Assembly (NCBI GenBank): GCA_964348135.1
Contig: CAYGBL010000002.1
Span: forward strand, 41,048 to 105,047
Length of the DNA stretch: 64,000 nt
Direction of reading: 5' to 3'
Source of the DNA: an uncultured Actinomycetota bacterium
Lineage (GTDB): Bacteria > Actinomycetota > Aquicultoria > JACQXZ01 > CAYGBL01
Part shown: one piece after another, positions 1-64,000 of the stretch
How the letters are laid out: every line of letters begins with the position of its first letter
Position numbering within the stretch: position 1 is the stretch's first letter
The notes under the pieces: model-generated
Databases searched by the model: none
What the model was told of the DNA's origin: nothing
What the model saw: only the letters and a program-made list of their open reading frames with translations
Made by a program: the position numbers and the translations under genes

Positions 1-197
1 GGTCGCTGGGACTATACGTTTTGGCCGGGTGATCTCGGCAATTTTCCAGAGTCTTAAATCAGGTATCTCTGCTACGCCAATATTTGGATCAATGGTGGTG
101 AAAGGATAAGCAGCTATAGGAGCATTAGCCCTCGTTATGGCATTAAAAATCGTTGATTTGCCGGCATTTGGAAGGCCCACTATTCCTACTTGCATTA
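1..197 (-). CDS. ychF: Ribosome-binding ATPase YchF, N-terminal part (gene continues beyond window start)
   Basis: Reverse translation from 197 downward gives [49 protein letters not shown]. This carries the P-loop GxPNxGKST and the YchF/Obg-type N-terminal signature. Confidence 0.85.
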
Positions 198-300
198 GAT
201 CCTCCGTATGCAGTTAACCGTTGTCCATTCACTGTTTTTCACTCTTACTATCTTTGTCTTTACTCAGGGCTCTCAGCTCGAAGCTCTACAATCTTTATTG

Positions 301-504
301 CTACTCTTCACTCATTCTCTTTATAAAACCTCTAAACCTGCTGTCAAACCGAGATCGAAGCAGCCGTATTTTGTGACCGCAACCTAAACATTTCAGTCCT
401 ATATCCATCCCTACTTTAATAACTTCCCACTCATTAGTTCCACACGGATGGACCTTTTTCATCTTTACAACATCACCAAGAGAAACGGGAACAATCTTAG
501 CCAT
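301..504 (-). CDS. DUF951-family small protein (YyzM-like)
   Basis: 67-aa ORF with a CxxC...CxxC pattern (HPCGTNEW...CLGCGH). Small DUF951 genes are commonly found next to ychF in Firmicutes. Confidence 0.55.
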   Translation of the reverse strand: MAKIVPVSLGDVVKMKKVHPCGTNEWEVIKVGMDIGLKCLGCGHKIRLLRSRFDSRFRGFIKRMSEE

Positions 505-656
505 ATGCCACCATTCTTTCCCACTAATTCTAGCCGCAATTTATAGTCCTACTTTCAAACCTTCTTCCCTATCCAAATCCTAATTCCCTACTGCATTTTA
601 TATATCTATTATATGATAAAATGACTCCGTAAATTATGATTCTTAAGGAGGTATCT

Positions 657-932
657 GTGTCAACCCGAGCAGTGGTAACAGTAGTAGGACAGGATAAAAT
701 TGGTATCGTTGCTAATGTAAGCAGAGTATTGTCAGAATCAGGTTCTAATATTGAGGATATCAGTCAGACTATTGTAGACAAACTCTTCGCCATGATTATG
801 CTTATTACTGTTGATGAAAGTAGGACGCAACTTGCTGAACTTCAGAAAAAACTCAATAAACTGGGAAAAGAGATTGGAGTCCATATTACTGTCCAGCATG
901 AAGATATCTTCAGGTATATGCATAGAGTATAA
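657..932 (+). CDS. ACT-domain protein, UPF0237 family
   Basis: VVTVVGQDKIGIVANVSRVL is an ACT-domain signature. An SD site (AAGGAGG, 645-651) sits 5 nt ahead of an in-frame GTG at 657. The ATG at 636 lies inside that SD site. The gene is paired with the UPF0210 gene downstream. Confidence 0.75.
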   Translation: MSTRAVVTVVGQDKIGIVANVSRVLSESGSNIEDISQTIVDKLFAMIMLITVDESRTQLAELQKKLNKLGKEIGVHITVQHEDIFRYMHRV

Positions 933-1101
933 GAATAAGGATCCAAGGATTCCAGGATTCAAGCGAGGAAATTATTCAAGTGAGTTAAGTGATTAAGTCA
1001 TGGAACTTGTATAACTTATTCTCTCCCTTATTCTTCCGCTTGCAATCACTAGAATCCAAAAATCCTTTACCCGCTTAAATCCTATTTTCTCGACTTAAGG
1101 A

Positions 1102-2469
1102 GTGAAAATGCTAATCAGCCCGGGTGAAATTCTAGAGACTATCCGAATGATTGAAAGTGAGAAACTGGATATCCGCACTATTACTATGGGAATCAGTCTG
1201 CGCGATTGTATAACCAACCGCCTGTCGATATCAGCAGACAAGATTTACAAAAAAATTACCAGTTCAGCTCAGGGTTTCATTAAGACTGCAGAAGAGATCC
1301 AAACTAAATTTGGAATTCCTATCATAAACAAACGAATTGCTGTTACTCCCATCGCGTATGTTGCTGAGTCACTGGAAATAAAAGATTTTCTACCTCTAGC
1401 TCATATTCTCGATAAAGCAGCTAAGGAAGTGGTTATTGATTTTATAGGTGGTTATTCCGCTCTCGTACATAAGGGGATTACTCCGGGCGACCAATCTCTA
1501 ATGGAGTCAATACCCCAAGCACTTGCAGAAACTGAAAGAGTTTGTTCTTCGATAAATGTAGCTACAACCAAAGCAGGAATCAATATGGATGCAATTACAC
1601 TTATGGGAAAAATAATAAAGGATGCTGCTGAACTTACTGCAGAAAAAGATGGTATCGGTTGTGCAAAGCTGGTTACCTTCGCTAACATTCCAGAAGATAA
1701 TCCCTTTATGGCAGGTGCTTATCACGGTATGGGTGAAGGAGAAAAAGTAATCAATATTGGAATAAGCGGTCCCGGTGTAATAAGAGCGACCGTTGAGCGG
1801 CATCCAGATGCAAGCCTGCAAGAGCTTGCAGATATTATCAAACGAACTGCATTCAAAATAACCAGAGTAGGAGAACTGGTGGCGCGAGAGGCAGCCAGCA
1901 GGCTCGAATGCAACCTTGGAATCATTGATCTTTCTCTTGCTCCTACCCCAATAGAGGGAGACAGCGTCGCTCTTGTTCTCGAGGCTATGGGGATAGAGCG
2001 ATGCGGCGGCCCGGGAAGTATAGCTGCCCTTGCTCTTCTCAACGATGCGATGAAAAAGGGTGGTGCTATGGGTACTTCCTCTCCGGGCGGTCTTTCTGGT
2101 GCATTTATTCCCGTTAGTGAAGACTTTGCAATGGCCAAAGCTGTTGAAGATAAGATTTTGAGTCTGGAGAAATTAGAGACAATGACATCTGTGTGCTCCG
2201 TCGGTCTTGATATGATTGCTCTTCCGGGTAAAACTTCTGCAGAGACAATATCCGCCATTATTGCCGACGAGATAAGTATTGGGGTTTTCAATAATAAAAG
2301 TACAGCTTGCCGTCTTATTCCTGTTCCCGGAAAGGAGGAAGGAGAAAGGGCAGTTTTTGGCGGTCTTTTGGGAGAGACTCCTATCATTGCTGTAAGTAAA
2401 GTTAAAGCTGATAATTTTCTAAGAAGGGGAGGAAGAATACCTCCTCCCTTAAGAAGCTTGAATAATTAG
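1102..2469 (+). CDS. UPF0210 family protein (DUF711, PFL-like fold)
   Basis: 455 aa, with an SD site TTAAGGAGTGAAA immediately before the ATG. The UPF0237 plus UPF0210 gene pair is conserved in Firmicutes and archaea. Confidence 0.85.
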   Translation: MKMLISPGEILETIRMIESEKLDIRTITMGISLRDCITNRLSISADKIYKKITSSAQGFIKTAEEIQTKFGIPIINKRIAVTPIAYVAESLEIKDFLPLAHILDKAAKEVVIDFIGGYSALVHKGITPGDQSLMESIPQALAETERVCSSINVATTKAGINMDAITLMGKIIKDAAELTAEKDGIGCAKLVTFANIPEDNPFMAGAYHGMGEGEKVINIGISGPGVIRATVERHPDASLQELADIIKRTAFKITRVGELVAREAASRLECNLGIIDLSLAPTPIEGDSVALVLEAMGIERCGGPGSIAALALLNDAMKKGGAMGTSSPGGLSGAFIPVSEDFAMAKAVEDKILSLEKLETMTSVCSVGLDMIALPGKTSAETISAIIADEISIGVFNNKSTACRLIPVPGKEEGERAVFGGLLGETPIIAVSKVKADNFLRRGGRIPPPLRSLNN

Positions 2470-2477
2470 CAGTAAAA

Positions 2478-2822
2478 TTATGTATTCAGCGCGCGGAACT
2501 CACCGCTTTCTTGAACCTCAACCTTGTATCCCTCTATGCTTGAGGGAATCTGTTTTAGCAATTCCTGGGTCTTTTGCACAACATACACTTTGACGCACGG
2601 CTTACCTTCACACTTCCCTATGGCAACTCCCACAACACCTTTAATCGACATTAATCTGCCTTTATGTTTTTCAAGCACCAATTCAATCATCTTTGCAAAA
2701 ACAACTTCTTTCCTTAGCTTAGACCAGTAACTGAATAAATTTTGCCAATATATAAAGCCAGTAATAGGATGGGGAAGAGACATTCTCTCCCCCATAGTAA
2801 CACTTAGAAAAATTTTTATCAT
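2478..2822 (-). CDS. Small protein homologous to the N-terminal domain of the adjacent S1 protease (start uncertain)
   Basis: LVLEKHKGRLMSIKGVVGVAIGKCEGKPCVKVYV aligns with ITAQEKHNPQLLGTPGVVGTAVGLTAEGKPGVKVYT of the protease encoded at 2832-3914. Candidate internal start sites have weak SD sequences. Confidence 0.4.
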   Translation of the reverse strand: MIKIFLSVTMGERMSLPHPITGFIYWQNLFSYWSKLRKEVVFAKMIELVLEKHKGRLMSIKGVVGVAIGKCEGKPCVKVYVVQKTQELLKQIPSSIEGYKVEVQESGEFRALNT

Positions 2823-2831
2823 TACGTTAGG

Positions 2832-3914
2832 TTACTCACCATCAATGGTTACATGCAAATCAGAAAGGACATTATCAATATCATTAGCAATGGCTAGTTT
2901 CCCTGTTTGATCACCGGCAAACAGCAGACCTACTGGATTGTTATTTGGTTGAGTTACCAGCAGTGACCCGGAATCACCGGGCTTTATAAATGGCTTCCTG
3001 CTTTCGACTACAATCTGGTCTGCAAATAGAGCAATACCGGAGCTATAACCTACCATAAATATCCCCTTAACAGCAGTGATCTCTCCTTTGGTTAACTCCG
3101 TAGTCCTACCAAACTTCTGTACCTTCAAGCCGGGTACTGCACCAGTTGTCTCTGACTTTGGCGTTCCATATCCACTTGCCGGTGTGCTGTTGCGCAGTGA
3201 ACCTGTATCGGTGAGTGCAATAGCAGCATCAATATAATTAATACCAACCATGTTAAATGCAATCGGTTTGAAATCGTACAATGTTCCCAGACTATATTTG
3301 GGGTCCAATGAACAGTTTGTATCATATCGTCCAGGCTGTACCACATCACTACCAATAGGAGCTGTATTCTCCAGGGCATATACATGGTTATTGCTGAGCG
3401 CATATACATTTCCAGCGGTATCTTTAACCCGAGCACCTACGGTTCCAGCGCTACATTCACCAATGTTGCCAGTTGAAACTCCGATGGGAACAGGGCGCTC
3501 CCAGAAGGAAGTTGTAGACGGTTCCCGTTCCTTAGGGCCTTTCCCTTGATTGAGGCCCTGCCCAGGTTTTAGGGCAGTAATCTTGCCAGTTATTTGTACC
3601 TCCACAGGAATACCATCTAAAGTTTCAGGGATACCTGAAACTCCTGCTCTCTCCGTGTAGACCTTAACCCCAGGCTTTCCTTCAGCAGTTAATCCTACAG
3701 CTGTCCCAACAACACCCGGTGTACCCAGTAGTTGTGGATTATGCTTTTCCTGAGCGGTAATAGCGCGTTCCAAACCTGGTGGTTCTTCTTGTGGTGACGC
3801 GGCAAAGATTACTCCTGTTATAAACGTTAACAGAATCGCCATTATTGTAAACAGAGTAAGCTTACGCATAATATTTATTATTTCCTCCTTTCTGTATAGT
3901 ATTCGCATTAACAC
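2832..3914 (-). CDS. Secreted trypsin-like (S1 family) serine peptidase with N-terminal signal/TM and a pro-domain-like segment
   Basis: An N-terminal hydrophobic segment is followed by a C-terminal catalytic region containing GDSGS (a GDSGG-type serine motif). A possible NNHVYA histidine region is also present. Confidence 0.7.
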   Translation of the reverse strand: MLMRILYRKEEIINIMRKLTLFTIMAILLTFITGVIFAASPQEEPPGLERAITAQEKHNPQLLGTPGVVGTAVGLTAEGKPGVKVYTERAGVSGIPETLDGIPVEVQITGKITALKPGQGLNQGKGPKEREPSTTSFWERPVPIGVSTGNIGECSAGTVGARVKDTAGNVYALSNNHVYALENTAPIGSDVVQPGRYDTNCSLDPKYSLGTLYDFKPIAFNMVGINYIDAAIALTDTGSLRNSTPASGYGTPKSETTGAVPGLKVQKFGRTTELTKGEITAVKGIFMVGYSSGIALFADQIVVESRKPFIKPGDSGSLLVTQPNNNPVGLLFAGDQTGKLAIANDIDNVLSDLHVTIDGE

Positions 3915-4099
3915 AATTTGCCAACCGTATTTTTAAACCTTAACCCATCTCTTCTAGTTGAATATTTTAATAGCAAAAATTCGACAAATAACATTATTAT
4001 CCTGCAGCGTTCACAAATTCACAATATACACAAGGACATTGTGTTCTTTGTGCCGAATATTAAAAATCATTTATGCTGTATCTTTGAGGAGTACAATCT

Positions 4100-5461
4100 A
4101 TGAATAATTACCCCAAGATAGACAATACTTTTGCACCTCTTCTCAAAGATTGGCTGTCTCTAGGTAAGATATATCCTCAGGCTAAAGGATTAGAAAACTA
4201 TCTTATTAACCATAAAACAGATTTACCTCTTATTCCTCTTCTTACTGGTCGCATTAAAGAGATGCAGTACGAGGGTGAGATCAGTCTACTATATATGGAG
4301 TTATCAGAATGCAACGACGAAACCTCTAATATTTTGAATGCTGATGTAGACTCAATAGAACAATTATCCAAGCACATAGTAGAAATAAAAAGGCGCTATT
4401 TGCGAAGAAACGACCTCCTTGCAGAACTGGTAAAAGGCAGCAACTCACTAATTATAATACTCTCACCACCACGAACCAGCAGGGAAATCAGTAAAGAGGA
4501 TCTCACCAATATCGCAGCCAGGATACGGAACAATATAGAGAAGTCGTTACGAAAGAATTCATCCTTGTCTCCTCATTACAAACCTACCCTTCATACTGGT
4601 TTTGCATTTTTCCAACAACCTGGTAATGCCGCTATGGAAACCGCTTTAGCCATTGCGCTCGAACAAGCGATAATAAATTTTAAACAGTCATGTTGTCTGG
4701 AAAGAGAAGAAAGAGCAAAATCTATTGAGTCTTTTCTAAAAGTGCATGGTCTAACTACAATTTTGTCACCTATTTTTGACCTTAAAGGCATTAATCGCTT
4801 TGGTTGGAGAATTATGTGTTACGGACCAAATGGAAAAGTGCTTACACCGTATAAATTATTCAGTTCTATTAAAGAAAAGCCTTCATATTACACAATATAT
4901 CCCCTATATCTAAAGCATATTATGAGATCATTAGAAGACACAAATCGTATATTGTTTTTCCATATAGATCCAGATATTTTAAATATCCCCGAAATGTTGA
5001 AGCTCATAAGAAAATATCTTTCTGCTGAAATCTGCTCTCCCTCACGGATAGTCCTTGAATTAGATACCATATCCGTACTTAATGATCCTGATTACTACTT
5101 TCCAACTGCCCGCTTTCTAAGGGGTATAGGATTCGGATTAGCTTTTATAGGGGTTGGTTCACTACTTGAGGCGTGGGAGATTTTTGATAACATGAGCCCT
5201 GATTATCTTATAATAGATCCTCTACTCTTCAAACCTCAAAAATGCAATAGCGATTTAGACAATATGGCAATTGATTTTAAACATTTTGCCGACATCAAGA
5301 CTAAAAAATCGCCAAAAATAATATTTGAAATAGGTTCGGGTAATGAACTGGAAGTTCTCCATAAATCAAATGCAAACCTTATGCAAATAATCAATGATTC
5401 CACAAGTTACAAATCCAGAGCTTCCAGCTTTCTAACCTCTTTTATCTCAACTGCTTCTTAG
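4100..5461 (+). CDS. Degenerate GGDEF-EAL domain protein (both catalytic motifs lost), likely c-di-GMP sensor or scaffold
   Basis: Paralogue of the 8673-10040 gene. The EAL glutamate is replaced (RIMCYGPNG versus YEVFCRGPEG). The DDxGxG motif is replaced by IGVGS. Confidence 0.65.
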   Translation: MNNYPKIDNTFAPLLKDWLSLGKIYPQAKGLENYLINHKTDLPLIPLLTGRIKEMQYEGEISLLYMELSECNDETSNILNADVDSIEQLSKHIVEIKRRYLRRNDLLAELVKGSNSLIIILSPPRTSREISKEDLTNIAARIRNNIEKSLRKNSSLSPHYKPTLHTGFAFFQQPGNAAMETALAIALEQAIINFKQSCCLEREERAKSIESFLKVHGLTTILSPIFDLKGINRFGWRIMCYGPNGKVLTPYKLFSSIKEKPSYYTIYPLYLKHIMRSLEDTNRILFFHIDPDILNIPEMLKLIRKYLSAEICSPSRIVLELDTISVLNDPDYYFPTARFLRGIGFGLAFIGVGSLLEAWEIFDNMSPDYLIIDPLLFKPQKCNSDLDNMAIDFKHFADIKTKKSPKIIFEIGSGNELEVLHKSNANLMQIINDSTSYKSRASSFLTSFISTAS

Positions 5462-5833
5462 TACCTCCTCGACTTTTTCAACAACTTCTGCAGGTGTATG
5501 CTGAGACTTTACCAGATAGCTATTTGCTCCCAATTCCAGGCCCTTTTTAGAGTATCCCATATCACCTGTCACATTGGTAAGCAACACTACCGGAATATCA
5601 CTACAGCCGGGCTTCTGTTTCAGGAGCTGTAGAAATTCGAAGCCATCCATTTTAGGCATCATTAAATCCAAGAGGATTATATCTGGCCTTTCATTGCTCA
5701 AAACCGCAAGTGCTTCTTCACCATCTTCTTTTATCAGAACCTTATACCCTTCAAGTTCAAATTTTTTCTGATACATCCGATACATCAAAGGGTCATCCTC
5801 AATTATAAGAATCGTCGGCTTTTGTTCAACCAT
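5447..5833 (-). CDS. Stand-alone response regulator receiver (CheY-like REC domain)
   Basis: ILIIEDDPLMYRMY...IILLDLMMPKMDGFEFL is a typical REC sequence with the phospho-acceptor Asp in LLDLMMP. No output domain is present. Confidence 0.85.
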   Translation of the reverse strand: MVEQKPTILIIEDDPLMYRMYQKKFELEGYKVLIKEDGEEALAVLSNERPDIILLDLMMPKMDGFEFLQLLKQKPGCSDIPVVLLTNVTGDMGYSKKGLELGANSYLVKSQHTPAEVVEKVEEVLRSS

Positions 5834-5851
5834 AGAAAATCAGTCCTTTCT

Positions 5852-8518
5852 TTAAATTTTGCTTTCTTTCCCAGCCTCAACTACTTGGAGACCTTTTTCT
5901 ACGGGAAGACTGAAACTAAAAGTACTTCCTTTTTCTTTCTCACTTTCAACCCAAATATAACCTCCCTGCTCTTCCACTAAATACTTACATATGTAAAGAC
6001 CTAGACCTCCACCTTTTGTTGTAGTTAAGCACTTATCTGCAGTAACATACTTTCCGAATATTTTCTCTCTATCAGCTGTATCAATACCGATCCCCGTATC
6101 GGTTACTTCAGTTACCACACGATCCTGCGTCAATCTCGTTCTTACCTTTACGCTTCCTTGCGATGTAAATTTAATTGCATTTCCAATTAGATTCCAAAGA
6201 ATTTGTCTTACCTTATCAGGATCAGCTACAACCAATGGTAGTAAATCCGAGCTTTCCTCATATTCCAAAGCCAGCTCTTTATCGTAGGCTAAAGATGCCA
6301 GACTCTTCAACGTGTCTCGAATTATCTCTCCTAACTGTATTTTTTCTTTATTAAATTTAATACAGCCTTCTTCAATCTTGGAAAAGCTCAGCATATCTTC
6401 CACCAGACGAATTAGCCTCTCATTTCCTTCGTACACATCTTTTAGAATTCCTCGAACTTCGTTATTTGTCTCACCGATATCCCCCCTTAAGAGCAAAGAG
6501 ATATTGCCTTTTATGGCAGTCATAGGTGTACGCAGTTCATGGGATGCGATAGAGACAAATTCCGCTTTCATTCTATCTAGTTCCTTTTCTTCTGTAACAT
6601 CATGCAGAAGCCCAACTACGCCCAGGAAATCCCCGCCTTCTCTAAAAATCGAGGAAAAATTCGCGCTAATTACTTTACCCTGCCACATATACTCGAAGTG
6701 CGGAAAAGCGGCTCCTTTCTTAAACTCATCAATAATTTCAGAACCCAAGAGTTGATCAGCAAATCCAGGAACTAAATCCGTAAGATTTTTACAAATAAGC
6801 TCCTCCCAACAAAGCCCTAACAGATCTTCACAAACATGATTAGTAAGCACAACATCCAACATATCATCAGTAACCAAAACACCTTCGGCCATACTATGAA
6901 TTATCATGTCAGCTTTGGATTTTATTACCTCATGCTCTCCAAGCAATGCATCTGCAAACTGTTGAACTTCCTGATAAAGCCTTGCTCTTTGTATGGCTAA
7001 AGCAGCTTGATTACCAAAGGCGCAGAGCAGCCTTAATTCCTTGCTGGTAAACTCTTTAGGTTCTTCAGTTGCACAGCTAAGAACACCTATGACCTCCTTA
7101 CCTACTTTAAGGGGAACAGAGATCAATGAGGAGGCTTTCTCTCTACCACGTGGAAAGTAATCAAATAGGGGTTCTTTGCTAAGATCATTTATTATAAGAG
7201 GTGTTCCTTCTTTTGCTACTTTGCCCATAACTCCCTTACCAACCTTGAGAGGTATCATCTTCAAGGTTTCCGGACTTAGACCCCTGGCAATCTTAATCTC
7301 CAATTCTTGAGTCTCTTCATTAACAAGACGCACTGTATTATATTTTGTACTTAGCAACCTATTAGCCTCGTCAATAATCATTTCTAGTGTTTGATCCAGA
7401 TTGAGGTTTGCTCCTACTTTTTCGCTTATATGAATTAACCCCATAGTTTCTCTTGCTCTCTGAACCACTTGTTCAAAAAGTTGGGCATTAACAATTGCCG
7501 CTGCTCCTTGTGCTGCCAAAATGGAAAGAAGATTCAAATCCTCCTCCGTAAAGCAATAATCAGATTCTAAATTGCATACATTGAGAACTCCTACGATTTT
7601 TTTCTTTACCTTTAGGGGCACAGATAATGCCAATTTTATATCCTTATGCAGATTTAAATGTTTAAACAACCAATCCTTTCTTTCTGTTAAAAGCAATGGC
7701 TTCCCGTTCTGAGCTAACCATCCTTCAATCTCCTCTCCTATCTTTATCTTGGTTCCCACAACGCTCCCATCTGTCAATCCCCTGGAAATCTCCACTGTTA
7801 GGTCCCCACTTTGAGGATGATAAAGCATGAGAGTTACATAATCTGGTTTTAGAATTCTATTAGCTGTTTCTACTATGATGTTAAAAATCTCTTCTAATTT
7901 CAGGGTAGAATTAAGTGTTGTTTGAATGCGGGAAATAATAGAAAGCGTAGTTACCCTTTTCTCTAAATCCAGGGAGAGCCGCTTAAGTTTCAGTCCAATT
8001 CTATTCCGATGCTTTTCTCCATATCCTATATAGGCTCCCAGCAGACAAAATGCTACAAGAAAAGCCAGAGAAAGCAAAAAATTATCCAGGCTTTCCTTAT
8101 AAGGTAAATCTTTCAGATTATAGAAAAAGAAGAGAATATACGTTGCTATCATAACAGAAATAATCCAGATACTCTGAAGGGGGCCAAATACAATACCTGC
8201 CATTATAGCTAGACAATAGAATAAAGGAACAGCCTTGCTTTCTATGCCTCCAGTATAGAAAATAATGGCTGCAGATACAGAAAAATCAAGAAAAATAAAA
8301 ATATGTGCCAGCCAGAAGGAGCTATAAAGTTTAAAGACCAGCAGTAAAGTCGCAGCTAAATTATAGACACACGCAACTAGCAAAAGTCCATCAATTATTG
8401 ATATAGGAACATTTCCGGGTTTTAGAATATGGAGCAAAGCAAAAACAGAAAAGATTAAGAACCATCGTAACTTGACTACTGTTTTTTCATAATGCCGAAG
8501 CCTATCTAATTCCTGCAT
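5852..8518 (-). CDS. Sensor histidine kinase with multi-TM N-terminus, GAF/PAS sensor domains, HisKA and HATPase_c
   Basis: About six N-terminal TM helices. The H-box is SHELRTPMTAIKG. The ATP-lid motifs are TDTGIGIDTADREKIFGKY and GGGLGLYICKYLVEEQGG. Confidence 0.85.
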   Translation of the reverse strand: MQELDRLRHYEKTVVKLRWFLIFSVFALLHILKPGNVPISIIDGLLLVACVYNLAATLLLVFKLYSSFWLAHIFIFLDFSVSAAIIFYTGGIESKAVPLFYCLAIMAGIVFGPLQSIWIISVMIATYILFFFYNLKDLPYKESLDNFLLSLAFLVAFCLLGAYIGYGEKHRNRIGLKLKRLSLDLEKRVTTLSIISRIQTTLNSTLKLEEIFNIIVETANRILKPDYVTLMLYHPQSGDLTVEISRGLTDGSVVGTKIKIGEEIEGWLAQNGKPLLLTERKDWLFKHLNLHKDIKLALSVPLKVKKKIVGVLNVCNLESDYCFTEEDLNLLSILAAQGAAAIVNAQLFEQVVQRARETMGLIHISEKVGANLNLDQTLEMIIDEANRLLSTKYNTVRLVNEETQELEIKIARGLSPETLKMIPLKVGKGVMGKVAKEGTPLIINDLSKEPLFDYFPRGREKASSLISVPLKVGKEVIGVLSCATEEPKEFTSKELRLLCAFGNQAALAIQRARLYQEVQQFADALLGEHEVIKSKADMIIHSMAEGVLVTDDMLDVVLTNHVCEDLLGLCWEELICKNLTDLVPGFADQLLGSEIIDEFKKGAAFPHFEYMWQGKVISANFSSIFREGGDFLGVVGLLHDVTEEKELDRMKAEFVSIASHELRTPMTAIKGNISLLLRGDIGETNNEVRGILKDVYEGNERLIRLVEDMLSFSKIEEGCIKFNKEKIQLGEIIRDTLKSLASLAYDKELALEYEESSDLLPLVVADPDKVRQILWNLIGNAIKFTSQGSVKVRTRLTQDRVVTEVTDTGIGIDTADREKIFGKYVTADKCLTTTKGGGLGLYICKYLVEEQGGYIWVESEKEKGSTFSFSLPVEKGLQVVEAGKESKI

Positions 8519-8672
8519 CGCCGATTAACCCCGTACTCTTTTATAAGACTTCTAAAGAATTCTTCTTCCTTCTTCAAAATCCTAGTGTATACGCTCTCCT
8601 GAGATATTGTGATAAAGTAGGTATTGTCTTTTCTCTAAAGAATATTTATAAATAGGATTTATATGCAAAATT

Positions 8673-10040
8673 ATGGATAAGACAACTCTTATACGAACCA
8701 AAAAGAATAAAGCTACTGAATCCCGTGAAAAAACCAAGCAATTGCTGATGCACTGGCTTGAACTAGGATCACTTAGCAATGAAAATAAAAAGCTTAAGGA
8801 ACTACTCTATGATGAGGTAACCCAACTCCCGACCCTTCCTTTATTTCTTACTGAAATCGAAAGAATGCTAAAGGAAAATAAACACGTTGGTCTTCTCTAT
8901 ATCGATATAGTTAAAGAGACGGATATCGAAAGGATTTACGGGTGGAAGGTTTTTGATCAGATCATGAAATATGTAGGTGAAATTCTGGAGCAGCTTAAAG
9001 GAAAATACTTTCGAAAAGAAGATCGAATTATACCATTACTAAAAAATGGCAATTCTTTTATACTTCTCCTTTCCCCTGCCAGAGAAAAAGAGACAATATT
9101 GATTGAAGACCTGGCCAAACTACGAAGGCGTATTGAAGTTGAATTGAGATCAGCTCTAAAAAAGGCCATGCCTTCAATTTATAATAGATTTAATTGTCAG
9201 ATTGGCTGCACTATTATTGAGAGCGAACCAAATATGAGAACTGAGAGAGTAATATTCAATGCATTGGAGAAAGCAGAAGAGAATGCCAGCTTAAGAGAGT
9301 TTGCCGAAAAGACTCGCCAGATTGAAGAACTAAGAACTATCATCCACCAGGAAAAAATAACTACACTTTTTCAACCCATCCTCGAAATTGAGTCCAAGCG
9401 CATAATTGGCTATGAGGTCTTTTGCCGGGGGCCCGAGGGGAGGTTAAAGGATCCGCAGACTCTATATAATCTCGCTATAGAGGGAGATTTAGTATGGCAG
9501 CTGGACCGTCTTTGTCGGAAAAAAGCCCTTCTTAATGCGAAGAATCTTAAAGCCAATCAGCTTTTGTTTATTAATATAAGTCCACGTGCTGTGGGTGACC
9601 CGGAATTGAGAAAAACAGCTGAATCTCTTCTACTTTTACCCCACAAACTTACTCCTGATCGTATTGTCTTTGAAATTTCCGAGAGGTCTATGGTTGTGGA
9701 TACGGATTTATTTCGTTTAGTACTTAACTACTTTAAAGCGCTTTCCTTTCTTATTTCTGTTGATGACGCAGGATCAGGTTACTATACTGGATTGGAGATC
9801 ATTGCCAAGCTCAAGCCCGATTTTGTAAAAATCGATATTCCCCTATTGCGAGATATTGACAAAGACCCTGTTCGGCAAGAGATAGTAAATACTATAATTA
9901 GATTCGCATCCAAAGTGGGTGCAAGAACTGTAGCTGAGGGCATTGAAACCGCTGAGGAACTTAAGCTTTTAAAAGAGTTAGGTGTAGATTATGTGCAGGG
10001 TTTCTTCTTTTCTCCCCTTCTTGACAGTATACCTTCCTAG
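8673..10040 (+). CDS. GGDEF(degenerate)-EAL protein with intact EAL phosphodiesterase residues
   Basis: The EAL-type motifs are EVF, DDAGSGY, KIDIPLL and AEGIET. The GGDEF region lacks the GG(D/E)EF motif. Confidence 0.75.
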   Translation: MDKTTLIRTKKNKATESREKTKQLLMHWLELGSLSNENKKLKELLYDEVTQLPTLPLFLTEIERMLKENKHVGLLYIDIVKETDIERIYGWKVFDQIMKYVGEILEQLKGKYFRKEDRIIPLLKNGNSFILLLSPAREKETILIEDLAKLRRRIEVELRSALKKAMPSIYNRFNCQIGCTIIESEPNMRTERVIFNALEKAEENASLREFAEKTRQIEELRTIIHQEKITTLFQPILEIESKRIIGYEVFCRGPEGRLKDPQTLYNLAIEGDLVWQLDRLCRKKALLNAKNLKANQLLFINISPRAVGDPELRKTAESLLLLPHKLTPDRIVFEISERSMVVDTDLFRLVLNYFKALSFLISVDDAGSGYYTGLEIIAKLKPDFVKIDIPLLRDIDKDPVRQEIVNTIIRFASKVGARTVAEGIETAEELKLLKELGVDYVQGFFFSPLLDSIPS

Positions 10041-10257
10041 TTCAAACCCTAAATTCAAAGCACTAAATCCTAAATGGTTCGACAAATCTCACCATCCTGA
10101 GCCTGTCGAAGGACAATGTCAAACGACCAAAATAAAAATGTCCAAAACAAATCAGTTCTGAATTTTGAAATTTGAATTTAGAATTTGTTTATGATTTGGA
10201 GCTTAGGATTTAGAATTTAATCCTACAGAATATTTCCTACGTTCAGATAACATTAGC

Positions 10258-10467
10258 CTACTTCATTTCAGGTGCTTTCTCTCCAATGCGGTGCCTATGT
10301 AGAAAGGCAACAAGATCACTCTCAAGTACCCTATACTCTTTTCCAAGATAAATAGCAGGCAGACGCCCAGCCTTAATGTACCGATAGATGGTCATCTTGT
10401 TTACTTTAAGCAGTTCTGCAATTTCCTTAATAGTATAAATCTTTTCCATTAAAACTGTTAGCCCCAA
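10258..10467 (-). CDS. Excisionase-family helix-turn-helix DNA-binding protein
   Basis: YTIKEIAELLKVNKMTIYRYIKAGRLPAIYLGKEYRV matches the MerR-like, excisionase-type HTH. Confidence 0.7.
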   Translation of the reverse strand: MGLTVLMEKIYTIKEIAELLKVNKMTIYRYIKAGRLPAIYLGKEYRVLESDLVAFLHRHRIGEKAPEMK

Positions 10468-10510
10468 ATCCGTTTAATGCTGAGAATTCTTTATCCATAC
10501 GTATTTATTG

Positions 10511-11314
10511 TTAATTCCTACAGCCTCTCTTGAACAACTGGAGCAACCTCTCCTTAAAGCGAGGTATTGCAGGCAATCGCTTTTTACTTAATCCAGTAAT
10601 GTAAGGAAAAACTCTATTGTTAGGTGCCAATTGAAGGACACCTCTCTTGAGCATGTATATGATTACGAAAGTAAGTAAGCCAGTAAACAGATATGAATCA
10701 AGGGTGGGAATCTTATAAGGAAATGGTGAATCCACTCGGGAGTTGTATGTACTGGTACCAAAGGTCACATAAATTGTGCACTCTGTACCGGACGCATCAT
10801 TATATCCGGTTATCTTCACGTATAACCTTGCTCCCACCGGAAGAGTGCGTGCACTTGCATCAGTATAATTTACTGTTAAAATAGTGGGATTATTTAAAGC
10901 AATGCTTGTCTGTTTTGGAGTTGTGAAATAGTCGCCGTTTGTAGTATCCCCAACTGTTATATCTATCCCTGGTGAAGGATTCTTCGCCGGTTTGGTATAG
11001 TGCACATAAAGATTGAAGGTCCACGCTGAACCTGCACTGTAACTGTTGCCCGAAGCCTCAGCTGTATCCCCATACCAGGTATCAATAACCGCTGATGTTC
11101 CACCTGATAAAGCCCCACTATTTCTACTGGATTGTACCTCCGAAAGTGTATAAGAAAGTTCATCATCATAAGGAGCAGATTTTCCAGAATCATAATCCAG
11201 ATAGGTAAGCTGACTGGAGAGCGCGGTATTAGGCAGGCTCAGAAAAAGAACAATGAGTAAAATAATAGCATATATCTCACTGATAATATTGCGGTTGTTA
11301 TTTTTGAAGTACAT
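10511..11314 (-). CDS. Secreted/membrane-anchored hypothetical protein; candidate exosortase-G cargo
   Basis: An N-terminal signal-like TM is followed by a Ser/Thr/Gly/Tyr-rich beta-type ectodomain. The C-terminus reads PYKIPTLDSY followed by a TM (LFTGLLTFVIIYML), KRG and a basic tail. The gene is divergent from xrtG. Confidence 0.5.
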   Translation of the reverse strand: MYFKNNNRNIISEIYAIILLIVLFLSLPNTALSSQLTYLDYDSGKSAPYDDELSYTLSEVQSSRNSGALSGGTSAVIDTWYGDTAEASGNSYSAGSAWTFNLYVHYTKPAKNPSPGIDITVGDTTNGDYFTTPKQTSIALNNPTILTVNYTDASARTLPVGARLYVKITGYNDASGTECTIYVTFGTSTYNSRVDSPFPYKIPTLDSYLFTGLLTFVIIYMLKRGVLQLAPNNRVFPYITGLSKKRLPAIPRFKERLLQLFKRGCRN

Positions 11315-11764
11315 CGTTTTCAGGTTTACTTTTATTTACTATTATATCGATTATATTATATTATTTATTATTATACAATAATGATATAATATAGTATATT
11401 TTAATATACATCAAAACTACCGGAAAACCTCCATAAATTTGAAATAAATTTTAATTTTTAGGATTGGCCATCATAAAATAAGTCTTTGTCAGCAAAAGGC
11501 AAGTGTAGGCACCTAATATATGCATTTTTAAATTTCCGGACTGATTAAAGGTAGGCTTTACTTAGCGATTTCCAACTATATATTGTGCTATTTTATATGT
11601 TTAGCACAACATTTTGATATAAATTGCAGGTCTGATCATATTGCTAGCGAAATATCTCTTGACAAATAGATGATGCAACACCCGCACTAATTGAAGTAGC
11701 TCCTAGACATAGAACTTTAAATGTCACCAGTTTTCGCCCATAGGCAAAAACTATCCAAAATAAC

Positions 11765-12352
11765 ATGAAGCTTTATCTGTTTATAGCTATAACTATTCTT
11801 TACTTTGTCGTTGTCTTTTACTTCCGAAAGCATAAGGCCTGGCTTTCCTATTATCTCCTGGGTTCCTTTGGTTTCACTTTGATAGCTGTCTTAGCTATAA
11901 GACAGTTCGGGCTGGAAACCTATTGGGAGAAGATGCATCTTATACAGACCCATTTTGTTTCTACCCTCTTAGGCATTAAGGCACAAGTCTCCGGTTTTGA
12001 CACCATTGTTGTACCTGACCCGATCGGCTTGGTCTCCCTTAAAATAGGTATTGAATGCTCCGGTATTCTTGAGAGTGTCATTCTGATCGGTCTTATCCTT
12101 TTCTACCCTACGTATAAATCTGGAAGAAAGGTCTCACTAATAATTTTTGGTCTTATTATTACACTGGTAACCAATATAGTTCGTATACTGATTATTATTT
12201 TTATGACTCATTTCTTAGGACGGAGTGCTGTATTTTTCGCACATGCTATAGTTGGCCGCCTATTCTTCTTTGCCTGCGTCATTGCACTCTTCTGGTACAT
12301 CATCACACGGCCAACTATAGAGGAGGTTGGCAGGAAGTTGAGTATAACTTAG
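11765..12352 (+). CDS. xrtG: Exosortase family protein, XrtG-type (Gram-positive exosortase)
   Basis: 195-aa polytopic protein. The conserved Cys is in IGIECSGILES, the Arg is in TNIVRIL, and HAIVGR is also present. It sits immediately upstream of a multi-TM GT2, the typical XrtG context. Confidence 0.75.
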   Translation: MKLYLFIAITILYFVVVFYFRKHKAWLSYYLLGSFGFTLIAVLAIRQFGLETYWEKMHLIQTHFVSTLLGIKAQVSGFDTIVVPDPIGLVSLKIGIECSGILESVILIGLILFYPTYKSGRKVSLIIFGLIITLVTNIVRILIIIFMTHFLGRSAVFFAHAIVGRLFFFACVIALFWYIITRPTIEEVGRKLSIT

Positions 12353-12384
12353 AGTAATTTTTCTCTATCTATTCAAAAGAGTCT

Positions 12385-14247
12385 ATGTATAATTTATGGC
12401 TTTTCCTATTAATCTGGGGAGTATGGATATTGATGCCAATCATTATTGATGGCATAGATACTCTTCTCAGACTTTTTGTAGTCCTAATTTGGGGTAGAAA
12501 CTTTGAAGAACACAAAGTGGATGATGAGAAGCTTCCCCATATTACTATCCTCATTCCAGCCTACAATGAAGAGAAGATCATCAGTCGGTGCATAAACTCA
12601 ATAAAGGTGCAGGATTACCCCCAGGAAAAAATGGAAGTCATCGTCATCGATGATGGTAGTCTTGACGCAACCTCACTGGAAGTTGCTGCGCACATAAGTG
12701 CAAATGGCAAGAATGGCAATAATATCGTAAATGGATATAAGAACCGCCAAACTAAAACTGAATTCAATGGTGCACATAAAAATGGAGAAAACCATACTAA
12801 CGGTAAAGATCGACCACCCGAAATGAGGATAAACGGCAACCGTATTCCACTTCCAGAAGAATTCAATGGCTCTATTAAACTACTTTCTTCTGACCATGCC
12901 GGGAAACCTAATGCTCTTAATGCCGGTCTTGAACATATGAATCACAGTGAACTAGTAATAACTATAGATAGTGACGTAGTGCTGGCTCCTCATGCTATCC
13001 GGAACGCTGCTTGTGCTTTTCTGAAAAATCCTGAAATGGGAGCTGCGACCGGCAATATTGAAATAAGCTGGGACATCCTTGAAGAACGTGATTCTAAGGG
13101 TAATCTCGTTCTTGACAAGGAAGGCTCTATTGTAACTAAAAAACTTAATTTCTCCCAGAATCTTCTTGCCAGATGTCAGTTTCTTGAGTATCTTGATGCC
13201 TTTCGGCTAGGGAGACAATTTCAGAGCATTATTCACTCTACCTATATCCTTGCCGGTGCTTTCTCTATCTTCCGCAGGGATGTATTAGCAAAATCACCTC
13301 TTTACCGAAGCCATACTGTATCAGAGGATTTCGATTTGACCGTTGATATCCATAAGAAACAGGTCCATGTGGGATACATTGCAGACGCTAAAGCCTACTT
13401 AGAGCCTATCATAGAATGGGATACTCTTTATGCTCAGAGAGTTAGATGGTGCCGTGGTCAACTTGAAGTCTGCGGCCTACACCGGGAAATCATTGGAAAT
13501 AAATCTTTCGGACCAATTGGATGGTTTGGTTTTCCTCAAATGCTAATCCTTGACCATACCCTTTCCTTTCCACGTCTTATTTGGACTTTCCTTATCCTCT
13601 TCTTCCCTCTCTTTGGCTATTCTCCTAAAATCATTGCCACAGCCGTATTTTTTATGTATCTATTCTATGTGGGTCTTGCTTTCTTACAGACTGTGAGTGC
13701 TTACTTTATCGTAGATGAAGATACTAAGAAACAGATAGAAAAGACCCTTGCTTTTTGTTTGGTTCTCCCTATTTACCGCCTGATGACTTTCTACTTTCGT
13801 ATGTCAGGTTATCTCTTAACCCTAAAAGAACCGCCAAGATGGAAAGTAGAAAGTCCATTAGATGCTTTAAGAAAAAGAGTAGACAATATAAGGAACGGAA
13901 ATGGAGTAATAGCTAATGGCAGGGGAAATACGACCACTTTTTTTAAGCGTCTATCGCGGATTAGAGAAAGACTATATGGGAACATACTTACATTGAGAGA
14001 TAGAAGGTGCTTCGTAAAAACGGAAAGAAATAGTAAACCAAGACTATCGCCATCCCTTGGTACTGGTTTAGATAGACTCTTTAAAAAGTGCCGCGCACTC
14101 CAGGAAGACGGAAAATACAAAAAAGCTACTTTTCTTCTTAAAAATGCTTTAAAAGCTACAGAAAACTCAAAAGACCTGCTCCTTCTCTACATTGAGCTAG
14201 GAAGGTTATCATATATAGCTAAATGGGATAAGTCTAGCTCACCATAA
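12385..14247 (+). CDS. Family 2 glycosyltransferase, exosortase-G-associated type (N- and C-terminal TM helices, Asn/Gly-rich insertion, basic C-terminal tail)
   Basis: The GT2 signatures are ILIPAYNEE, VIVIDDGS, DSD and QRVRWCRGQ (a QxxRW-like motif). TM clusters flank the catalytic domain. Confidence 0.8.
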   Translation: MYNLWLFLLIWGVWILMPIIIDGIDTLLRLFVVLIWGRNFEEHKVDDEKLPHITILIPAYNEEKIISRCINSIKVQDYPQEKMEVIVIDDGSLDATSLEVAAHISANGKNGNNIVNGYKNRQTKTEFNGAHKNGENHTNGKDRPPEMRINGNRIPLPEEFNGSIKLLSSDHAGKPNALNAGLEHMNHSELVITIDSDVVLAPHAIRNAACAFLKNPEMGAATGNIEISWDILEERDSKGNLVLDKEGSIVTKKLNFSQNLLARCQFLEYLDAFRLGRQFQSIIHSTYILAGAFSIFRRDVLAKSPLYRSHTVSEDFDLTVDIHKKQVHVGYIADAKAYLEPIIEWDTLYAQRVRWCRGQLEVCGLHREIIGNKSFGPIGWFGFPQMLILDHTLSFPRLIWTFLILFFPLFGYSPKIIATAVFFMYLFYVGLAFLQTVSAYFIVDEDTKKQIEKTLAFCLVLPIYRLMTFYFRMSGYLLTLKEPPRWKVESPLDALRKRVDNIRNGNGVIANGRGNTTTFFKRLSRIRERLYGNILTLRDRRCFVKTERNSKPRLSPSLGTGLDRLFKKCRALQEDGKYKKATFLLKNALKATENSKDLLLLYIELGRLSYIAKWDKSSSP

Positions 14248-14461
14248 ATAATTTTTTCTTCTATTGAAGCTGAAAGAAGGCAAATTTTAACGATCAAACT
14301 TGATATCTCTCATGTGCAATACCAACAAACTGCTAAAATGGATAAAATTTTTGTTGCTCATGCAAAAAAGTGAAGGAAAATTTAAAAGGTGGTTGAATGT
14401 TATTATTATTAGTTTTATTATGAGCTATTAAACCTTAAGTATATGAGGAAGGAGCAATAGA

Positions 14462-15259
14462 ATGAAAAAGAGCAAAGAACTCTCCGGCTTACCTATCATA
14501 GCCCTCCATGAAGGCAAAGAGATAGGTAAAATAAGAGAACTAATAATTGATCCACAAAAAAGACAAGTTGTTGGATTCCTCATCGAAGACAGCGAGTGGT
14601 TTAGAAATCCCAAAACTTTACTTTATTCTTCTATCAAAGCATTGGGAGATGACGCAGTGATAGTAGAAACTGGAAATGCTGTTTCCAGCCTTTCTCAAAC
14701 AAATGAGCTTGAATCCCTCCTGGACCAAAAAGTAAATATTATCGATACTAGATGTATAAGTTCTGAGGGTCGTTATATGGGACGAATAACAGAGTTCCTG
14801 GTTGATACAAAAACCGGAAGAATATCAACCTTTGAGATAACCAGCCCCTCCAGCAGTCAGAAGCCGATTATGATGCCAGTAGAAGGAATATTGACTGTGG
14901 CCTCTGATTTTATAATCACTGAAGAACCAGAAAAAGCCAGCCGGCTTCACGCACAGACCATTAAGCCGTTAGATACTACTTTGAGCCGTCGCGAAATATC
15001 AGCTACACCTCCTGCTGCATCACAGGAAATGCGTAAGAAAGGTTCTGAGCCTAAACCCGATACTGAAAGTAGTGTAAGAAAAATTTTAGAAGAGCGCCAG
15101 GACGCCTATCTCGTGGGAAAAGAGGTACGTAAAGATGTAGCAGCTGACGATGGCACATTAATTATTAAGGCTGGTGATATCATAAACCCAGAAATCATTG
15201 AGAAAGCGAAACAAGCTGATAAATATCTCGCTCTTTCCTTTAGCATCAGGAGAACTTAG
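14462..15259 (+). CDS. PRC-barrel domain protein (two PRC-barrel repeats)
   Basis: SGLPIIALHEGKEIGKIRELIIDPQKRQVVGFLIE is repeated later as GRYMGRITEFLVDTKTGRISTFEI. The gene has a strong SD site (GAGGAAGGAG) and a sigma-A-like promoter (TTGAAT-17-TATTAT) upstream. Confidence 0.7.
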   Translation: MKKSKELSGLPIIALHEGKEIGKIRELIIDPQKRQVVGFLIEDSEWFRNPKTLLYSSIKALGDDAVIVETGNAVSSLSQTNELESLLDQKVNIIDTRCISSEGRYMGRITEFLVDTKTGRISTFEITSPSSSQKPIMMPVEGILTVASDFIITEEPEKASRLHAQTIKPLDTTLSRREISATPPAASQEMRKKGSEPKPDTESSVRKILEERQDAYLVGKEVRKDVAADDGTLIIKAGDIINPEIIEKAKQADKYLALSFSIRRT

Positions 15260-15656
15260 AATTCAACCCTAAATTTACTGCTTTATAATCACAACTTGCT
15301 GCGAACCTGATGAGCCTTTTGCCAAAAATAGGAGAGACTGTATTTCAATTAATACTGCAACCACGAACGTAAACCATCAAGGTCAGACAAAGGCTTTAAC
15401 CCTAAGCCGAGTTGAATCCGCGTATCCTGTATTCCTATTTATTCTTAGTTCACTTACAATCTATTTACGTTGGAGACAGCAAGTTATTTCCGGTCCTGGT
15501 TGGGATCCTTTTGCTTTTCTAGCTAATGCCCTTAAATTTGCTGGAAAAGGTATTGGTTACAGTGAACTTCACCGGCCACCTATAATTTCTCTTTTAACTT
15601 CGCTTATATTTCGCACCGGATTTATCTCCGAATCCGCTCTTTTTCTGGTAGATGGA

Positions 15657-17615
15657 ATGCTCCTCCTTCTGGGAATAATGGGCTTTTACTATCTGCTAAA
15701 GCTCCGGTTTCCCAGCTGGTTAAGTTTAATAGGTGCTCTTCTTTTTCTTTCTTTCCCAATTGTTTTAAATATGGCAACCACTGGTTATACTGATCTTCCC
15801 AGTACGGCAATATCTATATGGGTTGTATATTTTCTAGTTCTTGCTCTAGAAAAAGATAGACGCTTTCATTGGTTTGCCTGGCCATTACTCATTCTTGCTG
15901 CGCTCACCCGTTTTACCGGGTTTCTTCTTCTAATTCCTATCCTCCCTCTTATGATAGGTAGAGCAAGCATAGTGAGAAATCTTAAAGATATCGCTCTCGG
16001 TTCCATTTTCTCCTTGATTATTCTCGTGCCTCTTATGATATTTTATGGCAGAGAGTTTACTGATCCCATATTTCCCTTTGCGCATGCCTTCTTTGCAGTT
16101 AGTGAGCCTGCACCTTATCTCGAAAGTTTCGCCCTCAAGCCTGATCTCTTCTGGTTCTTTAGGAACCTGAAAGACTTTACCCTACAACCGCCATTGACTG
16201 TGCTCTTTCCATTGCTTGCCTTTCTTGTAGGGCTGGGATTATCCCTATACATTTTTAATCTTATAAAAACCACAAAAATAGATATTTTACGTTATTCTTT
16301 CATAATTGCTGCTTTACTTTTCTACATCTTTGTATTTTTTAAATTCGGTTTTATTATCCGACAAACGGTACTAGTAATAATAGGCATACTTTTATATCTT
16401 CACTTCCAAAAGGCAAATACTAGAGAGATAGGTCTGGATATCATATTTCTTTTATGGTTTTTGACTTATTTTGACTTTCACAGCCACGATCCAATCAAAG
16501 TTGAACGCTACTTTGTAGTTATGGCACCGGGAGTTGTCTATGCCATTCTATTGAGCCTCAACAGCCTACTCAATTTCATTAGGATAAAGGTATTCAAAAT
16601 TTCTTTCTCCATACTTATGTCTCTGGTTCTATTACTGGCTATCTCATTTTCTTTGACAAGTGTATTTAATAGTAAAGGGGGGAAGGACATACTGGTTGAT
16701 GATGCTATTAAAACCAGTAAATGGCTCAAGAAAAATGATAGACAGCTATCCAAAGCCAAGATTTATTCTGATCTCTGGCCCATTTTCAGCTGGTATTTGA
16801 AGCAGAGGGTTGACCCTATGCCTTCCTTTAAAGACAAACGTGCATTCAATCACGAGTTGGAAAAATACGATATAGATTACTATCTCACGATTAGGGATCG
16901 GCAGTTACCCTCCTATGAAACTAAAGCTCAAATCGGTACTGTCACAGTATTAAAAAAGAATGCCAGCAAGGTTAGTAGAAAGACCCGTATTCTTTACCTG
17001 GGTATGAACTGGGAACATTACTTGGAGGAAATACTGGACTTTAAATACTTCATGTTCTATGAGCCAGGCAAATATTATCTAGGAAAATCACTATATATAG
17101 ATGGATATACTCTAGAAGAATTAAGAAAATATCCTCTTATTATTCTCTATAACTTCAGATGGCATAATCGAAAAAAAGCAGAATTCTTGCTTAAAAGTTA
17201 TGTTAAGTCAGGAGGCAGTATAATTATCGAAGCTTCTGGAAACAACGGGAGTATGCCTTATAACCTTGAAGGGGATACTTTCCTAGGTGTATCCGTCTTC
17301 CGCGAAGCTCTTCCTGCTAAACCTGTTATAAAATTTAACCCCAAGCTATCTGTCTCAGAACTGAATTTTTCACCCTTCTTATCCAACAGTCAACCCTGGT
17401 ATGGAATGACATACGAAAATCTGGATAAAGAGACGCCCTTTACTGTACTGGCAACTGCTGACGAACATACCCTAATAGCTGAGCAAAGAATAGACCGGGG
17501 AAGAATAATCTGGATAGGATTTAATTTGGTATGGCATTCTTTTAACAAGAAAAACAAAGAAGAACAAGAGCTGCTTCAGAGACTATTAACTTATGCACTC
17601 CAAAGAGATTATTAA
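15657..17615 (+). CDS. GT-C family membrane glycosyltransferase-like protein (ArnT/PMT-like), N-terminus probably extends upstream of first ATG
   Basis: Many TM helices are followed by a roughly 300-aa C-terminal soluble domain. The reading frame is open and TM-rich from 15273 onward, with no ATG, GTG or TTG. Confidence 0.6.
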   Translation: MLLLLGIMGFYYLLKLRFPSWLSLIGALLFLSFPIVLNMATTGYTDLPSTAISIWVVYFLVLALEKDRRFHWFAWPLLILAALTRFTGFLLLIPILPLMIGRASIVRNLKDIALGSIFSLIILVPLMIFYGREFTDPIFPFAHAFFAVSEPAPYLESFALKPDLFWFFRNLKDFTLQPPLTVLFPLLAFLVGLGLSLYIFNLIKTTKIDILRYSFIIAALLFYIFVFFKFGFIIRQTVLVIIGILLYLHFQKANTREIGLDIIFLLWFLTYFDFHSHDPIKVERYFVVMAPGVVYAILLSLNSLLNFIRIKVFKISFSILMSLVLLLAISFSLTSVFNSKGGKDILVDDAIKTSKWLKKNDRQLSKAKIYSDLWPIFSWYLKQRVDPMPSFKDKRAFNHELEKYDIDYYLTIRDRQLPSYETKAQIGTVTVLKKNASKVSRKTRILYLGMNWEHYLEEILDFKYFMFYEPGKYYLGKSLYIDGYTLEELRKYPLIILYNFRWHNRKKAEFLLKSYVKSGGSIIIEASGNNGSMPYNLEGDTFLGVSVFREALPAKPVIKFNPKLSVSELNFSPFLSNSQPWYGMTYENLDKETPFTVLATADEHTLIAEQRIDRGRIIWIGFNLVWHSFNKKNKEEQELLQRLLTYALQRDY

Positions 17616-18625
17616 TGTCCAGCTTTCAAACCTCGCTGCTCGTTTATTGGAGTCAATGAAAAGATTAGCCTTGAAGACATGCACATTCTTACTATCTCCC
17701 AATATGCGCTCCCTTGCTCTTTTAAGGAACACCTCATTGTATTACTGAAAGGGCTCAATGTTCTCCATATGATAAGCTTGGCTGCAAGCCCCACAATAGT
17801 AACTAACCTTAGGAGTTGAAATGTCCAAAAGCCGTAGTGCTTCCTGAAGAATCTCAGCATACTTCTTCTGCATTCTACTACACTCCACTTAACGTCACCA
17901 TTATCCATTTGACATACGCTTCGCGCGGCATAATGAAAAATCTCAGCTTTCGATAAATAATGAATACGCCATCCAGCTAGTTTTATGCGATAACACCAAT
18001 CGAGGTCCTGAGAGTAGAGGGGAAATCCCTCATCAAGTAGACCAACTTCCTCTACCGCTTCTCTTCTCACCATCATACAGGCAGCATCTAGAAGATCAAC
18101 ATCTTGGGAATCATCATGATTCCACCAGCTCATCAAATATTTTCCGAAAACCCTATTTTTGGGAAAAAGTGTATCAAGAGAAGTACCCTTTACTATTTCA
18201 CTAAAGAGTGTGGGGAAGGTGCGTGCACAGGTAAGCTGAATGCTGCCACCAGGATTCACAATTTTGCCACCGACTGCGCCCACTTCGCTCTGGTCATTTA
18301 GGTATTCTAGCATTAGATCCAGGGCACTAGGCATAACTATAACATCAGATCCGAGAAGCATAATATATTTTCCTGTACTTTCACTCAGCGCTTGATTCAA
18401 TGCAGCAGAGAGATATCGGTTTTCATTGTTTACGATCAGTCTCACTTGAGGAAAGTATTCCTGAACCATAGCTTCACTACCATCACAGGAGGCATTGTCT
18501 ACCACAACAACTTCAACTCTTGCTTTGGTGTTTCGGTAGATACTTCGTAATACGTTCCCTAGATAGTCTCTGGTATTCCAACTCACTAAGCAGATTGATA
18601 CATCCGTCATCTTCAGTAACGTCAT
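17612..18625 (-). CDS. Family 2 glycosyltransferase
   Basis: The motifs are VSICLVSWNT and VVVVDNASCDGS. Confidence 0.8.
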   Translation of the reverse strand: MTLLKMTDVSICLVSWNTRDYLGNVLRSIYRNTKARVEVVVVDNASCDGSEAMVQEYFPQVRLIVNNENRYLSAALNQALSESTGKYIMLLGSDVIVMPSALDLMLEYLNDQSEVGAVGGKIVNPGGSIQLTCARTFPTLFSEIVKGTSLDTLFPKNRVFGKYLMSWWNHDDSQDVDLLDAACMMVRREAVEEVGLLDEGFPLYSQDLDWCYRIKLAGWRIHYLSKAEIFHYAARSVCQMDNGDVKWSVVECRRSMLRFFRKHYGFWTFQLLRLVTIVGLAAKLIIWRTLSPFSNTMRCSLKEQGSAYWEIVRMCMSSRLIFSLTPINEQRGLKAGH

Positions 18626-18631
18626 CTATTC

Positions 18632-19807
18632 TTATTTCCTAAGTGCTTCTGAATATATTTCAACCATACGCCGGGCGTTACTCTCCATATCACACTCCTT
18701 GGGAAGCTTACAATTCTCAGCCACATTTTTATACAAATGGTCATCGGTAATTAATGAAGTAATTTTTTTTGCCAAATCATCTACATTTCGAGGTTCGACT
18801 AAGAAGCCGTTTCTACTATCCTTAATAACCTCTGGAGTACCACCAACACACGTTGCTACTACAGGTACACCGGAAGCTAGTGCTTCCATAATTAGCATTG
18901 GAAGACCTTCATCAAAACTGGGAAGAACAACTACATCTGCAGAATTAATCCAAAGAGGAACTTCTGCGTGCGGCCTTTCTCCCACAAATCGTACCTGCGC
19001 AGAAATCCCTAGTTTCAAAACCGTATCTTTGAGTTGTTCTTCTAAAGAACCTGTCCCTACAAGGATAAACAGAGTATCATGCTTTGCTTTAATTATCTGG
19101 ACTGCTGAATGCATTAAATACGCTAAACCCTTAACACGTATCAATCCGCCTGCAAATAGAACTATTTTTGATGTTTTAGGCAATCCCAATTTCTGCCGCA
19201 CAGCTTTCTTCTCCCTCTGTTTGAATAAGTGCTTATTTACACCCATATTAATTACTGTCATTTTTTCTTCGCCAATACCATATTCTCTTCTTATCTTTTC
19301 TTTCAAAACTTCGCTTACTGCAACTATATAGTCTGCTTTTCTTAAAACAAATTTTGCTGCCAGTCTGGCTAATTTACTCTTCTGTGGAAAAACCGTTATA
19401 TCGGCTCGATGAGCAGTTATTACAACTGGTTTCCTGCTCAGATATTTACCGACCACCACTCCTATCAGTCCAGTTGGTATTACCCAATGAGCATGTATCA
19501 ACTCAACGCGTTCACTACGAACTACTCGCCAAGTCTTAATTATTCCGGATATCAGATAGCTTGCTACTCGCACAATAGGAATCCTTTCATACTCTGCCAG
19601 AAATTTTTCTTCTGATAGAAAGGAGAAACGATAGACTCTTATAGAGTCTTGAGAAAGCAAAACCTCATCGGCAATGAAAATTCGAGGAACAACAATGACA
19701 ATATCGCAATTCATCTTTTTTATTTGAATTGCTTGATCTCTTATAAAGCTTCCACTATCAGCCTTTCTACTTGTGGGATAGGCGGCAGTGAGAAGGCAGA
19801 TTTTCAT
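18632..19807 (-). CDS. Family 4 (GT-B) glycosyltransferase
   Basis: The C-terminal EGLPMLIMEALASGVPVVAT matches the GT4 E-x7-E region. Confidence 0.8.
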   Translation of the reverse strand: MKICLLTAAYPTSRKADSGSFIRDQAIQIKKMNCDIVIVVPRIFIADEVLLSQDSIRVYRFSFLSEEKFLAEYERIPIVRVASYLISGIIKTWRVVRSERVELIHAHWVIPTGLIGVVVGKYLSRKPVVITAHRADITVFPQKSKLARLAAKFVLRKADYIVAVSEVLKEKIRREYGIGEEKMTVINMGVNKHLFKQREKKAVRQKLGLPKTSKIVLFAGGLIRVKGLAYLMHSAVQIIKAKHDTLFILVGTGSLEEQLKDTVLKLGISAQVRFVGERPHAEVPLWINSADVVVLPSFDEGLPMLIMEALASGVPVVATCVGGTPEVIKDSRNGFLVEPRNVDDLAKKITSLITDDHLYKNVAENCKLPKECDMESNARRMVEIYSEALRK

Positions 19808-20640
19808 TTCTCCTTCTCCTCTTCTGCTCCAACCAACATAAAAAAATAGCTATTACCAATCCAAGGAATGACCCTTTCATAATCATATCTCGAAAATAAA
19901 TACTGAATACATTTGGGAACAAGGGGACCAAGAGGAGGGATATAGAGGGAGGGAAGAACGTGACGCATAATTCCTTTTGAAACCACTCTCATATCACTCC
20001 CCTCCGCTATATTCTCAATCCATTTTGGACTAAATCTAGTAGTTTCGACTGGGCTAATATATTTGTCGGAGATCTTGATTTTTAGCTTTCTGGACAGAAA
20101 CCTCCCTATTCTTGCCTCGTAGCCGCGTAGACTCTTTACAACTGGTATATCACCTAAAAATATTCTCACTGCTGGTTTTCCCACTCTCTTTAACTCATCC
20201 ATAAATCTCGGTATCTCCTCTAGGCTCAAATAGTGAATCATCCCGTTGCATATAATTACATCAAAGGTTCGGTCCTTAAAAGGAAGAGTACAGCTGTCAG
20301 CCTGGGCAAAAAACAGGTTTTGGTATCTCTGAGAAGAGGAAATTCTTAAAAGCATTCCCAGAGAAAGATCGATACCTACGGCAGCCTTTACTAGTGGCGC
20401 AAAGGCCTTAAGAAACAGACCATTCCCACACCCAATATCCAGGAAACAGTCCGTCTTCCTCAAACTGAGACAATATTGAATTTTCTCAATATCTTTTTCA
20501 AGGAATTCTCTATTCCAAGTGTCAGGAGAGCCTCTCAGTATGTATTCATCTTCGATTGTCCTGGCACGTTTGTCAAACCAGGAAGCGACATTCTTCGACC
20601 TTCTTCCACCAGAATAACTGTAGTATCGCTGCTCTTTCAT
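19804..20640 (-). CDS. Class I SAM-dependent methyltransferase
   Basis: LDIGCGNG is motif I, followed by an acidic residue at the end of beta-2. Confidence 0.75.
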   Translation of the reverse strand: MKEQRYYSYSGGRRSKNVASWFDKRARTIEDEYILRGSPDTWNREFLEKDIEKIQYCLSLRKTDCFLDIGCGNGLFLKAFAPLVKAAVGIDLSLGMLLRISSSQRYQNLFFAQADSCTLPFKDRTFDVIICNGMIHYLSLEEIPRFMDELKRVGKPAVRIFLGDIPVVKSLRGYEARIGRFLSRKLKIKISDKYISPVETTRFSPKWIENIAEGSDMRVVSKGIMRHVLPSLYIPPLGPLVPKCIQYLFSRYDYERVIPWIGNSYFFMLVGAEEEKEK

Positions 20641-22427
20641 CTCGTCCTGGTTAACAACCTAACCTCAGTTCTTTCGCCTGCTCTAATTGTAGGCAGAGGT
20701 ACTAAGACATGCTCGTTTCGATCTATCAAATCTTCCTTGTTCCCGTCAATAGAAACCCCTTTAACAGGCAACTTCAATGGAATTGCTATGGACGAATTTG
20801 AAACCGTTTGTTCGCCCCGATTTTCCACTTCAAATAAAAGATTTTCAGCACCAACTTGATTGTCACTTTTAATTCTCAAATTTTCCCTCTTGCGCCACCA
20901 ATCTACCAGCTCACTAAGCTTGGCAATCCACACATCTTTACCTTTAACCAAGGTATAGAGATACCGCAGCAAATCCATACGCATCTCTGAATCTCTATCA
21001 CCATACACACCAGCGTGAGCCAAAAAGACATAAAGCCCACCAATGCTCTCAATCCAACCAAGCTTTCTCTTAAACACTTTTTTGCAGTCTTCCACATTCA
21101 AACCACTAAAGTAAGGCTCCATATCCTGGGGGCCAGTCAAAGGAAGCTCTAAAACTTCATACTCCTTAATTTCACTCCCGCCGCTAAATAGTCTAAAAGG
21201 AAAATTAAAAGATATACCTTTACCATTAAAAGTCCGCTTTAAGGAAGTATCAGTATCGACAAAAGAGGAATCAAAAGAGACATCCTGCTTCTCCAGCAGT
21301 TCGCCCAGGTCGGATGTTCTTTGCAGCCAGGGAGCTCGAAATCCTCGGATGCTTTTTCCTGTTACCTTCTCCAGTTTTAAAAACGAATCTCTAATTTCCA
21401 ATTCCCTTCTACTGCTACTTATGTTATGGAAGGTCCCATTATGGTAGAGACCATGAGAAATAACCTCATGTCCTTCCTCTTCTAATTTTTTTACGCTATC
21501 TTCAGGCAGGCAAAAGGGTGGTTCACTAACCAGAGAAATTGTCGATCTTATTGTAAGTTCCTTTAGTGTTTTAAGTAGTTTAGGTAATCCTTTATAATAG
21601 GCATATCTTCTCGGTTCTACATCATGAGTAAAACAAAAGGCATAAGCAAAGGCGCAAGGCCACTTCCATATTCTGGGAACAAAGTGGGACGACCAATCTA
21701 AGGCATTAATAAAGGTTTGGTATAGAACCCACCCCGAAGGGTCGATAGGTGCTTGTGTGGTAAAGTGATCCACTTTGCTCTGTCTCCTCCGAGCCTGTTT
21801 TAAAAGAATACGATATGTAGCTAGACGCAAATTATAGGGAGCTATTTGATAAGCAAAATTACTAATCAATGAAAGTGGCTTCTGCTTCTTATTGTTATCA
21901 GCATAACTTTCAGCAAGCAGGCTGGAAAAACTTCTACCAATATCAAAAGTAAATAAAAAATGACCATCTACTGAAACTATCGCAGGATATGACTTTCTAC
22001 TGACTTCCATCTCTGCCAGGACTTCCACACCAGAACGAATCTCACACTCTATCAATCCATCAACTGGAATAAAAACCTCTGATAAATCGAAGGAATTAAG
22101 AAGAAAAGTTACCTTTTTAAACACCGGCCCTTTTTTAAATCTTAAAATACCTTTTTTAGTTCTCACTGTACTTCTACAAGAAATCCCAAAAATATTCTCT
22201 ACCAGCTCTTTACTCTGTTTCCCATCTTCCAAAGTCGAAAGTACAAAAAATATTTTAGTATCTATGGCTGGTTTAAATTCTTGTCTCAGTTCTTTTACGT
22301 CTAGCAAAGTAACTCCAGGGTATTCTGGACAATTTGCACTGCTAAAAGATATACCCTCGGTTCTTAGCACAACTGATAATCCATAAAGTGACTGACTAGA
22401 AGCAATAATTAGAGACTGCATACTCAT
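20637..22427 (-). CDS. Polysaccharide deacetylase (CE4/NodB-fold) with extra N-terminal domain
   Basis: The C-terminal half has the CE4-like motifs FTHDVEP, ISHGLYH and FRAPW. It resembles the polysaccharide-locus deacetylases found in exosortase EPS loci. Confidence 0.6.
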   Translation of the reverse strand: MSMQSLIIASSQSLYGLSVVLRTEGISFSSANCPEYPGVTLLDVKELRQEFKPAIDTKIFFVLSTLEDGKQSKELVENIFGISCRSTVRTKKGILRFKKGPVFKKVTFLLNSFDLSEVFIPVDGLIECEIRSGVEVLAEMEVSRKSYPAIVSVDGHFLFTFDIGRSFSSLLAESYADNNKKQKPLSLISNFAYQIAPYNLRLATYRILLKQARRRQSKVDHFTTQAPIDPSGWVLYQTFINALDWSSHFVPRIWKWPCAFAYAFCFTHDVEPRRYAYYKGLPKLLKTLKELTIRSTISLVSEPPFCLPEDSVKKLEEEGHEVISHGLYHNGTFHNISSSRRELEIRDSFLKLEKVTGKSIRGFRAPWLQRTSDLGELLEKQDVSFDSSFVDTDTSLKRTFNGKGISFNFPFRLFSGGSEIKEYEVLELPLTGPQDMEPYFSGLNVEDCKKVFKRKLGWIESIGGLYVFLAHAGVYGDRDSEMRMDLLRYLYTLVKGKDVWIAKLSELVDWWRKRENLRIKSDNQVGAENLLFEVENRGEQTVSNSSIAIPLKLPVKGVSIDGNKEDLIDRNEHVLVPLPTIRAGERTEVRLLTRTR

Positions 22428-22440
22428 GTCACTTCCTCAA

Positions 22441-23499
22441 TCAATCCATATGTTTGGTAAGAAACGGCCCAAATGTGCGAGTAAAAGCTAAAGGCATCTT
22501 GCTCCATAATTTTCTAAGCATTTGGAAGTTGGGAGCATTAGAGTCTAAAAAAGGGATTGTTTCCAAGCTATTTAAAAAGAAATAGAAGGGTACTTCCTGT
22601 TCATAGCCGCCCCATTTAGATTTAAAATTTCGCAAGCCCCTTTGATAAGGAGAACTCGCTCCAAAGTCAAAATAGCGATATCTATTTGTAGCTGCCCAAA
22701 CTATTGCCTTCCACAGCAACAAATCATTCGGGCAGAGATCAAGATATTTCTCGTCTGAAGCTGCATAGGCTTCAATCACCCGATCTTTAAAATGAAAAAG
22801 TAATAAACCGCCAATTACTCGATCATGATACATTACTAAGAGTAAACTTGCCTTGTTTTTTTCCCCCATTTTCTTCCAAATCTCCTTAAACAATTCTACA
22901 GAATACGGAGGAATCCCCAACCTCTTCCTGGTTTGTAAAAAAATCTGATAAAAAGAATCGACGTCAGAGAAATTCTCACCCCACCGAACCTTTACGTTGC
23001 TTTTTTCGGCCTTTCTTATTGCCCACCTCACTTTACCGTAATCTAAAGCTTTCCATATCTTCCCTACGTCAGGATCTAATGGGATAACTGTAGTAAGATA
23101 ATAACTGTATTTCACAAAATTCAGTTGCTCTACAATCTCAGGTAATAAGTTTAAGCTCTTAATCTCAACATATTTGCAATTCTCTTCTGCCGCTAAGTCT
23201 TTAGTAGCCTGCAAAAGTTCTTTCATCACCTGCTCATCTTTATATAAAGGTCCTCCTCTATCTCTCAAAGGAACTGAAACTAAACGTCTCCCTCGCCATC
23301 CTGAAAGATAAAAGAGGGGTAAAACTCCTTCAATAGCTCCTTTATTGTCTTTGGCTACAAGATAAAGATGTTGATGATGGAAAACTCTAGTCGCGTCCCG
23401 CCATTCAAGGGTGTGGTAGATTGTAGCAGAGGGATGAGAAAGGACAAAATCATTCCAGTTTTCTTCGTCCTGCGGTGATAACAGAGAAATTGAGGTCAT
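22441..23499 (-). CDS. FemAB-family / GNAT-fold acyltransferase-like protein
   Basis: The fold is FemAB/BioF2-like. This family recurs in exosortase-associated EPS loci. Confidence 0.6.
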   Translation of the reverse strand: MTSISLLSPQDEENWNDFVLSHPSATIYHTLEWRDATRVFHHQHLYLVAKDNKGAIEGVLPLFYLSGWRGRRLVSVPLRDRGGPLYKDEQVMKELLQATKDLAAEENCKYVEIKSLNLLPEIVEQLNFVKYSYYLTTVIPLDPDVGKIWKALDYGKVRWAIRKAEKSNVKVRWGENFSDVDSFYQIFLQTRKRLGIPPYSVELFKEIWKKMGEKNKASLLLVMYHDRVIGGLLLFHFKDRVIEAYAASDEKYLDLCPNDLLLWKAIVWAATNRYRYFDFGASSPYQRGLRNFKSKWGGYEQEVPFYFFLNSLETIPFLDSNAPNFQMLRKLWSKMPLAFTRTFGPFLTKHMD

Positions 23500-24520
23500 G
23501 ATCCCTTAATCTAGTATCATTAGAATTTTTTGCCTTTAAATTATTCTTCTGTATCCTGTAAAGTTCCCTCTTTAGACTTACTATCTGTGTTGCCACAAAT
23601 CCAAAGAAAAAGACTTGAATTCCGGCAACTATGAGAGTAACGGTAACTGCCATAAGAGGTCTATCAGGATTCAGTCGGCCTTGTAACCAGGTTGTAAAAA
23701 GAAAGCTGGCACAGATAAAGCCAGAAATAACCATTATAGCTCCCATAGCTCCGAAGAGCATAGCGGGTTTCTCATAGAAAGAGAACATCAAATGAGAAAG
23801 AATAGTTGCGCGCAAATGTAATTTTGACTTACCATTTTCCCTGGCTCTCAACATTGCTGGTATTTCTCTAATATGATGGCCTAAAGCAAGGGATTTGGCC
23901 AATATTTCCAGATGAATCTCCTTATCTTCTGATTCCAATTCCAGCTCATCAAAGACTCTCTTGCGGTAGGCCCTTAAAATACCAGTTATAGTTCGTAGTC
24001 TTCCTGGTAGTGCAAAACCTAGAAGTCTATTACCGATTTTGCTTAAAATCAATCTGTTATACGGAACTCCTACTACTTTTCCTCCCTTAGAATAAGGAGA
24101 TCCGACCACAATATCCAAAGATTGATCACTCTCTAACTCTCTAACCAACTTGGAAATATGATCCGCACTATAGGAAAGATCCGCATCCAGCGTCACCCAG
24201 ATGTCTCCTTGAGCAAAACTAAACCCTGTTCTCAAAGCACGCCCCCGACCATAGTTGGCAGAATGAGATAGAACCAGAATATGATCATTTGCAGAGGCTA
24301 TACTTTTAGCCAGCTCATAAGTACCATCAGTGCTCCCATCATCAACAATGATAAGCTCCCAGCTGGGAAAGTCTTTAAGCTCATCTACCACTTTTCCCAT
24401 AGTATTTACTACATTTTCTTCCTCATTATACATAGGGATGATAACCGAAATGTCCAAACTGACTCCCATCCAGACTAGATTACTAAGCGAATTCAGATGA
24501 GCTATCACATTCATTCGCAA
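23450..24520 (-). CDS. Polyprenyl-phosphate glycosyltransferase (GT2, GtrB/ArnC/DPM1-like) with C-terminal TM helices
   Basis: The motifs are ISVIIPMYNEE, IIVDDGSTDGT and DADLS, plus two C-terminal TM helices. The true start may be the internal Met MGVSL. Confidence 0.8.
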   Translation of the reverse strand: MRMNVIAHLNSLSNLVWMGVSLDISVIIPMYNEEENVVNTMGKVVDELKDFPSWELIIVDDGSTDGTYELAKSIASANDHILVLSHSANYGRGRALRTGFSFAQGDIWVTLDADLSYSADHISKLVRELESDQSLDIVVGSPYSKGGKVVGVPYNRLILSKIGNRLLGFALPGRLRTITGILRAYRKRVFDELELESEDKEIHLEILAKSLALGHHIREIPAMLRARENGKSKLHLRATILSHLMFSFYEKPAMLFGAMGAIMVISGFICASFLFTTWLQGRLNPDRPLMAVTVTLIVAGIQVFFFGFVATQIVSLKRELYRIQKNNLKAKNSNDTRLRDHDLNFSVITAGRRKLE

Positions 24521-24824
24521 CCGAATGCTGAATTCCTTCTTCTTCTATCTTTTAATCCGCCTGAAGACTCAACTTCTCACTATTTAGCGATATGGGAGCT
24601 AAGAGATTTATTTCAGTCTCCAACTTTTGGCACCAATATAGCTGTTAGCTGTTTATAATTATCGAAGGTAGGACCTTTTTATATGGCAGAGAACAAAGTA
24701 ATGGCCTATGTTCTTTGAAAATAATTCAGCTAATAATTTCTTTTATAAAATTTATTTTCTATTCAAAGGTCTAAAGATGCTAAGGAAGAATACTTATTTA
24801 TTAGCCTTCATGAGAGAACTTAAT

Positions 24825-25943
24825 ATGAAGATACTTTCCATTGTAGGTGCAAGACCTCAATTTATAAAAGCTGCTATGGTTTCAGGTGAGATCCGCAAGA
24901 ACCATCAAGAGATTCTCCTTCACACAGGCCAGCATTACGATACCAATCTTTCTCAACTCTTTTTCGATGAGCTATCCCTTCCTCAAGTAGATTACCATCT
25001 CGGCATAGGCTCTGATACGCATGGCAGGCAGACCGGAAAGATGCTCGCTGCGGTCGAAGAAGTGCTATTTCGAGAGAGTCCTGACTTGGTTATCGTTTAC
25101 GGAGATACTAACTCTACTCTGGCAGGTGCGCTGGCTGCGGCAAAACTTAATATACCGGTTGCTCATGTCGAGGCGGGGCTGAGAACCTACAATAAAACAA
25201 TACCGGAAGAAATCAATAGAACAGTTACGGATTGTGTATCGAATCTTCTATTTGCTCCTACCCAATCAGCAGTCAAGAATCTCAGAAAGGAGGGTATAAA
25301 CAAAGGAGTTCATAACACCGGGGACGTGATGTACGATGCAGTTCTTAAATACAAAAAGATTGCAGAGGAAAGGTCAGAAATCCTAAAGATACTGGACTTG
25401 GAATCAAAGAAATTTCTCGTGGCTACCATTCATCGAGCTGGAACCACTGATAATCCGGCCAGGCTAAGATCCGTAATAGAGGCACTTTCACAGATCGATG
25501 AGTTAATCATCTTTCCCGTTCATCCCCGCACGCGCAAAGCACTTGAAGTATTGGAACTATTGCCATTAAAGCAAGACCTTATTCGATTAATTCATCCTGT
25601 AGGATATCTGGATATGCTTATGCTGGTTAAGTCTGCACGGTTAGTAATAACTGATTCAGGAGGACTACAGAAAGAAGCCTACTTCCTAAAAACTCCGTGT
25701 GTTACCTGTATGGATGAAGATGAGTGGCCAGAAACAACTACAGCTGCAGCAAACAGGCTGGTGAGTACCGATACAGGAAAGATTATTGAAGCGGTAAGGC
25801 GACCCTACTTCCCTATAAAAGATGCCGATGAGTTTGGAGATGGCCATGCTGCCGAGAAAATGGTCAATATTATAGAGAGAATCTCAGATACTAGCGATTC
25901 AAAGGATATATATTCTTTTTCTTCTGTGCAACTAAGTTTATAG
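24825..25943 (+). CDS. wecB: UDP-N-acetylglucosamine 2-epimerase (non-hydrolysing)
   Basis: The sequence matches WecB/MnaA along its whole length (MKILSIVGARPQFIKAAMV, HTGQHYD, VHVEAGLRT). Homology and an SD-like sequence support a start at 24825 rather than the ORF-track start at 24708. Confidence 0.85.
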   Translation: MKILSIVGARPQFIKAAMVSGEIRKNHQEILLHTGQHYDTNLSQLFFDELSLPQVDYHLGIGSDTHGRQTGKMLAAVEEVLFRESPDLVIVYGDTNSTLAGALAAAKLNIPVAHVEAGLRTYNKTIPEEINRTVTDCVSNLLFAPTQSAVKNLRKEGINKGVHNTGDVMYDAVLKYKKIAEERSEILKILDLESKKFLVATIHRAGTTDNPARLRSVIEALSQIDELIIFPVHPRTRKALEVLELLPLKQDLIRLIHPVGYLDMLMLVKSARLVITDSGGLQKEAYFLKTPCVTCMDEDEWPETTTAAANRLVSTDTGKIIEAVRRPYFPIKDADEFGDGHAAEKMVNIIERISDTSDSKDIYSFSSVQLSL

Positions 25944-26060
25944 TGCGGGCACTTTCTAAGCTAAGTACCATGAAAATTTTGAACAGAGCTTGTATAATTC
26001 ACTACTTGATCACTCCCAAGTTTTTTTGAAAAAAAAATAGATAAAAGAGAATAGAATAAA

Positions 26061-27446
26061 TTGCAAGTATTACTCCTTAATCCTCCTCTTCAACATAAAA
26101 CCGTTGCTCGAGACATGGCAGGCGGCCTTGGCTTTGAGGTTGGAAATCATACAATTCTTCCTCCTCTTAATCTGGCATTAATGGCCTCTATTCTGCGCAT
26201 AAACGGACATAAGGTAAAAATCCTTGATCCTCAGGTGGAAGATCTTAGCAAAAGAGATTTTCTTTCGCTAATTATTTCTTTAGAACCAGAGGTTATCATT
26301 GGAAATATCTCTCTACCTTCCTTGAAAGAGGATGCATCTTTCCTAAAGGAGTTAAAAAATATTACCGGAGCAAGAATCATCCCCAGTACTGATATTAATT
26401 TTACTCCCATCCTGCAAGAAATACTTCTTTTAACCGGTGCCCGCGTCTGTATGCTTGGGGAGTGCGAACTTGAGATTGAAGAAATTATTAAAGGAAAGAT
26501 AGCGTCCGGTGTGGCCTTCCGTGAAAAGGAAAGGATCCAGCTCTTACCCTGTGAGCCCGTTAAAAACCTTGAACTACTCCCCATTCCCGCCCGTGATCTT
26601 CTCCGTAATGACAGATACTTATTTCCTTTCCTGGGAGCTAAAACTACCACTATGCAAACCAGCCGCGGCTGCCCCTTCTCCTGTTCTTATTACTGTCCCT
26701 ATCCGTTGATTCAAGGTGAAAAATGGCGGGCCATGAGTGCAGAACGGGTATATGCAGAATTAGAAGACATTGCAAACAACCTCACCATCTCTAACATATT
26801 CTTCCGTGATGCTTGCTTCACTCTCAATAAAGAAAGAACTGCTCAAATATGCGATCTCTTGATTAAAAATAAGCTTAATCTCACCTGGTGGTGTGAAACC
26901 CGCATAAATTGCTTGGACCGCGAAATTCTTTTCCAAATGAAAAACGCGGGGTGTAAAGGTATTAATATTGGTGTCGAAACAGGAAACCCACAAATTCTGA
27001 GTTCACAGGCAAAAGAAGGGGTTACAATAAGCAGTCTTAAGAGTTTATGCGAATTCGCTACTCGTGCAGGATTGCATCTGCATTTTCTCTTGCTGGTAGG
27101 TCTCCCTCAGGAGAACCGGAATTCTCTCTATGATACCTTCAAACTGGTAAGAGAACTCAAACCTGCTTCTCTGGGAATATCAGTAGTAACTCCCTATCCA
27201 GGAACACCTCTTTACTTCGATGCCAAGGAAAGAGGATGGATTGAGACAAGCGACTGGGAAAAGTACTCAGGAGATCATGCTGTCATGCATACCGACAAGT
27301 TGAGCAGCTTTGATATAACGTTTGCCCAAAAGATGCTCCAAGGTAGCTCTTTTCTCTCGAAACGTTCTGGTTTTGCAGCTTCCATTAGTCTGGGCATGCT
27401 TGATCAATTTTTTAGAGTATGGTCTTCCTTTGGGAACCCGAAATGA
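26061..27446 (+). CDS. B12-binding-domain radical SAM protein (class B), non-canonical CX3CX3C cluster motif
   Basis: An N-terminal cobalamin-binding-like domain is followed by a radical SAM core. The cluster motif is RGCPFSCSYYCPY, giving cysteine spacing 3 and 3 where 3 and 2 is usual. Confidence 0.7.
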   Translation: MQVLLLNPPLQHKTVARDMAGGLGFEVGNHTILPPLNLALMASILRINGHKVKILDPQVEDLSKRDFLSLIISLEPEVIIGNISLPSLKEDASFLKELKNITGARIIPSTDINFTPILQEILLLTGARVCMLGECELEIEEIIKGKIASGVAFREKERIQLLPCEPVKNLELLPIPARDLLRNDRYLFPFLGAKTTTMQTSRGCPFSCSYYCPYPLIQGEKWRAMSAERVYAELEDIANNLTISNIFFRDACFTLNKERTAQICDLLIKNKLNLTWWCETRINCLDREILFQMKNAGCKGINIGVETGNPQILSSQAKEGVTISSLKSLCEFATRAGLHLHFLLLVGLPQENRNSLYDTFKLVRELKPASLGISVVTPYPGTPLYFDAKERGWIETSDWEKYSGDHAVMHTDKLSSFDITFAQKMLQGSSFLSKRSGFAASISLGMLDQFFRVWSSFGNPK

Positions 27447-28420
27447 AAACAAAAACAGCTTTCTTAACAGGTAGCACAGGATTCATAGGGAAGCAATTGC
27501 TATTCAAACTTCTTAATCATAATTACAGGGTTTACAGTTTGGTACGAGATAATAATCAATTCTCCTCTTCTCTTTACAGCCATCCCCAGTTAATTACCCT
27601 CAAAGGCAAACTCAGCGATCTTACTGTTTTGCGAAAAGGCACTGCAGATGCCATTGTCGTTTTTCATCTTGCTTCGTCCCTCAGGCTGTTCGAGAAGAGA
27701 ACTGAACTTTACCATACAAACATCAAGGGAACCGAGAATCTGCTCAAAGCCTGTGGCCAAGCTAATCGTAAAATAAGGTTTATCTTCACCAGTAGTATTG
27801 AAGCTATAGGACCCAGTTCACAAGAATCTGCAAAACCTCCAGACACTCCTTCTCCCATTACAGATTACGGGAAATCCAAGCTCCAGGCAGAGAAAATCAT
27901 AAGAGCCTTTTGCCAAACACATCCTAACGTTACCTACACTATAGTCCGTGCAGGAAATGTTTATGACCTACAAAATGGTATAGTAAAGGCTATAGCGGAA
28001 ATTCTTAAAAGCGGCGGTTGGAAAGCGGCCCTCCTTTATCATATGTTTAAAGACCATTCTTTCTCTTTAATACACCTGAGGGATCTTTTGGATATACTAA
28101 CGCTTGTTGCCGTCAGTGAACAAGCTGAAAATAAAACTTACTTTGCGGTAGGAGAATCACTATCTATTAAGAAAATTATCTCAATAATCGAGCAAGGATC
28201 CAGAGTAAAAAAGGAATTGCCAACAACAGCATTCAGTAAAACAATGCTCGCTTTCTGGAATTTGGGGATAAAAGCAACAAAACAGAGTGACCTAATATCT
28301 TATCTCAGTTTATGTGGAAAAAGGAAATTTCAAAATTATTATGATGACCATATTGTTGCTGACTTGCACTATATTCCTAAAACCAGATTCGACCTTTGCT
28401 TTAAACAAAGTATTCAATGA
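27443..28420 (+). CDS. NAD-dependent epimerase/dehydratase (SDR family)
   Basis: FLTGSTGFIGKQL is the Rossmann GxxGxxG motif. The start overlaps the upstream stop in an ATGA arrangement. Confidence 0.8.
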   Translation: MKTKTAFLTGSTGFIGKQLLFKLLNHNYRVYSLVRDNNQFSSSLYSHPQLITLKGKLSDLTVLRKGTADAIVVFHLASSLRLFEKRTELYHTNIKGTENLLKACGQANRKIRFIFTSSIEAIGPSSQESAKPPDTPSPITDYGKSKLQAEKIIRAFCQTHPNVTYTIVRAGNVYDLQNGIVKAIAEILKSGGWKAALLYHMFKDHSFSLIHLRDLLDILTLVAVSEQAENKTYFAVGESLSIKKIISIIEQGSRVKKELPTTAFSKTMLAFWNLGIKATKQSDLISYLSLCGKRKFQNYYDDHIVADLHYIPKTRFDLCFKQSIQ

Positions 28421-29382
28421 GAATCTCTGTCATTATACCCACCTGTAACCGAAAAGAGATCCTTGGACGAACACTAAACGCTCTAAACAAACAGCACTAT
28501 CCTCAAGATGAATACGAGGTAATAATTGTTGATGATGGCAGTACTGATGGAACTTTAACCCACGTCTTGCAGCTGGCTCCAAAGTTGCATACTAAAATCA
28601 TCCTTCTGCAACAAAAACAGCAGGGACCAGCAGCAGCAAGGAACTTGGCTATTAAAGAAGCTAATGGAGAAATTTTACTATTCCTAAATGATGACACGGT
28701 TGCCGCTCCTGACCTCCTTCAGCAACATATGAAATTGCATGAAAAAGAACCGGATCTCAGAAATGGCGTCTTGGGCCGCGTAGTCTGGTCACCGGACATC
28801 AAGATTACCCCTTTTATGTATTGGCTGGAACACGGAGGTCCTCAATTTAAATACGATGAGATTAGGCAAGGAGAGATTAGCTGGCGCTACTTCTGGACTT
28901 GTAATCTTTCCCTTAAGCGGTACTTTCTTATTCAAAACGGCGTATTCGATGAAGACTTTCCTTATGCTGCCTGGGAAGATATAGAGTTAGGTTATAGATT
29001 GAGCAAATGCGGCCTGAAACTCCTCTATAACGAAGCTGCAGTCGGCTACCACTACCACAATATCACTCTGGAATCAGCAAAGGAAAAGATGCTGCTACAC
29101 GGCTGGAGTGCGACTATAATGGACAGAAAGGTTCCTCACGAAGCAAAACCATCCTCCCTCAAATATCCCTATAAACAGATTATTAGAACGTTAGATAATA
29201 TTCTGCTTTGCAAACCTACAATGTTCCTATTCTGGAGATTATCCAGGATAGCAGAAGATCGTGTCGCTCTAGGTTTTTTATTCAACCTAGTCACTTTACA
29301 TTACCGTATAGAAGGTCAAAGAAAAGCAGAGCTTGCCTTTAAAAAGAGAGAGCGAGGAGATAATGAAAGTCGTTGTAGCTAA
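28417..29382 (+). CDS. Family 2 glycosyltransferase
   Basis: The motifs are ISVIIPTCNR, VIIVDDGSTDGT and NDD. Confidence 0.8.
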   Translation: MRISVIIPTCNRKEILGRTLNALNKQHYPQDEYEVIIVDDGSTDGTLTHVLQLAPKLHTKIILLQQKQQGPAAARNLAIKEANGEILLFLNDDTVAAPDLLQQHMKLHEKEPDLRNGVLGRVVWSPDIKITPFMYWLEHGGPQFKYDEIRQGEISWRYFWTCNLSLKRYFLIQNGVFDEDFPYAAWEDIELGYRLSKCGLKLLYNEAAVGYHYHNITLESAKEKMLLHGWSATIMDRKVPHEAKPSSLKYPYKQIIRTLDNILLCKPTMFLFWRLSRIAEDRVALGFLFNLVTLHYRIEGQRKAELAFKKRERGDNESRCS

Positions 29383-30787
29383 CTCAGTAGGTAAAGATGC
29401 TAAAGGTAACCACTTCATCCATTTTCCCAGTCGCTGGACTGCCTGTGTAGGTAGGATTAAAGATTTTACCTATTATCCCTACGAGTTGGCTTACCTTTCT
29501 TCCCTTCTGAAGAAACGAACCAACCTGAAAGTGAAAATGGTAGATGGGAATCTTCTTCAGCTTAATGCTGAAGAATATTTTGATCTTCTGCTCAAAGAAG
29601 AACCGGATTGGCTGATTATGGAAACTTCAACGGCTGTCTACTCCGAGGATTTAAAACTTGCTTCCGCCATAAAAAGGCATTTGGGAACAAAGATCATCTT
29701 TACCGGTCAGCATCCCACTGCCTTCCCCCAAGAAGTCTTAGCCGACGGTGTGGATTTCGTATGCAGAGGAGAGTATGAGTTAACCGTACTTGCTCTTCTA
29801 CAAGGGAAAGATCCCAGAATTATAAAGGGTCTATATCCCAACCCGTCTGGAAATCTAGTAGATCTCAATCAATTACCTCTACCAGAGGACAAGGATATTT
29901 CACGCTTAAATTATGCTGGTATCAGTGGATGCGATTATAAAGAAATTGAGCTTTTTGCTTCTCGGGGCTGCCCTCTCTCCTGTATATTTTGCGTCTGCGG
30001 AAATCTATATTACAATCGGCCAAACTGGCGTCCCAGAAACATCAATGAAATTATCTCCGAAATCAATTATTTAAAAGAGCGATACCCGGAAATGGAAGGA
30101 ATATTTTTTGATGAGGAACAACACAATGGAAACAAACAGTTTGTTCATGTTCTCTCTGAAGAAATAGTCAAACACAAGCTAAATAGACTGAAATTCAGCG
30201 CAATGTGTAACTATTGGAACCTTGATGCTGAAATACTAAGATCGATGAAACAAGCAGGCTATTATAAACTTCGAATTGGAATCGAAACAGCAAGCATAAA
30301 AGTAGCTGACACAATACGTAAACCAATTAACATCCAAAAACTAAAAGAAGTGCTAAGAGAAGCCAAGAAAGCTGGAATTCGTATGTATGGAACTTTCATT
30401 TTTGGAGCTCCAGGATCTAGCAGAGAAGAAGATACCAAAACTATTCGTCTCCTATACCAATTGATTACGGAGAATCTACTTTCAGATTTTCAGTCATCCA
30501 TCTGCGTACCTCAACCAGGTACACCCTTCTACCAATGGGCAGAGGAAAACGGTTATCTGACTACTAAAGATTGGCGGAAGTACGATGGTTATAGGGCAGT
30601 CGTCAGCTATCCTCACTACCCAAAAGAAGCAATCGAGGAAATCTTCCAACTAAGCTGGCGTGTATGCGCAGCTAAGAGGATCAAACGCCTACCAGAGATT
30701 CCATATCTTGTGGCCAATCGATTGAAGAGATATGGTTTCTCACAGACAGCACGGGATATATTTAGAACGCTGCGAACTCACTTTTAA
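29363..30787 (+). CDS. B12-binding-domain radical SAM protein (class B), canonical CX3CX2C
   Basis: The cluster motif SRGCPLSCIFC is canonical. An SD site (GAGCGAGGAGA) lies before the ATG at 29363. It is a paralogue of the gene at 26061-27446. Confidence 0.75.
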   Translation: MKVVVANSVGKDAKGNHFIHFPSRWTACVGRIKDFTYYPYELAYLSSLLKKRTNLKVKMVDGNLLQLNAEEYFDLLLKEEPDWLIMETSTAVYSEDLKLASAIKRHLGTKIIFTGQHPTAFPQEVLADGVDFVCRGEYELTVLALLQGKDPRIIKGLYPNPSGNLVDLNQLPLPEDKDISRLNYAGISGCDYKEIELFASRGCPLSCIFCVCGNLYYNRPNWRPRNINEIISEINYLKERYPEMEGIFFDEEQHNGNKQFVHVLSEEIVKHKLNRLKFSAMCNYWNLDAEILRSMKQAGYYKLRIGIETASIKVADTIRKPINIQKLKEVLREAKKAGIRMYGTFIFGAPGSSREEDTKTIRLLYQLITENLLSDFQSSICVPQPGTPFYQWAEENGYLTTKDWRKYDGYRAVVSYPHYPKEAIEEIFQLSWRVCAAKRIKRLPEIPYLVANRLKRYGFSQTARDIFRTLRTHF

Positions 30788-30843
30788 TTATTTTTATGCC
30801 TCTCTATAATTCAAACTGATTTAATATCAAGCAGAATGGTTTC

Positions 30844-32202
30844 TCAAGTAGACAGATAACTTTGAATAGTACGCGCGGCTTTTCTTCCAGCACCCATGGC
30901 GAGGATCACCGTAGCTGCTCCTGTAACAATATCTCCACCAGCAAAAACACCAGGCTTGCTGGTAGCTCCCGTCTCAGAATCAGCCTCAATATAACCACGG
31001 GTAGTTAGGTTTAAATCAGGTATGGTAGTTAAGAGTAAGGGATTGGCACTAGTTCCAATAGCAACAATGACTACATCAACATCTAAAACAAATTGAGAAC
31101 CTTCTATGGGTAGAGGACGAGGCCTACCTGACTTATCTGGTTCACCAAGTTTCATTTTTAAACACTCCATTCCTGCTACCCAGCCATCACTTCCCAAAAC
31201 TCTAGTTGGGAGAGTAAGAGTCCTAAAATCAATTCCCTCTTCCCTGGCATGATGGGTCTCCTCAATCCTTGCCGGCATTTCATTTTCAGTTCGTCTGTAC
31301 ACCAGATAGACCTTTTCTGCTCCTAAACGCAGTGCAGTTCTGGCAGAATCCATAGCGACATTTCCACCGCCAATCACTGCAACTTTTTTACCTCTTTTTA
31401 TAGGAGTGTCGTACTCGGGAAAGAGATAAGCCTTCATTAAATTCGCTCTAGTTAAAAACTCGTTAGCAGAATAAACACCATTAAGATTTTCACCGGAAAT
31501 ATTCATAAAGAGTGGAAGTCCTGCTCCTGTGCCTATAAACACCGCATTGTACCCATCTTTAAGTAGCTCATCTACAGTAAAAAGTTTTCCCACCACTGCG
31601 CTTGTATGTATTTCGACACCCAACTTTCTCACAAAATCAATATCTGATCCTACAATGGATTTAGGGAGACGAAATTCTGGTATTCCGTATACTAAGACCC
31701 CTCCAGCTTTGTGAAGTGCCTCAAAGATGGTCACTTCATGTCCCATCCGGGCTAAATCACCCGCAGCAGTTAACCCTGCTGGCCCAGCACCAATTATTGC
31801 AACCCGCTTTCCTGTTTTTCTTTTTTTACGAGGTATCTTTATTTTTCCTTCCATTCTCTCCAAATCAGCAACAAACCGCTCCAACCGCCCGATGGCAACT
31901 GGCTCATCTTTCTTTGATAAAATACACATTTTTTCGCATTGATCCTCCTGCGGACATACCCTTCCGCAAATTGCGGGAAGACTGTTCTTCTCCTTGATTT
32001 TCCACGCTGCCTCTAGAAATTTTTCCTCTCGTATAAGTTTTATGAAAGCAGGAATATCAATCTCCACAGGGCAACCTCCTATGCAGGGAGATTTCTTACA
32101 TTGAAGGCAGCGAAGTGATTCCTCAAGTGCCTGCTCTGGTAAATATCCTAGAGCAACCTCCTCAAAGTTTTTAATACGTTCTTCAGGTATCTGTTCAGGC
32201 AT
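30844..32202 (-). CDS. nfnB: NADPH-dependent ferredoxin:NADP oxidoreductase large subunit (GltD-like, NfnB/SudA)
   Basis: Two FeS-cysteine clusters are followed by FAD- and NAD-binding GxGxxG motifs (IIGAGPAGL, VIGGGNVAMD). By homology the start is probably at MPEQIPEE. Confidence 0.8.
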   Translation of the reverse strand: MPEQIPEERIKNFEEVALGYLPEQALEESLRCLQCKKSPCIGGCPVEIDIPAFIKLIREEKFLEAAWKIKEKNSLPAICGRVCPQEDQCEKMCILSKKDEPVAIGRLERFVADLERMEGKIKIPRKKRKTGKRVAIIGAGPAGLTAAGDLARMGHEVTIFEALHKAGGVLVYGIPEFRLPKSIVGSDIDFVRKLGVEIHTSAVVGKLFTVDELLKDGYNAVFIGTGAGLPLFMNISGENLNGVYSANEFLTRANLMKAYLFPEYDTPIKRGKKVAVIGGGNVAMDSARTALRLGAEKVYLVYRRTENEMPARIEETHHAREEGIDFRTLTLPTRVLGSDGWVAGMECLKMKLGEPDKSGRPRPLPIEGSQFVLDVDVVIVAIGTSANPLLLTTIPDLNLTTRGYIEADSETGATSKPGVFAGGDIVTGAATVILAMGAGRKAARTIQSYLST

Positions 32203-32204
32203 TC

Positions 32205-33104
32205 TTACTTTTGGCACTCTTCGCACCCCACATGTGCTTTTGCTTTCTTTCTGGAAAGCTTCCATTTTTCCAGAGCCTGTTTCTCTTCATCTAAATAGAG
32301 ACGCTGACGTGCCATCAGCTGCTCGAAATCTACATCATGGCCGTTAAAATCAGGACCGTCAACACAAACAAATCTTGTCGAACCACCTACTGACACTCGA
32401 CAGGAACCGCACATTCCCGTGCCATCTACCATTATAGGGTTTAGGCTCACTATCGTTGGTACATTAAAGGGCTTAGTAGTCATAGAAACAAATTTCATCA
32501 TAATTGCTGGACCAATGGCCATAACCAAGTCAATCTTCTGCTTACTAATAATATCTTTTAGAGGATCGGTGACTACCCCTTTATGTCCTTTAGATCCATC
32601 ATCTGTGGTAATACGAACCTCATCGGAAACACTCCTGAGTTCAGATTCGTAGATAAGCAAGCTTTCATTTCTTGCACCAATAATGGAAATAATATAATTA
32701 CCCCGTTCTTTCAAGGAGCGTACAATAGGATACATTGTTGCTGCTCCAAATCCTCCACCAACGCAAACAACTTTACCGTATTTTCTCAGTTCAGTCGGAC
32801 GGCCAAGTGGCCCAATAACATCAGCTAGCTTGCTACCCTTTCGCATACGTGCCAGTTGTCTGGTGGTTTTACCAATCTCCTGAAATATTATAGTTATTGT
32901 TCCTTCTTCATATTCAAAGTCAGCTATTGTAAGGGGGACTCTCTCTCCATTCTCATTAATTCTTACCACTACAAATTGACCAGGTTGCGCTTTATTAGCG
33001 ATATCAGGCGCCACAACCGTAATTAAATTTGCTGCAGGTGCCAGTTTTTTCTTCTCCACAATTTTGAAACTTGTTTTTCTCCTCATATCATCAACCCTTT
33101 TCAC
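32205..33104 (-). CDS. nfnA: Ferredoxin-NADP reductase small subunit (NfnA/SudB, DHOD electron-transfer-subunit-like, 2Fe-2S)
   Basis: The N-terminal FKIVEKKKLAPAANLITVVAPDIANKAQPGQFVVV is followed by a C-terminal GMCGSCRVSVGGSTRFVCVDGPDF. Confidence 0.8.
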   Translation of the reverse strand: MKRVDDMRRKTSFKIVEKKKLAPAANLITVVAPDIANKAQPGQFVVVRINENGERVPLTIADFEYEEGTITIIFQEIGKTTRQLARMRKGSKLADVIGPLGRPTELRKYGKVVCVGGGFGAATMYPIVRSLKERGNYIISIIGARNESLLIYESELRSVSDEVRITTDDGSKGHKGVVTDPLKDIISKQKIDLVMAIGPAIMMKFVSMTTKPFNVPTIVSLNPIMVDGTGMCGSCRVSVGGSTRFVCVDGPDFNGHDVDFEQLMARQRLYLDEEKQALEKWKLSRKKAKAHVGCEECQK

Positions 33105-33240
33105 ATTTCAGCCATCTCACAAAATAATAACATCACTATATAGAAACTGACAATACTAGCAGACATTCAGCTATCAGATCCAGGACACTACTATTATGTT
33201 TATCTTAAGAGATAAATAGAAAAGAAACGTGTGGGACTTA

Positions 33241-34221
33241 TTAGAAAACTAAAGAATGAGCTTCTGCCTGTTCAACTTCCCATTTTCCGCATCTCCCACC
33301 CCAGCGTGCTAATGTCGTTCCGTCTATTTCAATTTTTACTACTTCACATGTGTTGGAACAGCCCTTACACATAAAACTGGAGGTGGAGTAGTTCATCTTC
33401 GAGATGGCAAATCCTTTGAAATTAGACTGATCCCTATTTCCTGCTGTTTCTTTAGCTAGAATTGCTGCGCCAATCGCTCCCATTACATCATAATAAGAAG
33501 GAATATATATCTCTGTTTTAAGAGCTTCTTCAAAAGCCCGCTTCATACCTAAATTGGCAGCTACTCCTCCTTGAAAAACAATAGGAGAAAGAAGCTCTTT
33601 TCCTTTGGCCAGATTGTTGAGGTAGTTTCTCACCAGAGCTTCACAAAGACCGTAGATTATCTCTTCAAGTGCATACCCTATCTGTTGTTTGTGAATCATA
33701 TCAGACTCGGCAAATACTGAGCATCTTCCAGCAATCTGGGCACCGTTTTTCGCCTTCATAGCAAATTCTCCAAATTCTTCAATGGGAATTCCTAGCCTGG
33801 ATGCCTGGTGATCCAAAAATGAACCTGTACCAGCAGCACATACTGTATTCATAGCAAAATCAACTACAACCTGATCCCTGAGCAAAATTATTTTTGAATC
33901 CTGCCCTCCAATTTCAAGTATGGTTCTCACGTCAGGAACAACTCTAAGAGCGGCAATAGCATGCGCTGTAATCTCATTCTTAATAACATCCGCACCCACA
34001 ATTACTCCGCTGAGATAACGAGCGGAACCGGTAGTTCCTGCTCCTCTAATGTCTACTGAAGCAGAAAGACCGCGGGCTAGTTCCTGTAAACCACTTTTTA
34101 CTGCTTCTATAGGTTGTCCCTTGGTGCGAAGATAGACTGATGAGATAATATCTTCTTTCTCATTTATAATCACTAAATTTGTACTAACTGAACCAACATC
34201 CACACCAAGATATCCAATCAT
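33241..34221 (-). CDS. BadF/BadG/BcrA/HgdC-type ATPase (CoA-substrate-specific enzyme activase)
   Basis: The sequence starts YLGVDVGSVSTNLVII. It has the acetate/sugar-kinase ATPase fold and two conserved cysteines (CKGCSNTC) near the C-terminus. An SD site (GGGAGGAAAA) lies before the ATG at 34221. Confidence 0.75.
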   Translation of the reverse strand: MIGYLGVDVGSVSTNLVIINEKEDIISSVYLRTKGQPIEAVKSGLQELARGLSASVDIRGAGTTGSARYLSGVIVGADVIKNEITAHAIAALRVVPDVRTILEIGGQDSKIILLRDQVVVDFAMNTVCAAGTGSFLDHQASRLGIPIEEFGEFAMKAKNGAQIAGRCSVFAESDMIHKQQIGYALEEIIYGLCEALVRNYLNNLAKGKELLSPIVFQGGVAANLGMKRAFEEALKTEIYIPSYYDVMGAIGAAILAKETAGNRDQSNFKGFAISKMNYSTSSFMCKGCSNTCEVVKIEIDGTTLARWGGRCGKWEVEQAEAHSLVF

Positions 34222-34247
34222 TTTTCCTCCCATCTAAAACAAGAGTT

Positions 34248-35387
34248 TCAGCCTGATGCTGATTCTTCTCTCGACGAAAAATCTACCATTTCCTTTGTTT
34301 CTCTCTTTGCCCGCAACAAATCCAAAAAAGCTTCCAACCTGGTTATAACACCGGCCTTTCCTGTTTGTTCGTCCACTACAAAGGTTATAAATGGAAGATC
34401 GTAGTCTATGCTTAGCCTAGGCAGAATACTCTTGGCAATAGTATCCGGCATACAAGTGAAGGGAAAGATCTGAATTACTCCATCAAAGCCTTCTTGAGCA
34501 AACCGGACTGAGTTTCCAATTGTTGGTAAACCTTCCCCTCCCACAAAGTGACCTAGATATGGCCTTGCTGCTTCTTCAATTTGGTGATGGCTAAAACCTG
34601 AAACAGGATTTTCCTTTGAAAAGCTGATCCAGTCAGAAAGATATACAGCCCGTTCAAGATACACTCCTGCTCTTCCCAACCAGTCTTCCATATCAAAGTT
34701 GAAAAAGGGTTCAAGTAGCATATAAAACTCCCCTACTATACCTACCTTAAGAGGATGTCGCTTCTTGTCCTTCTCTACCGAATCAATAATTGCCATTGCT
34801 GCATCCTTAGCCTCCTCGATCTCCTCTCGTGTGTATGCCTTGTCCATAAGATTTAGGGCTTTTCTGTAGGCCTTGGTGGTACTTCCTGGTACCAGCTCAT
34901 AGGCCCGCATTTGAAGCACACTTTTCTCTACATAATCCAAGGCTCGAGCCTTGGAAAAAGATACCTTAATGATATCTATAATTTCGCGAATGGACTTTCC
35001 AGGAGCTAATCTCCGACAAGTTTTGATAAAATTAATCCAACCTGCTCTGGGTGGTTCTAGAGTAATCATTTCAAATTGGTATCCCAAGTCCCTAAGGATT
35101 CTTTTCTGAATCTCGCCATAATAACCAAAGCGACAAGGACCAACTCCGCCAGCCATAACCAGAGTATCTGCTCCTGCCTCAAGTGCTTCAATGAAATTAC
35201 CAATAGTTACTTTTAAGGGAAGGCAAGCAAACTCTGGCGCGTATTTTACCCCTAATCTTAGAGTCTTTTCAGAGGTAATTGGGGGAACTACCACTTCAAC
35301 TCCTGCTCTCTTAAAGAGATCTCTCAGGAGTATATGAAGATTCCCCATATGTGGAAAACTAATCTTCATTACATCTTCCCTTGGCAC
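34248..35387 (-). CDS. 2-hydroxyacyl-CoA dehydratase-related subunit (DUF2229, activase-associated)
   Basis: The sequence is HgdB-like and the context is a conserved three-gene cluster with the activase. The probable start is MKISF at 35369. Confidence 0.6.
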   Translation of the reverse strand: MPREDVMKISFPHMGNLHILLRDLFKRAGVEVVVPPITSEKTLRLGVKYAPEFACLPLKVTIGNFIEALEAGADTLVMAGGVGPCRFGYYGEIQKRILRDLGYQFEMITLEPPRAGWINFIKTCRRLAPGKSIREIIDIIKVSFSKARALDYVEKSVLQMRAYELVPGSTTKAYRKALNLMDKAYTREEIEEAKDAAMAIIDSVEKDKKRHPLKVGIVGEFYMLLEPFFNFDMEDWLGRAGVYLERAVYLSDWISFSKENPVSGFSHHQIEEAARPYLGHFVGGEGLPTIGNSVRFAQEGFDGVIQIFPFTCMPDTIAKSILPRLSIDYDLPFITFVVDEQTGKAGVITRLEAFLDLLRAKRETKEMVDFSSREESASG

Positions 35388-36345
35388 GCATTAACATATC
35401 AACGAAAGCCTCTAGACGGGTTATCATTCCTGCTTCTCCACTATGTTCATCAATTACTAAAGACATTAAAGGAATTTTTCCAATTCTCTTTGATTCATAT
35501 TCCAGCAGACTTTGAATTAGGGAATCAGGACCGCATGCAAAGGCAAGAACATAAACAATTCCATCTACCTGTTCTTCCTTTAACCAATGAAAAGCAGCAC
35601 CAATTATATCTTTCTCATAAGTCCAAAACAGATGTTTTGGAAGCGTTGATGCCTCTCTTAAAATAGTTTTGTGAGGAATAGAGTCAGAAGTAACAACTTT
35701 TGCACCTAGTTTCTCCAAGCGGTTCATCAAATTCATAGTAATGTATGAATCAAAGATGTTATATTCGTGACCCACTATTCCTATAGTAACCGGTTTACTC
35801 CCATTTCCTTTTTCAGAACTATAAGCTGCATCTTCTAAGGCATTAACCCTTGGCACACCGTGCTTGAGTCTATATTGAAATCTCCAGTATTCCTTAACAG
35901 CTCCTATATAGGCGATAAAAATCTGAAGCGAGCTTCTGCTGAGTGCTTTACCCAAATTAAAAATGGAGGAATAAAAATGACGTCTTCCCTTCGTAAGGTC
36001 TATTTCTGGAGCCCAAATTGGAGGTAAAGCCTTGTCCACAGCTCCAATCATATCTGGTAATCCCAATAGTTTCGGGCAGGTATACGCTTTTTCCTCAACG
36101 CTTATAACGCGTGGTATAAAAAGAACGTCTACCAGATCTTTTAAAAATAATGCATGGCCATAATATAGCTTTACTGGAAGACAGAACTCGCTTTCTGCCT
36201 TTTCTACTCCCCTGTTCAGAATATCCCTATTGGTAGGAGGAGAAACCACAACCTCTGCTCCTAATGCTTGGAAAAAAGCTCTCCACAAAGGATGATAGTT
36301 ATAGTAAATGAGGCCACGAGGGATCCCAATTTTCACAGTTGACAT
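35359..36345 (-). CDS. 2-hydroxyacyl-CoA dehydratase-related subunit (second D-component-like protein)
   Basis: It is a paralogous partner of the previous gene in the same operon. Confidence 0.6.
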   Translation of the reverse strand: MSTVKIGIPRGLIYYNYHPLWRAFFQALGAEVVVSPPTNRDILNRGVEKAESEFCLPVKLYYGHALFLKDLVDVLFIPRVISVEEKAYTCPKLLGLPDMIGAVDKALPPIWAPEIDLTKGRRHFYSSIFNLGKALSRSSLQIFIAYIGAVKEYWRFQYRLKHGVPRVNALEDAAYSSEKGNGSKPVTIGIVGHEYNIFDSYITMNLMNRLEKLGAKVVTSDSIPHKTILREASTLPKHLFWTYEKDIIGAAFHWLKEEQVDGIVYVLAFACGPDSLIQSLLEYESKRIGKIPLMSLVIDEHSGEAGMITRLEAFVDMLMRAKGRCNED

Positions 36346-36525
36346 CTACGCCTCCTATAGGCATTCGAATAGGATAAAAGATTCGCTTCTAGAAGAGAAA
36401 TTCCTGTTTCCCAACCTTAACTACCACTCTGACAGGTTTTTTAAACTCCATATATTAATAATAACTTATGGAAAAGCTGTAATTCATATATCAGGTCGTT
36501 ATGGTATCATATCCTTGATTCTGGA

Positions 36526-37566
36526 GTGATTAAAATGAGAAAAAATCTCAAGACAATAATCGGTATCAGTGTCCTGGGTCTCGTTCTCGTTCTTTTAACC
36601 TTAAAATTCCTCGATTCCTCATTAAAACCAATAACAAAAGAAAAAATTCTTCTTGACACCCTGGTAACAATCAAAGTATATGAGAAAAACCAAAAAAGGG
36701 CCAGCCAGGCTATCAATAAGGCCTTTAAAGAAATAGAGATAATCGAAAGGACTGCCAATAATTTTGATTCAAAAAGCGATCTTTCAAAGTTAAACAGAGA
36801 AGCTGGAAATGAACCAGTTAAAGTATCACCTGATCTTTTTAAAATGATAGAGGTGAGTTTAAATTATAACAGAGTTCTCGATGGTGCTTTTGACATATCT
36901 ATTTTGCCACTTGTTGATCTATGGAGTTTTGGGAAAAGAAAAGATCCTCCGCGCAAATCCGATATTCTGAGCAAGCTATCTCTCGTCGGCATTGAAAAAG
37001 TCAAGATCAATAGTCAGGATCATACTGTGTCACTTGCTCCCAATACAGGCTTAGACTTAGGAGGTATCTCCAAGGGTTACGCAGTGGATAGGGCAATAGA
37101 AATACTTAAGGGAGAGGGAATTAATTCTGCACTTGTAACCACCGGCAGCACAACTCGCACTTTGGGACAAAAACCCGGTGGACAACTATGGCAGGTAGGA
37201 ATTCAACATCCACGCACACCTGATAAATTAATAGGTATAGTTAATGTAGGACAAAAGAGCATAAGCACATCGGGTGACTATCAGCGCTTTTTTATTAAAG
37301 ACGGCCGCCGCTATCACCATATTTTGCATCCTAAAACCGGGTACCCGGTGGAAGGAATAATAAGCGTAACTGTAATTACTGACCGAAGCTGCGCTGAAGC
37401 TGATGTTCTTTCAACTGGAATTTTTGTATTAGGTTACCCGCAAGGAATGGAATTTATTGAAAAGGCGCTAGACATTGAAGGGATAATAATCACTTCTGAC
37501 GGCAGAGTTCATCTCTCACGTGGGATGCAGGGAAAGATCAAGGATATGCCAAACAAAATCTTTTAA
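36526..37566 (+). CDS. apbE: FAD:protein FMN transferase (ApbE family lipoprotein)
   Basis: An N-terminal signal peptide is followed by the ApbE motifs DLGGISKGYAVD, ISTSGDYQRFF and HHILHPKTG. Confidence 0.85.
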   Translation: MIKMRKNLKTIIGISVLGLVLVLLTLKFLDSSLKPITKEKILLDTLVTIKVYEKNQKRASQAINKAFKEIEIIERTANNFDSKSDLSKLNREAGNEPVKVSPDLFKMIEVSLNYNRVLDGAFDISILPLVDLWSFGKRKDPPRKSDILSKLSLVGIEKVKINSQDHTVSLAPNTGLDLGGISKGYAVDRAIEILKGEGINSALVTTGSTTRTLGQKPGGQLWQVGIQHPRTPDKLIGIVNVGQKSISTSGDYQRFFIKDGRRYHHILHPKTGYPVEGIISVTVITDRSCAEADVLSTGIFVLGYPQGMEFIEKALDIEGIIITSDGRVHLSRGMQGKIKDMPNKIF

Positions 37567-37593
37567 TATCTAATCTTAAGGACATCCGAATTA

Positions 37594-38442
37594 CTAATGC
37601 CCATAAGTATGATATCGAGTTCTTGCTACACTTACCCTTAGCTTACGTGCGCTTCTCGAAGGAATTTGGGTCTTGGCTAACATCAAGGACCCCTCTATAC
37701 TCTCAGTCATTATGACCATCGGTGGACTGGCTTTTGCTCCAGGATTTACTGTAATATACTCTTGCACCTGGCTTTTAAATCCGGCTGCATCATAATAGAT
37801 TGTGTAAATTCCAGGTTGAACCAGAGTAAACATAAACTCTCCAGAAGCATTAGTCGGGATTACTGTCTTGTCAATTCTCACCACCGCTCCTGCAATAGGC
37901 CTGCCGTGATAGTCCTCAATGCGGCCATATATACTCCCTGTATCAACTGAAGCGTATCCTGATTTGTAGGTTATAAATTCCTGAGTAAACATCTTGCCAT
38001 AGGGTCCTCCATCTATAACGCCCACACCAATATTAGTGTATTCTGGTCGTAGTATGTTTTCTCGATGCTTCTCGCTTTTCATTAACGCACTATGAGCTAT
38101 TTGAACAGAGGGTGCTCCAGCAAGGTTCTCTCCCGCAATAAGCCAATTACTCACATTAAACCCAAGGATCCGATTAAGCAACCCACCTGAGACAGGAGAT
38201 TCATGAGCAAAATAGTTAAGGTCTATCATCTCTCTACTGTGCCTTCTTGCCATCTTTGTCATTGTGGAATCTGGTTTTAATATTGAAAGCCCTCTTACTA
38301 CCCTTTCTCTGTTTACTAAATCAACCATTCTTTGTTCATCAGGGAATAATTCGAAGGCCCACATCTCTGAACAGGTTGTAAAAACCAAAAGAAATGCACA
38401 AACTATTACTGCGACAGTTCTTAGGATTAGAGATTTTTTCAT
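37594..38442 (-). CDS. CAP-domain (SCP/PR1/YkwD-like) secreted protein with C-terminal carboxypeptidase-regulatory-like beta domain
   Basis: A signal peptide is followed by the CAP core (VDLVNRER...YFAHESP...GENL) and a C-terminal IYTIYYDAAGF segment. Confidence 0.7.
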   Translation of the reverse strand: MKKSLILRTVAVIVCAFLLVFTTCSEMWAFELFPDEQRMVDLVNRERVVRGLSILKPDSTMTKMARRHSREMIDLNYFAHESPVSGGLLNRILGFNVSNWLIAGENLAGAPSVQIAHSALMKSEKHRENILRPEYTNIGVGVIDGGPYGKMFTQEFITYKSGYASVDTGSIYGRIEDYHGRPIAGAVVRIDKTVIPTNASGEFMFTLVQPGIYTIYYDAAGFKSQVQEYITVNPGAKASPPMVIMTESIEGSLMLAKTQIPSRSARKLRVSVARTRYHTYGH

Positions 38443-38599
38443 TTGCTTTACCCCCTGCTGCAGTTTCTACAAAATAACTATCGGCAGTGGGTTGGCAAAC
38501 TTTACTGAGAGTGTAGAATGGTTAACAATATATACAAAATATGGAAGTTTTTGGTGGTTCGCGGTTACAGCAGTTTACTAAAAAGGCCGACTAAAAAGA

Positions 38600-38633
38600 G
38601 TCCGAGGCTCACATAGTCTCAAGAGCCTCGGAC
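38600..38633 (-). terminator. Rho-independent terminator downstream of the LPXTG gene
   Basis: An 11-bp stem (GTCCGAGGCTC and GAGCCTCGGAC) with a 12-nt loop. On the minus strand it is followed by TCTTTTTAG. Confidence 0.6.
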
Positions 38634-38668
38634 CCTATTATATTCTAATATGTCTGCTATTTATAGTT

Positions 38669-40189
38669 CTACAACTTAGTACGCATATCTTCCTTTATCA
38701 TATCCTCTACCTTACTTAATCTTGACAGTCCTATACCAGTTCCTATAAGGAATACAGCACCTAATATGTAGACCAACATATTTGCTCCTGTAAAAGGCAG
38801 CTCTTCAGGCAAAGCCTCTGGAGCGGGAGGAGCAGCAATTAGAACAGGTGCGGTTGGTGGACCAAAAATAACCGGGGCTACAACGGTAACGGTAGTTCTT
38901 ACAGTACTGCTTTCTGGATCTGTCTGATCGCTATCTATAGTTACGGTATTCTCTACCACTCCTCTGGTATCATCATTTATTCTTACATTGAAGGTATAGA
39001 TACCACTTGTATTAGGATCAATCTTGTCGAATCTCCAGACAAGGACTCCTCCCTCCAAATTTACTTCAGCATTATGATCTGTCGTAGCGCTACCTTCAAT
39101 GTATGTGGTTCCCGCAGGAATAGTGTCATACATAATTACATTGGTAAGAGTTGCATTACCATTATTCTTCCAGTGAAGAGCATATACAAGTATGTCACCC
39201 GGCTTCGCCTCTTCATGACTCACCACTTTAAGAATGAATGTATTAAAGTGTGGTCCTGGTGGAGGTGGTGGAGGTGGAGGAGGAGGTGGTGGTGGTGGAG
39301 GTGGTGGTGGTGGAGGAGGTGTTACTTCTTTTATTATCCTAACTGAGGTTTCAGCTGCACTGCCATATCCTGTTTTCGCTTCATTAGTACGCACTTGAGG
39401 TGCCTTTTCTAATATACGTAGTCTTACATTAATCACTTCCTGTGATCCCATTGCTTCAGGAAGATTGATTATCCAGTTTAATTTCTTTCCAGGCCCCGTT
39501 GAACTGAGAGCAGTACTCCACGATGCAACGGACACATATTCTGTATTAGGCGGTGGATTGTCCCAAACGGGAACATCGAGTAAAGCCTTTCCAGAGTTGT
39601 TGGTCACGGTTATACGATAATCTACATATCCTCCTATTGGTACTGCCGGCCAGCGTTGATCGTTACGCCCACCTACCCTCCTTGGAGGATATACAACATT
39701 TAAGTCTTTATCATAAGTTGTTACTACCAGCTTCTCGATAGGAACATCAGCCGCAGTAACTTTATTCGACTGCTCAGGGTCTTGCCCAATACCTTCATTA
39801 TGTTCGGCGTTTCCCTGTCCTTGCGATGATCCAGTATTGTCGGATGGCGAAGAAGTTTGATCCCCGGAACCTTGATCGCCTGGTGCGGGAGAATTAGGTT
39901 GACTGTCATTTTCTCCTTGATGCCCTTTGCCCGGATTGTCTCCCTCATGGCCCTTACCAGGATTATCTCCCTCATGGCCCTTACCAGGATTATCTCCAGG
40001 CCCTTTGGTCTCTTGCCCAGGAGAATTAGAAGATGGTGCAGATGCTTCTATATTCCAAAAACCTCCACTATTGTTCCCAGTATCACTTTTTCCCTGAGCA
40101 AAAGTTGGTGTTACAAAAGTGAAGAGAAAGGAAATCAAGACTATGCATACAATGAAATAATGCCTTCTTCTCGCAAATCTCATAATCAT
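38669..40189 (-). CDS. LPXTG-anchored cell-surface protein with low-complexity repeats, poly-proline tract and two DUF11 (conserved repeat) domains
   Basis: A signal peptide is followed by three GDNPGKGHEG repeats, a P22 tract, two TVTNN-type DUF11 domains, and a C-terminal LPFTG plus hydrophobic TM plus basic tail. Confidence 0.8.
   Translation of the reverse strand: MIMRFARRRHYFIVCIVLISFLFTFVTPTFAQGKSDTGNNSGGFWNIEASAPSSNSPGQETKGPGDNPGKGHEGDNPGKGHEGDNPGKGHQGENDSQPNSPAPGDQGSGDQTSSPSDNTGSSQGQGNAEHNEGIGQDPEQSNKVTAADVPIEKLVVTTYDKDLNVVYPPRRVGGRNDQRWPAVPIGGYVDYRITVTNNSGKALLDVPVWDNPPPNTEYVSVASWSTALSSTGPGKKLNWIINLPEAMGSQEVINVRLRILEKAPQVRTNEAKTGYGSAAETSVRIIKEVTPPPPPPPPPPPPPPPPPPPPPGPHFNTFILKVVSHEEAKPGDILVYALHWKNNGNATLTNVIMYDTIPAGTTYIEGSATTDHNAEVNLEGGVLVWRFDKIDPNTSGIYTFNVRINDDTRGVVENTVTIDSDQTDPESSTVRTTVTVVAPVIFGPPTAPVLIAAPPAPEALPEELPFTGANMLVYILGAVFLIGTGIGLSRLSKVEDMIKEDMRTKL
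39256..39322. repeat. GGN/CCN triplet microsatellite encoding a 22-residue poly-proline tract
   Basis: On the plus strand the tract reads ggtggaggtggtggaggtggaggaggagg and continues in the same pattern. Confidence 0.8.
39917..40006. repeat. Tandem 30-nt repeat (about 3 copies) encoding GDNPGKGHEG units
   Basis: The unit ctccctcatggcccttaccaggattat is repeated on the plus strand. Confidence 0.7.
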
Positions 40190-40539
40190 ACTCGCACACC
40201 TCTCTTATTGTTGGATTACTATATAAAAATACCGGCCAATTAGGCCGGTATCACTTCTGACTCCTTATAATCCAAAGTGACCTAGTCAGGATTATAATTC
40301 TTCGTCTCCACCAAGGTTTTCTTTGAAAAGTGGTGTTTAATAAAGAGGAGTTTTTGCTATAAGGCTTATTTATGGAATTGTAGGAAATTCTTGGGCTTAA
40401 GACTCTTTATATATTTACCCAAAAGCAATTATAAGCAATCAAAGATACTAAAGCAAGTTAAAATTTACCTGCCATTTAAAAATAAAACGGCTCTAGAGCC
40501 GTATGGAATAATTTGGTAATATGTTATTCAGTTTGTTAT

Positions 40540-40767
40540 TTACCGCTTCTTCACCCTGATACTTCTCTTTCCCCCTATGATGTAAATAAAACCCAGTCCT
40601 GTCCTTGTCTTCATTTTTTCTCTTCTAGACTCCAACCGGACAAATACAAGAATAACGAGTAGTATGAAAATAGCTGTTGCGAACCAATAGACAAAGGATA
40701 ATTCTACTCCCGTGGCTACCATACTATTCCAAAAGGAAAGTGTGACATTCCAGAAATTCGTCATCAT
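40540..40767 (-). CDS. Small 2-TM membrane protein (hypothetical)
   Basis: An SD site (GGGAGAATA) lies before the ATGATG start. A downstream terminator on the minus strand (ACGGCTCTAGAGCCGT followed by TTTATTTTT) sits at about 40478-40502. Confidence 0.45.
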   Translation of the reverse strand: MMTNFWNVTLSFWNSMVATGVELSFVYWFATAIFILLVILVFVRLESRREKMKTRTGLGFIYIIGGKRSIRVKKR

Positions 40768-41573
40768 TATTCTCCCAGGATTCCGTCTCTGAAAATTATC
40801 GGAACAAAGATGTTGCACTTAAGGTAAAATCTGCAAGATGTACAGTGAAAAAGTGGTTATGTGGAAAGCAAGTTTAAGTTTGACGTAGACTACTTTTGGA
40901 GATTGTTGTAAGTATTTAGGAAGTCTAAGTAATCCGTAATCCGTAATCCCGGGTATTCATTAAGTAAATTTTAACAAATGTGCTTTAGTATATATGACCA
41001 TTAATATGCGGACCATATTGTAACATTAATTATCTTCAATATTTTAATTAACTTGTTCTTTAGAAGATCGGCCACTCTTCTTTTCTTACATTGCCAGGTA
41101 CATCATCTTTAAATGGACTAATAAGTAGCAAATTTGCACACAATAGCAATAAAAATGTAAACTATTTTTCTGTCCGCAGCTGCAACTGTAAATCTTTTAT
41201 ACTGATCTAAGGTAAGTGTTAATGATCCGATATCAAGCTTTAAACCAAGAACAATCAAAATCATTATATTTTGCACAGCCCAATGGCAACATGGCTGAGT
41301 TTAAAAATATGCAAACATATACAAGACATGTGCTTGTTCAATTAAGTTATTTTAAATGAACATCACGTCTATCTTCTTTAAATTGATAATTTGAGGATTT
41401 AACTCGACATTTGATAATTTATGAAACGGAAGCGTCTTGTTAAATGCGGAAATAACTACTAGAAGTAATCTTGCTGATATTTTTGAACAATTGATAAGTT
41501 GAGTATGTGTAATGTATTCTAGACAATATATTTTAAAATCTTGTATAATCCCATCCATATAATATCTAAACAG

Positions 41574-44243
41574 CTAGCCAGATGCTGCTGAAGATACCTT
41601 TGCTTCTTTTCTGCTAAAGATGAACTTCCCATCTTCTACATTTACTTCTATAAAATCTCCCTCTTTAAATTCTCCCTTCAGTAATTTCAAGGCTAGTGAG
41701 TCTTGAATATTTTTCTGTATTACTCTTTTAAGAGGCCTAGCTCCGAATACAGGATCATAACCTTTCTCTGCTAGTAGCTTCCCAGCTGCTCTTGTTAAGG
41801 TTAAGGTAAGTCTCCGCTTAGCTAAGGAAGTTTTTAGATAGTCAACCTGTATATCTACAATCCTCTCAATTACCTCTTTAGTTAACACACGGAAAATTAT
41901 AATTTCATCAATCCTATTGAGAAACTCTGGCCGAAAAGACTTTCTTAGCTCCTCCATAACCTTTTCTTTCATCTGCTCATAACTTATTTTTTCTTCACGC
42001 AAAGCAGGACCAAACCCCAGTAGAAGAGTCCTGTTTATATACTGGGTTCCAATATTTGAGGTCATGATAATTAAAGTATTTCTAAAGTCGACTGTTCGAC
42101 CGTGTCCATCAGTTAATCTACCATCATCAAGAACCTGTAATAAAATATTGAATACATCAGGAGCAGCTTTCTCAATCTCGTCCAAAAGAATTACCGAATA
42201 GGGTCTTCTTCTTACAGCCTCTGTCAACTGGCCTCCTTCTTCATATCCTACATATCCCGGAGGAGCCCCAATCAAACGCGCTACTGTATGTTTCTCCATA
42301 TACTCGCTCATATCCAACCTAATCATTGCCTTCTCATCATCAAAGAGGAATTCTGCCAATGATCTAGCTAGTTCTGTTTTCCCTACGCCTGTTGGTCCTA
42401 AAAAGATAAATGAACCAATAGGTCGATTCGGATCTTGTAGGCCAGCCCGAGCTCTTCTGACAGCATTAGACACGAGTGTAATAGCTTCGTCTTGACCCAC
42501 TACTCTCTCCTTAAGCCGTTCTTCCATATGTACAAGCTTCTCCAGTTCGCCTTCCATCAATCTCGTCACTGGAATCCCTGTCCATTTTGAGACTACTTCG
42601 GCAATATCTTCTTCATCCACCTCTTCTTTAAGCATTTTTTCATCCTTCTGAATTTTACTAAGCTGTCGATTTTGCTGATCCAATTTTTTTTCCAAATCTA
42701 TGAGTTCGCCATAGCGAATTCGAGCAACTTTGTCCAAATCACCTTCACGCTCTGCTTTTTGTTCTTCGGCCTTCGCTTTTTCTATCTTTTCCTTGAACTC
42801 TCTTATCGTCTTTATAGTTTCTTTTTCTTTAATCCAGTGGGCTTTCATCTTTTCGCTTTGTTTTCCTAAGCTTTCTAAAGTTTTTTCTAATTTCTGCAGT
42901 TGCTCCTGAGAGGTTTTATCTTTTTCCTTTTTGAGAGCCTGTCTCTCAACCTCTAGCTGCTTAATCCTTCTTTCAATCTCATCAATTTCTGTAGGCATAC
43001 TGTCTATCTCTATGCGCAATCTGGAAGCTGCTTCATCAATTAGATCGATAGCCTTATCTGGAAGAAAGCGATCAGATATATATCGAGTGGAAAGTGTTGA
43101 AGCAGCAACCAGAGCCGTATCTTGAATACGAACTCCATGATGAATTTCGTAGCGCTCTTTTATCCCCCTGAGAATAGCAATTGTATCTTCAATAGATGGT
43201 TCTCTAACAATTATGGGCTGGAATCGTCTTTCTAAAGCAGCATCCTTCTCAACATATTTGCGATATTCATTCAAAGTAGTTGCTCCTACTGCTCTTAATT
43301 CGCCTCGAGCAAGCATCGGTTTTAACATGCTTGCCGCATCAACAGCACCTTCAGCAGCACCCGCACCTACTATCGTATGAAGTTCATCTATGAAAATAAT
43401 TATCTCTCCTTCAGCCTTTTTAATTTCACGAAGAACTGCTTTTAGTCTCTCTTCAAATTCACCGCGGAACTTTGTTCCAGCAATTAAGGAACCAATATCA
43501 AGTGCTATTACTTTTTTATTCTTCAAACTCTCTGGCACATCTCCGCTCACTATCCGCTGTGCCAGTCCTTCAACTATAGCTGTTTTACCTACTCCTGGAT
43601 CACCAATTAATACAGGATTGTTTTTTGTTCTTCTAGACAAAACTTGAATTACACGTCTAATTTCACTATCTCGACCCACTACTGGGTCTAACTGGTTTCG
43701 ACGTGCCAAATCAGTAAGATCTCTTCCATATCGCTCTAGAGCTTGGTATTTTTCTTCCGGATTAGGATCTGTCACTCGCTGTCCTCCTCTTACCTCTAGA
43801 AGAACTTTGTAGATACTATCTTTGTTTACTCCTTTTCTTTTTAGCAGTTCTGAGGCAGGTCCTCCCTCTTCGCAAATTGCAATTAGCAAATGTTCAACAC
43901 TTACGTATTCGTCTTTGAAATTTTCTGCTTCTGTACTGGCAAGCTCAAATACTCGTCTTACCCTAGAACTGGCATACGTTTCTCCGACTGCACCATAGAC
44001 CTTGGGCAGCTTTTTAATCTCTTCTTTTAGTTCCCTAGACAGTTCCTCCTTGTTTACATTCAACCTCTCTAAGATGGAAGCAGCGATTCCTTCTGTGTGT
44101 TGTAAAAGTCCAGCTAGCAGATGTTCTACTTCTATCTGTTGCTGATTATAATTTGCAGTCAATCTCTGAGCTTGAGCTATAGCCTCTCTCGCTCGCTCTG
44201 TAAATTTATCCCATAGCATTTCCTTCAACTCCCTATCACTCAA
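41574..44243 (-). CDS. clpB: ATP-dependent chaperone ClpB
   Basis: Two AAA+ modules ([17 protein letters not shown] and [19 protein letters not shown]) flank a long coiled-coil middle domain. The start may be the internal Met at 44219, which has a strong SD site (GGGAGTTGAAGGAA). Confidence 0.9.
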
Positions 44244-44634
44244 TAGGAACCTTTATAATCCCACTGGAGCGCACTTTTTCAATTTTTGGAGAAAGACGTC
44301 TATGAAGAGAAGAAATTTGAGCTTCTAATTCTCCGCGTATATCCTCAAATTCGTGCTCCATATTGTTTATCAGATTTCGCATATCCTTAATCTTCTCTCG
44401 TAGTTCAATAATCATCTTAACCCCAGCTAAGTTTATTCCCTCTTCATGGGTCAGCTCCTGAATGGCTTTCAATCTCTCTATATCTTCGTCCGAGTAGAGG
44501 CGTCTCTTATTCGCAGACCTTTTAGGATGAAGCAATCCTCTCCTCTCATAGATTCGCAGCGTTTGAGGATGGCAGTCAGCTAACTGAGCCGCGACACTAA
44601 TTATATAAACGGGCCGCTTATTATCCCTTGCCAT
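44236..44634 (-). CDS. hspR: MerR-family heat-shock repressor HspR
   Basis: [38 protein letters not shown] is a MerR-type HTH. The gene sits directly after dnaJ, as in the actinobacterial dnaK-grpE-dnaJ-hspR operon. Confidence 0.8.
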
Positions 44635-44636
44635 TT

Positions 44637-45761
44637 TTATCCCTTCTTCCTCTGTGCAATATAATTGGAGATCTCCGTTCGAGGATCCCTCTGGTTAAGT
44701 TGGGCAAATTCACTTAATACCTCTCTCTCTTTTCTTCCCAGTTTTGTAGGTACTACAATCTGAGCGGTAACATACATATTACCCTTTCTATTGGTCCTAG
44801 GCTCTGGTACTCCTCTACCACTCAAACGAAATACCTGTCCACTTTGCGTTCCAGACGGAACCTTCAGTGAGAGTGCTCCATCTAATGTAGGTATCTCAAC
44901 TTTTGTCCCTAAGGCAGCTTCACTGAATGTAAGGGGAAGATCAAGATATAAATCACTACCTAGTCGCTTAAACAGAGGATGCTCGCTTATTTTGGTGACA
45001 ATGTAAAGATCTCCTGAGGGTCCTCCTCGGAAACCAGCTTCACCTTCACCCTTAATCTTTATCTTTGACCCATTATCAACACCTGCCGGAATCCTGACAT
45101 TTATCTTCTTAGTCTCCGGAGCCCTTCCAGTACCCCGACAGTTAGCACACGGATTATCAATTATAGTACCTCGCCCAAGGCAACGATTGCAGGTCGTGCT
45201 CAAGCTGAAAAAGCCCTGATTCTGAGCAACAAATCCTGTGCCATTGCAGTGTGGGCATACCCGTGAAGAAGTGCCTGGTTTGGCTCCCGTACCATTACAT
45301 TTAGGACAGGTTGTTTCTTTGGTAATGTTAAGTTTAGTAGTGGCTCCACGAGCAGCATCTTCAAAAGAAAGGTTAAGTTGATAATAAATATCCTTGCCTC
45401 TCTCTGCAGCACTAGTGCCAGAACGGGATCTACCCATAAAAATGTCAAATATATCTCCAAACCCACCAAGATCCGTGAATACATCTTCAAAGCCAGTGGA
45501 CTTAAAGCCTCGGAATCCCTGAGTTCCATATGCTCCAGCTCCAAACATAGAAGTCATTTGGTCATACTCTGCTCTCTTTTTTTGATCTCCTAAAACTTCA
45601 TAAGCCTGCGATATCTCTTTGAACTTCTCTTCTGTCTCTTTACCACTGGGATTAGCATCTGGATGATATTTCCGAGCCAACTTCCGATAAGCATCTTTTA
45701 TTTCCTTTTGACTGGCTTTTTTAGAAACACCAAGTATCTCGTACAAATCTTTTCCGTTCAT
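44637..45761 (-). CDS. dnaJ: Chaperone DnaJ
   Basis: It has a J-domain (YEILGV...KLARKYHPD), a G/F-rich region and four CxxCxGxG zinc-finger repeats. Confidence 0.9.
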
Positions 45762-45934
45762 TTAAGTCACCCAATAAGAGTCAATTAAAGTCATGCTGAA
45801 TTTAACTAACTATTAATTTAAGATAAAAGCCATAAGCTAAGCCTAAATCTGAATCTTGCATTCCAATTGCCTTGAGAACTCAATTCTCTACCAGAAACAT
45901 TCTATCAGCTCAGTTCACTCATTCTACAAATATT

Positions 45935-46501
45935 CTATTTCTTAGCGACCTTTACCATTGCAGGTCTTATAACTCTGCCCTTGAAAGTATAACCCTGCCT
46001 TAAAACGTCAACTACTGTGTTGTCAGCATATTCATCACTATGAACCTTCATAACTGCCTCATGCACCTGGGGATCAAACTCCTTACCAATGGCTTCAATC
46101 ACTTTCAATCCCTCATGGTGAAGCATATCCTTCAGTTCACCATAAACCATCTCAATTCCCTTTACCAGTTTATCAAAGTCTTTGCTGTTTTCAGCTGCTA
46201 TGAGAGCCAACTCAAAATTGTCTACAATGGGTAAAAGTTTACTTATTAAATCTTGAGCTGCTAATTCCAAAAATTGCGTTTGCTCCCTTAAGAGTCTTTT
46301 TTTGTAATTCTCAAACTCTGCTTTCAATCTCTTTAAATGGTCTAAATATTCTGCAGCTTCAGCTTTCTTTACTTCTAAATCCTTTCTTAACTTTTCCAGT
46401 TCATTTTTTGATATCCCTATTTTCTCCTCAGCCTCTTCTTCTACTTTAGCTTCTTCTTTCCGTTCCTGCTTGTCTTCATCTTCTGGCTTCTTACCAACCA
46501 C
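45935..46501 (-). CDS. grpE: Nucleotide exchange factor GrpE
   Basis: An acidic, coiled-coil N-terminus is followed by FENYKKR and a C-terminal beta domain. Confidence 0.85.
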   Translation of the reverse strand: MVGKKPEDEDKQERKEEAKVEEEAEEKIGISKNELEKLRKDLEVKKAEAAEYLDHLKRLKAEFENYKKRLLREQTQFLELAAQDLISKLLPIVDNFELALIAAENSKDFDKLVKGIEMVYGELKDMLHHEGLKVIEAIGKEFDPQVHEAVMKVHSDEYADNTVVDVLRQGYTFKGRVIRPAMVKVAKK

Positions 46502-46582
46502 TATTTAACACCCCCTATTCATTTCAAAAAAATATTTCCTCGGGAAGGGATACTCCTCTAACACCCTTTAAATGTTAACTTT

Positions 46583-47032
46583 TTAACTTTCGCCTGATTC
46601 AACAGCTACCTTTACTCGCTTGGTCTCAACTTCCTTAGCTGTAGGCATTCTAATTTCTAGAACTCCCTCTTTAAAAGTAGCTTTTGCTTTATTTTTTTGG
46701 ATAGATGCTGGTAGTGGTACTGCTCTTTCAAAAGTACCGTAACGTCTCTCTAACCTGTAGTAATTTTCCTCTTTTGCTTCTTTAAAAAACTTTCTCTCTC
46801 CTTTGATAGTTAGCATATCCTCATCTACAGTAATATCTATATCTTTAGCTGTAAGACCTGGTAATTCTGCTTTAACTACTATCTCCTTGTCAGATTCATA
46901 CATGTCTACAGCTGGTGACCATACTCCCCGAGCAAAGCGCTCCCATTCACCTGAAGTACGGCCAAAAAATCTGCCAAGTTCATCAGGGAGACTAAGCAAA
47001 TCTCTCCATGGATCCCACTTAATTATTGCCAT
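46583..47032 (-). CDS. Hsp20/alpha-crystallin small heat-shock protein
   Basis: It contains an alpha-crystallin domain. An SD site (AAGGAGG) lies before the ATG that encodes MAIIKWDPW. Confidence 0.8.
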   Translation of the reverse strand: MAIIKWDPWRDLLSLPDELGRFFGRTSGEWERFARGVWSPAVDMYESDKEIVVKAELPGLTAKDIDITVDEDMLTIKGERKFFKEAKEENYYRLERRYGTFERAVPLPASIQKNKAKATFKEGVLEIRMPTAKEVETKRVKVAVESGES

Positions 47033-47098
47033 CTTTAACACCTCCTTACGGTAATTCTCACAAGATATTCCCTTCCCGCATTACTTCAATTTCCGTCT

Positions 47099-48958
47099 TT
47101 ATTTCTGCTGCTCATCTTGATCCTCATCAACAACCTCAGCGTCAACTACTCCTTCCTCATCACCTTTTTCTTGAGTCTCACTTTTTTCTCCAGAACCTTC
47201 AGCTTTCTTCTGCGCATAGAGAACTTCAGCTAGACGGTGAGATAACTGCACTAGTTTCTCACTTGCTTGCTTTATTCGTTCAACATCAATCCCTTTCAAA
47301 GCTTCCTTTACTTCACTTACTGCTTTTTCAATTTCATCCTTTTCGGAGGCGCTTATTTTATCTCCTACCTCTTTAATTGACCTTTCAGTAGAATAAACCA
47401 GATTGTCTGCATTGTTACGAATTTCAGCGTCTTCTCTTCTCTTATGGTCTTCTTCTGCATGTGTTTCTGCTTCCTTTATCATCCGGTTAATCTCATCCTC
47501 ACCTAAAGCCGTAGATCCTGTAATAGTCATACTCTGTTCTTTTCTAGTACCCAAATCCTTTGCAGAGACGTGAACAATACCATTAGCATCTATGTCAAAG
47601 GCAACCTCAATCTGAGGAATACCTCTGGGTGCTGATGGAATACCTACCAGTTGAAAACGGCCTAGGGTCTTATTATAGGCAGCCATCTCTCTCTCACCCT
47701 GTAACACATGAATCTCTACACTAGTCTGATTATCTTCAGCGGTAGAAAAGATTTCACTCTTCTTAGTAGGTATAGTGGTATTTCTATCAATTAGTTTAGT
47801 AAAGATGCCACCTTTAGTCTCGATACCTAAGGTAAGAGGAGTAACATCCAAAAGTAAAACCTCTTTAACCTCGCCTTTGAGTACACCCGCTTGAATGGCC
47901 GCTCCTACAGCTACAACTTCATCAGGATTCACACCCCTATGGGGCTCCTTTCCACCAGTAAGTTTCCGTACCAAATCCTGCACTGCTGGCATTCTGGTAG
48001 CACCACCAACCAGTATTACATGCTCAATATCTTTAGGTTCAAGACCCGCATCTTTCATAGCTTGATTAAATGGTTCAATACATTTTTCTAAAAGATCTGC
48101 AGTCATTTTGTTCAGTTCTGATCTGGAAAGAGCCATATCAAGATGAAGAGGCCCTTCTGCGGTCGCAGTTATAAAGGGTAAATTAATATTAGTCGTAGTA
48201 ACAGTAGAAAGCTCACATTTAGCTTTCTCTGCAGCCTCTTGCAACCTTTGATGAGCCATGCGGTCTTTCCGTAAGTCTACTCCATATTTTGCTTTGAAAT
48301 CATCCGCCATCCAGTCAACAATTTTCTGGTCCCAATCATCTCCACCAAGATGGGTATTTCCGCTTGTTGCTTTTACATCAAAAACGCTAGGTTCATCTCC
48401 TTTGCCTGGTTCGATCTCAAGAATTGAAACATCAAAAGTGCCTCCGCCTAAGTCGAAAACGAGAACTGTCTGTTCATTCTCCTCCTCCAAACCATAAGCA
48501 AGAGTAGCTGCCGTCGGCTCATTAATAATACGGAGAACATTCAAGCCTGCAATCTGTCCGGCTTCCTTAGTCGCAGTTCTCTGAGCATCATCAAAATAGG
48601 CTGGTACAGTTACAACTGCATCAGTAATTTTTTCACCTAAATAGTCTTCTGCACTCTGCCTCATCTTTTGTAAAACCATGGCTGAAATTTCTTGCGGCAT
48701 ATATTCCTTGTCATCTATCTTTATCTTATCCTTTGTGCCCATTTTCCTTTTTATTGAGCGAATGGTCCGCTCAGGATTGGTTATGGCCTGCCTTTTAGCC
48801 ACTTCCCCTACTAACCGCTCTCCAGTTTTACTAAAAGCAACAACAGACGGAGTTATCCTCCCTCCTTCCGCACTGGGAATTACAACAGGTTCTCCACCCT
48901 CCAGGACAGCAACACAAGAGTTTGTAGTCCCTAAATCAATACCTACTGCTCTTGCCAT
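47099..48958 (-). CDS. dnaK: Chaperone DnaK (Hsp70)
   Basis: The key motifs are [13 protein letters not shown] and [10 protein letters not shown], and the match runs the full length. An SD site (AAGGAG) lies 8 nt before the ATG that encodes MARAVG. Confidence 0.95.
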
Positions 48959-49009
48959 TTTCTTCACTCCTTCAGATTTAATAACATGCTTATACTGTAT
49001 ATAATATAT

Positions 49010-49034
49010 AAGTTGATAATATTATTGTCAAGTT
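49010..49034 (-). promoter_or_regulatory. dnaK operon promoter (TTGACA-17-TATATT on minus strand) overlapped by a HAIR-like inverted repeat (TTGA-N11-TCAA), candidate HspR operator
   Basis: The minus-strand sequence is AACTTGACAATAATATTATCAACTTATATATT. The -35 and -10 hexamers are near consensus, and the TTGA-N11-TCAA spacing matches the HAIR core. Confidence 0.45.
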
Positions 49035-49284
49035 ATTTATATTTAATATTCGTAAGATACCCAAAATATTAAAATTTAAACATGGGAATGCTTAAAAAGT
49101 GGGTTGTTATTAAAAGAAGAGTTCAATCTTTGATGGAACTTGTTACAAAGCTTGAATAGAGGCTAGAAGTCTATAAAATCCTGGCTCACGTTGGATTATC
49201 TATATTAGCATGAATCCCTCACCCATAAGCACTTTTTGCCTCTCCTTATAGTCTATTCCTTTTCAAATAAACACCTATTATACC

Positions 49285-50808
49285 TTAATGCATACACTCA
49301 AAGGGACTGCAAGTAGCATTACGATAGAGTTTTGCCTCATACAAAGATTCATCAGCCTGTTTAACTAATTGCTCCTTATTGGTTGCGGTAAGAGGATATG
49401 TGGCAATGCCCAAACTTATTGTAAGCTGAATGGGTTTACTATCCCTTCTCCGTCCCCTGAATACCGTTTCTTCTACTATAAGACGCAGTTTGCAGGCAAC
49501 AGTGAAAGCATCTTCGTACTTAACTTGGGGCAGAAGAACCACAAATTCCTCGCCACCATATCTGGCAACCAAATCCTCTTCCCTTGTCCGATTTTGCAGC
49601 AATCTCGCAAGATGTCTTAATACCTCATCTCCTCTTATATGACCATAGCGATCATTTATCTCTTTGAAAAAGTCGATATCTATAATTATCAAACTGACGG
49701 GGATTTTATTTTTCTCACCATTAGCTATTACTTTAACCAATTCCTGTGAAAAATAACGGTAATTGTACAGACCGGTTAAACCATCCCGAATTGCTGACTG
49801 TTCAGTCTCTTTATAACGGTTGGCATTCTCAAGCGCATTATTAGCTTGGGAAGTTACCCCTTCTAAAAACCTCAAATCTTCGTACGTAAAACCATAAGGT
49901 TTCTGCTTTGTAGCAATAATTACTCCTCTTACCTTCCCATTATTAAAAAGAGGAGCAGCAATTATTGACCTTGCGTTACCCGTAAGACACACCATGGCAG
50001 GATCTTCCTTTGCATCAGAGATGTAGATTGATTGATTATGTTTTACCACCCAACCTATCGCTGTATAATTATTCTCAATTTTAATCTCCCTTAACTCATT
50101 CTCATTCACCCCAGAAGATGCTTTTATAGCAAGGCTGTTGCCATTACCTAACATTAAGGCACAGGAGTCTGGAGAAATCCTCCGCTTTATAATCTCTAAT
50201 ACTTTGTTTGCAACTTCATCAAGCTGAAGACTACCAGTTATCACCTTTCCGCTTTCATAAAGACGATCAAGGTGTATATTTATGGTATACATCCGATTTA
50301 TTAAAATGCCTATTAAAATGCCAACCAGAACCATAAAAACAACCTGGACAGTATTCTGCCGCATCAGATCACTAGAGAGGCCAATGCTTTTAAATATAAA
50401 AGTATACATGACTGCTGCCGCAATTGCTGTGGACGTGCTTAATTTAACGCCTCCTCTTACTGCAGCCAGAATTATAGGGAAATATACAATGGAAAGGTAA
50501 GAGGGAATATACAAGCGTGATGTTAGTATGAATACTGCCGTAAGAGCAAGGGCTATGCTGACTGTTATCAGGTTACGTATAAATACCGAGTTGGTATAGT
50601 AATAAATTACTCGTGAGATCAAACCGCCATCAGTTAAATCCCAGTGTATGACCCCTAAAAAAATCGCCAAACCATAAAGCATAAGAAGATTTTTAACGGG
50701 AAGTTTTAGCGAGGAAATTCCAACTAAGAGTAGAACTACTAAAATGATAACGACTAGTTTACTTTGATTCTGTTTCATGATTAAATCCACAATTGTAAAA
50801 TCTAACAA
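49285..50808 (-). CDS. Membrane-bound diguanylate cyclase (multi-TM, GAF, GGDEF with intact GGEEF)
   Basis: The motifs are RYGGEEFVV and the upstream I-site-like RGDE. About six N-terminal TM helices are present. Confidence 0.8.
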   Translation of the reverse strand: MLDFTIVDLIMKQNQSKLVVIILVVLLLVGISSLKLPVKNLLMLYGLAIFLGVIHWDLTDGGLISRVIYYYTNSVFIRNLITVSIALALTAVFILTSRLYIPSYLSIVYFPIILAAVRGGVKLSTSTAIAAAVMYTFIFKSIGLSSDLMRQNTVQVVFMVLVGILIGILINRMYTINIHLDRLYESGKVITGSLQLDEVANKVLEIIKRRISPDSCALMLGNGNSLAIKASSGVNENELREIKIENNYTAIGWVVKHNQSIYISDAKEDPAMVCLTGNARSIIAAPLFNNGKVRGVIIATKQKPYGFTYEDLRFLEGVTSQANNALENANRYKETEQSAIRDGLTGLYNYRYFSQELVKVIANGEKNKIPVSLIIIDIDFFKEINDRYGHIRGDEVLRHLARLLQNRTREEDLVARYGGEEFVVLLPQVKYEDAFTVACKLRLIVEETVFRGRRRDSKPIQLTISLGIATYPLTATNKEQLVKQADESLYEAKLYRNATCSPFECMH

Positions 50809-50883
50809 AATTTAAGTCTAGCTATATACATTTTACTCAATATCTATTATACTATAGGACAAAATATACAGTCACAGTTTTCA

Positions 50884-51558
50884 TTGCAGAAACAAAGGAG
50901 GTGTGTGTTGCAGACAGCGAAGCCAGTATTATATGGCACCACAAGTTCCAGCAATCGTCCAAACTACCAAAAGATGTCAGATGATTTACTGGTGAGGCTA
51001 GCACAGAGAGGTGATGAAAACGCTCAAAACTTCTTGATCAATAAGTACGAATATCTAGTTCACTTCAAAGCCAGATCGTACTTTCTCCACGGAGCCGATC
51101 ACGATGATACCATCCAGGAAGGAATGATCGGACTCTACAAGGCCATCAGAGATTACCGCAACACTAAGTTATGCTCCTTCCGTTCTTTTGCTCTCTTATG
51201 CATTACCCGCCAAATAATTACTGCAGTTAAAACTGCTACTCGGAAAAAACATTCCCCTCTTAACAGTTATGCATCCCTAAATGCTAATGTCTTTGACGAG
51301 GATGCGGGAAGCACTTTGCTTGATGTTATGACAAGTTCAAGGGCAGAGGATCCACTTGATCTCTTTATCGTGGAAGAAGAGATCGATAATATCAGAAGAG
51401 TAATGAAGGATGTTTTGAGCGAGCTGGAATGGAATGTCCTGGTTGCTTATATAGATGGAAAAAGCTATCAGGAAATAGCCAACCAGCTAAACAAGCATAC
51501 CAAAGTGATTGACAATGCGCTATATCGAGTTAAGTTGAAACTCAAGGAATTGAGGTAG
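50884..51558 (+). CDS. sigH: RNA polymerase sigma factor SigH (sigma-70 family, Spo0H-like)
   Basis: ARSYFLHGADHDDTIQEGMIGLYKAIRDY...SFALLCITRQIITAVKTATRKKHSPLNSYASL aligns closely with Bacillus SigH. The real start is probably GTG or TTG at 50905 or 50908, after the SD site AAAGGAGG. Confidence 0.9.
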   Translation: MQKQRRCVLQTAKPVLYGTTSSSNRPNYQKMSDDLLVRLAQRGDENAQNFLINKYEYLVHFKARSYFLHGADHDDTIQEGMIGLYKAIRDYRNTKLCSFRSFALLCITRQIITAVKTATRKKHSPLNSYASLNANVFDEDAGSTLLDVMTSSRAEDPLDLFIVEEEIDNIRRVMKDVLSELEWNVLVAYIDGKSYQEIANQLNKHTKVIDNALYRVKLKLKELR

Positions 51559-51596
51559 TCCTACAGCTCTCTCAAGCTGGAGAAAAGAGGTACTCC

Positions 51597-51803
51597 TTAT
51601 GAGTGCCTTTTTTCATTCTCTATCTTCATTTTTTCACTTCTCATAAACACAGCCCAGAAAGCTCCGAGTACTACCGCAGTTGTTCCTGCTAACTGATAAT
51701 CAATGCTTCCAAAAAGATGCTGCACTAAAGCGTTTACGCTAAAGGCAGGAACAGCCATAAAGAAAAAGTTAGCAATGCTATGGTTCAACATTTTTTGCCA
51801 CAT
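51597..51803 (-). CDS. Small 2-TM membrane protein (hypothetical)
   Basis: A strong SD site (GGGAGGATAAG) lies immediately before the ATG. Confidence 0.45.
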   Translation of the reverse strand: MWQKMLNHSIANFFFMAVPAFSVNALVQHLFGSIDYQLAGTTAVVLGAFWAVFMRSEKMKIENEKRHS

Positions 51804-52012
51804 CTTATCCTCCCTACATCTACTGTCTTACCAAAGAGACTATCGTCAAAAACACCTTGGACTTTAGGACTTCTGCCCTTACTCTAAGACACGAAGATAT
51901 AGGGAATATTTTTCAACAGGACTCTATAAAGTAAGTGTAAATATACTCCATAGAGATATCTCCACTAATTGGTGGTATTAAAGACAGCTTTTCAAGTGAT
52001 ACAATTTCTTTT

Positions 52013-52992
52013 ATGAAGGAAAACAAAAAAAATGAATCTCCACTAGATGCCTATTCGAAGGCTGTAGTAGATGTTGCCGAAAGAGTAAGTCCTTCCGTAG
52101 TCAATATAAGTGTTACTGTTAAAATGCAGACTCCTATTTACTCTCCTGGGATAAGGCAGGAGACAACAGGAAGCGGATCAGGAACTATTGTTGCGCCTGA
52201 TGGCTTTATTCTCACTAATAGCCATGTTGTCCATAATGGTACTAGGATAAGAGTTACTTTAAACGATGGTAGTACTTTCAGTGCTCAATTAATGGGTGAA
52301 GACCCTGCAACAGACTTAGCAGTACTAAGAATAAACGCTTCAGGACTTCCCACAGTGGAGATGGGTAACTCTGACACTTTAAAGGTGGGACAGCTTGTTA
52401 TTGCTATTGGAAATCATCTAGGATTTCAAACCACGTTACCACTGGTGTTATAAGCGCGCTTGGTCGATCCTTAAGAACGGAAAGCGGTCGTTTAATTGAA
52501 AATATAATTCAAACTGATGCAGCTCTGAATCCGGGTAGCTCTGGTGGCCCGCTTGTAGATAGCAAAGGTATAGTAATTGGTATAAATACTGCAATTATTC
52601 GTCCAGCACAAGGTATTTGCTTTGCTATCCCTATAAATACAGCTCGCTTGGTCACGGGTCTCCTTATTACCAAAGGTAAAGTTGAAAGAGGATTCCTAGG
52701 AATCTCTGGACAGCGTCGTCCTATTCACAGAAAGCTAGTTATTGCCCACAAGCTTCTATCGGACCAAGGTGTTTTTGTAATTCAAGTAACGCCAAACAGC
52801 CCAGCTGAGAAAGCAGGGCTTAGAGTACGGGATATGATTATTGCTTCAAACGATACTTCTATAGGAAGCATCGACGACCTTCACAGGCTTTTGACAGAAA
52901 AACCTAATAACCAGCCCATGTCCCTTACGATCCTGAGAAGATCACAGAAAATAATACTCGAAGTACTACCCTCTCCAGCTGAAATTGGGTAA
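52013..52992 (+). pseudogene. htrA: HtrA/DegP-family serine protease with PDZ domain, interrupted by a -1 frameshift near 52428-52440
   Basis: Frame 1 carries the His and Asp catalytic regions (TNSHVV and DLAVL). After GFQTT the homology continues in another frame (TTGVISALGRS...NPGSSGGPLVD...PDZ) through 52992. A single base is missing within ACCAC-GTTACC. Confidence 0.7.
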
Positions 52993-53379
52993 TGTCCCCA
53001 GGAACAGCGGTTTAATGGAGTCTCGCTATCCCCCACGGAAAAAGACGTTAACGAAAATACATATATTTTTAAAACCTTAAAGGTTTTCAGATATAAATAT
53101 CGAAATCCTTCTTGGTCTGGGTGCTAGCAGTATTGTAAATCGTTATCATTATAGTAAGGTTCGAAACAGCTTTTGCACCAGCGCTAAGGAGTTATCCTGG
53201 CCTAAGGGTTTGACCTAAGGCATGGCCTTTACTTTAATAAGACTCTAAAGTGATTTCAGTAATTGGCACCCGGACTCAAAGTCAAGAGCCATCTTTAAAC
53301 CCTTCGCTAGGAATCCGATAGCTTCCTGTTTCAACCTCGTTTTTCCAGTCACAGTAATTGCTAAAATATAGGAGAAGGC

Positions 53380-53661
53380 TTGTTAAGGAATTTCCTGAAA
53401 AAAAGATCAATTAATAGCAAATCGCCAAAGAGATTAGGTTCTGAAATACTAAAAGTTAGAGGTAATCTCTTTACCATCGAATATTTCCAAGGCCCAAGAT
53501 CTTACCAGGGAAACTACTCAATTATTGCCCAAACTGAATATAGGGGACGGCCTATCTCAATCAACGACTGTGGTTACGGACTTGACCATGCTCGTATCTT
53601 GATAAAGCGGCTGATCTTCCTTACATTGGATAGTGAGGGGCTGGATTACGGCTCACATTAA
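53380..53661 (+). CDS. Hypothetical small protein
   Basis: A 93-aa ORF with an SD site (AGGAG) 5 nt before a TTG start. No family was recognised. Confidence 0.3.
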   Translation: MLRNFLKKRSINSKSPKRLGSEILKVRGNLFTIEYFQGPRSYQGNYSIIAQTEYRGRPISINDCGYGLDHARILIKRLIFLTLDSEGLDYGSH

Positions 53662-53665
53662 AATG

Positions 53666-53884
53666 CAACAACCCAAGTAACCTTCCTTATCACTTCTAGC
53701 GGCCGCGCCTTTGCGCTTTTTTACCGCTCTCCACTTGGCTACTTGGGTTGCTCTTCTATTATCGGCCTTGTGCAGCAAAACCTTAATGCTAAATGGTAAA
53801 ACCCAAGGTTCCAGACACCTACCCGGAATGCGCCCTCTGCGCTCTCCCACCAAAATCCCTGTCCAGCCACTTGGGTTTCGCATA
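53666..53884. repeat. Tandem pair of homologous ~90-nt hairpin-forming elements (CCCAAG...CTTGGG arms around GCGC-N4/5-GCGC cores)
   Basis: Unit 1 spans 53666-53753 and unit 2 spans 53795-53884. In each, an 11-nt arm and a 10-nt arm form a perfect inverted repeat, and the units also share GCTCTCC and CCACTTGG blocks. Confidence 0.45.
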
Positions 53885-53925
53885 TAGGTATCGTCTACGA
53901 AGAAATATTCTTAAGAATATTGTTA

Positions 53926-54117
53926 CTAGAAAATTGCTTCAATATGACTTATAGCTACTCTAACTGTCCTATATAGGGGATCCCCTTCAAGGTGAAGCGT
54001 GCCGTTACTCACCGCTTCCGCTATACCCGAATATTTCCTATTTGTTGTTGACACATTTACTTTCTTTCCTATTAATTTCAGTTCTTTTAATAAGAATTCT
54101 AACTCCTGTTGATTCAT
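53926..54117 (-). CDS. Small hypothetical protein (start at MNQQELEF)
   Basis: An SD site (GGGAGGGAAA) lies 5 nt before the internal ATG. The 63-aa product has no recognised family. Confidence 0.4.
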   Translation of the reverse strand: MNQQELEFLLKELKLIGKKVNVSTTNRKYSGIAEAVSNGTLHLEGDPLYRTVRVAISHIEAIF

Positions 54118-54570
54118 AAGAATTTCCCTCCCTATATTACTTTTGTTCATTATTTCTACATATAAACTCATTGTCCTTTTCAGACTTTATATTGTTCTTA
54201 AGCACATATGGATATATGTCTTTTATCTATCTTCCGTATTCCAGTTATTATGCTTTATAATAATCCAACTTTTTCAAATACTTTTTTCAGTTTATTAATA
54301 TTTCACCGTACTTTCTTCTTTCGCTTTCTTCTTAACAGTTGGCTCCTTGATTATTACTGAACAATATTCAATCTAATTAGCTGCTGGAGTACTGAAATTG
54401 AGTTACTCCAATACATTTATGAACTCAAATATTTTATTTTTTTACCAGGATTCCCATCATTGTTGTGGAAAATATAATTGTCTGGGTGCTACCTTTTAGC
54501 TACCGAAGCAAATGTTGAGCAATAAAGACAAAGCAAAAAACATATTTTATGCTGAAAGGAGCTGAGAATT

Positions 54571-54690
54571 ATGGCCAAGAGCAGATCAAGAAAGAAAACT
54601 ACTACGCGTTCTAAGCTGGTTACCGTGCGTAGCTACCGTAGAAAAGATGGAACCCGTGTGCACGGATATAAGCGGCATACGGCCCGTTAA
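54571..54690 (+). CDS. Small highly basic protein (39 aa) with a (R/K)KDGT-x-V-x-GY-x-R type motif
   Basis: The SD site GAAAGGAG lies 10 nt before the ATG. The ORF encodes MAKSRSRKKTTTRSKLVTVRSYRRKDGTRVHGYKRHTAR. A Rho-independent terminator follows. The ORF is below the 60-aa cutoff of the ORF track. Confidence 0.5.
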   Translation: MAKSRSRKKTTTRSKLVTVRSYRRKDGTRVHGYKRHTAR

Positions 54691-54734
54691 CTCGAATTTT
54701 TATAGTCCCAGATAGACACCCAGACAGGCAATCA

Positions 54735-54768
54735 AAAGGACAGCCTTATGGCTGTCCTTTTCATTTTG
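54735..54768 (+). terminator. Rho-independent terminator
   Basis: The stems AAAGGACAGCC and GGCTGTCCTTT enclose a TTAT loop, followed by TTTCATTTTG. Confidence 0.7.
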
Positions 54769-54838
54769 TTCAAAGTTTTAGGTTAAGATTTCAGATTTAA
54801 GATCCTTTAGCCTAAAGTCTGTAGCATTCAACGATTTC

Positions 54839-54914
54839 TGGAGCGGGCAACGGGACTTGAACCCGCGACCTTCAGCTTGGGAAGCTGACGTTCTACCAAC
54901 TAAACTATGCCCGC
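54839..54914 (-). tRNA. tRNA-Gly (anticodon CCC)
   Basis: The minus-strand sequence is GCGGGCATAGTTTAGTTGGTAGAACGTCAGCTTCCCAAGCTGAAGGTCGCGGGTTCAAGTCCCGTTGCCCGCTCCA. It folds into a cloverleaf with a 7-bp acceptor stem, a U33-CCC-A37 anticodon loop, a TTCAAGT T-loop and an encoded CCA. Confidence 0.85.
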
Positions 54915-54987
54915 TCAAAAATCATCCACATTTATATTACAATAATTTTACTTAGCGCCCAATGTTTACTGCTTGACACCTTTATTG

Positions 54988-55467
54988 TTAAAGTTCAGTT
55001 TCAAGTCTCTTCTTTCTAACTCTCTCTAAAATAAACATTATTCCGCTTATAACGCTTAGAACCGCTCCTGCTATTACCTGTTTCCATGAAATAGTATGGG
55101 CTACCTCATAACCGTAAGTTATAATTTCTAATTCCTCAACATGGATATCCAGATCTCCGCCATGTTGAGTACAAGCTCTATTGAATACTCCTTTAACCCT
55201 TAGTTTATCACCTCTAAATTTATAATTTCCCTTATAAATAATTTTTCGAGCTTCTGACATTTTCATCCAAAGACCTATTGCACTTTTTCCGTCGTGCACA
55301 TTAACCCATGCAAAATTACTCCTTCTCATCACATCACCAATAACTTCTCCTTCATAAGTTACCATCTTTCCATCATATTCTTTAGCCTTTTCAATAAGAT
55401 CAATCGAAGATACAGCTTCAGCCCAACTGATCCATGTTAAAACAAAAAAAATAACCAGAATAAGCAT
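54988..55467 (-). CDS. Membrane-anchored OB-fold (BOF/YgiW-like) protein encoded immediately after trkH
   Basis: An N-terminal signal/TM is followed by KEYDGKMVTYEGEVIGDV...FAWVNVHDGKSAIGLWM, a YDG...V.G.V...F.L.DG.G.I pattern. A C-terminal TM is also present. The ORF track extends the ORF to 55554, overlapping trkH; the probable start is at 55467. Confidence 0.5.
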   Translation of the reverse strand: MLILVIFFVLTWISWAEAVSSIDLIEKAKEYDGKMVTYEGEVIGDVMRRSNFAWVNVHDGKSAIGLWMKMSEARKIIYKGNYKFRGDKLRVKGVFNRACTQHGGDLDIHVEELEIITYGYEVAHTISWKQVIAGAVLSVISGIMFILERVRKKRLETEL

Positions 55468-55478
55468 ACATGTAGCTC

Positions 55479-56984
55479 TCAACGACCTCTCACCCCGGCA
55501 ATAATGATTCCGAGCAGCGCAGATACAGAGAGAAACTCTAACCTTCCCGCCCACATTTGTAAGATGAAAACTATTTTAAGGAGAGCAGGCATCTGCGGTG
55601 ATGTTATCCCTGCTGTCAACCCGACGTTAGCTGTTGCTGAGACAGATTCGAATATAGCCTCTCCAAAGCTGTAGCCATAGTACATAGAAAAGAAAGCTCC
55701 TAGTGTATAGGAAGTAAAATAGGCGATAGATATAAACATGACATTACGCACATGTTTATCCTCAAGGACCACATTACGCAAATGATGATATGTTTCTACA
55801 ACTACTGCCGATGGAGGAGAAATTAGTCTCTTTACTTGCCGTAGAAAACTTTTAAATATTATTCCAATTCTCAAAGCCTTTACCCCTCCAGCGGTTGATC
55901 CTGCGCCTCCTCCTAAAGCCATAGCAATAGTAATAGCACCCATAGCAAGGGATTTCCATTCCAGAGGAAACTGCCTGGCATTGATTGTCATAAATCCGGT
56001 ACCACTATGCGCGGATAAAAGCTGAAAAAAACCTTTTCTGAAAAGACTAGCTATGCTGGTATAGGCTTCTAACTTAGTCAGGGCCAATGTAGCAACAACA
56101 AAAGTAAGGAAAATGGTTGAAGTTAGCGAGAGTACCTCGATATTTCTAAATAATTCTCGCCGGTTATTGTTCCAGAGAGCATAGTGTAATCCAAAGTTGA
56201 GAGTCCCGGCAATCATAAGAGGGAAAACAACTATTTCGTAGGGCAAACTGTGAAAATATAGAATGCTTTGCGATTGAGGTGCGAATCCTCCTGTGTCGAA
56301 AGCGGCCATAAATATATACAATCCCTGCATCAATGCTCTAACTGGCGGAACTCCTTCCAGAATTCCTACCAGCCAAAGCGCAGAGCTTCCTACGATCATA
56401 TAGGTAAAGCTTACCGTCCAAATAAAACGAGCAGTCTGGATTACATTGGGGAGAATCCTTTCTTCCCTTGCTTCGCTTTCATACATTGTATAAGCACCAG
56501 GAAGCATTCCACGCGTGAAAAGGGTCAGAGCTGCAACTACAATTCCCTGACCTCCAATAAAGTGGGTTAAATGTCGCCAAAAATTTATTCCTTGTGGAAG
56601 ATGATCTATATCTTGAACAAGTACTAACCCCGTAGTAGCAAAGCCACTCATAGCATCGAAACTCGCGTCCAGAAAGCTTCCAAAGTGACCACTCAAGTAG
56701 AGAGGGATGGCTCCCAAAGGCATCGCAACTAGCCAGGTAACAGGTACTATAATTAATCCATGCAGCCATTTAATATCCTTGACAACCGGACACAATAAGA
56801 GAAAAAAATATCCCACGATAAAACTTATGGAAGCACCTATTACAAACCATATGGCAACTGCCCACTCGGCAAAAAAGAGCGACACTATTAGAGGAAAGAT
56901 CATGGCAATGCCAATACCAACTATGAGTCTTCCCAAATAATGACCTACTGTCTTAAGATCTTCGATCCTTGGGCGCCTAAGCAT
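55479..56984 (-). CDS. trkH: TrkH/KtrB-family potassium uptake transporter
   Basis: A polytopic protein with repeated M1-P-M2 units and glycine-containing selectivity-filter segments (TTGL, TGF, NVGL). Confidence 0.85.
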   Translation of the reverse strand: MLRRPRIEDLKTVGHYLGRLIVGIGIAMIFPLIVSLFFAEWAVAIWFVIGASISFIVGYFFLLLCPVVKDIKWLHGLIIVPVTWLVAMPLGAIPLYLSGHFGSFLDASFDAMSGFATTGLVLVQDIDHLPQGINFWRHLTHFIGGQGIVVAALTLFTRGMLPGAYTMYESEAREERILPNVIQTARFIWTVSFTYMIVGSSALWLVGILEGVPPVRALMQGLYIFMAAFDTGGFAPQSQSILYFHSLPYEIVVFPLMIAGTLNFGLHYALWNNNRRELFRNIEVLSLTSTIFLTFVVATLALTKLEAYTSIASLFRKGFFQLLSAHSGTGFMTINARQFPLEWKSLAMGAITIAMALGGGAGSTAGGVKALRIGIIFKSFLRQVKRLISPPSAVVVETYHHLRNVVLEDKHVRNVMFISIAYFTSYTLGAFFSMYYGYSFGEAIFESVSATANVGLTAGITSPQMPALLKIVFILQMWAGRLEFLSVSALLGIIIAGVRGR

Positions 56985-57204
56985 GAAACCAACCTATAAG
57001 CAGCACAACTACAAAAGCTAGTATTAAGAGAAAAATTGCGAAGGTAATAGTAGTCAAAATTCCGAGAATATACATGACTATCATAGGTAGCTTTTTCTGA
57101 GAAAAGACAAACAAGTTTAATCCCCGCATTTTAATAAATTTATCAGGTTTTTCTATGACCTGCGTAACAAAGATTTTCTACTTAGTTTTTCGAGGTTCAG
57201 CAGT

Positions 57205-57704
57205 CTAAGCCCTTCTAAGGCAAAGTCTTCTGTCAAAGATAAAGAGAATTCCAGAAACAACAATTAGTACTACTGCAAGCACGACTCTTCCCGTCTTTAT
57301 TGTATGCTTAATTGTATATTCGCTTTTTATTTTCTTGAGAGATGTGACATGGATATCCATATCTTGCCCATGCTGGGCGCAGGCTCTATTAAACACCCCT
57401 CTATTTTAACTGTGTCGCCATGGTGCTCATAGTCCCCTTTTAGACCGATAATTTGAACCCTCTCCTTGGGTATCCATATGCCTGTAGCATTGACTCCATC
57501 GCTCACATTTATCCACGCATATCTTCCGCGTACCATTATATCTCCTACCACTTCACCTTGATACAAAACTCTTTTACCGTTAAACATCCTGGGATTCTCA
57601 ATCAATTGAGTGCTGGAAACAGTCTCTGCTGAAGCGGTATTGGAAAAGGATGAGGCAAGAATTAATACCTGAAGGGATACCATGAAAAGACAAAGTATAA
57701 CCAC
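57205..57704 (-). pseudogene. Frameshifted paralogue of the BOF-like membrane protein (split into 125-aa and 63-aa ORFs)
   Basis: The N-terminal part (57327-57704) and the C-terminal part (57205-57396, FNRACAQHGQDMDIHV) both match the 54988-55467 protein. The frames join at a G4 (plus-strand C4) tract at 57402-57405, where the intact frame would need one more G. Confidence 0.6.
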
Positions 57705-58041
57705 TCACAAGATCGAAAATTACATCCAGGTATGATAAAAAATGACCGCTAAGATAGTGGGGAACTGCACCAAGAAACGTTGCTGCGACCCATGATGTTG
57801 ACACAACCACTAGTCCCTGGGTCCAGGTTAAATCCCTGGCTGGCTGAATTGCAATGGTAAGTATGAAACCGACAATAAAACATAATGTTGCTCCAATTGT
57901 AAAGTCTATAGCAGCAGACCACTCCTGGAAGAATAGACAAGTAATAAGGGGAACAAGCATCAGCAGACCAGCGCCGATAATTATCTTCCCAATGAAAAAC
58001 CCAATAACTTGAAAGTCTGCTACTCTTGGCCTAAGGAGCAC
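57598..58041 (-). pseudogene. Truncated trkH fragment (N-terminal ~110 codons of a TrkH paralogue)
   Basis: MLLRPRVADFQVIGFFIGKIIIG...YLSGHFLSYLDVIFDLVSG matches the first ~110 residues of the intact TrkH and then diverges and terminates. Confidence 0.6.
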
Positions 58042-58075
58042 TCAGTCTACCTTTCTCACTGTATACTGCATAACA

Positions 58076-58759
58076 TCAGGATTCACTGCTGCGCGCGGGC
58101 ATTCTTCCCAGCATGATATCTCTTAACCGCTGCTCCTTATCTATCCCTGTAAGAGCAATCACTCCGTCGCCAGGATGCAGATCTGTGTTTCCTCTTGGTA
58201 TGATAACCTCATCATCCCTAACAAGAGCCACCAGAACACAATCACGCGGGAGTCCCAAGTCCTTGATCTTTTTGTTGCAGACTATACATCTATCAGTAGG
58301 TAATTCTACTTCTACAAGGGCTAATTTCCCCTTCCGTAGAGCCTGAAGAGTGATGATATCACCAATGCTTGACTCTTCTTCTATCAATTTAGCAATAATG
58401 GTAGTGCTGCTTATTCCGTCAACACCAAGCTCATGAAAGATGCGCTCATTTCTAGGGTTATTAATCCGCGCAACCGATCTTGGTACGCTATAATTGACTA
58501 CCGCCAGCTGACACGCAACCAGGTTGTCATCATCGTCTCCGGTAACGGCAGCGAAAACATTGGCGCGGTCAATCCCAGCATCTTCCAGGTATTTAGCGTC
58601 ACAGGCATCTCCGTTTATGACCAAAATCTTTTTATTTTCCGCAAGTTTTTCACATTTCTCCAAATTTCTCTCAATAACCGCAACATCATGCCCTCTGGAA
58701 GAAAAAGTAGTAGCTAGAAACTGACCAACTTTGCCACCACCTGCGATAATTATATACAT
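58076..58759 (-). CDS. TrkA/KtrA-type RCK (NAD-binding) subunit of K+ uptake system
   Basis: IIIAGGGKVG is a Rossmann motif. A C-terminal RCK_C domain is present. Confidence 0.85.
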   Translation of the reverse strand: MYIIIAGGGKVGQFLATTFSSRGHDVAVIERNLEKCEKLAENKKILVINGDACDAKYLEDAGIDRANVFAAVTGDDDDNLVACQLAVVNYSVPRSVARINNPRNERIFHELGVDGISSTTIIAKLIEEESSIGDIITLQALRKGKLALVEVELPTDRCIVCNKKIKDLGLPRDCVLVALVRDDEVIIPRGNTDLHPGDGVIALTGIDKEQRLRDIMLGRMPARSSES

Positions 58760-58776
58760 ACAAACTCCTCCTTCTA

Positions 58777-59448
58777 TTATCCTCTAAAGCAGGTTTCAGC
58801 CGCTAGACCCAGGTGTTCCCCAGCTTTCTCCAAGCTGGTAACCTTTACGGCTGCAATTAGGAGATCGTCAGCTTCAATTTCAGTCTCTTCTCTAGGAACA
58901 AGGACAATGCTATCTCGAATCAGAGAGGATATTCTCATCTCTCCTGGTATTTCTATCTCTGAAATACTTTTACCAACAATCTTTTCCCCTGCACGGAACT
59001 CAACAACCTCAACGTCGTTTTTCCCCAAAGTAAGGTGGCTGGTAAAATGGCTCTGCAGAATTTTATTTCTAATTTTGTTCGCAACTATGGTTGTACCGCA
59101 AATTACCTCCAGCCCTAATTTTTCGTAGGTCGGTGCTCTTTCGGGATTATAGAGTCTCGCAATTACTCTGGGGACCTTAAATATTCGCTTAGCCACTTGA
59201 GCTGCCATAATATTTGTGTTATCAAGATCAGTAAGTGCAGCAAAGGCATCTGCATTTTCAATTCCAGCTTCCCGAAGCACTGTTTCATCAAAACCATTAC
59301 CGACAATTGTTAACCCATTAAACGCAGTACCAAGACGCCTGAATGCCCTTGGTTCAACATCGATAATAACTACGTTGTGGCCCTCACCGGAAAGAAGGGT
59401 AGCAAGCTGTGATCCTACCCTGCCACATCCCACTATCACAATAAACAT
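58777..59448 (-). CDS. Second TrkA/KtrA-type RCK subunit
   Basis: IVIVGCGRVGSQLA is a Rossmann motif. It is a paralogue of the previous gene. Confidence 0.85.
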   Translation of the reverse strand: MFIVIVGCGRVGSQLATLLSGEGHNVVIIDVEPRAFRRLGTAFNGLTIVGNGFDETVLREAGIENADAFAALTDLDNTNIMAAQVAKRIFKVPRVIARLYNPERAPTYEKLGLEVICGTTIVANKIRNKILQSHFTSHLTLGKNDVEVVEFRAGEKIVGKSISEIEIPGEMRISSLIRDSIVLVPREETEIEADDLLIAAVKVTSLEKAGEHLGLAAETCFRG

Positions 59449-59833
59449 ATCTATCCGCCTCCCTGGAATGCAAAAGACCTTTATCCCAATTGAGCAAATA
59501 TTTAGGCTTTCAGTGGATAAAGGCCGTTTACCTTTTCATATAAACAATCTTCCTGGATCAGTTGGAAAAATTCTTTGCTAATCTAGGGTATCATAGTACT
59601 CTGTATTTACGCTGTCAATAACCTAAAGTCACTAAATACGCTTATGAAATTTTAAACAATGACTGGTGACTCATTTCAAGGTTTATCATATTCTTGCTAT
59701 CTCCTCGTAAAAATGGTTTTGCTTCTCTTGAGAAGGCTCTTTCATCTGGTAATGTTTAACAAATATGAATGGCATAAACCCACTGTTATGTTAGATTCTT
59801 AATATTTTTTGATACTTTGTGATATTTTTTTCA

Positions 59834-59862
59834 TTGACTATAGATGCCAAAAGTCCTAAAAT
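59834..59862 (+). promoter_or_regulatory. Sigma-A-type promoter (TTGACT-17-TAAAAT) driving the M-box leader
   Basis: The -35 TTGACT at 59834-59839, a 17-nt spacer, and the -10 TAAAAT at 59857-59862. Confidence 0.6.
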
Positions 59863-59879
59863 TATGCAGACAAACCAAT

Positions 59880-60100
59880 ATCCGTTAGGTGAGGCAACTG
59901 CTTGAACATAGGCCACTGCCCGGAAATGTCTAAAGACGCCAATGGGTAGAACAGGTATTACCGGCTTAAGGTTTTACCTAAAGTGGCTCCCCACCAGAGT
60001 TGGGGTTACGTCATGTAGTGTCAAAGCTAAACGAGGGAGGAAGATAAAACAAAATATTACTTATCCTTAACCTTTCCTCGGAAAGGTTTTCTTTTTGTAA
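59880..60100 (+). promoter_or_regulatory. M-box (ykoK leader) Mg2+ riboswitch with intrinsic terminator expression platform
   Basis: GTTAGGTGAGGC...CTGCCC..AAATGTCTAAAGACGCCAATGGGT..AACAG...TAAGGT...AGTG.CAAAGCTAAACGA matches the conserved M-box blocks of the B. subtilis mgtE leader. A terminator (CCTTTCC-TC-GGAAAGG plus TTTTCTTTTTG) lies at 60071-60097, just before the mgtE SD site. Confidence 0.85.
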
Positions 60101-60113
60101 GGAGGTGAAAATA

Positions 60114-61916
60114 ATGCGTGTTTACTTGACCCAATTGCTAAATAAGCCCGTTTTTGATTGCGAAGCCAGGTTTCTTGGAAAGATAAGCGATATAGCCGTA
60201 ACCACTGGCGAGATCTTTCCCCGAGCATCCAGTATAGCTCTTGCTAAGGATAAAGAACCTTTTATGCTTTCCTGGACCTTTGTTAAAGCATTCGATGCCG
60301 AACATATTGAGCTAAGTGCGAAGCAAAACGAGCTCAAACTCACTTTTTTACAGCCTAATGAAATTCTTCTTAGCCGTGACCTTCTAGATAAACAAATAGT
60401 AGATACACAAGGATTAAAGGTCGTAAGAGTTAATGATCTTAAGCTTACTCAAAGCGATAGTGAGCTTCGTCTTTTAGGTGCTGATGTTGGAGCTAGGGGA
60501 GTCCTGAGACGTTTGGGGCTAGAGAGGGCAGTTGATTTTCTGTCAAGACCGTTCAGATTTAGGCTTCCTGAAAATTTGATAGCCTGGAATTATATAGACC
60601 TTCTGGAAAAGGATTTATCAGCGGTTAAGCTCTCCGTCAGCCATAAAAGATTAAATGAACTCCATCCTGCTGACATTGCTGACATTCTAATTCAGCTTGA
60701 TCAGGTACAAAGAACCAAAGTTTTCCAATATCTTGACAATATCAGGGCCGCTGATGCCATTACAGAGAGTGAACCCGATCTCCAGAGTAGCTTGTTTGAA
60801 AGTTTAGACAATGAACGCGCTTCTGACATCTTGGAGGTTATGCCTCCTGATGACGCTGCTGATATTATCGCCGGGCTTCCCTATGAAAAGGCTCAGATTC
60901 TGTTAAATCTGATGGGAGTAAAAGAGGCTTCAGACATTCGCAAACTGCTTGGATATAAAGAAAATACAGCAGGTGGAATCATGACTACCGACTATATTAC
61001 AACCAAAAATAGTCAAACTGTTGAGGACACAATAAAAAGATTAAGAAGCTTAGCTCCTGACCCTGAAACAGTATCATATGTATATGTGGTAGATGACAAC
61101 AATGTACTAACTGGAGTTCTTCCTTTAAGAGACCTTGTAATGGCTTCAGCTGAGACTCGGGTAAGTGCAATTATGATTCCAGAAATTATTAAAGTAAGTG
61201 TAGACGATGATCAGGAAGAGGTAGCTAACAAGATTAGCAAATATGACCTATTGGCAGTCCCAGTGGTCGACGAACAAGAACACCTTATGGGAATAGTAAC
61301 TGTTGACGACGTACTGGAAGTTATGGAAAAAGAGAGTGTAGAAGACATCTCGATTCTAGCTGGAACACCCTCTCTTGCTCTCAAAACAAAACCAGCGGTT
61401 TCCCTAATCCAGCGCTCCGGGTGGTTAGTTATTCTTCTATTGGCTGGCGCCATCACCGGCACTATTCTCAAAGCATATTCACAGCTTCTTCAGTCTATGA
61501 TAGCCCTTGCTTTCTTCATTCCTTTAATTATCCGTCTTGGCGACGATATAAGCATCCAATCCATTGCGCTTATGCTTCAGGCGATAAAGACGGGAGAGGT
61601 TAACCGGTACCAGATTTTAAAGAAAACACTCGGTGATATAGAAGTTGGAGTCTTTATCGGCGTTATTTCAGGAATAGTAGTTTGGGTGCTCACTCTTCTG
61701 TGGAAACTCCGCCCTGATTTAGGTGCAATAATCGGTGTATCTTTAGCAGTAACCGCAGCCTGTGCTTCAATTATTGGCACACTGATTCCAATTATCCTGA
61801 ACAGATTTAACATTGACCCATCCTCCAACTGGGGCCCGGCAATCACTACTTTTGTAGGAGCACTAGGTCTCTTAATTTATTTAGGAATTGCAGCACTCTT
61901 TCAATATAGTTTCTAG
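60114..61916 (+). CDS. mgtE: Magnesium transporter MgtE with N-terminal PRC-barrel-like extension
   Basis: The SD site AAGGAGG lies 8 nt before the ATG. The sequence has MgtE_N and tandem CBS domains (VYVVDDNNVLTGVLPLRDLV, LLAVPVVDEQEHLMGIVTVDDV) and five C-terminal TM helices. An extra roughly 150-aa N-terminus resembles the PRC-barrel proteins in this window. Confidence 0.85.
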   Translation: MRVYLTQLLNKPVFDCEARFLGKISDIAVTTGEIFPRASSIALAKDKEPFMLSWTFVKAFDAEHIELSAKQNELKLTFLQPNEILLSRDLLDKQIVDTQGLKVVRVNDLKLTQSDSELRLLGADVGARGVLRRLGLERAVDFLSRPFRFRLPENLIAWNYIDLLEKDLSAVKLSVSHKRLNELHPADIADILIQLDQVQRTKVFQYLDNIRAADAITESEPDLQSSLFESLDNERASDILEVMPPDDAADIIAGLPYEKAQILLNLMGVKEASDIRKLLGYKENTAGGIMTTDYITTKNSQTVEDTIKRLRSLAPDPETVSYVYVVDDNNVLTGVLPLRDLVMASAETRVSAIMIPEIIKVSVDDDQEEVANKISKYDLLAVPVVDEQEHLMGIVTVDDVLEVMEKESVEDISILAGTPSLALKTKPAVSLIQRSGWLVILLLAGAITGTILKAYSQLLQSMIALAFFIPLIIRLGDDISIQSIALMLQAIKTGEVNRYQILKKTLGDIEVGVFIGVISGIVVWVLTLLWKLRPDLGAIIGVSLAVTAACASIIGTLIPIILNRFNIDPSSNWGPAITTFVGALGLLIYLGIAALFQYSF

Positions 61917-61925
61917 GAGTGAACG

Positions 61926-63170
61926 ATGATTGCTGCCTTGAAGAAAAGAAAACCATTTCTCTACTTAGGAATCCTGGGGCCCGGGATTATCACTGCCTTC
62001 GCGGACAATGATGCAGGGGGTATTACTACTTACTCAATTGCTGGAGCGCACTATGGTTATCAATTGCTGTGGCTTCTCTTTCTGATTACTTTTAGTCTTG
62101 TAATTATTCAAGAAATGGCAGCAAGAATGGGTACGGTAACTAACAAAGGATTGGCTGCTCTCATTCGAGAACAGTTCGGACTTAAGCTCACGATGTTCTG
62201 TATGATCGCTTTGCTCATTGCGAATGTAGCAACTACGGCATCCAATTTTGCAGGAATTACTGCGAGTTTGGAGATTTTGGGTATTGCAAGATATATCGGA
62301 CTTCCTATCATGGTACTAATCGTATGGTTGTTAGTGGTTCGTGGTTCATATAAAAGTGTGGAGAAGGTTTTTCTTGTCCTCTGTCTTGCCTATTTTAGCT
62401 ATGTTGCTACCGGTTTTATCGTCAATGTGGATTGGCCCCAAGCTCTACGGTATACACTTATCCCTAGCTTCAAATGGGATCTTGATTTTATTCTTATCTC
62501 TATTGCTCTCGTCGGCACGACTGTTACGCCGTGGATGCAATTTTTTATTCAGGCAAGTGTAGTAGATAAAGGTGTAAAAATTGACAAGTATCCATACCAA
62601 CGAGCTGACGTTGTGGTTGGATCTTTCTTTACTGATTTTATTGCATACTTCATTATTATATGTACTGCAGCGACTCTTTTTCAGGCAGGCATTACTATCA
62701 ACTCCGCTGAAGACGCTGCATTGGCCTTAAGACCCCTGGCAGGTCGTTATGCTGAACTTCTCTTTGTAGCAGGATTTTTTAACGCTTCGACTTTGGCTGC
62801 TTTTATTCTTCCTCTTTCAACTTCTTATGCTATCTGTGAGGCCTTCGGTTGGGAGGCTGGAATTGATAGATCTTTTAATGAAGCCCCAATGTTTATTATT
62901 ATTTACACATTTTCCATAATTGTTGGTGCCTTTATTGTGCTAATCCCAAAGATATCACTCATCTCAGTGATGCTTCTTGCTCAGGATGTTAATGGAATCC
63001 TTCTCCCTATCATTCTTATATTTATGTTGCTCATAATTAACGATAAATCAGTAATGGGTAACTATACTAACAGTTTTCTATTTAATATAGTTGCCTGGGC
63101 AACAGCGATATTTGTAATAATCCTGACTTTGCTACTTCTTATATTTTCTATAATTCCTTTATTTGGCTAG
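61926..63170 (+). CDS. mntH: Nramp-family divalent metal (Mn2+/Fe2+) transporter
   Basis: GPGIITAFADNDAGGITTYS contains the DPGN-like motif. About 11 TM helices are predicted. Confidence 0.85.
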   Translation: MIAALKKRKPFLYLGILGPGIITAFADNDAGGITTYSIAGAHYGYQLLWLLFLITFSLVIIQEMAARMGTVTNKGLAALIREQFGLKLTMFCMIALLIANVATTASNFAGITASLEILGIARYIGLPIMVLIVWLLVVRGSYKSVEKVFLVLCLAYFSYVATGFIVNVDWPQALRYTLIPSFKWDLDFILISIALVGTTVTPWMQFFIQASVVDKGVKIDKYPYQRADVVVGSFFTDFIAYFIIICTAATLFQAGITINSAEDAALALRPLAGRYAELLFVAGFFNASTLAAFILPLSTSYAICEAFGWEAGIDRSFNEAPMFIIIYTFSIIVGAFIVLIPKISLISVMLLAQDVNGILLPIILIFMLLIINDKSVMGNYTNSFLFNIVAWATAIFVIILTLLLLIFSIIPLFG

Positions 63171-63180
63171 GTGATAGTAT

Positions 63181-63768
63181 ATGCGTTTTACTGAAAAACT
63201 TATTAGGCTTCCTATCTTCGACAATCAGAACGACCGTATAGGCCATGTACACGACCTAGGAATTCAAAGGTCCCCAGGCTACCCCAAAATAAACTGCTTG
63301 GCTATAATGCTTTATGAAGTAGAAAATATTGCCGGCTACACGCTTTTAGAAGCTGCTCAAAATATTGTAGTAGCAGTAAGCTGGGAAGAAGTGGCCAAAC
63401 TTACCTCAGAAGACCTACTGCTTAAGAAACCTTGGAATAAAACCAAGCTTTATACGTGGAGCAAGGAAGAAGTCTTTTTGGGTAGAGACCTTCTTAACGT
63501 CCAGGTCGTAGATAATAAGGGATACCGGATACAACGTGTCGATGATCTTATCTTAGAGCTAAGGGACACTAACCTCTTCCTCGCAGGTATCTACACAGGA
63601 GTGGGAAGCAGACTCTCCCGCTTTAATCTGGCAAAAGCCAGTGAACATCTATTAAAGACCTTTGACATTAAGATTCATGAACATTTAATACCGTGGACCT
63701 CAGTTAAAACTTACGGCCCTGAATATGACGAGATAACGCTAAATGTGGGAGTCAAAGAAAGGAAATGA
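63181..63768 (+). CDS. PRC-barrel-like hypothetical protein
   Basis: DLLNVQVVDNKGYRIQRVDDLIL resembles the mgtE N-terminal segment LLDKQIVDTQGLKVVRVNDLKL. Confidence 0.5.
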   Translation: MRFTEKLIRLPIFDNQNDRIGHVHDLGIQRSPGYPKINCLAIMLYEVENIAGYTLLEAAQNIVVAVSWEEVAKLTSEDLLLKKPWNKTKLYTWSKEEVFLGRDLLNVQVVDNKGYRIQRVDDLILELRDTNLFLAGIYTGVGSRLSRFNLAKASEHLLKTFDIKIHEHLIPWTSVKTYGPEYDEITLNVGVKERK

Positions 63769-64000
63769 AAGAAAAAATAGAATTGCGAAGTAGAATCCTT
63801 GCTGCACGTGATCTCCTATCATCGGAAGAACGAGCTAAAAAAAGCCTTCAAATCAAATCACAACTAACGCCGCTTTCAGAATATCAGAAAGCCAAAACCA
63901 TCATGTTTTACTTTTCCTTCGGTAGCGAAGTAGAAACCATTACGTTAATCAAGGAAGCAATGTCTCAAGGAAAAGTCGTAGCGTTACCCCTAACTGTACC
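63765..64000 (+). CDS. 5-formyltetrahydrofolate cyclo-ligase (MTHFS), N-terminal part (continues past window end)
   Basis: KEKIELRSRILAARDLLSSEER...IMFYFSFGSEVETITLIKEAMSQGKVVALP matches the MTHFS N-terminal pattern. The start overlaps the upstream stop in an ATGA arrangement. Confidence 0.7.
   Translation, partial: MKEKIELRSRILAARDLLSSEERAKKSLQIKSQLTPLSEYQKAKTIMFYFSFGSEVETITLIKEAMSQGKVVALPLTV

Follow-up and report, generated by a model that had tools for sequence, protein, structure and literature searches.

Actinomycetota normally place dnaK under the repressor HspR and its operator HAIR rather than under HrcA and CIRCE (PMC8223512). HspR, for which DnaK serves as co-repressor, represses the dnaK operon, clpB and acr2, a gene of the Hsp20 family; groE is controlled by HrcA (PMC8223512). 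[quoted passage not shown] The locus analyzed here lies in a 64,000-nucleotide stretch of DNA, the whole of which we call the window, and is an ordinary actinobacterial-type chaperone operon with its own repressor gene and a predicted repressor site over its promoter. Very probably it forms a single HspR-regulated heat-shock super-operon, with one promoter and a HAIR-like operator, in an early-branching actinobacterium of low GC content (40%).

Profile searches with NCBIfam and Pfam models identify six minus-strand genes at 41574-48958, in the order dnaK-hsp20-grpE-dnaJ-hspR-clpB, downstream of one near-consensus promoter (Table 1). An earlier reading of the DNA made without database searches, here called the sequence-only reading, had proposed this order, and the family models confirm all six genes on that strand. 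The dnaK ATG stands 6 nt past a GGAGTG ribosome-binding site, within which falls the GTG of the longest ORF (48967). Relatives also keep the arrangement of hspR, which shares its strand with dnaJ and starts 2 nt past the stop of that gene; the called start of clpB (44219) follows the hspR stop by 16 nt, and its longest ORF (start 44243) shares 8 nt with hspR. Upstream of dnaK, the neighbouring gene encodes a GAF-GGDEF protein.

Table 1. Genes and predicted regulatory elements of the chaperone operon, with positions in the window
Feature	Position	Strand	Evidence and remarks
Predicted HAIR-like HspR operator CTTGACA-ATAATAT-TATCAAC	49012-49032	-	top matrix match; register common to relatives
-35 hexamer TTGACA	49026-49031	-	promoter scan; kept in relatives
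-10 hexamer TATATT	49003-49008	-	17-nt spacer from -35
dnaK	47099-48958	-	619 aa; NF001413, 959.8 bits; identical protein on record at 619 aa
hsp20, small heat-shock protein	46583-47032/47041	-	PF00011 HSP20, 75.2 bits; L001 gene call is 149 aa from 47032
grpE	45935-46501	-	188 aa; NF010738, 164.8 bits (cutoff 137)
dnaJ	44637-45761	-	374 aa; TIGR02349, 421.4 bits; separated from grpE by a 173-nt gap
hspR, MerR-family heat-shock repressor	44236-44634	-	132 aa; NF047375 HeatShock_HspR equivalog, 119.8 bits (cutoff 105)
clpB disaggregase	41574-44219/44243	-	TIGR03346, 1374 bits (cutoff 1232); L001 gene call

The repressor carries a MerR_1 domain at residues 11-77 (PF13411, 74.7 bits). Among solved structures, two MerR-family proteins, GlnR and TnrA, come nearest to it, and no solved structure of HspR was found for comparison. 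The placement of hspR downstream of dnaJ inside the dnaK operon implies autoregulatory wiring; together with the score above the HspR model cutoff, it supports the earlier view of an HspR-type, self-regulated chaperone operon. For comparison we used the best 80 HspR loci from genome representatives, with relatives at 41-65% identity among the matches listed. In 7 of 68 such genome-representative loci, again among the matches listed, hsp20 directly precedes grpE; in 37 of 72, the start of clpB lies no more than 1 kb past hspR. The full six-gene order recurs in at least six Actinomycetota MAGs: L009 (Ca. Subteraquimicrobiales), L047, L038, L045, L055 and L084. A metagenome scan with the HspR protein as its only query returned no relative. 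A DNA pattern specific to the clade and based on the C-terminal motif LHRxxSPKIEK retrieved five loci, a single one of which (L096) is a true relative, and this lacks the dnaK promoter. Our literature search found no paper citing runs ERR2564001 and ERR2564004, which contain the sequence.

We infer that the six genes are transcribed together. An unlikely alternative divides them into two or more transcription units, with a promoter in the gap between grpE and dnaJ driving dnaJ-hspR-clpB and leaving hspR and clpB outside the dnaK operator. The gap is indeed unusually long and is retained in relatives (approximately 180-245 nt in L003, L005, L006 and L089), but its sequence is not conserved (50% column identity) and its fold is no better than that of shuffled sequence (z = -0.08). 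Weak promoter-like matches do occur within the operon; the gap itself contains no promoter match of at least 9/12, no terminator-like site and no HAIR-like site. A regulatory element in the gap was also considered and rejected on the same grounds of conservation and folding.

Judged by its sequence, TTGACA-17-TATATT is a promoter of the housekeeping-sigma type. It matches 11/12 consensus positions and is the best promoter-like site within 40800-49400; our promoter scan thus recovers the consensus promoter named earlier. The -35 hexamer and the spacer are covered by a 19-nt palindrome, TTGAcAATAaTATTaTCAA, and the string quoted in the sequence-only reading, AACTTGACAATAATATTATCAACTT, is found exactly at 49034-49010. 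The left arm of the operator includes the -35 hexamer, while the right arm stops 3 nt short of the -10. In TTGAcAATAaTATTaTCAA, the core of that string, 8/9 positions pair, and the window holds no other match to it even with three mismatches allowed. The core spacing TTGA-N11-TCAA, previously described with divergent inner positions, is exact: the dnaK site agrees with the consensus of its own clade, CTTGACA-N7-ACTCAAG, at 11/14 positions and with canonical HAIR, CTTGAGT-N7-ACTCAAG, at 9/14, and therefore goes undetected as the latter at up to three mismatches. At that threshold, no canonical HAIR is located at a promoter anywhere in the window.

The operator is the top-scoring 21-mer (18.1 bits, the next reaching 13.4) of approximately 128,000 window positions under a matrix of 23 relatives' dnaK-upstream sites, which were chosen by eye and anchored on TTGACA, with the window site excluded. 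The matrix leaves aside 40 of 63 relatives' upstream regions, mostly from Solirubrobacterales, where no such site was seen within 260 nt of the estimated start codon. The window contains no further credible HspR site: the next-best matches do not exceed 13.4 bits, fall within coding regions (42930-42950 in clpB, for example) and were rejected as chance. With up to three mismatches allowed, the degenerate palindrome is matched 1.3 times in shuffled sequence, so the palindrome alone is not rare, and its significance comes instead from the conservation of its position in relatives. The exact TTGA-N11-TCAA core is present in 11 of 63 relatives' dnaK upstream regions, against 0.12 expected from shuffles, and a stack of 24 promoters aligns the arms in a fixed register directly upstream of the -10. 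CTTGACA-N7-ACTCAAG occupies this register in L005, L041, L090 and in the three closest DnaK relatives (L098, L099 and L100, 80% identity), and L072 displays a canonical HAIR, ATTGAGT-N7-ACTCAAG, at the same place. The TATCAA arm also arises independently in L091 and L067, and sister lineages have ACTTAGA at the place of ACTCAAG. The relatives' register and the matrix rank back the earlier proposal of a HAIR-like operator over the dnaK promoter, to which HspR is predicted to bind.

A chance AT-rich symmetry beside a good -35, with HspR acting elsewhere or another factor (e.g. an alternative sigma) dominating, appears quite improbable. Palindromes are common in AT-rich promoters, and many AT palindromes do lie near this one, with seven other inverted repeats within 350 nt. 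The shuffle count fits such a reading, as do the replacement of ACTCAAG by ACTTAGA in sister lineages and the right arm, which is weak by itself (1.3% of window 7-mers score equally well). Against this reading, TCAA occupies the exact register of the relatives' ACTCAAG, within a promoter spacer region for which we know of no sigma-70 sequence requirement. Moreover, the window offers no better HAIR-like site, and alternative control points are lacking: no conserved internal element is apparent, and the 5' UTR, which folds worse than its shuffles (z = +1.2), shows neither an RNA thermometer nor a leader structure. Comparison with its counterparts in relatives makes the palindrome most likely a HAIR site that has drifted and that serves the HspR encoded in the same operon.

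The sequence-only reading had reported CIRCE (TTAGCACTC-N9-GAGTGCTAA) to be absent upstream of dnaK; at up to three mismatches the element is absent from the entire window, and across 102 loci CIRCE-like sites (up to four mismatches) never lie upstream of dnaK, occurring only elsewhere. The search for hrcA that it had also suggested, run within the window, found none among the ORFs that were compared with family models, all of them 150 aa or longer; this set leaves out an overlapping ORF of 210 aa and another of 195 aa at 63181-63768.

The same reading had assigned the operon to a Firmicutes-like genome. This is not supported by the relatives of the locus, and the evidence points to a low-GC, early-branching actinobacterial host rather than a Firmicute. 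All named members of the top 120 DnaK relatives are Actinomycetota (72-77% identity), among them Ca. Subteraquimicrobiales, Ca. Geothermincolia, Ca. Solincola and Ca. Anoxymicrobiaceae, and none is named Bacillota. The best 80 HspR loci are nearly all labelled Actinomycetota as well, apart from one from Armatimonadota, two from Acidobacteriota and a few named only 'bacterium'. The actinobacterial relatives of DnaK and HspR include the basal classes Aquicultoria and Geothermincolia. Synteny with the Actinomycetota-labelled NCBI MAGs L047, L089 and L090, and also with L005, spans approximately 20 kb of genes flanking the operon; it runs approximately 11 kb past clpB and includes the sigma factor upstream of dnaK. 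The syntenic Actinomycetota MAGs, too, have hsp20 inserted and clpB linked to hspR. Since this synteny continues on both sides, the operon is not an island, and its GC skew and GC content are the same as those of its surroundings. The GC content of relatives ranges from low to medium (37-57%, with 37% in L090). The window contains no universal marker gene, and the phylum call therefore rests on named relatives and synteny. The UPF0210 gene (1102-2469) was rejected as a taxonomic marker because its matches level off at 63-66% identity whether they come from Bacillota, Actinomycetota, Desulfobacteria or archaea; its best named match is a 'Firmicutes bacterium', with which an Actinomycetota match ties at 64%. 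WhiB-like motifs are an actinobacterial hallmark; none is found in the six-frame translations of the window, which is uninformative for the phylum.

Two further features of the window are a gene for a Spo0H (SigH)-type sigma factor that adjoins the operon (NF006148, 294.6 bits vs cutoff 208) and an M-box riboswitch. A sigma factor of this type is usually a Bacillota trait, but it does not decide the phylum here, because a 78% identical counterpart stands beside dnaK in L090, an 'Actinobacteria bacterium' MAG at NCBI. A Bacillota host in which an HspR/HAIR module replaced HrcA/CIRCE at dnaK, for example through transfer of the operon from an actinobacterium, is very unlikely: the 40% GC, the sigma factor above the NCBIfam SigH cutoffs, the riboswitch and the best named UPF0210 match would suit it, but it is contradicted by the synteny with Actinomycetota MAGs on both flanks, the counterpart sigma factor in L090, the named DnaK matches and the uniform GC skew and content. 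The operon seemed odd because a low-GC early-branching actinobacterium was taken for a Firmicute. The impression is understandable given the sigma factor and the riboswitch, and also given that similarity tools are known to mis-score basal Actinobacteria genomes as Firmicutes; HspR is listed in one such genome, the contigs of which were largely scored as Firmicutes (PMC7325909).

For the actinobacterial HspR operon we propose the following circuit. An HspR dimer would bind CTTGACA-N7-TATCAAC, covering the -35 hexamer and the entire spacer, which would exclude RNA polymerase at normal temperature and place hspR itself under repression. By analogy with Streptomyces and Mycobacterium, DnaK would act as the co-repressor. 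Heat-denatured proteins would titrate DnaK, HspR would leave the DNA, and the six genes would be induced at the same time; when DnaK became available again, the circuit would switch off. The right arm has drifted from ACTCAAG to TATCAAC, whereas the recognition helix of HspR has not changed: relatives invariably carry HPQTLRIYE, whatever the operator variant. The site is probably the same operator in a weaker form, or in one read by shape, and does not represent a new specificity. We searched the helix-turn-helix of relatives for a specificity change following the operator variant and found none.

A broader and much more tentative proposal, which we regard as unlikely, is that basal low-GC Actinomycetota run the HspR circuit through operators with drifted right arms (TATCAAC in this window; ACTTAGA elsewhere, for instance in Ca. 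Subteraquimicrobiales), leaving the helix unchanged and retaining a Spo0H-type sigma factor beside the operon. If true, this would imply half-site-plus-shape recognition in which the -35 hexamer doubles as the fixed arm and, together with the sigma factor, regulation that stands partway between that of Bacillota and that of classical Actinomycetota. The locus has little bearing on heat-shock biology: it adds a basal actinobacterial lineage, uncultured and low in GC, to those with the textbook circuit of HspR and HAIR, and it gathers the Hsp70 system, ClpB and Hsp20, the three classical classes of HspR target, in a single self-regulated operon. Its practical value is that of a caution: a genome should not be classed as a Firmicute on low GC and a handful of Firmicutes-looking genes, and a seemingly misplaced gene order should first be checked against the real relatives of the host. 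The operator variants ACTCAAG, TATCAA and ACTTAGA, facing an invariant HspR helix, may represent a small natural dataset on HspR-DNA recognition.

Among described systems, the HrcA/CIRCE circuit of Bacillota (hrcA-grpE-dnaK-dnaJ) resembles the proposed one as a negative-feedback heat-shock circuit in which a chaperone controls repressor activity, but gene order and repressor family differ, and the window has neither hrcA nor CIRCE. In Helicobacter pylori and Campylobacter jejuni, an HspR orthologue likewise acts on a degenerate AT-rich HAIR-like repeat, where spacer and shape readout matter (PMC6102357); there, however, hspR belongs to a cbpA-hspR operon, HspR acts with HrcA on dnaK, and its operators span 70-80 bp, often far upstream. 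In Mycobacterium tuberculosis (dnaK-grpE-dnaJ-hspR, clpB, acr2), HspR governs the target classes that are also represented here, namely the Hsp70 system, ClpB and a protein of the Hsp20 family (PMC8223512), but as separate transcription units where a single unit is predicted for our locus; the M. tuberculosis regulon also features SigH/SigE promoters and proteasomal turnover of HspR. The HspR-HAIR regulon of S. coelicolor and S. albus (dnaK-grpE-dnaJ-hspR, clpB, lon) shares the core order dnaK-grpE-dnaJ-hspR, a MerR-type HspR passing the equivalog model, the autoregulatory circuit that we propose here, and an inverted repeat with TTGA...TCAA arms 11 nt apart overlapping the promoter. By contrast, clpB and hsp20, which have their own HAIR promoters in Streptomyces, are joined to the operon here, one operator takes the place of three, the genome has 40% GC, the left arm, CTTGACA in place of CTTGAGT, is the -35 itself, and drift has given the right arm the sequence TATCAAC. 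A further parallel is offered by the six Actinomycetota MAG loci named above, which combine the identical six-gene order with the same promoter-operator architecture, although their proteins are only 42-66% identical and their right arms read ACTTAGA, GCTCAAG or ACTCAGG.

Family models from NCBIfam and Pfam assign the six minus-strand genes to DnaK, an Hsp20-family small heat-shock protein, GrpE, DnaJ, HspR and ClpB. HspR is a 132-aa MerR-family protein that scores 119.8 bits against the HspR equivalog NF047375 (cutoff 105). dnaK and hsp20 are 57-66 nt apart, hsp20 and grpE 81 nt, and dnaJ and hspR 2 nt; clpB starts 16 nt past hspR or overlaps it, leaving the 173 nt between grpE and dnaJ as the sole long intergenic gap. 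The dnaK ATG lies 6 nt past a GGAGTG ribosome-binding site and agrees with the recorded gene call for an identical protein, and the gene upstream encodes a GAF-GGDEF protein, not hrcA. Exact copies of the proteins occur in one NCBI contig (172,756 bp) and in two sequencing runs; no publication was found to cite the runs. The dnaK promoter (TTGACA, 17-nt spacer, TATATT), with its -35 hexamer 70 nt before the start codon, matches 11 of 12 consensus positions and is the top promoter-like site within 40800-49400. The palindrome core TTGAcAATAaTATTaTCAA overlapping it has 8 of its 9 positions paired and occurs once in the window; with the tolerance unchanged, however, shuffled sequence yields about one hit, which makes the palindrome weak evidence by itself. 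CIRCE, the HrcA-bound element, is absent from the whole 64 kb with up to three mismatches allowed, and no promoter of the window carries a canonical HAIR, the inverted repeat bound by HspR. The family models, the promoter scan, the exact position of the quoted string and the motif scans bear out the sequence-only reading in every part of what it had observed: the six-gene order, the promoter, the palindrome and the lack of CIRCE.

Positions of features in the window and, in the last two rows, in loci of relatives
Feature	Position	Strand	Remarks
Cyclic-di-GMP signalling gene	4100-5461		Weak or degenerate EAL protein
Cyclic-di-GMP signalling gene	8673-10040		GGDEF-EAL protein
Large cell-surface polysaccharide cluster	11765-30787		Exosortase-like EpsH protein; XrtG-associated glycosyltransferase (TIGR03111, below cutoff); several GT2/GT4 glycosyltransferases; FemAB-like acyltransferase; polysaccharide deacetylase; UDP-GlcNAc 2-epimerase; two B12-binding radical SAM enzymes
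Block shared with relative L047	30.8-36.3 kb		gltA-like, DHOD-B-type Fe-S subunit, BcrAD/BadFG ATPase, two DUF2229 genes
AT-rich stretch 3' of clpB	40190-41573		1.4 kb, about 34% GC; protein-family support for none of the ORFs tested
(GGATTAC)x3 short tandem repeat	near 40935-40957	-	Inside the AT-rich stretch
dnaK-hsp20-grpE-dnaJ-hspR-clpB	41574-48958	-	dnaK ATG at 48958
-10 hexamer	49008-49003	-	TATATT
Top-ranking operator site	49012-49032		18.1 bits
String quoted in the sequence-only reading	49034-49010	-	Exact match
-35 hexamer	49031-49026	-	TTGACA
Cyclic-di-GMP signalling gene	49285-50808		GAF-GGDEF protein, immediately 5' of the dnaK promoter
Sigma factor gene	50884-51558	+	Adjoins the dnaK operon
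HtrA-like serine protease	52013-52992	+	Trypsin and PDZ domains; two ORFs, break near 52434
M-box (ykoK) magnesium riboswitch	59874-60045	+	136.8 bits; directly 5' of the MgtE gene
MgtE transporter gene	60105-63170	+	N-terminal extension of ~170 aa; Nramp-family transporter gene next
CIRCE-like inverted repeat, L010	2666-2692		TTGGCACTC-N9-GAGTGCCAA
CIRCE-like inverted repeat, L022	4499-4525		CTGGCACTC-N9-GAGTGCCAG

The two CIRCE-like repeats of relatives each lie a short way past hspR, after a B-box zinc-finger ORF, and are followed by SurE (L010) or a zinc-ribbon and SurE pair (L022), with no chaperone genes.

Comparison of 260 nt upstream of dnaK in 63 loci (62 relatives and the window) supports the proposed operator. 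Eleven of these regions, that of the window among them, contain an exact TTGA-N11-TCAA, where shuffling leads one to expect 0.12. When 24 promoters are aligned on the -35 hexamer, a common layout emerges: cTTGACA-N7-aCTCAag with a TATAAT-like -10 lying 2-4 nt further on. Among DnaK relatives, the closest three (L098, L099 and L100, 80% identity) carry CTTGACA-N7-ACTCAAG, which agrees at 12 of 14 positions with the HAIR consensus CTTGAGT-N7-ACTCAAG (PMC6102357); L072 has ATTGAGT-N7-ACTCAAG at the same position (13 of 14), and the operators of L005, L090 and L041 resemble that of the closest relatives. In the window operator, CTTGACA-ATAATAT-TATCAAC, the left arm is preserved and the right arm still contains TCAA; L091 and L067 also have the TATCAA form. 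Yet another right-arm form, ACTTAGA, replaces ACTCAAG in L101/L102 (Ca. Subteraquimicrobiales), L047, L026, L036 and L017, all Actinomycetota, with register and HspR recognition helix unchanged. A position-weight matrix trained on 23 relatives' sites, chosen by eye and scoring 11.0 to 27.8 bits, with the window left out, ranks the proposed site first of all window positions on both strands; the runner-up, inside clpB, reaches 13.4 bits. In forty loci, mostly Solirubrobacterales, no such site was seen within 260 nt upstream of the estimated dnaK start. Sigma-70-type promoters set no sequence requirement on their spacer, so conservation of TCAA there suggests that a factor binds it, and the factor known for this motif is HspR. 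All operator variants go with one unchanged HspR helix-turn-helix (HPQTLRIYE included), and the window's right arm is therefore read as drift within a single HspR specificity, not as a new one. The earlier guess at a HAIR-like operator was most likely right: relatives keep HAIR-type arms in the same register, and the matrix singles out the site.

The premise of a Firmicutes host fares differently. The window holds one tRNA and the riboswitch, and lacks rRNA and ribosomal protein genes, so the phylum call leans on relatives. Among the best 120 DnaK relatives (72-80% identity), the named ones (72-77%) are all Actinomycetota, including Ca. Subteraquimicrobiales (class Ca. Aquicultoria), Ca. Geothermincolia, Ca. 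Solincola and Ca. Anoxymicrobiaceae; of the best 80 HspR loci listed, from species-representative genomes, nearly all belong to Actinomycetota MAGs, with Thermoleophilia, Coriobacteriia, Acidimicrobiia and Ca. Subteraquimicrobiales among them. The resemblance extends to flanking genes. In L047 ('Actinomycetes bacterium DS4.bin103') the five genes directly past clpB correspond to a window block, with relative order kept and 51-70% amino acid identity, and the same DUF2229 pair follows clpB in L089 ('Actinomycetota bacterium'). L090 ('Actinobacteria bacterium', GCA_016208465.1) has the window's sigma factor on the upstream side of dnaK, with genes for ApbE and a CAP-domain protein on the downstream side. 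L005 is syntenic on both flanks; its GAF-GGDEF gene, also upstream of dnaK, is separated from it by a UDG gene. The L005 orthologue of the HtrA-like protease is intact (326 aa); in the window one base is missing (ACG TTA against the ACG GTT implied by relatives, frame +2 to +1), which reflects a faulty assembly or else a pseudogene of recent origin.

The sigma factor beside the operon is a counter-signal to an Actinomycetota host. It exceeds equivalog cutoffs for sporulation SigH/Spo0H in NF006148 (294.6 bits, cutoff 208) and NF006145 (269.4, cutoff 212) and falls slightly under TIGR02859 (277.4, cutoff 294.8). Such a factor is usually a Bacillota trait, yet this one is conserved beside dnaK in L005 (87% identity), the Actinomycetota-labelled L090 (78%) and L091/L092 (59%); a putative Spo0H-type factor in Actinomycetota is unexpected, and our literature search found no paper on one. 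The second counter-signal, a UPF0210 gene 45 kb away with equally good Bacillota, Actinomycetota and archaeal matches (63-66%), is uninformative; no WhiB motif was found in the window, and metagenome scans gave nothing of use. GC content is 37% in L090 and 45-57% in most close relatives checked, making low GC a trait of the lineage. The basal classes to which these relatives belong have been described (PMC10746217), and for one such genome (48.5% GC, HspR present) a similarity classifier placed contigs in Firmicutes more often than in Actinobacteria (PMC7325909). The host is very probably a basal low-GC actinobacterium in which the operon is native, judging from relatives and synteny.

The operon's seemingly unusual features also recur there. 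In the loci retrieved, the usual order is dnaK-grpE-dnaJ-hspR; among genome-representative loci, hsp20 directly precedes grpE in 7 of 68 and clpB starts within 1 kb past hspR in 37 of 72. Both occur in six named Actinomycetota MAGs (L009, L038, L045, L047, L055 and L084), and the hsp20 insertion also in close relatives L005, L091, L098, L100 and L101. By this comparison of loci, the two features are lineage traits.

The operon has a single strong promoter whose -35 hexamer and spacer are covered by a putative HAIR-type operator, and it contains the gene for the repressor. Other control points were found neither in the 5' leader, which is unstructured (z = +1.2), nor in the grpE-dnaJ gap, whose sequence is not conserved and folds no better than shuffled, nor between genes, where terminator-like sites are lacking. 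No experimental structure of an HspR was found in the PDB. By analogy with Streptomyces and Mycobacterium (PMC8223512, PMC6102357), an HspR dimer would occlude the promoter with DnaK as co-repressor; heat-damaged proteins would titrate DnaK, release HspR and induce the operon, which would later be shut off again.

The sequence-only reading was accurate in description and most likely correct about the operator, while its surprise rested on an unsupported host; the locus is an unremarkable further case of the HspR/HAIR regulon known from actinobacteria, here in an uncultured lineage of low GC. Since groE is under HrcA/CIRCE in Streptomyces and Mycobacterium, this genome is expected to have an hrcA at another place, which would be compatible with control by HspR. 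In those bacteria clpB and the Hsp20-family gene acr2 are HspR targets too (PMC8223512, PMC6102357); the same three classes of HspR target appear in the window, where they would share one transcript.

Follow-up and report, generated by a model that had tools for sequence, protein, structure and literature searches.

The stretch of DNA analysed here (hereafter the window) comprises 64,000 nucleotides from an uncultured Actinomycetota bacterium and carries a trk operon on its minus strand. The operon opens with two trkA genes, located at 59448-58777 and 58759-58076 (the latter called trkA2), which encode proteins of 223 and 227 amino acids (aa) that each combine a TrkA_N and a TrkA_C domain. This trkA-trkA order matches that of two relatives, L001 (Logan SRR5581519) and L002, and of most of 80 reference loci. 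A consensus scan placed a promoter-like site before the first trkA at 59590-59618 (minus strand; TTGACA and TATGAT separated by 17 nucleotides, 11 of 12 consensus positions). The trkA genes are followed, between 58041 and 57205, by the remnants of a trkH gene (trkH1) and of a small gene that we call X (X1).

Beyond these remnants lies a second set of genes in the same orientation. A 50-aa open reading frame (ORF) with a single predicted transmembrane (TM) segment, s2 (56977-57129), is situated directly upstream of an intact trkH (trkH2, 55479-56984), whose start it overlaps, and an intact X gene (X2, 54988-55467) comes next. The trkH2 product has 501 aa and matches the Pfam TrkH model PF02386 (E=1.2e-45) from position 30 to position 488 of the 502-position profile. 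Compared with its L001 counterpart, it shows 86% aa identity and a dN/dS of 0.06, and the corresponding dN/dS values are 0.25 for X2 and 0.40 for s2. The X2 product (159 aa) consists of a leader helix, an OB-fold domain and a C-terminal TM helix. We refer to each trkH-X pair with its small ORF as a module. Module 2 looks functional, judging from the full-length Pfam match of its TrkH and its low dN/dS.

The operon is bordered on its 3' side by a minus-strand tRNA-Gly(CCC) gene at 54839-54914, a flank that is also kept in L001 (9140-9259, 84% nucleotide identity). Just past the tRNA gene, a G+C-rich plus-strand hairpin of 12 bp with a T-run occupies 54734-54761. On the other side of the operon, an M-box (magnesium) riboswitch (Rfam RF00380, 59874-60045 on the plus strand, 136.8 bits) resides directly 5' of mgtE (60105-61916, plus strand), whose product combines MgtE_N, CBS and MgtE domains with a PRC-barrel domain at its N-terminus. 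The intergenic stretch is 82% identical in nucleotide sequence to that of L001, a value above those of the flanking genes, because the M-box riboswitch is located there. A small minus-strand ORF at 59791-59916 that overlaps the riboswitch is probably spurious. From the promoter-like site of the first trkA to the tRNA-Gly gene, the same scan detected no terminator-like site on the minus strand, and it recorded a weak promoter-like site just before s2.

Remnants of a trkH-X module

The trkH1 remnant (57696-58041, minus strand) begins with a GTG start codon at 58041 and retains codons 1-116 of a gene that formerly had about 500. A preliminary description of the locus had correctly recognised the retained start, but it put the surviving portion at about 110 codons. 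The remnant forms part of a 147-aa ORF (58041-57598) that is 43% identical to residues 1-117 of the intact TrkH of module 2 (BLASTP, E=2e-37) and, over the first 117 codons, 74% identical in aa sequence to TrkH1 of L001. Past codon ~117, after the residues SGYT (at about 57696), no TrkH similarity is evident in the ORF. Its last 31 codons (57598-57695, stop at 57598) form an out-of-frame tail, ...SGYT|LSFHGIPSGINSCLILFQYRFSRDCFQHSID*, that overlies the 5' end of the X1 remnant in another frame. A Pfam search returned no match for the 147-aa ORF. TrkH transporters are built from four pore-forming M1-P-M2 repeats and comprise about 480-500 aa. With 116 of ~500 codons, the trkH1 remnant cannot form a pore and does not qualify as a TrkH transporter.

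The X1 remnant is divided between two reading frames on the minus strand. Its N-terminal part (57400-57683), of about 95 codons from a retained ATG at 57683, reads MVSLQVLILASSFSNTASAETVSSTQLIEN...GDTVKIEG in frame 1 and comprises the hydrophobic leader and most of the OB domain. The C-terminal part (57205-57395) continues in frame 3, two bases on and thus equivalent to a one-base backward shift, as VFNRACAQHGQDMDIHV... to the stop ending at 57205. Its frame-3 translation, GVFNRACAQHGQDMDIHVTSLKK...IFDRRLCLRRA*, includes the FNRAC..HGxDxDIH motif and a C-terminal TM helix, with a TAG stop codon at 57207-57205. Between the two parts, at a boundary of glycine and valine codons, lies a run of four nucleotides (57396-57399, GGGG on the coding strand and CCCC on the plus strand) that is one base short. 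With one base added in GAGGGGTG, the gene encodes 159 aa and shares 44% identity with the intact X of module 2 over 149 residues (E=5e-49); like the TrkH match above, this lies far outside chance similarity. The repaired protein reads ...KIEGVFNRACAQHGQDMDIHV... where the intact copy has ...RVKGVFNRACTQHGGDLDIHV..., and the remnant shows 57-59% aa identity to the intact X1 protein of L001 (P0001).

The preliminary description had thus rightly identified a second trkH-X pair that lies upstream of the intact genes in the same order and is disabled, as well as a split of X at a G4/C4 tract. However, it located that tract 6 nucleotides away, at 57402-57405. It also held that the intact sequence would need one more G. 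One additional base does restore the frame, but the glycine codon at this position is GGT in the orthologues of L001 and L002, and the lost base therefore need not have been a G. The GGGG run may be the product of a 1-nucleotide deletion rather than its cause. Programmed -1 ribosomal frameshifting at GAG GGG U was considered and rejected, as inspection revealed no slippery heptamer of the form X XXY YYZ.

An intact relative and the origin of the two modules

A search with the repaired X1 protein identified L001, in which the mgtE neighbourhood is accompanied by divergently transcribed trkA-trkA genes and then by two complete modules, in the order trkA-trkA-trkH1 (500 aa)-s1 (56 aa)-X1 (164 aa)-s2 (42 aa)-trkH2 (501 aa)-X2 (165 aa). 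Because both modules are intact in L001, the remnant in the window is a decayed gene pair, and the earlier claim of pseudogenisation is borne out by a large deletion, a frameshift and an intact orthologue at the same position. The retention pattern differs among the three genomes: module 2 alone appears to work in the window, L001 has both modules intact, and L002 has module 1 alone.

The s1 and s2 ORFs encode small proteins (42-56 aa) with a single TM segment and a common YxLGILT motif, and neither s2 nor the s1/s2-type ORFs in general match any known family. The s1 ORF is situated between trkH1 and X1 in L001 (5831-6001) and L002 (4351-4494) and is deleted in the window, whereas s2 lies 5' of trkH2 in the window (56977-57129) and L001 (6821-6949). 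The other 76 loci with this linkage showed no small YxLGILT ORF separating trkH from X.

Alignment with L001 defines the extent of the loss. The DNA is colinear between window 59620-57695 and L001 2779-4703, between window 57639-57186 and L001 6060-6514, and between window 57114-55006 and L001 6821-8932. The left alignment register ends at window 57695 (L001 4703), and the right register is clear from window 57639 (L001 6060). In the T-rich leader that separates these points, two registers fit almost equally well, such that the breakpoint is placed within 57684-57700 (minus strand) and not to the base. One register implies an in-frame fusion of the trkH1 fragment to X1, followed by a +1 insertion ahead of the ATG at 57683, and the second requires an indel of 3 codons in the X1 leader. 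Relative to L001, about 1.30 kb is absent, comprising trkH1 codons ~117-500, the trkH1 stop codon, the 56-aa ORF s1, and the first codons and ribosome binding site (RBS) of X1. The deletion is therefore not the internal trkH loss of about 1.1 kb proposed earlier, as it runs past the end of trkH1 into X1. A short microhomology (ACC / TAYMC) at the junction is possible and would be compatible with a simple deletion. Repeat collapse between the modules was rejected as its cause, because the trkH and X segments that meet at the junction have no homology.

The spacer separating X1 from s2 also differs in length, at about 75 bp in the window (57130-57204) and about 325 bp in L001 (6496-6820). This difference reflects either a second deletion in the lineage of the window or an insertion in L001.

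The two modules are only distantly related to each other. Their proteins are 43-44% identical, and their DNA shares a single 57-bp stretch of 77% identity and nothing else. In contrast, TrkH1 of L001 lies at a distance (d) of 0.19 from the TrkH of L002, its nearest relative, with that of L016 next. The TrkH proteins of module 2 (window and L001) lie at d=0.76 from those of module 1, which is also the median distance that separates either of them from the TrkH proteins of other phyla. In neighbour-joining analyses with 200 bootstrap replicates each, modules 1 and 2 formed an exclusive clade once for TrkH and 22 times for X. These distances and bootstrap values indicate that relatives with a single copy carry the orthologue of the dead module, and that the survivor is a divergent extra copy. 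The pair thus stems either from an old duplication or from lateral transfer of module 2 rather than from a recent duplication that can be dated, and both of these origins fit the comparisons. With one 57-bp match between the copies, the alignment recommended earlier for dating a duplication cannot provide a date.

The age of the inactivation can be bounded in another way. Synonymous sites are saturated between the window and L001 (dS 0.8-3, and above 1.2 where set against the age bound). With L002 as the outgroup, the rates on the window branch can be compared with those on the L001 branch. The dN of the window branch is about 1.8-fold that of the L001 branch for the trkH1 N-terminus and 2.3-fold for X1; the control gene trkA2 is likewise elevated about 2-fold, and the relative-rate signal is thus modest. 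Whole-branch dN/dS values of the remnants are 0.14 and 0.19, which are below 1, albeit with dS saturated. Of the 50 columns conserved at 90% or more, the repaired X1 protein departs from 10, including a G-to-Q change in the HGGD motif; this is the highest number in an alignment of 121 sequences, for which the mean is 1.3. No in-frame stop codon is present within the 828 nucleotides of the remnants. As neutral change should create about 31 stops per unit of divergence, the neutral divergence since inactivation is below approximately 0.10 substitutions per site (P=0.05). Inactivation would accordingly be a recent event when set against the divergence from L001. The loss of module 1 is placed after that divergence and no more finely, since a metagenome scan with the trkH1 fragment for closer relatives with an intact module 1 gave one contig end (L086) and two distant matches, and a protein search with the fragment gave the window's own ORF alone.

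Competing explanations and a proposed history

Both lesions are reproducible. The junction and the G4 run are identical in three other assemblies, L003 (Logan ERR2564004), L004 (NCBI GCA_012975005.1) and L005 (Logan ERR2564001), which have 0, 1 and 0 mismatches to the window, respectively. Because both lesions recur in these assemblies, an error private to the assembly of the window is excluded. The window and these three assemblies represent one population, which is the scope of this comparison among strains, and the lesions could still be private to that population, as the four assemblies are compatible with this. A more general sequencing or assembly artefact, in which the true genome would carry an intact trkH1 and X1, can be imagined for a sequence derived from a metagenome, where homopolymer errors and repeat collapse do occur. 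We regard it as very improbable. The lesions agree base for base in assemblies from two runs and a separate NCBI entry, and a run of 4 nucleotides is not error-prone on short-read platforms. Moreover, a collapse would lack a substrate, given that trkH codon ~116 and the X leader are non-homologous and that the modules have almost no DNA identity.

The suggestion in the preliminary description that the G tract might act as a reversible slipped-strand switch, whereby slippage between 4 and 5 nucleotides turns the X paralogue on and off, has even less to recommend it. The frameshift in X1 does resemble those of contingency loci in that it falls in a short mononucleotide run and one base restores the frame, here a frame of 159 aa with all family motifs. 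However, slippage-prone homopolymers in contingency loci are typically 7 nucleotides or longer, whereas this tract has 4, shows no length variation among the four assemblies of the one population, and may stem from loss of a base other than G in a codon that is GGT in L001 and L002. Further lesions are also present. X1 bears at least two, namely the loss of its start codon and RBS and the frameshift, and even in frame it would lack its native start signals and have near-invariant residues replaced. Its cognate trkH is deleted as well. We therefore consider a phase-variable switch to be scarcely credible.

Recent duplication offers another account of two adjacent modules with the same gene order and orientation. 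The preliminary description had interpreted the remnant as a partial tandem duplicate of the downstream trkH-X pair, one that was never complete and then decayed. However, the upstream module is complete in L001, the copies share next to no DNA identity, and they are not each other's closest relatives, as module 1 clusters with the modules that L002 and L016 carry in single copy. Furthermore, two modules within 8 kb occur in none of 80 species-representative loci (the best 80 of 551). Such an origin is consequently very unlikely. Somewhat less remote, yet still improbable, is co-option of the 147-aa product, or of an N-terminal X1 fragment, as a membrane or secreted modulator of the remaining Trk system. 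The trkH1 ORF keeps its start codon and an upstream context like that of L001, the remnants are free of in-frame stops with an overall dN/dS below 1, and the lack of a terminator-like site between trkA and the remnant in the scan means that the remnant is probably transcribed. Recent inactivation would also leave open frames and a low dN/dS, however, and the raised dN on the window branch and the exceptional number of broken conserved columns in X1 speak against co-option. In addition, the truncated form was found in no other genome. A search of 5.8 billion proteins with the trkH1 fragment returned solely the window's own ORF. The trkH fragment may nevertheless retain some residual expression or function, given its start codon and open frame of 147 codons.

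Very probably, then, the segment from 58041 to 57205 is the non-functional fossil of a once complete trkH1-s1-X1 module that was lost by ordinary gene decay. Under this reading, the ancestor would have had the arrangement trkA-trkA-trkH1-s1-X1-s2-trkH2-X2 that L001 has today. A single deletion of about 1.3 kb, probably associated with a short microhomology, would have brought codon ~116 of trkH1 next to the opening codons of X1, and in doing so removed about 77% of trkH1, all of s1, and the start codon and RBS of X1. Once trkH1 was gone, X1 would have been released from selection and would have drifted, later losing one nucleotide at the glycine-valine boundary to leave GGGG, although these events might have occurred in the reverse order. 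Potassium uptake would now depend on the divergent s2-trkH2-X2 module, whose transcription presumably either starts at the trkA promoter and reads through the remnant or starts at the weak site before s2. The remnant itself would serve at most as a transcribed spacer.

This history parallels differential paralogue retention in several respects, including a functional homologue next door, a large deletion plus a frameshift, an intact orthologue elsewhere and apparently faster aa change on the affected branch. It departs from that pattern in that the dead copy is the orthologue of the single copy in relatives, whereas the divergent copy was kept. Redundancy between the copies is also an assumption here, the two being as far apart as TrkH proteins are across phyla. 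The remnant provides a clean example of the loss of a paralogous transporter module, and the finding in itself carries little weight; its unusual detail is that the copy of ancestral type is dead and the divergent copy is alive. A practical consequence concerns annotation. The gene callers of the independent assemblies report just the 147-aa and 86-aa ORFs at the remnant, and 58041-57205 should be marked as pseudogenes rather than as hypothetical proteins of these sizes.

Gene X and its linkage to trkH

Gene X belongs to a sizeable family. An indexed search at E≤1e-5 retrieved 2,707 proteins, an exhaustive search gave 1,295 clusters at 50% identity, and 551 loci were located in species-representative genomes. 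The best 80 of these 551 loci derive mostly from Candidatus Omnitrophota, with some from Planctomycetota and Bacillota metagenome-assembled genomes. In 76 of these 80, X starts no more than about 200 bp past trkH in the same orientation, usually with two trkA genes ahead. Three of the remaining four loci end at a contig edge. The other, L084 (5889-6275), is the sole locus of the 80 with about 5.9 kb of upstream sequence yet no trkH match, and is a possible exception.

Existing models do not capture this family. Neither X copy of the window matches any Pfam or NCBIfam model, and the X family profile finds no match among PDB sequences. The preliminary description had called X BOF-like. BOF proteins (YgiW/YdeI, PF04076) are periplasmic bacterial OB-fold proteins, and an AlphaFold model of X (pLDDT 93.6) likewise shows a five-stranded barrel, which is preceded by an N-terminal hydrophobic helix and followed by a long C-terminal helix. 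X is thus predicted to be an OB-fold protein with a leader and a C-terminal TM anchor. With the leader ending in AEA/ASA and a basic tail after the C-terminal helix, it probably faces outwards, and its small OB-fold domain would be exported behind an N-terminal leader, as in the BOF family. However, PF04076 gave no match to the two window copies at a cutoff of E≤10, nor to any of the 121 family members at a cutoff of E≤0.01, and X differs further by its C-terminal TM anchor and its own invariant Cys/His/Asp-containing motif, FNRAC..HGGDLDIH. The term BOF-like is hence acceptable for fold and probable location alone. Also among the 121 members, none matches tRNA_anti-codon (PF01336), and three have weak matches to DUF4131 (the ComEC N-terminal region). 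NCBI names the family 'DNA-binding protein', a label that is probably a misnomer, given that X is predicted to be membrane-bound and outward-facing.

In having trkH preceded by two half-size trkA genes, each with TrkA_N and TrkA_C, this operon resembles the TrkAH and KtrAB systems. As described, those systems lack a gene for an OB-fold, single-pass membrane protein after trkH, whereas one is present here and in 76 of the 80 loci. No paper that connects TrkH with a protein of this kind was found in full-text searches of the literature. The conserved linkage suggests that X is a functional partner of TrkH. We can propose, with a little less than even confidence, that a widespread potassium system, TrkA-TrkA-TrkH, has in X a fourth component that had gone unrecognised. 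X might bind a cation, or it could act as a gate or sensor for its own TrkH.

As a family of this size for which no model exists, X deserves separate attention and is of more use than the remnant through which it was encountered. If the proposal holds, the loss of X1 together with trkH1 and the retention of X2 with trkH2 would hint that X proteins pair with their cognate TrkH only. Should X indeed be a Trk subunit, it would represent a new component in a class of transporters thought to be well described.
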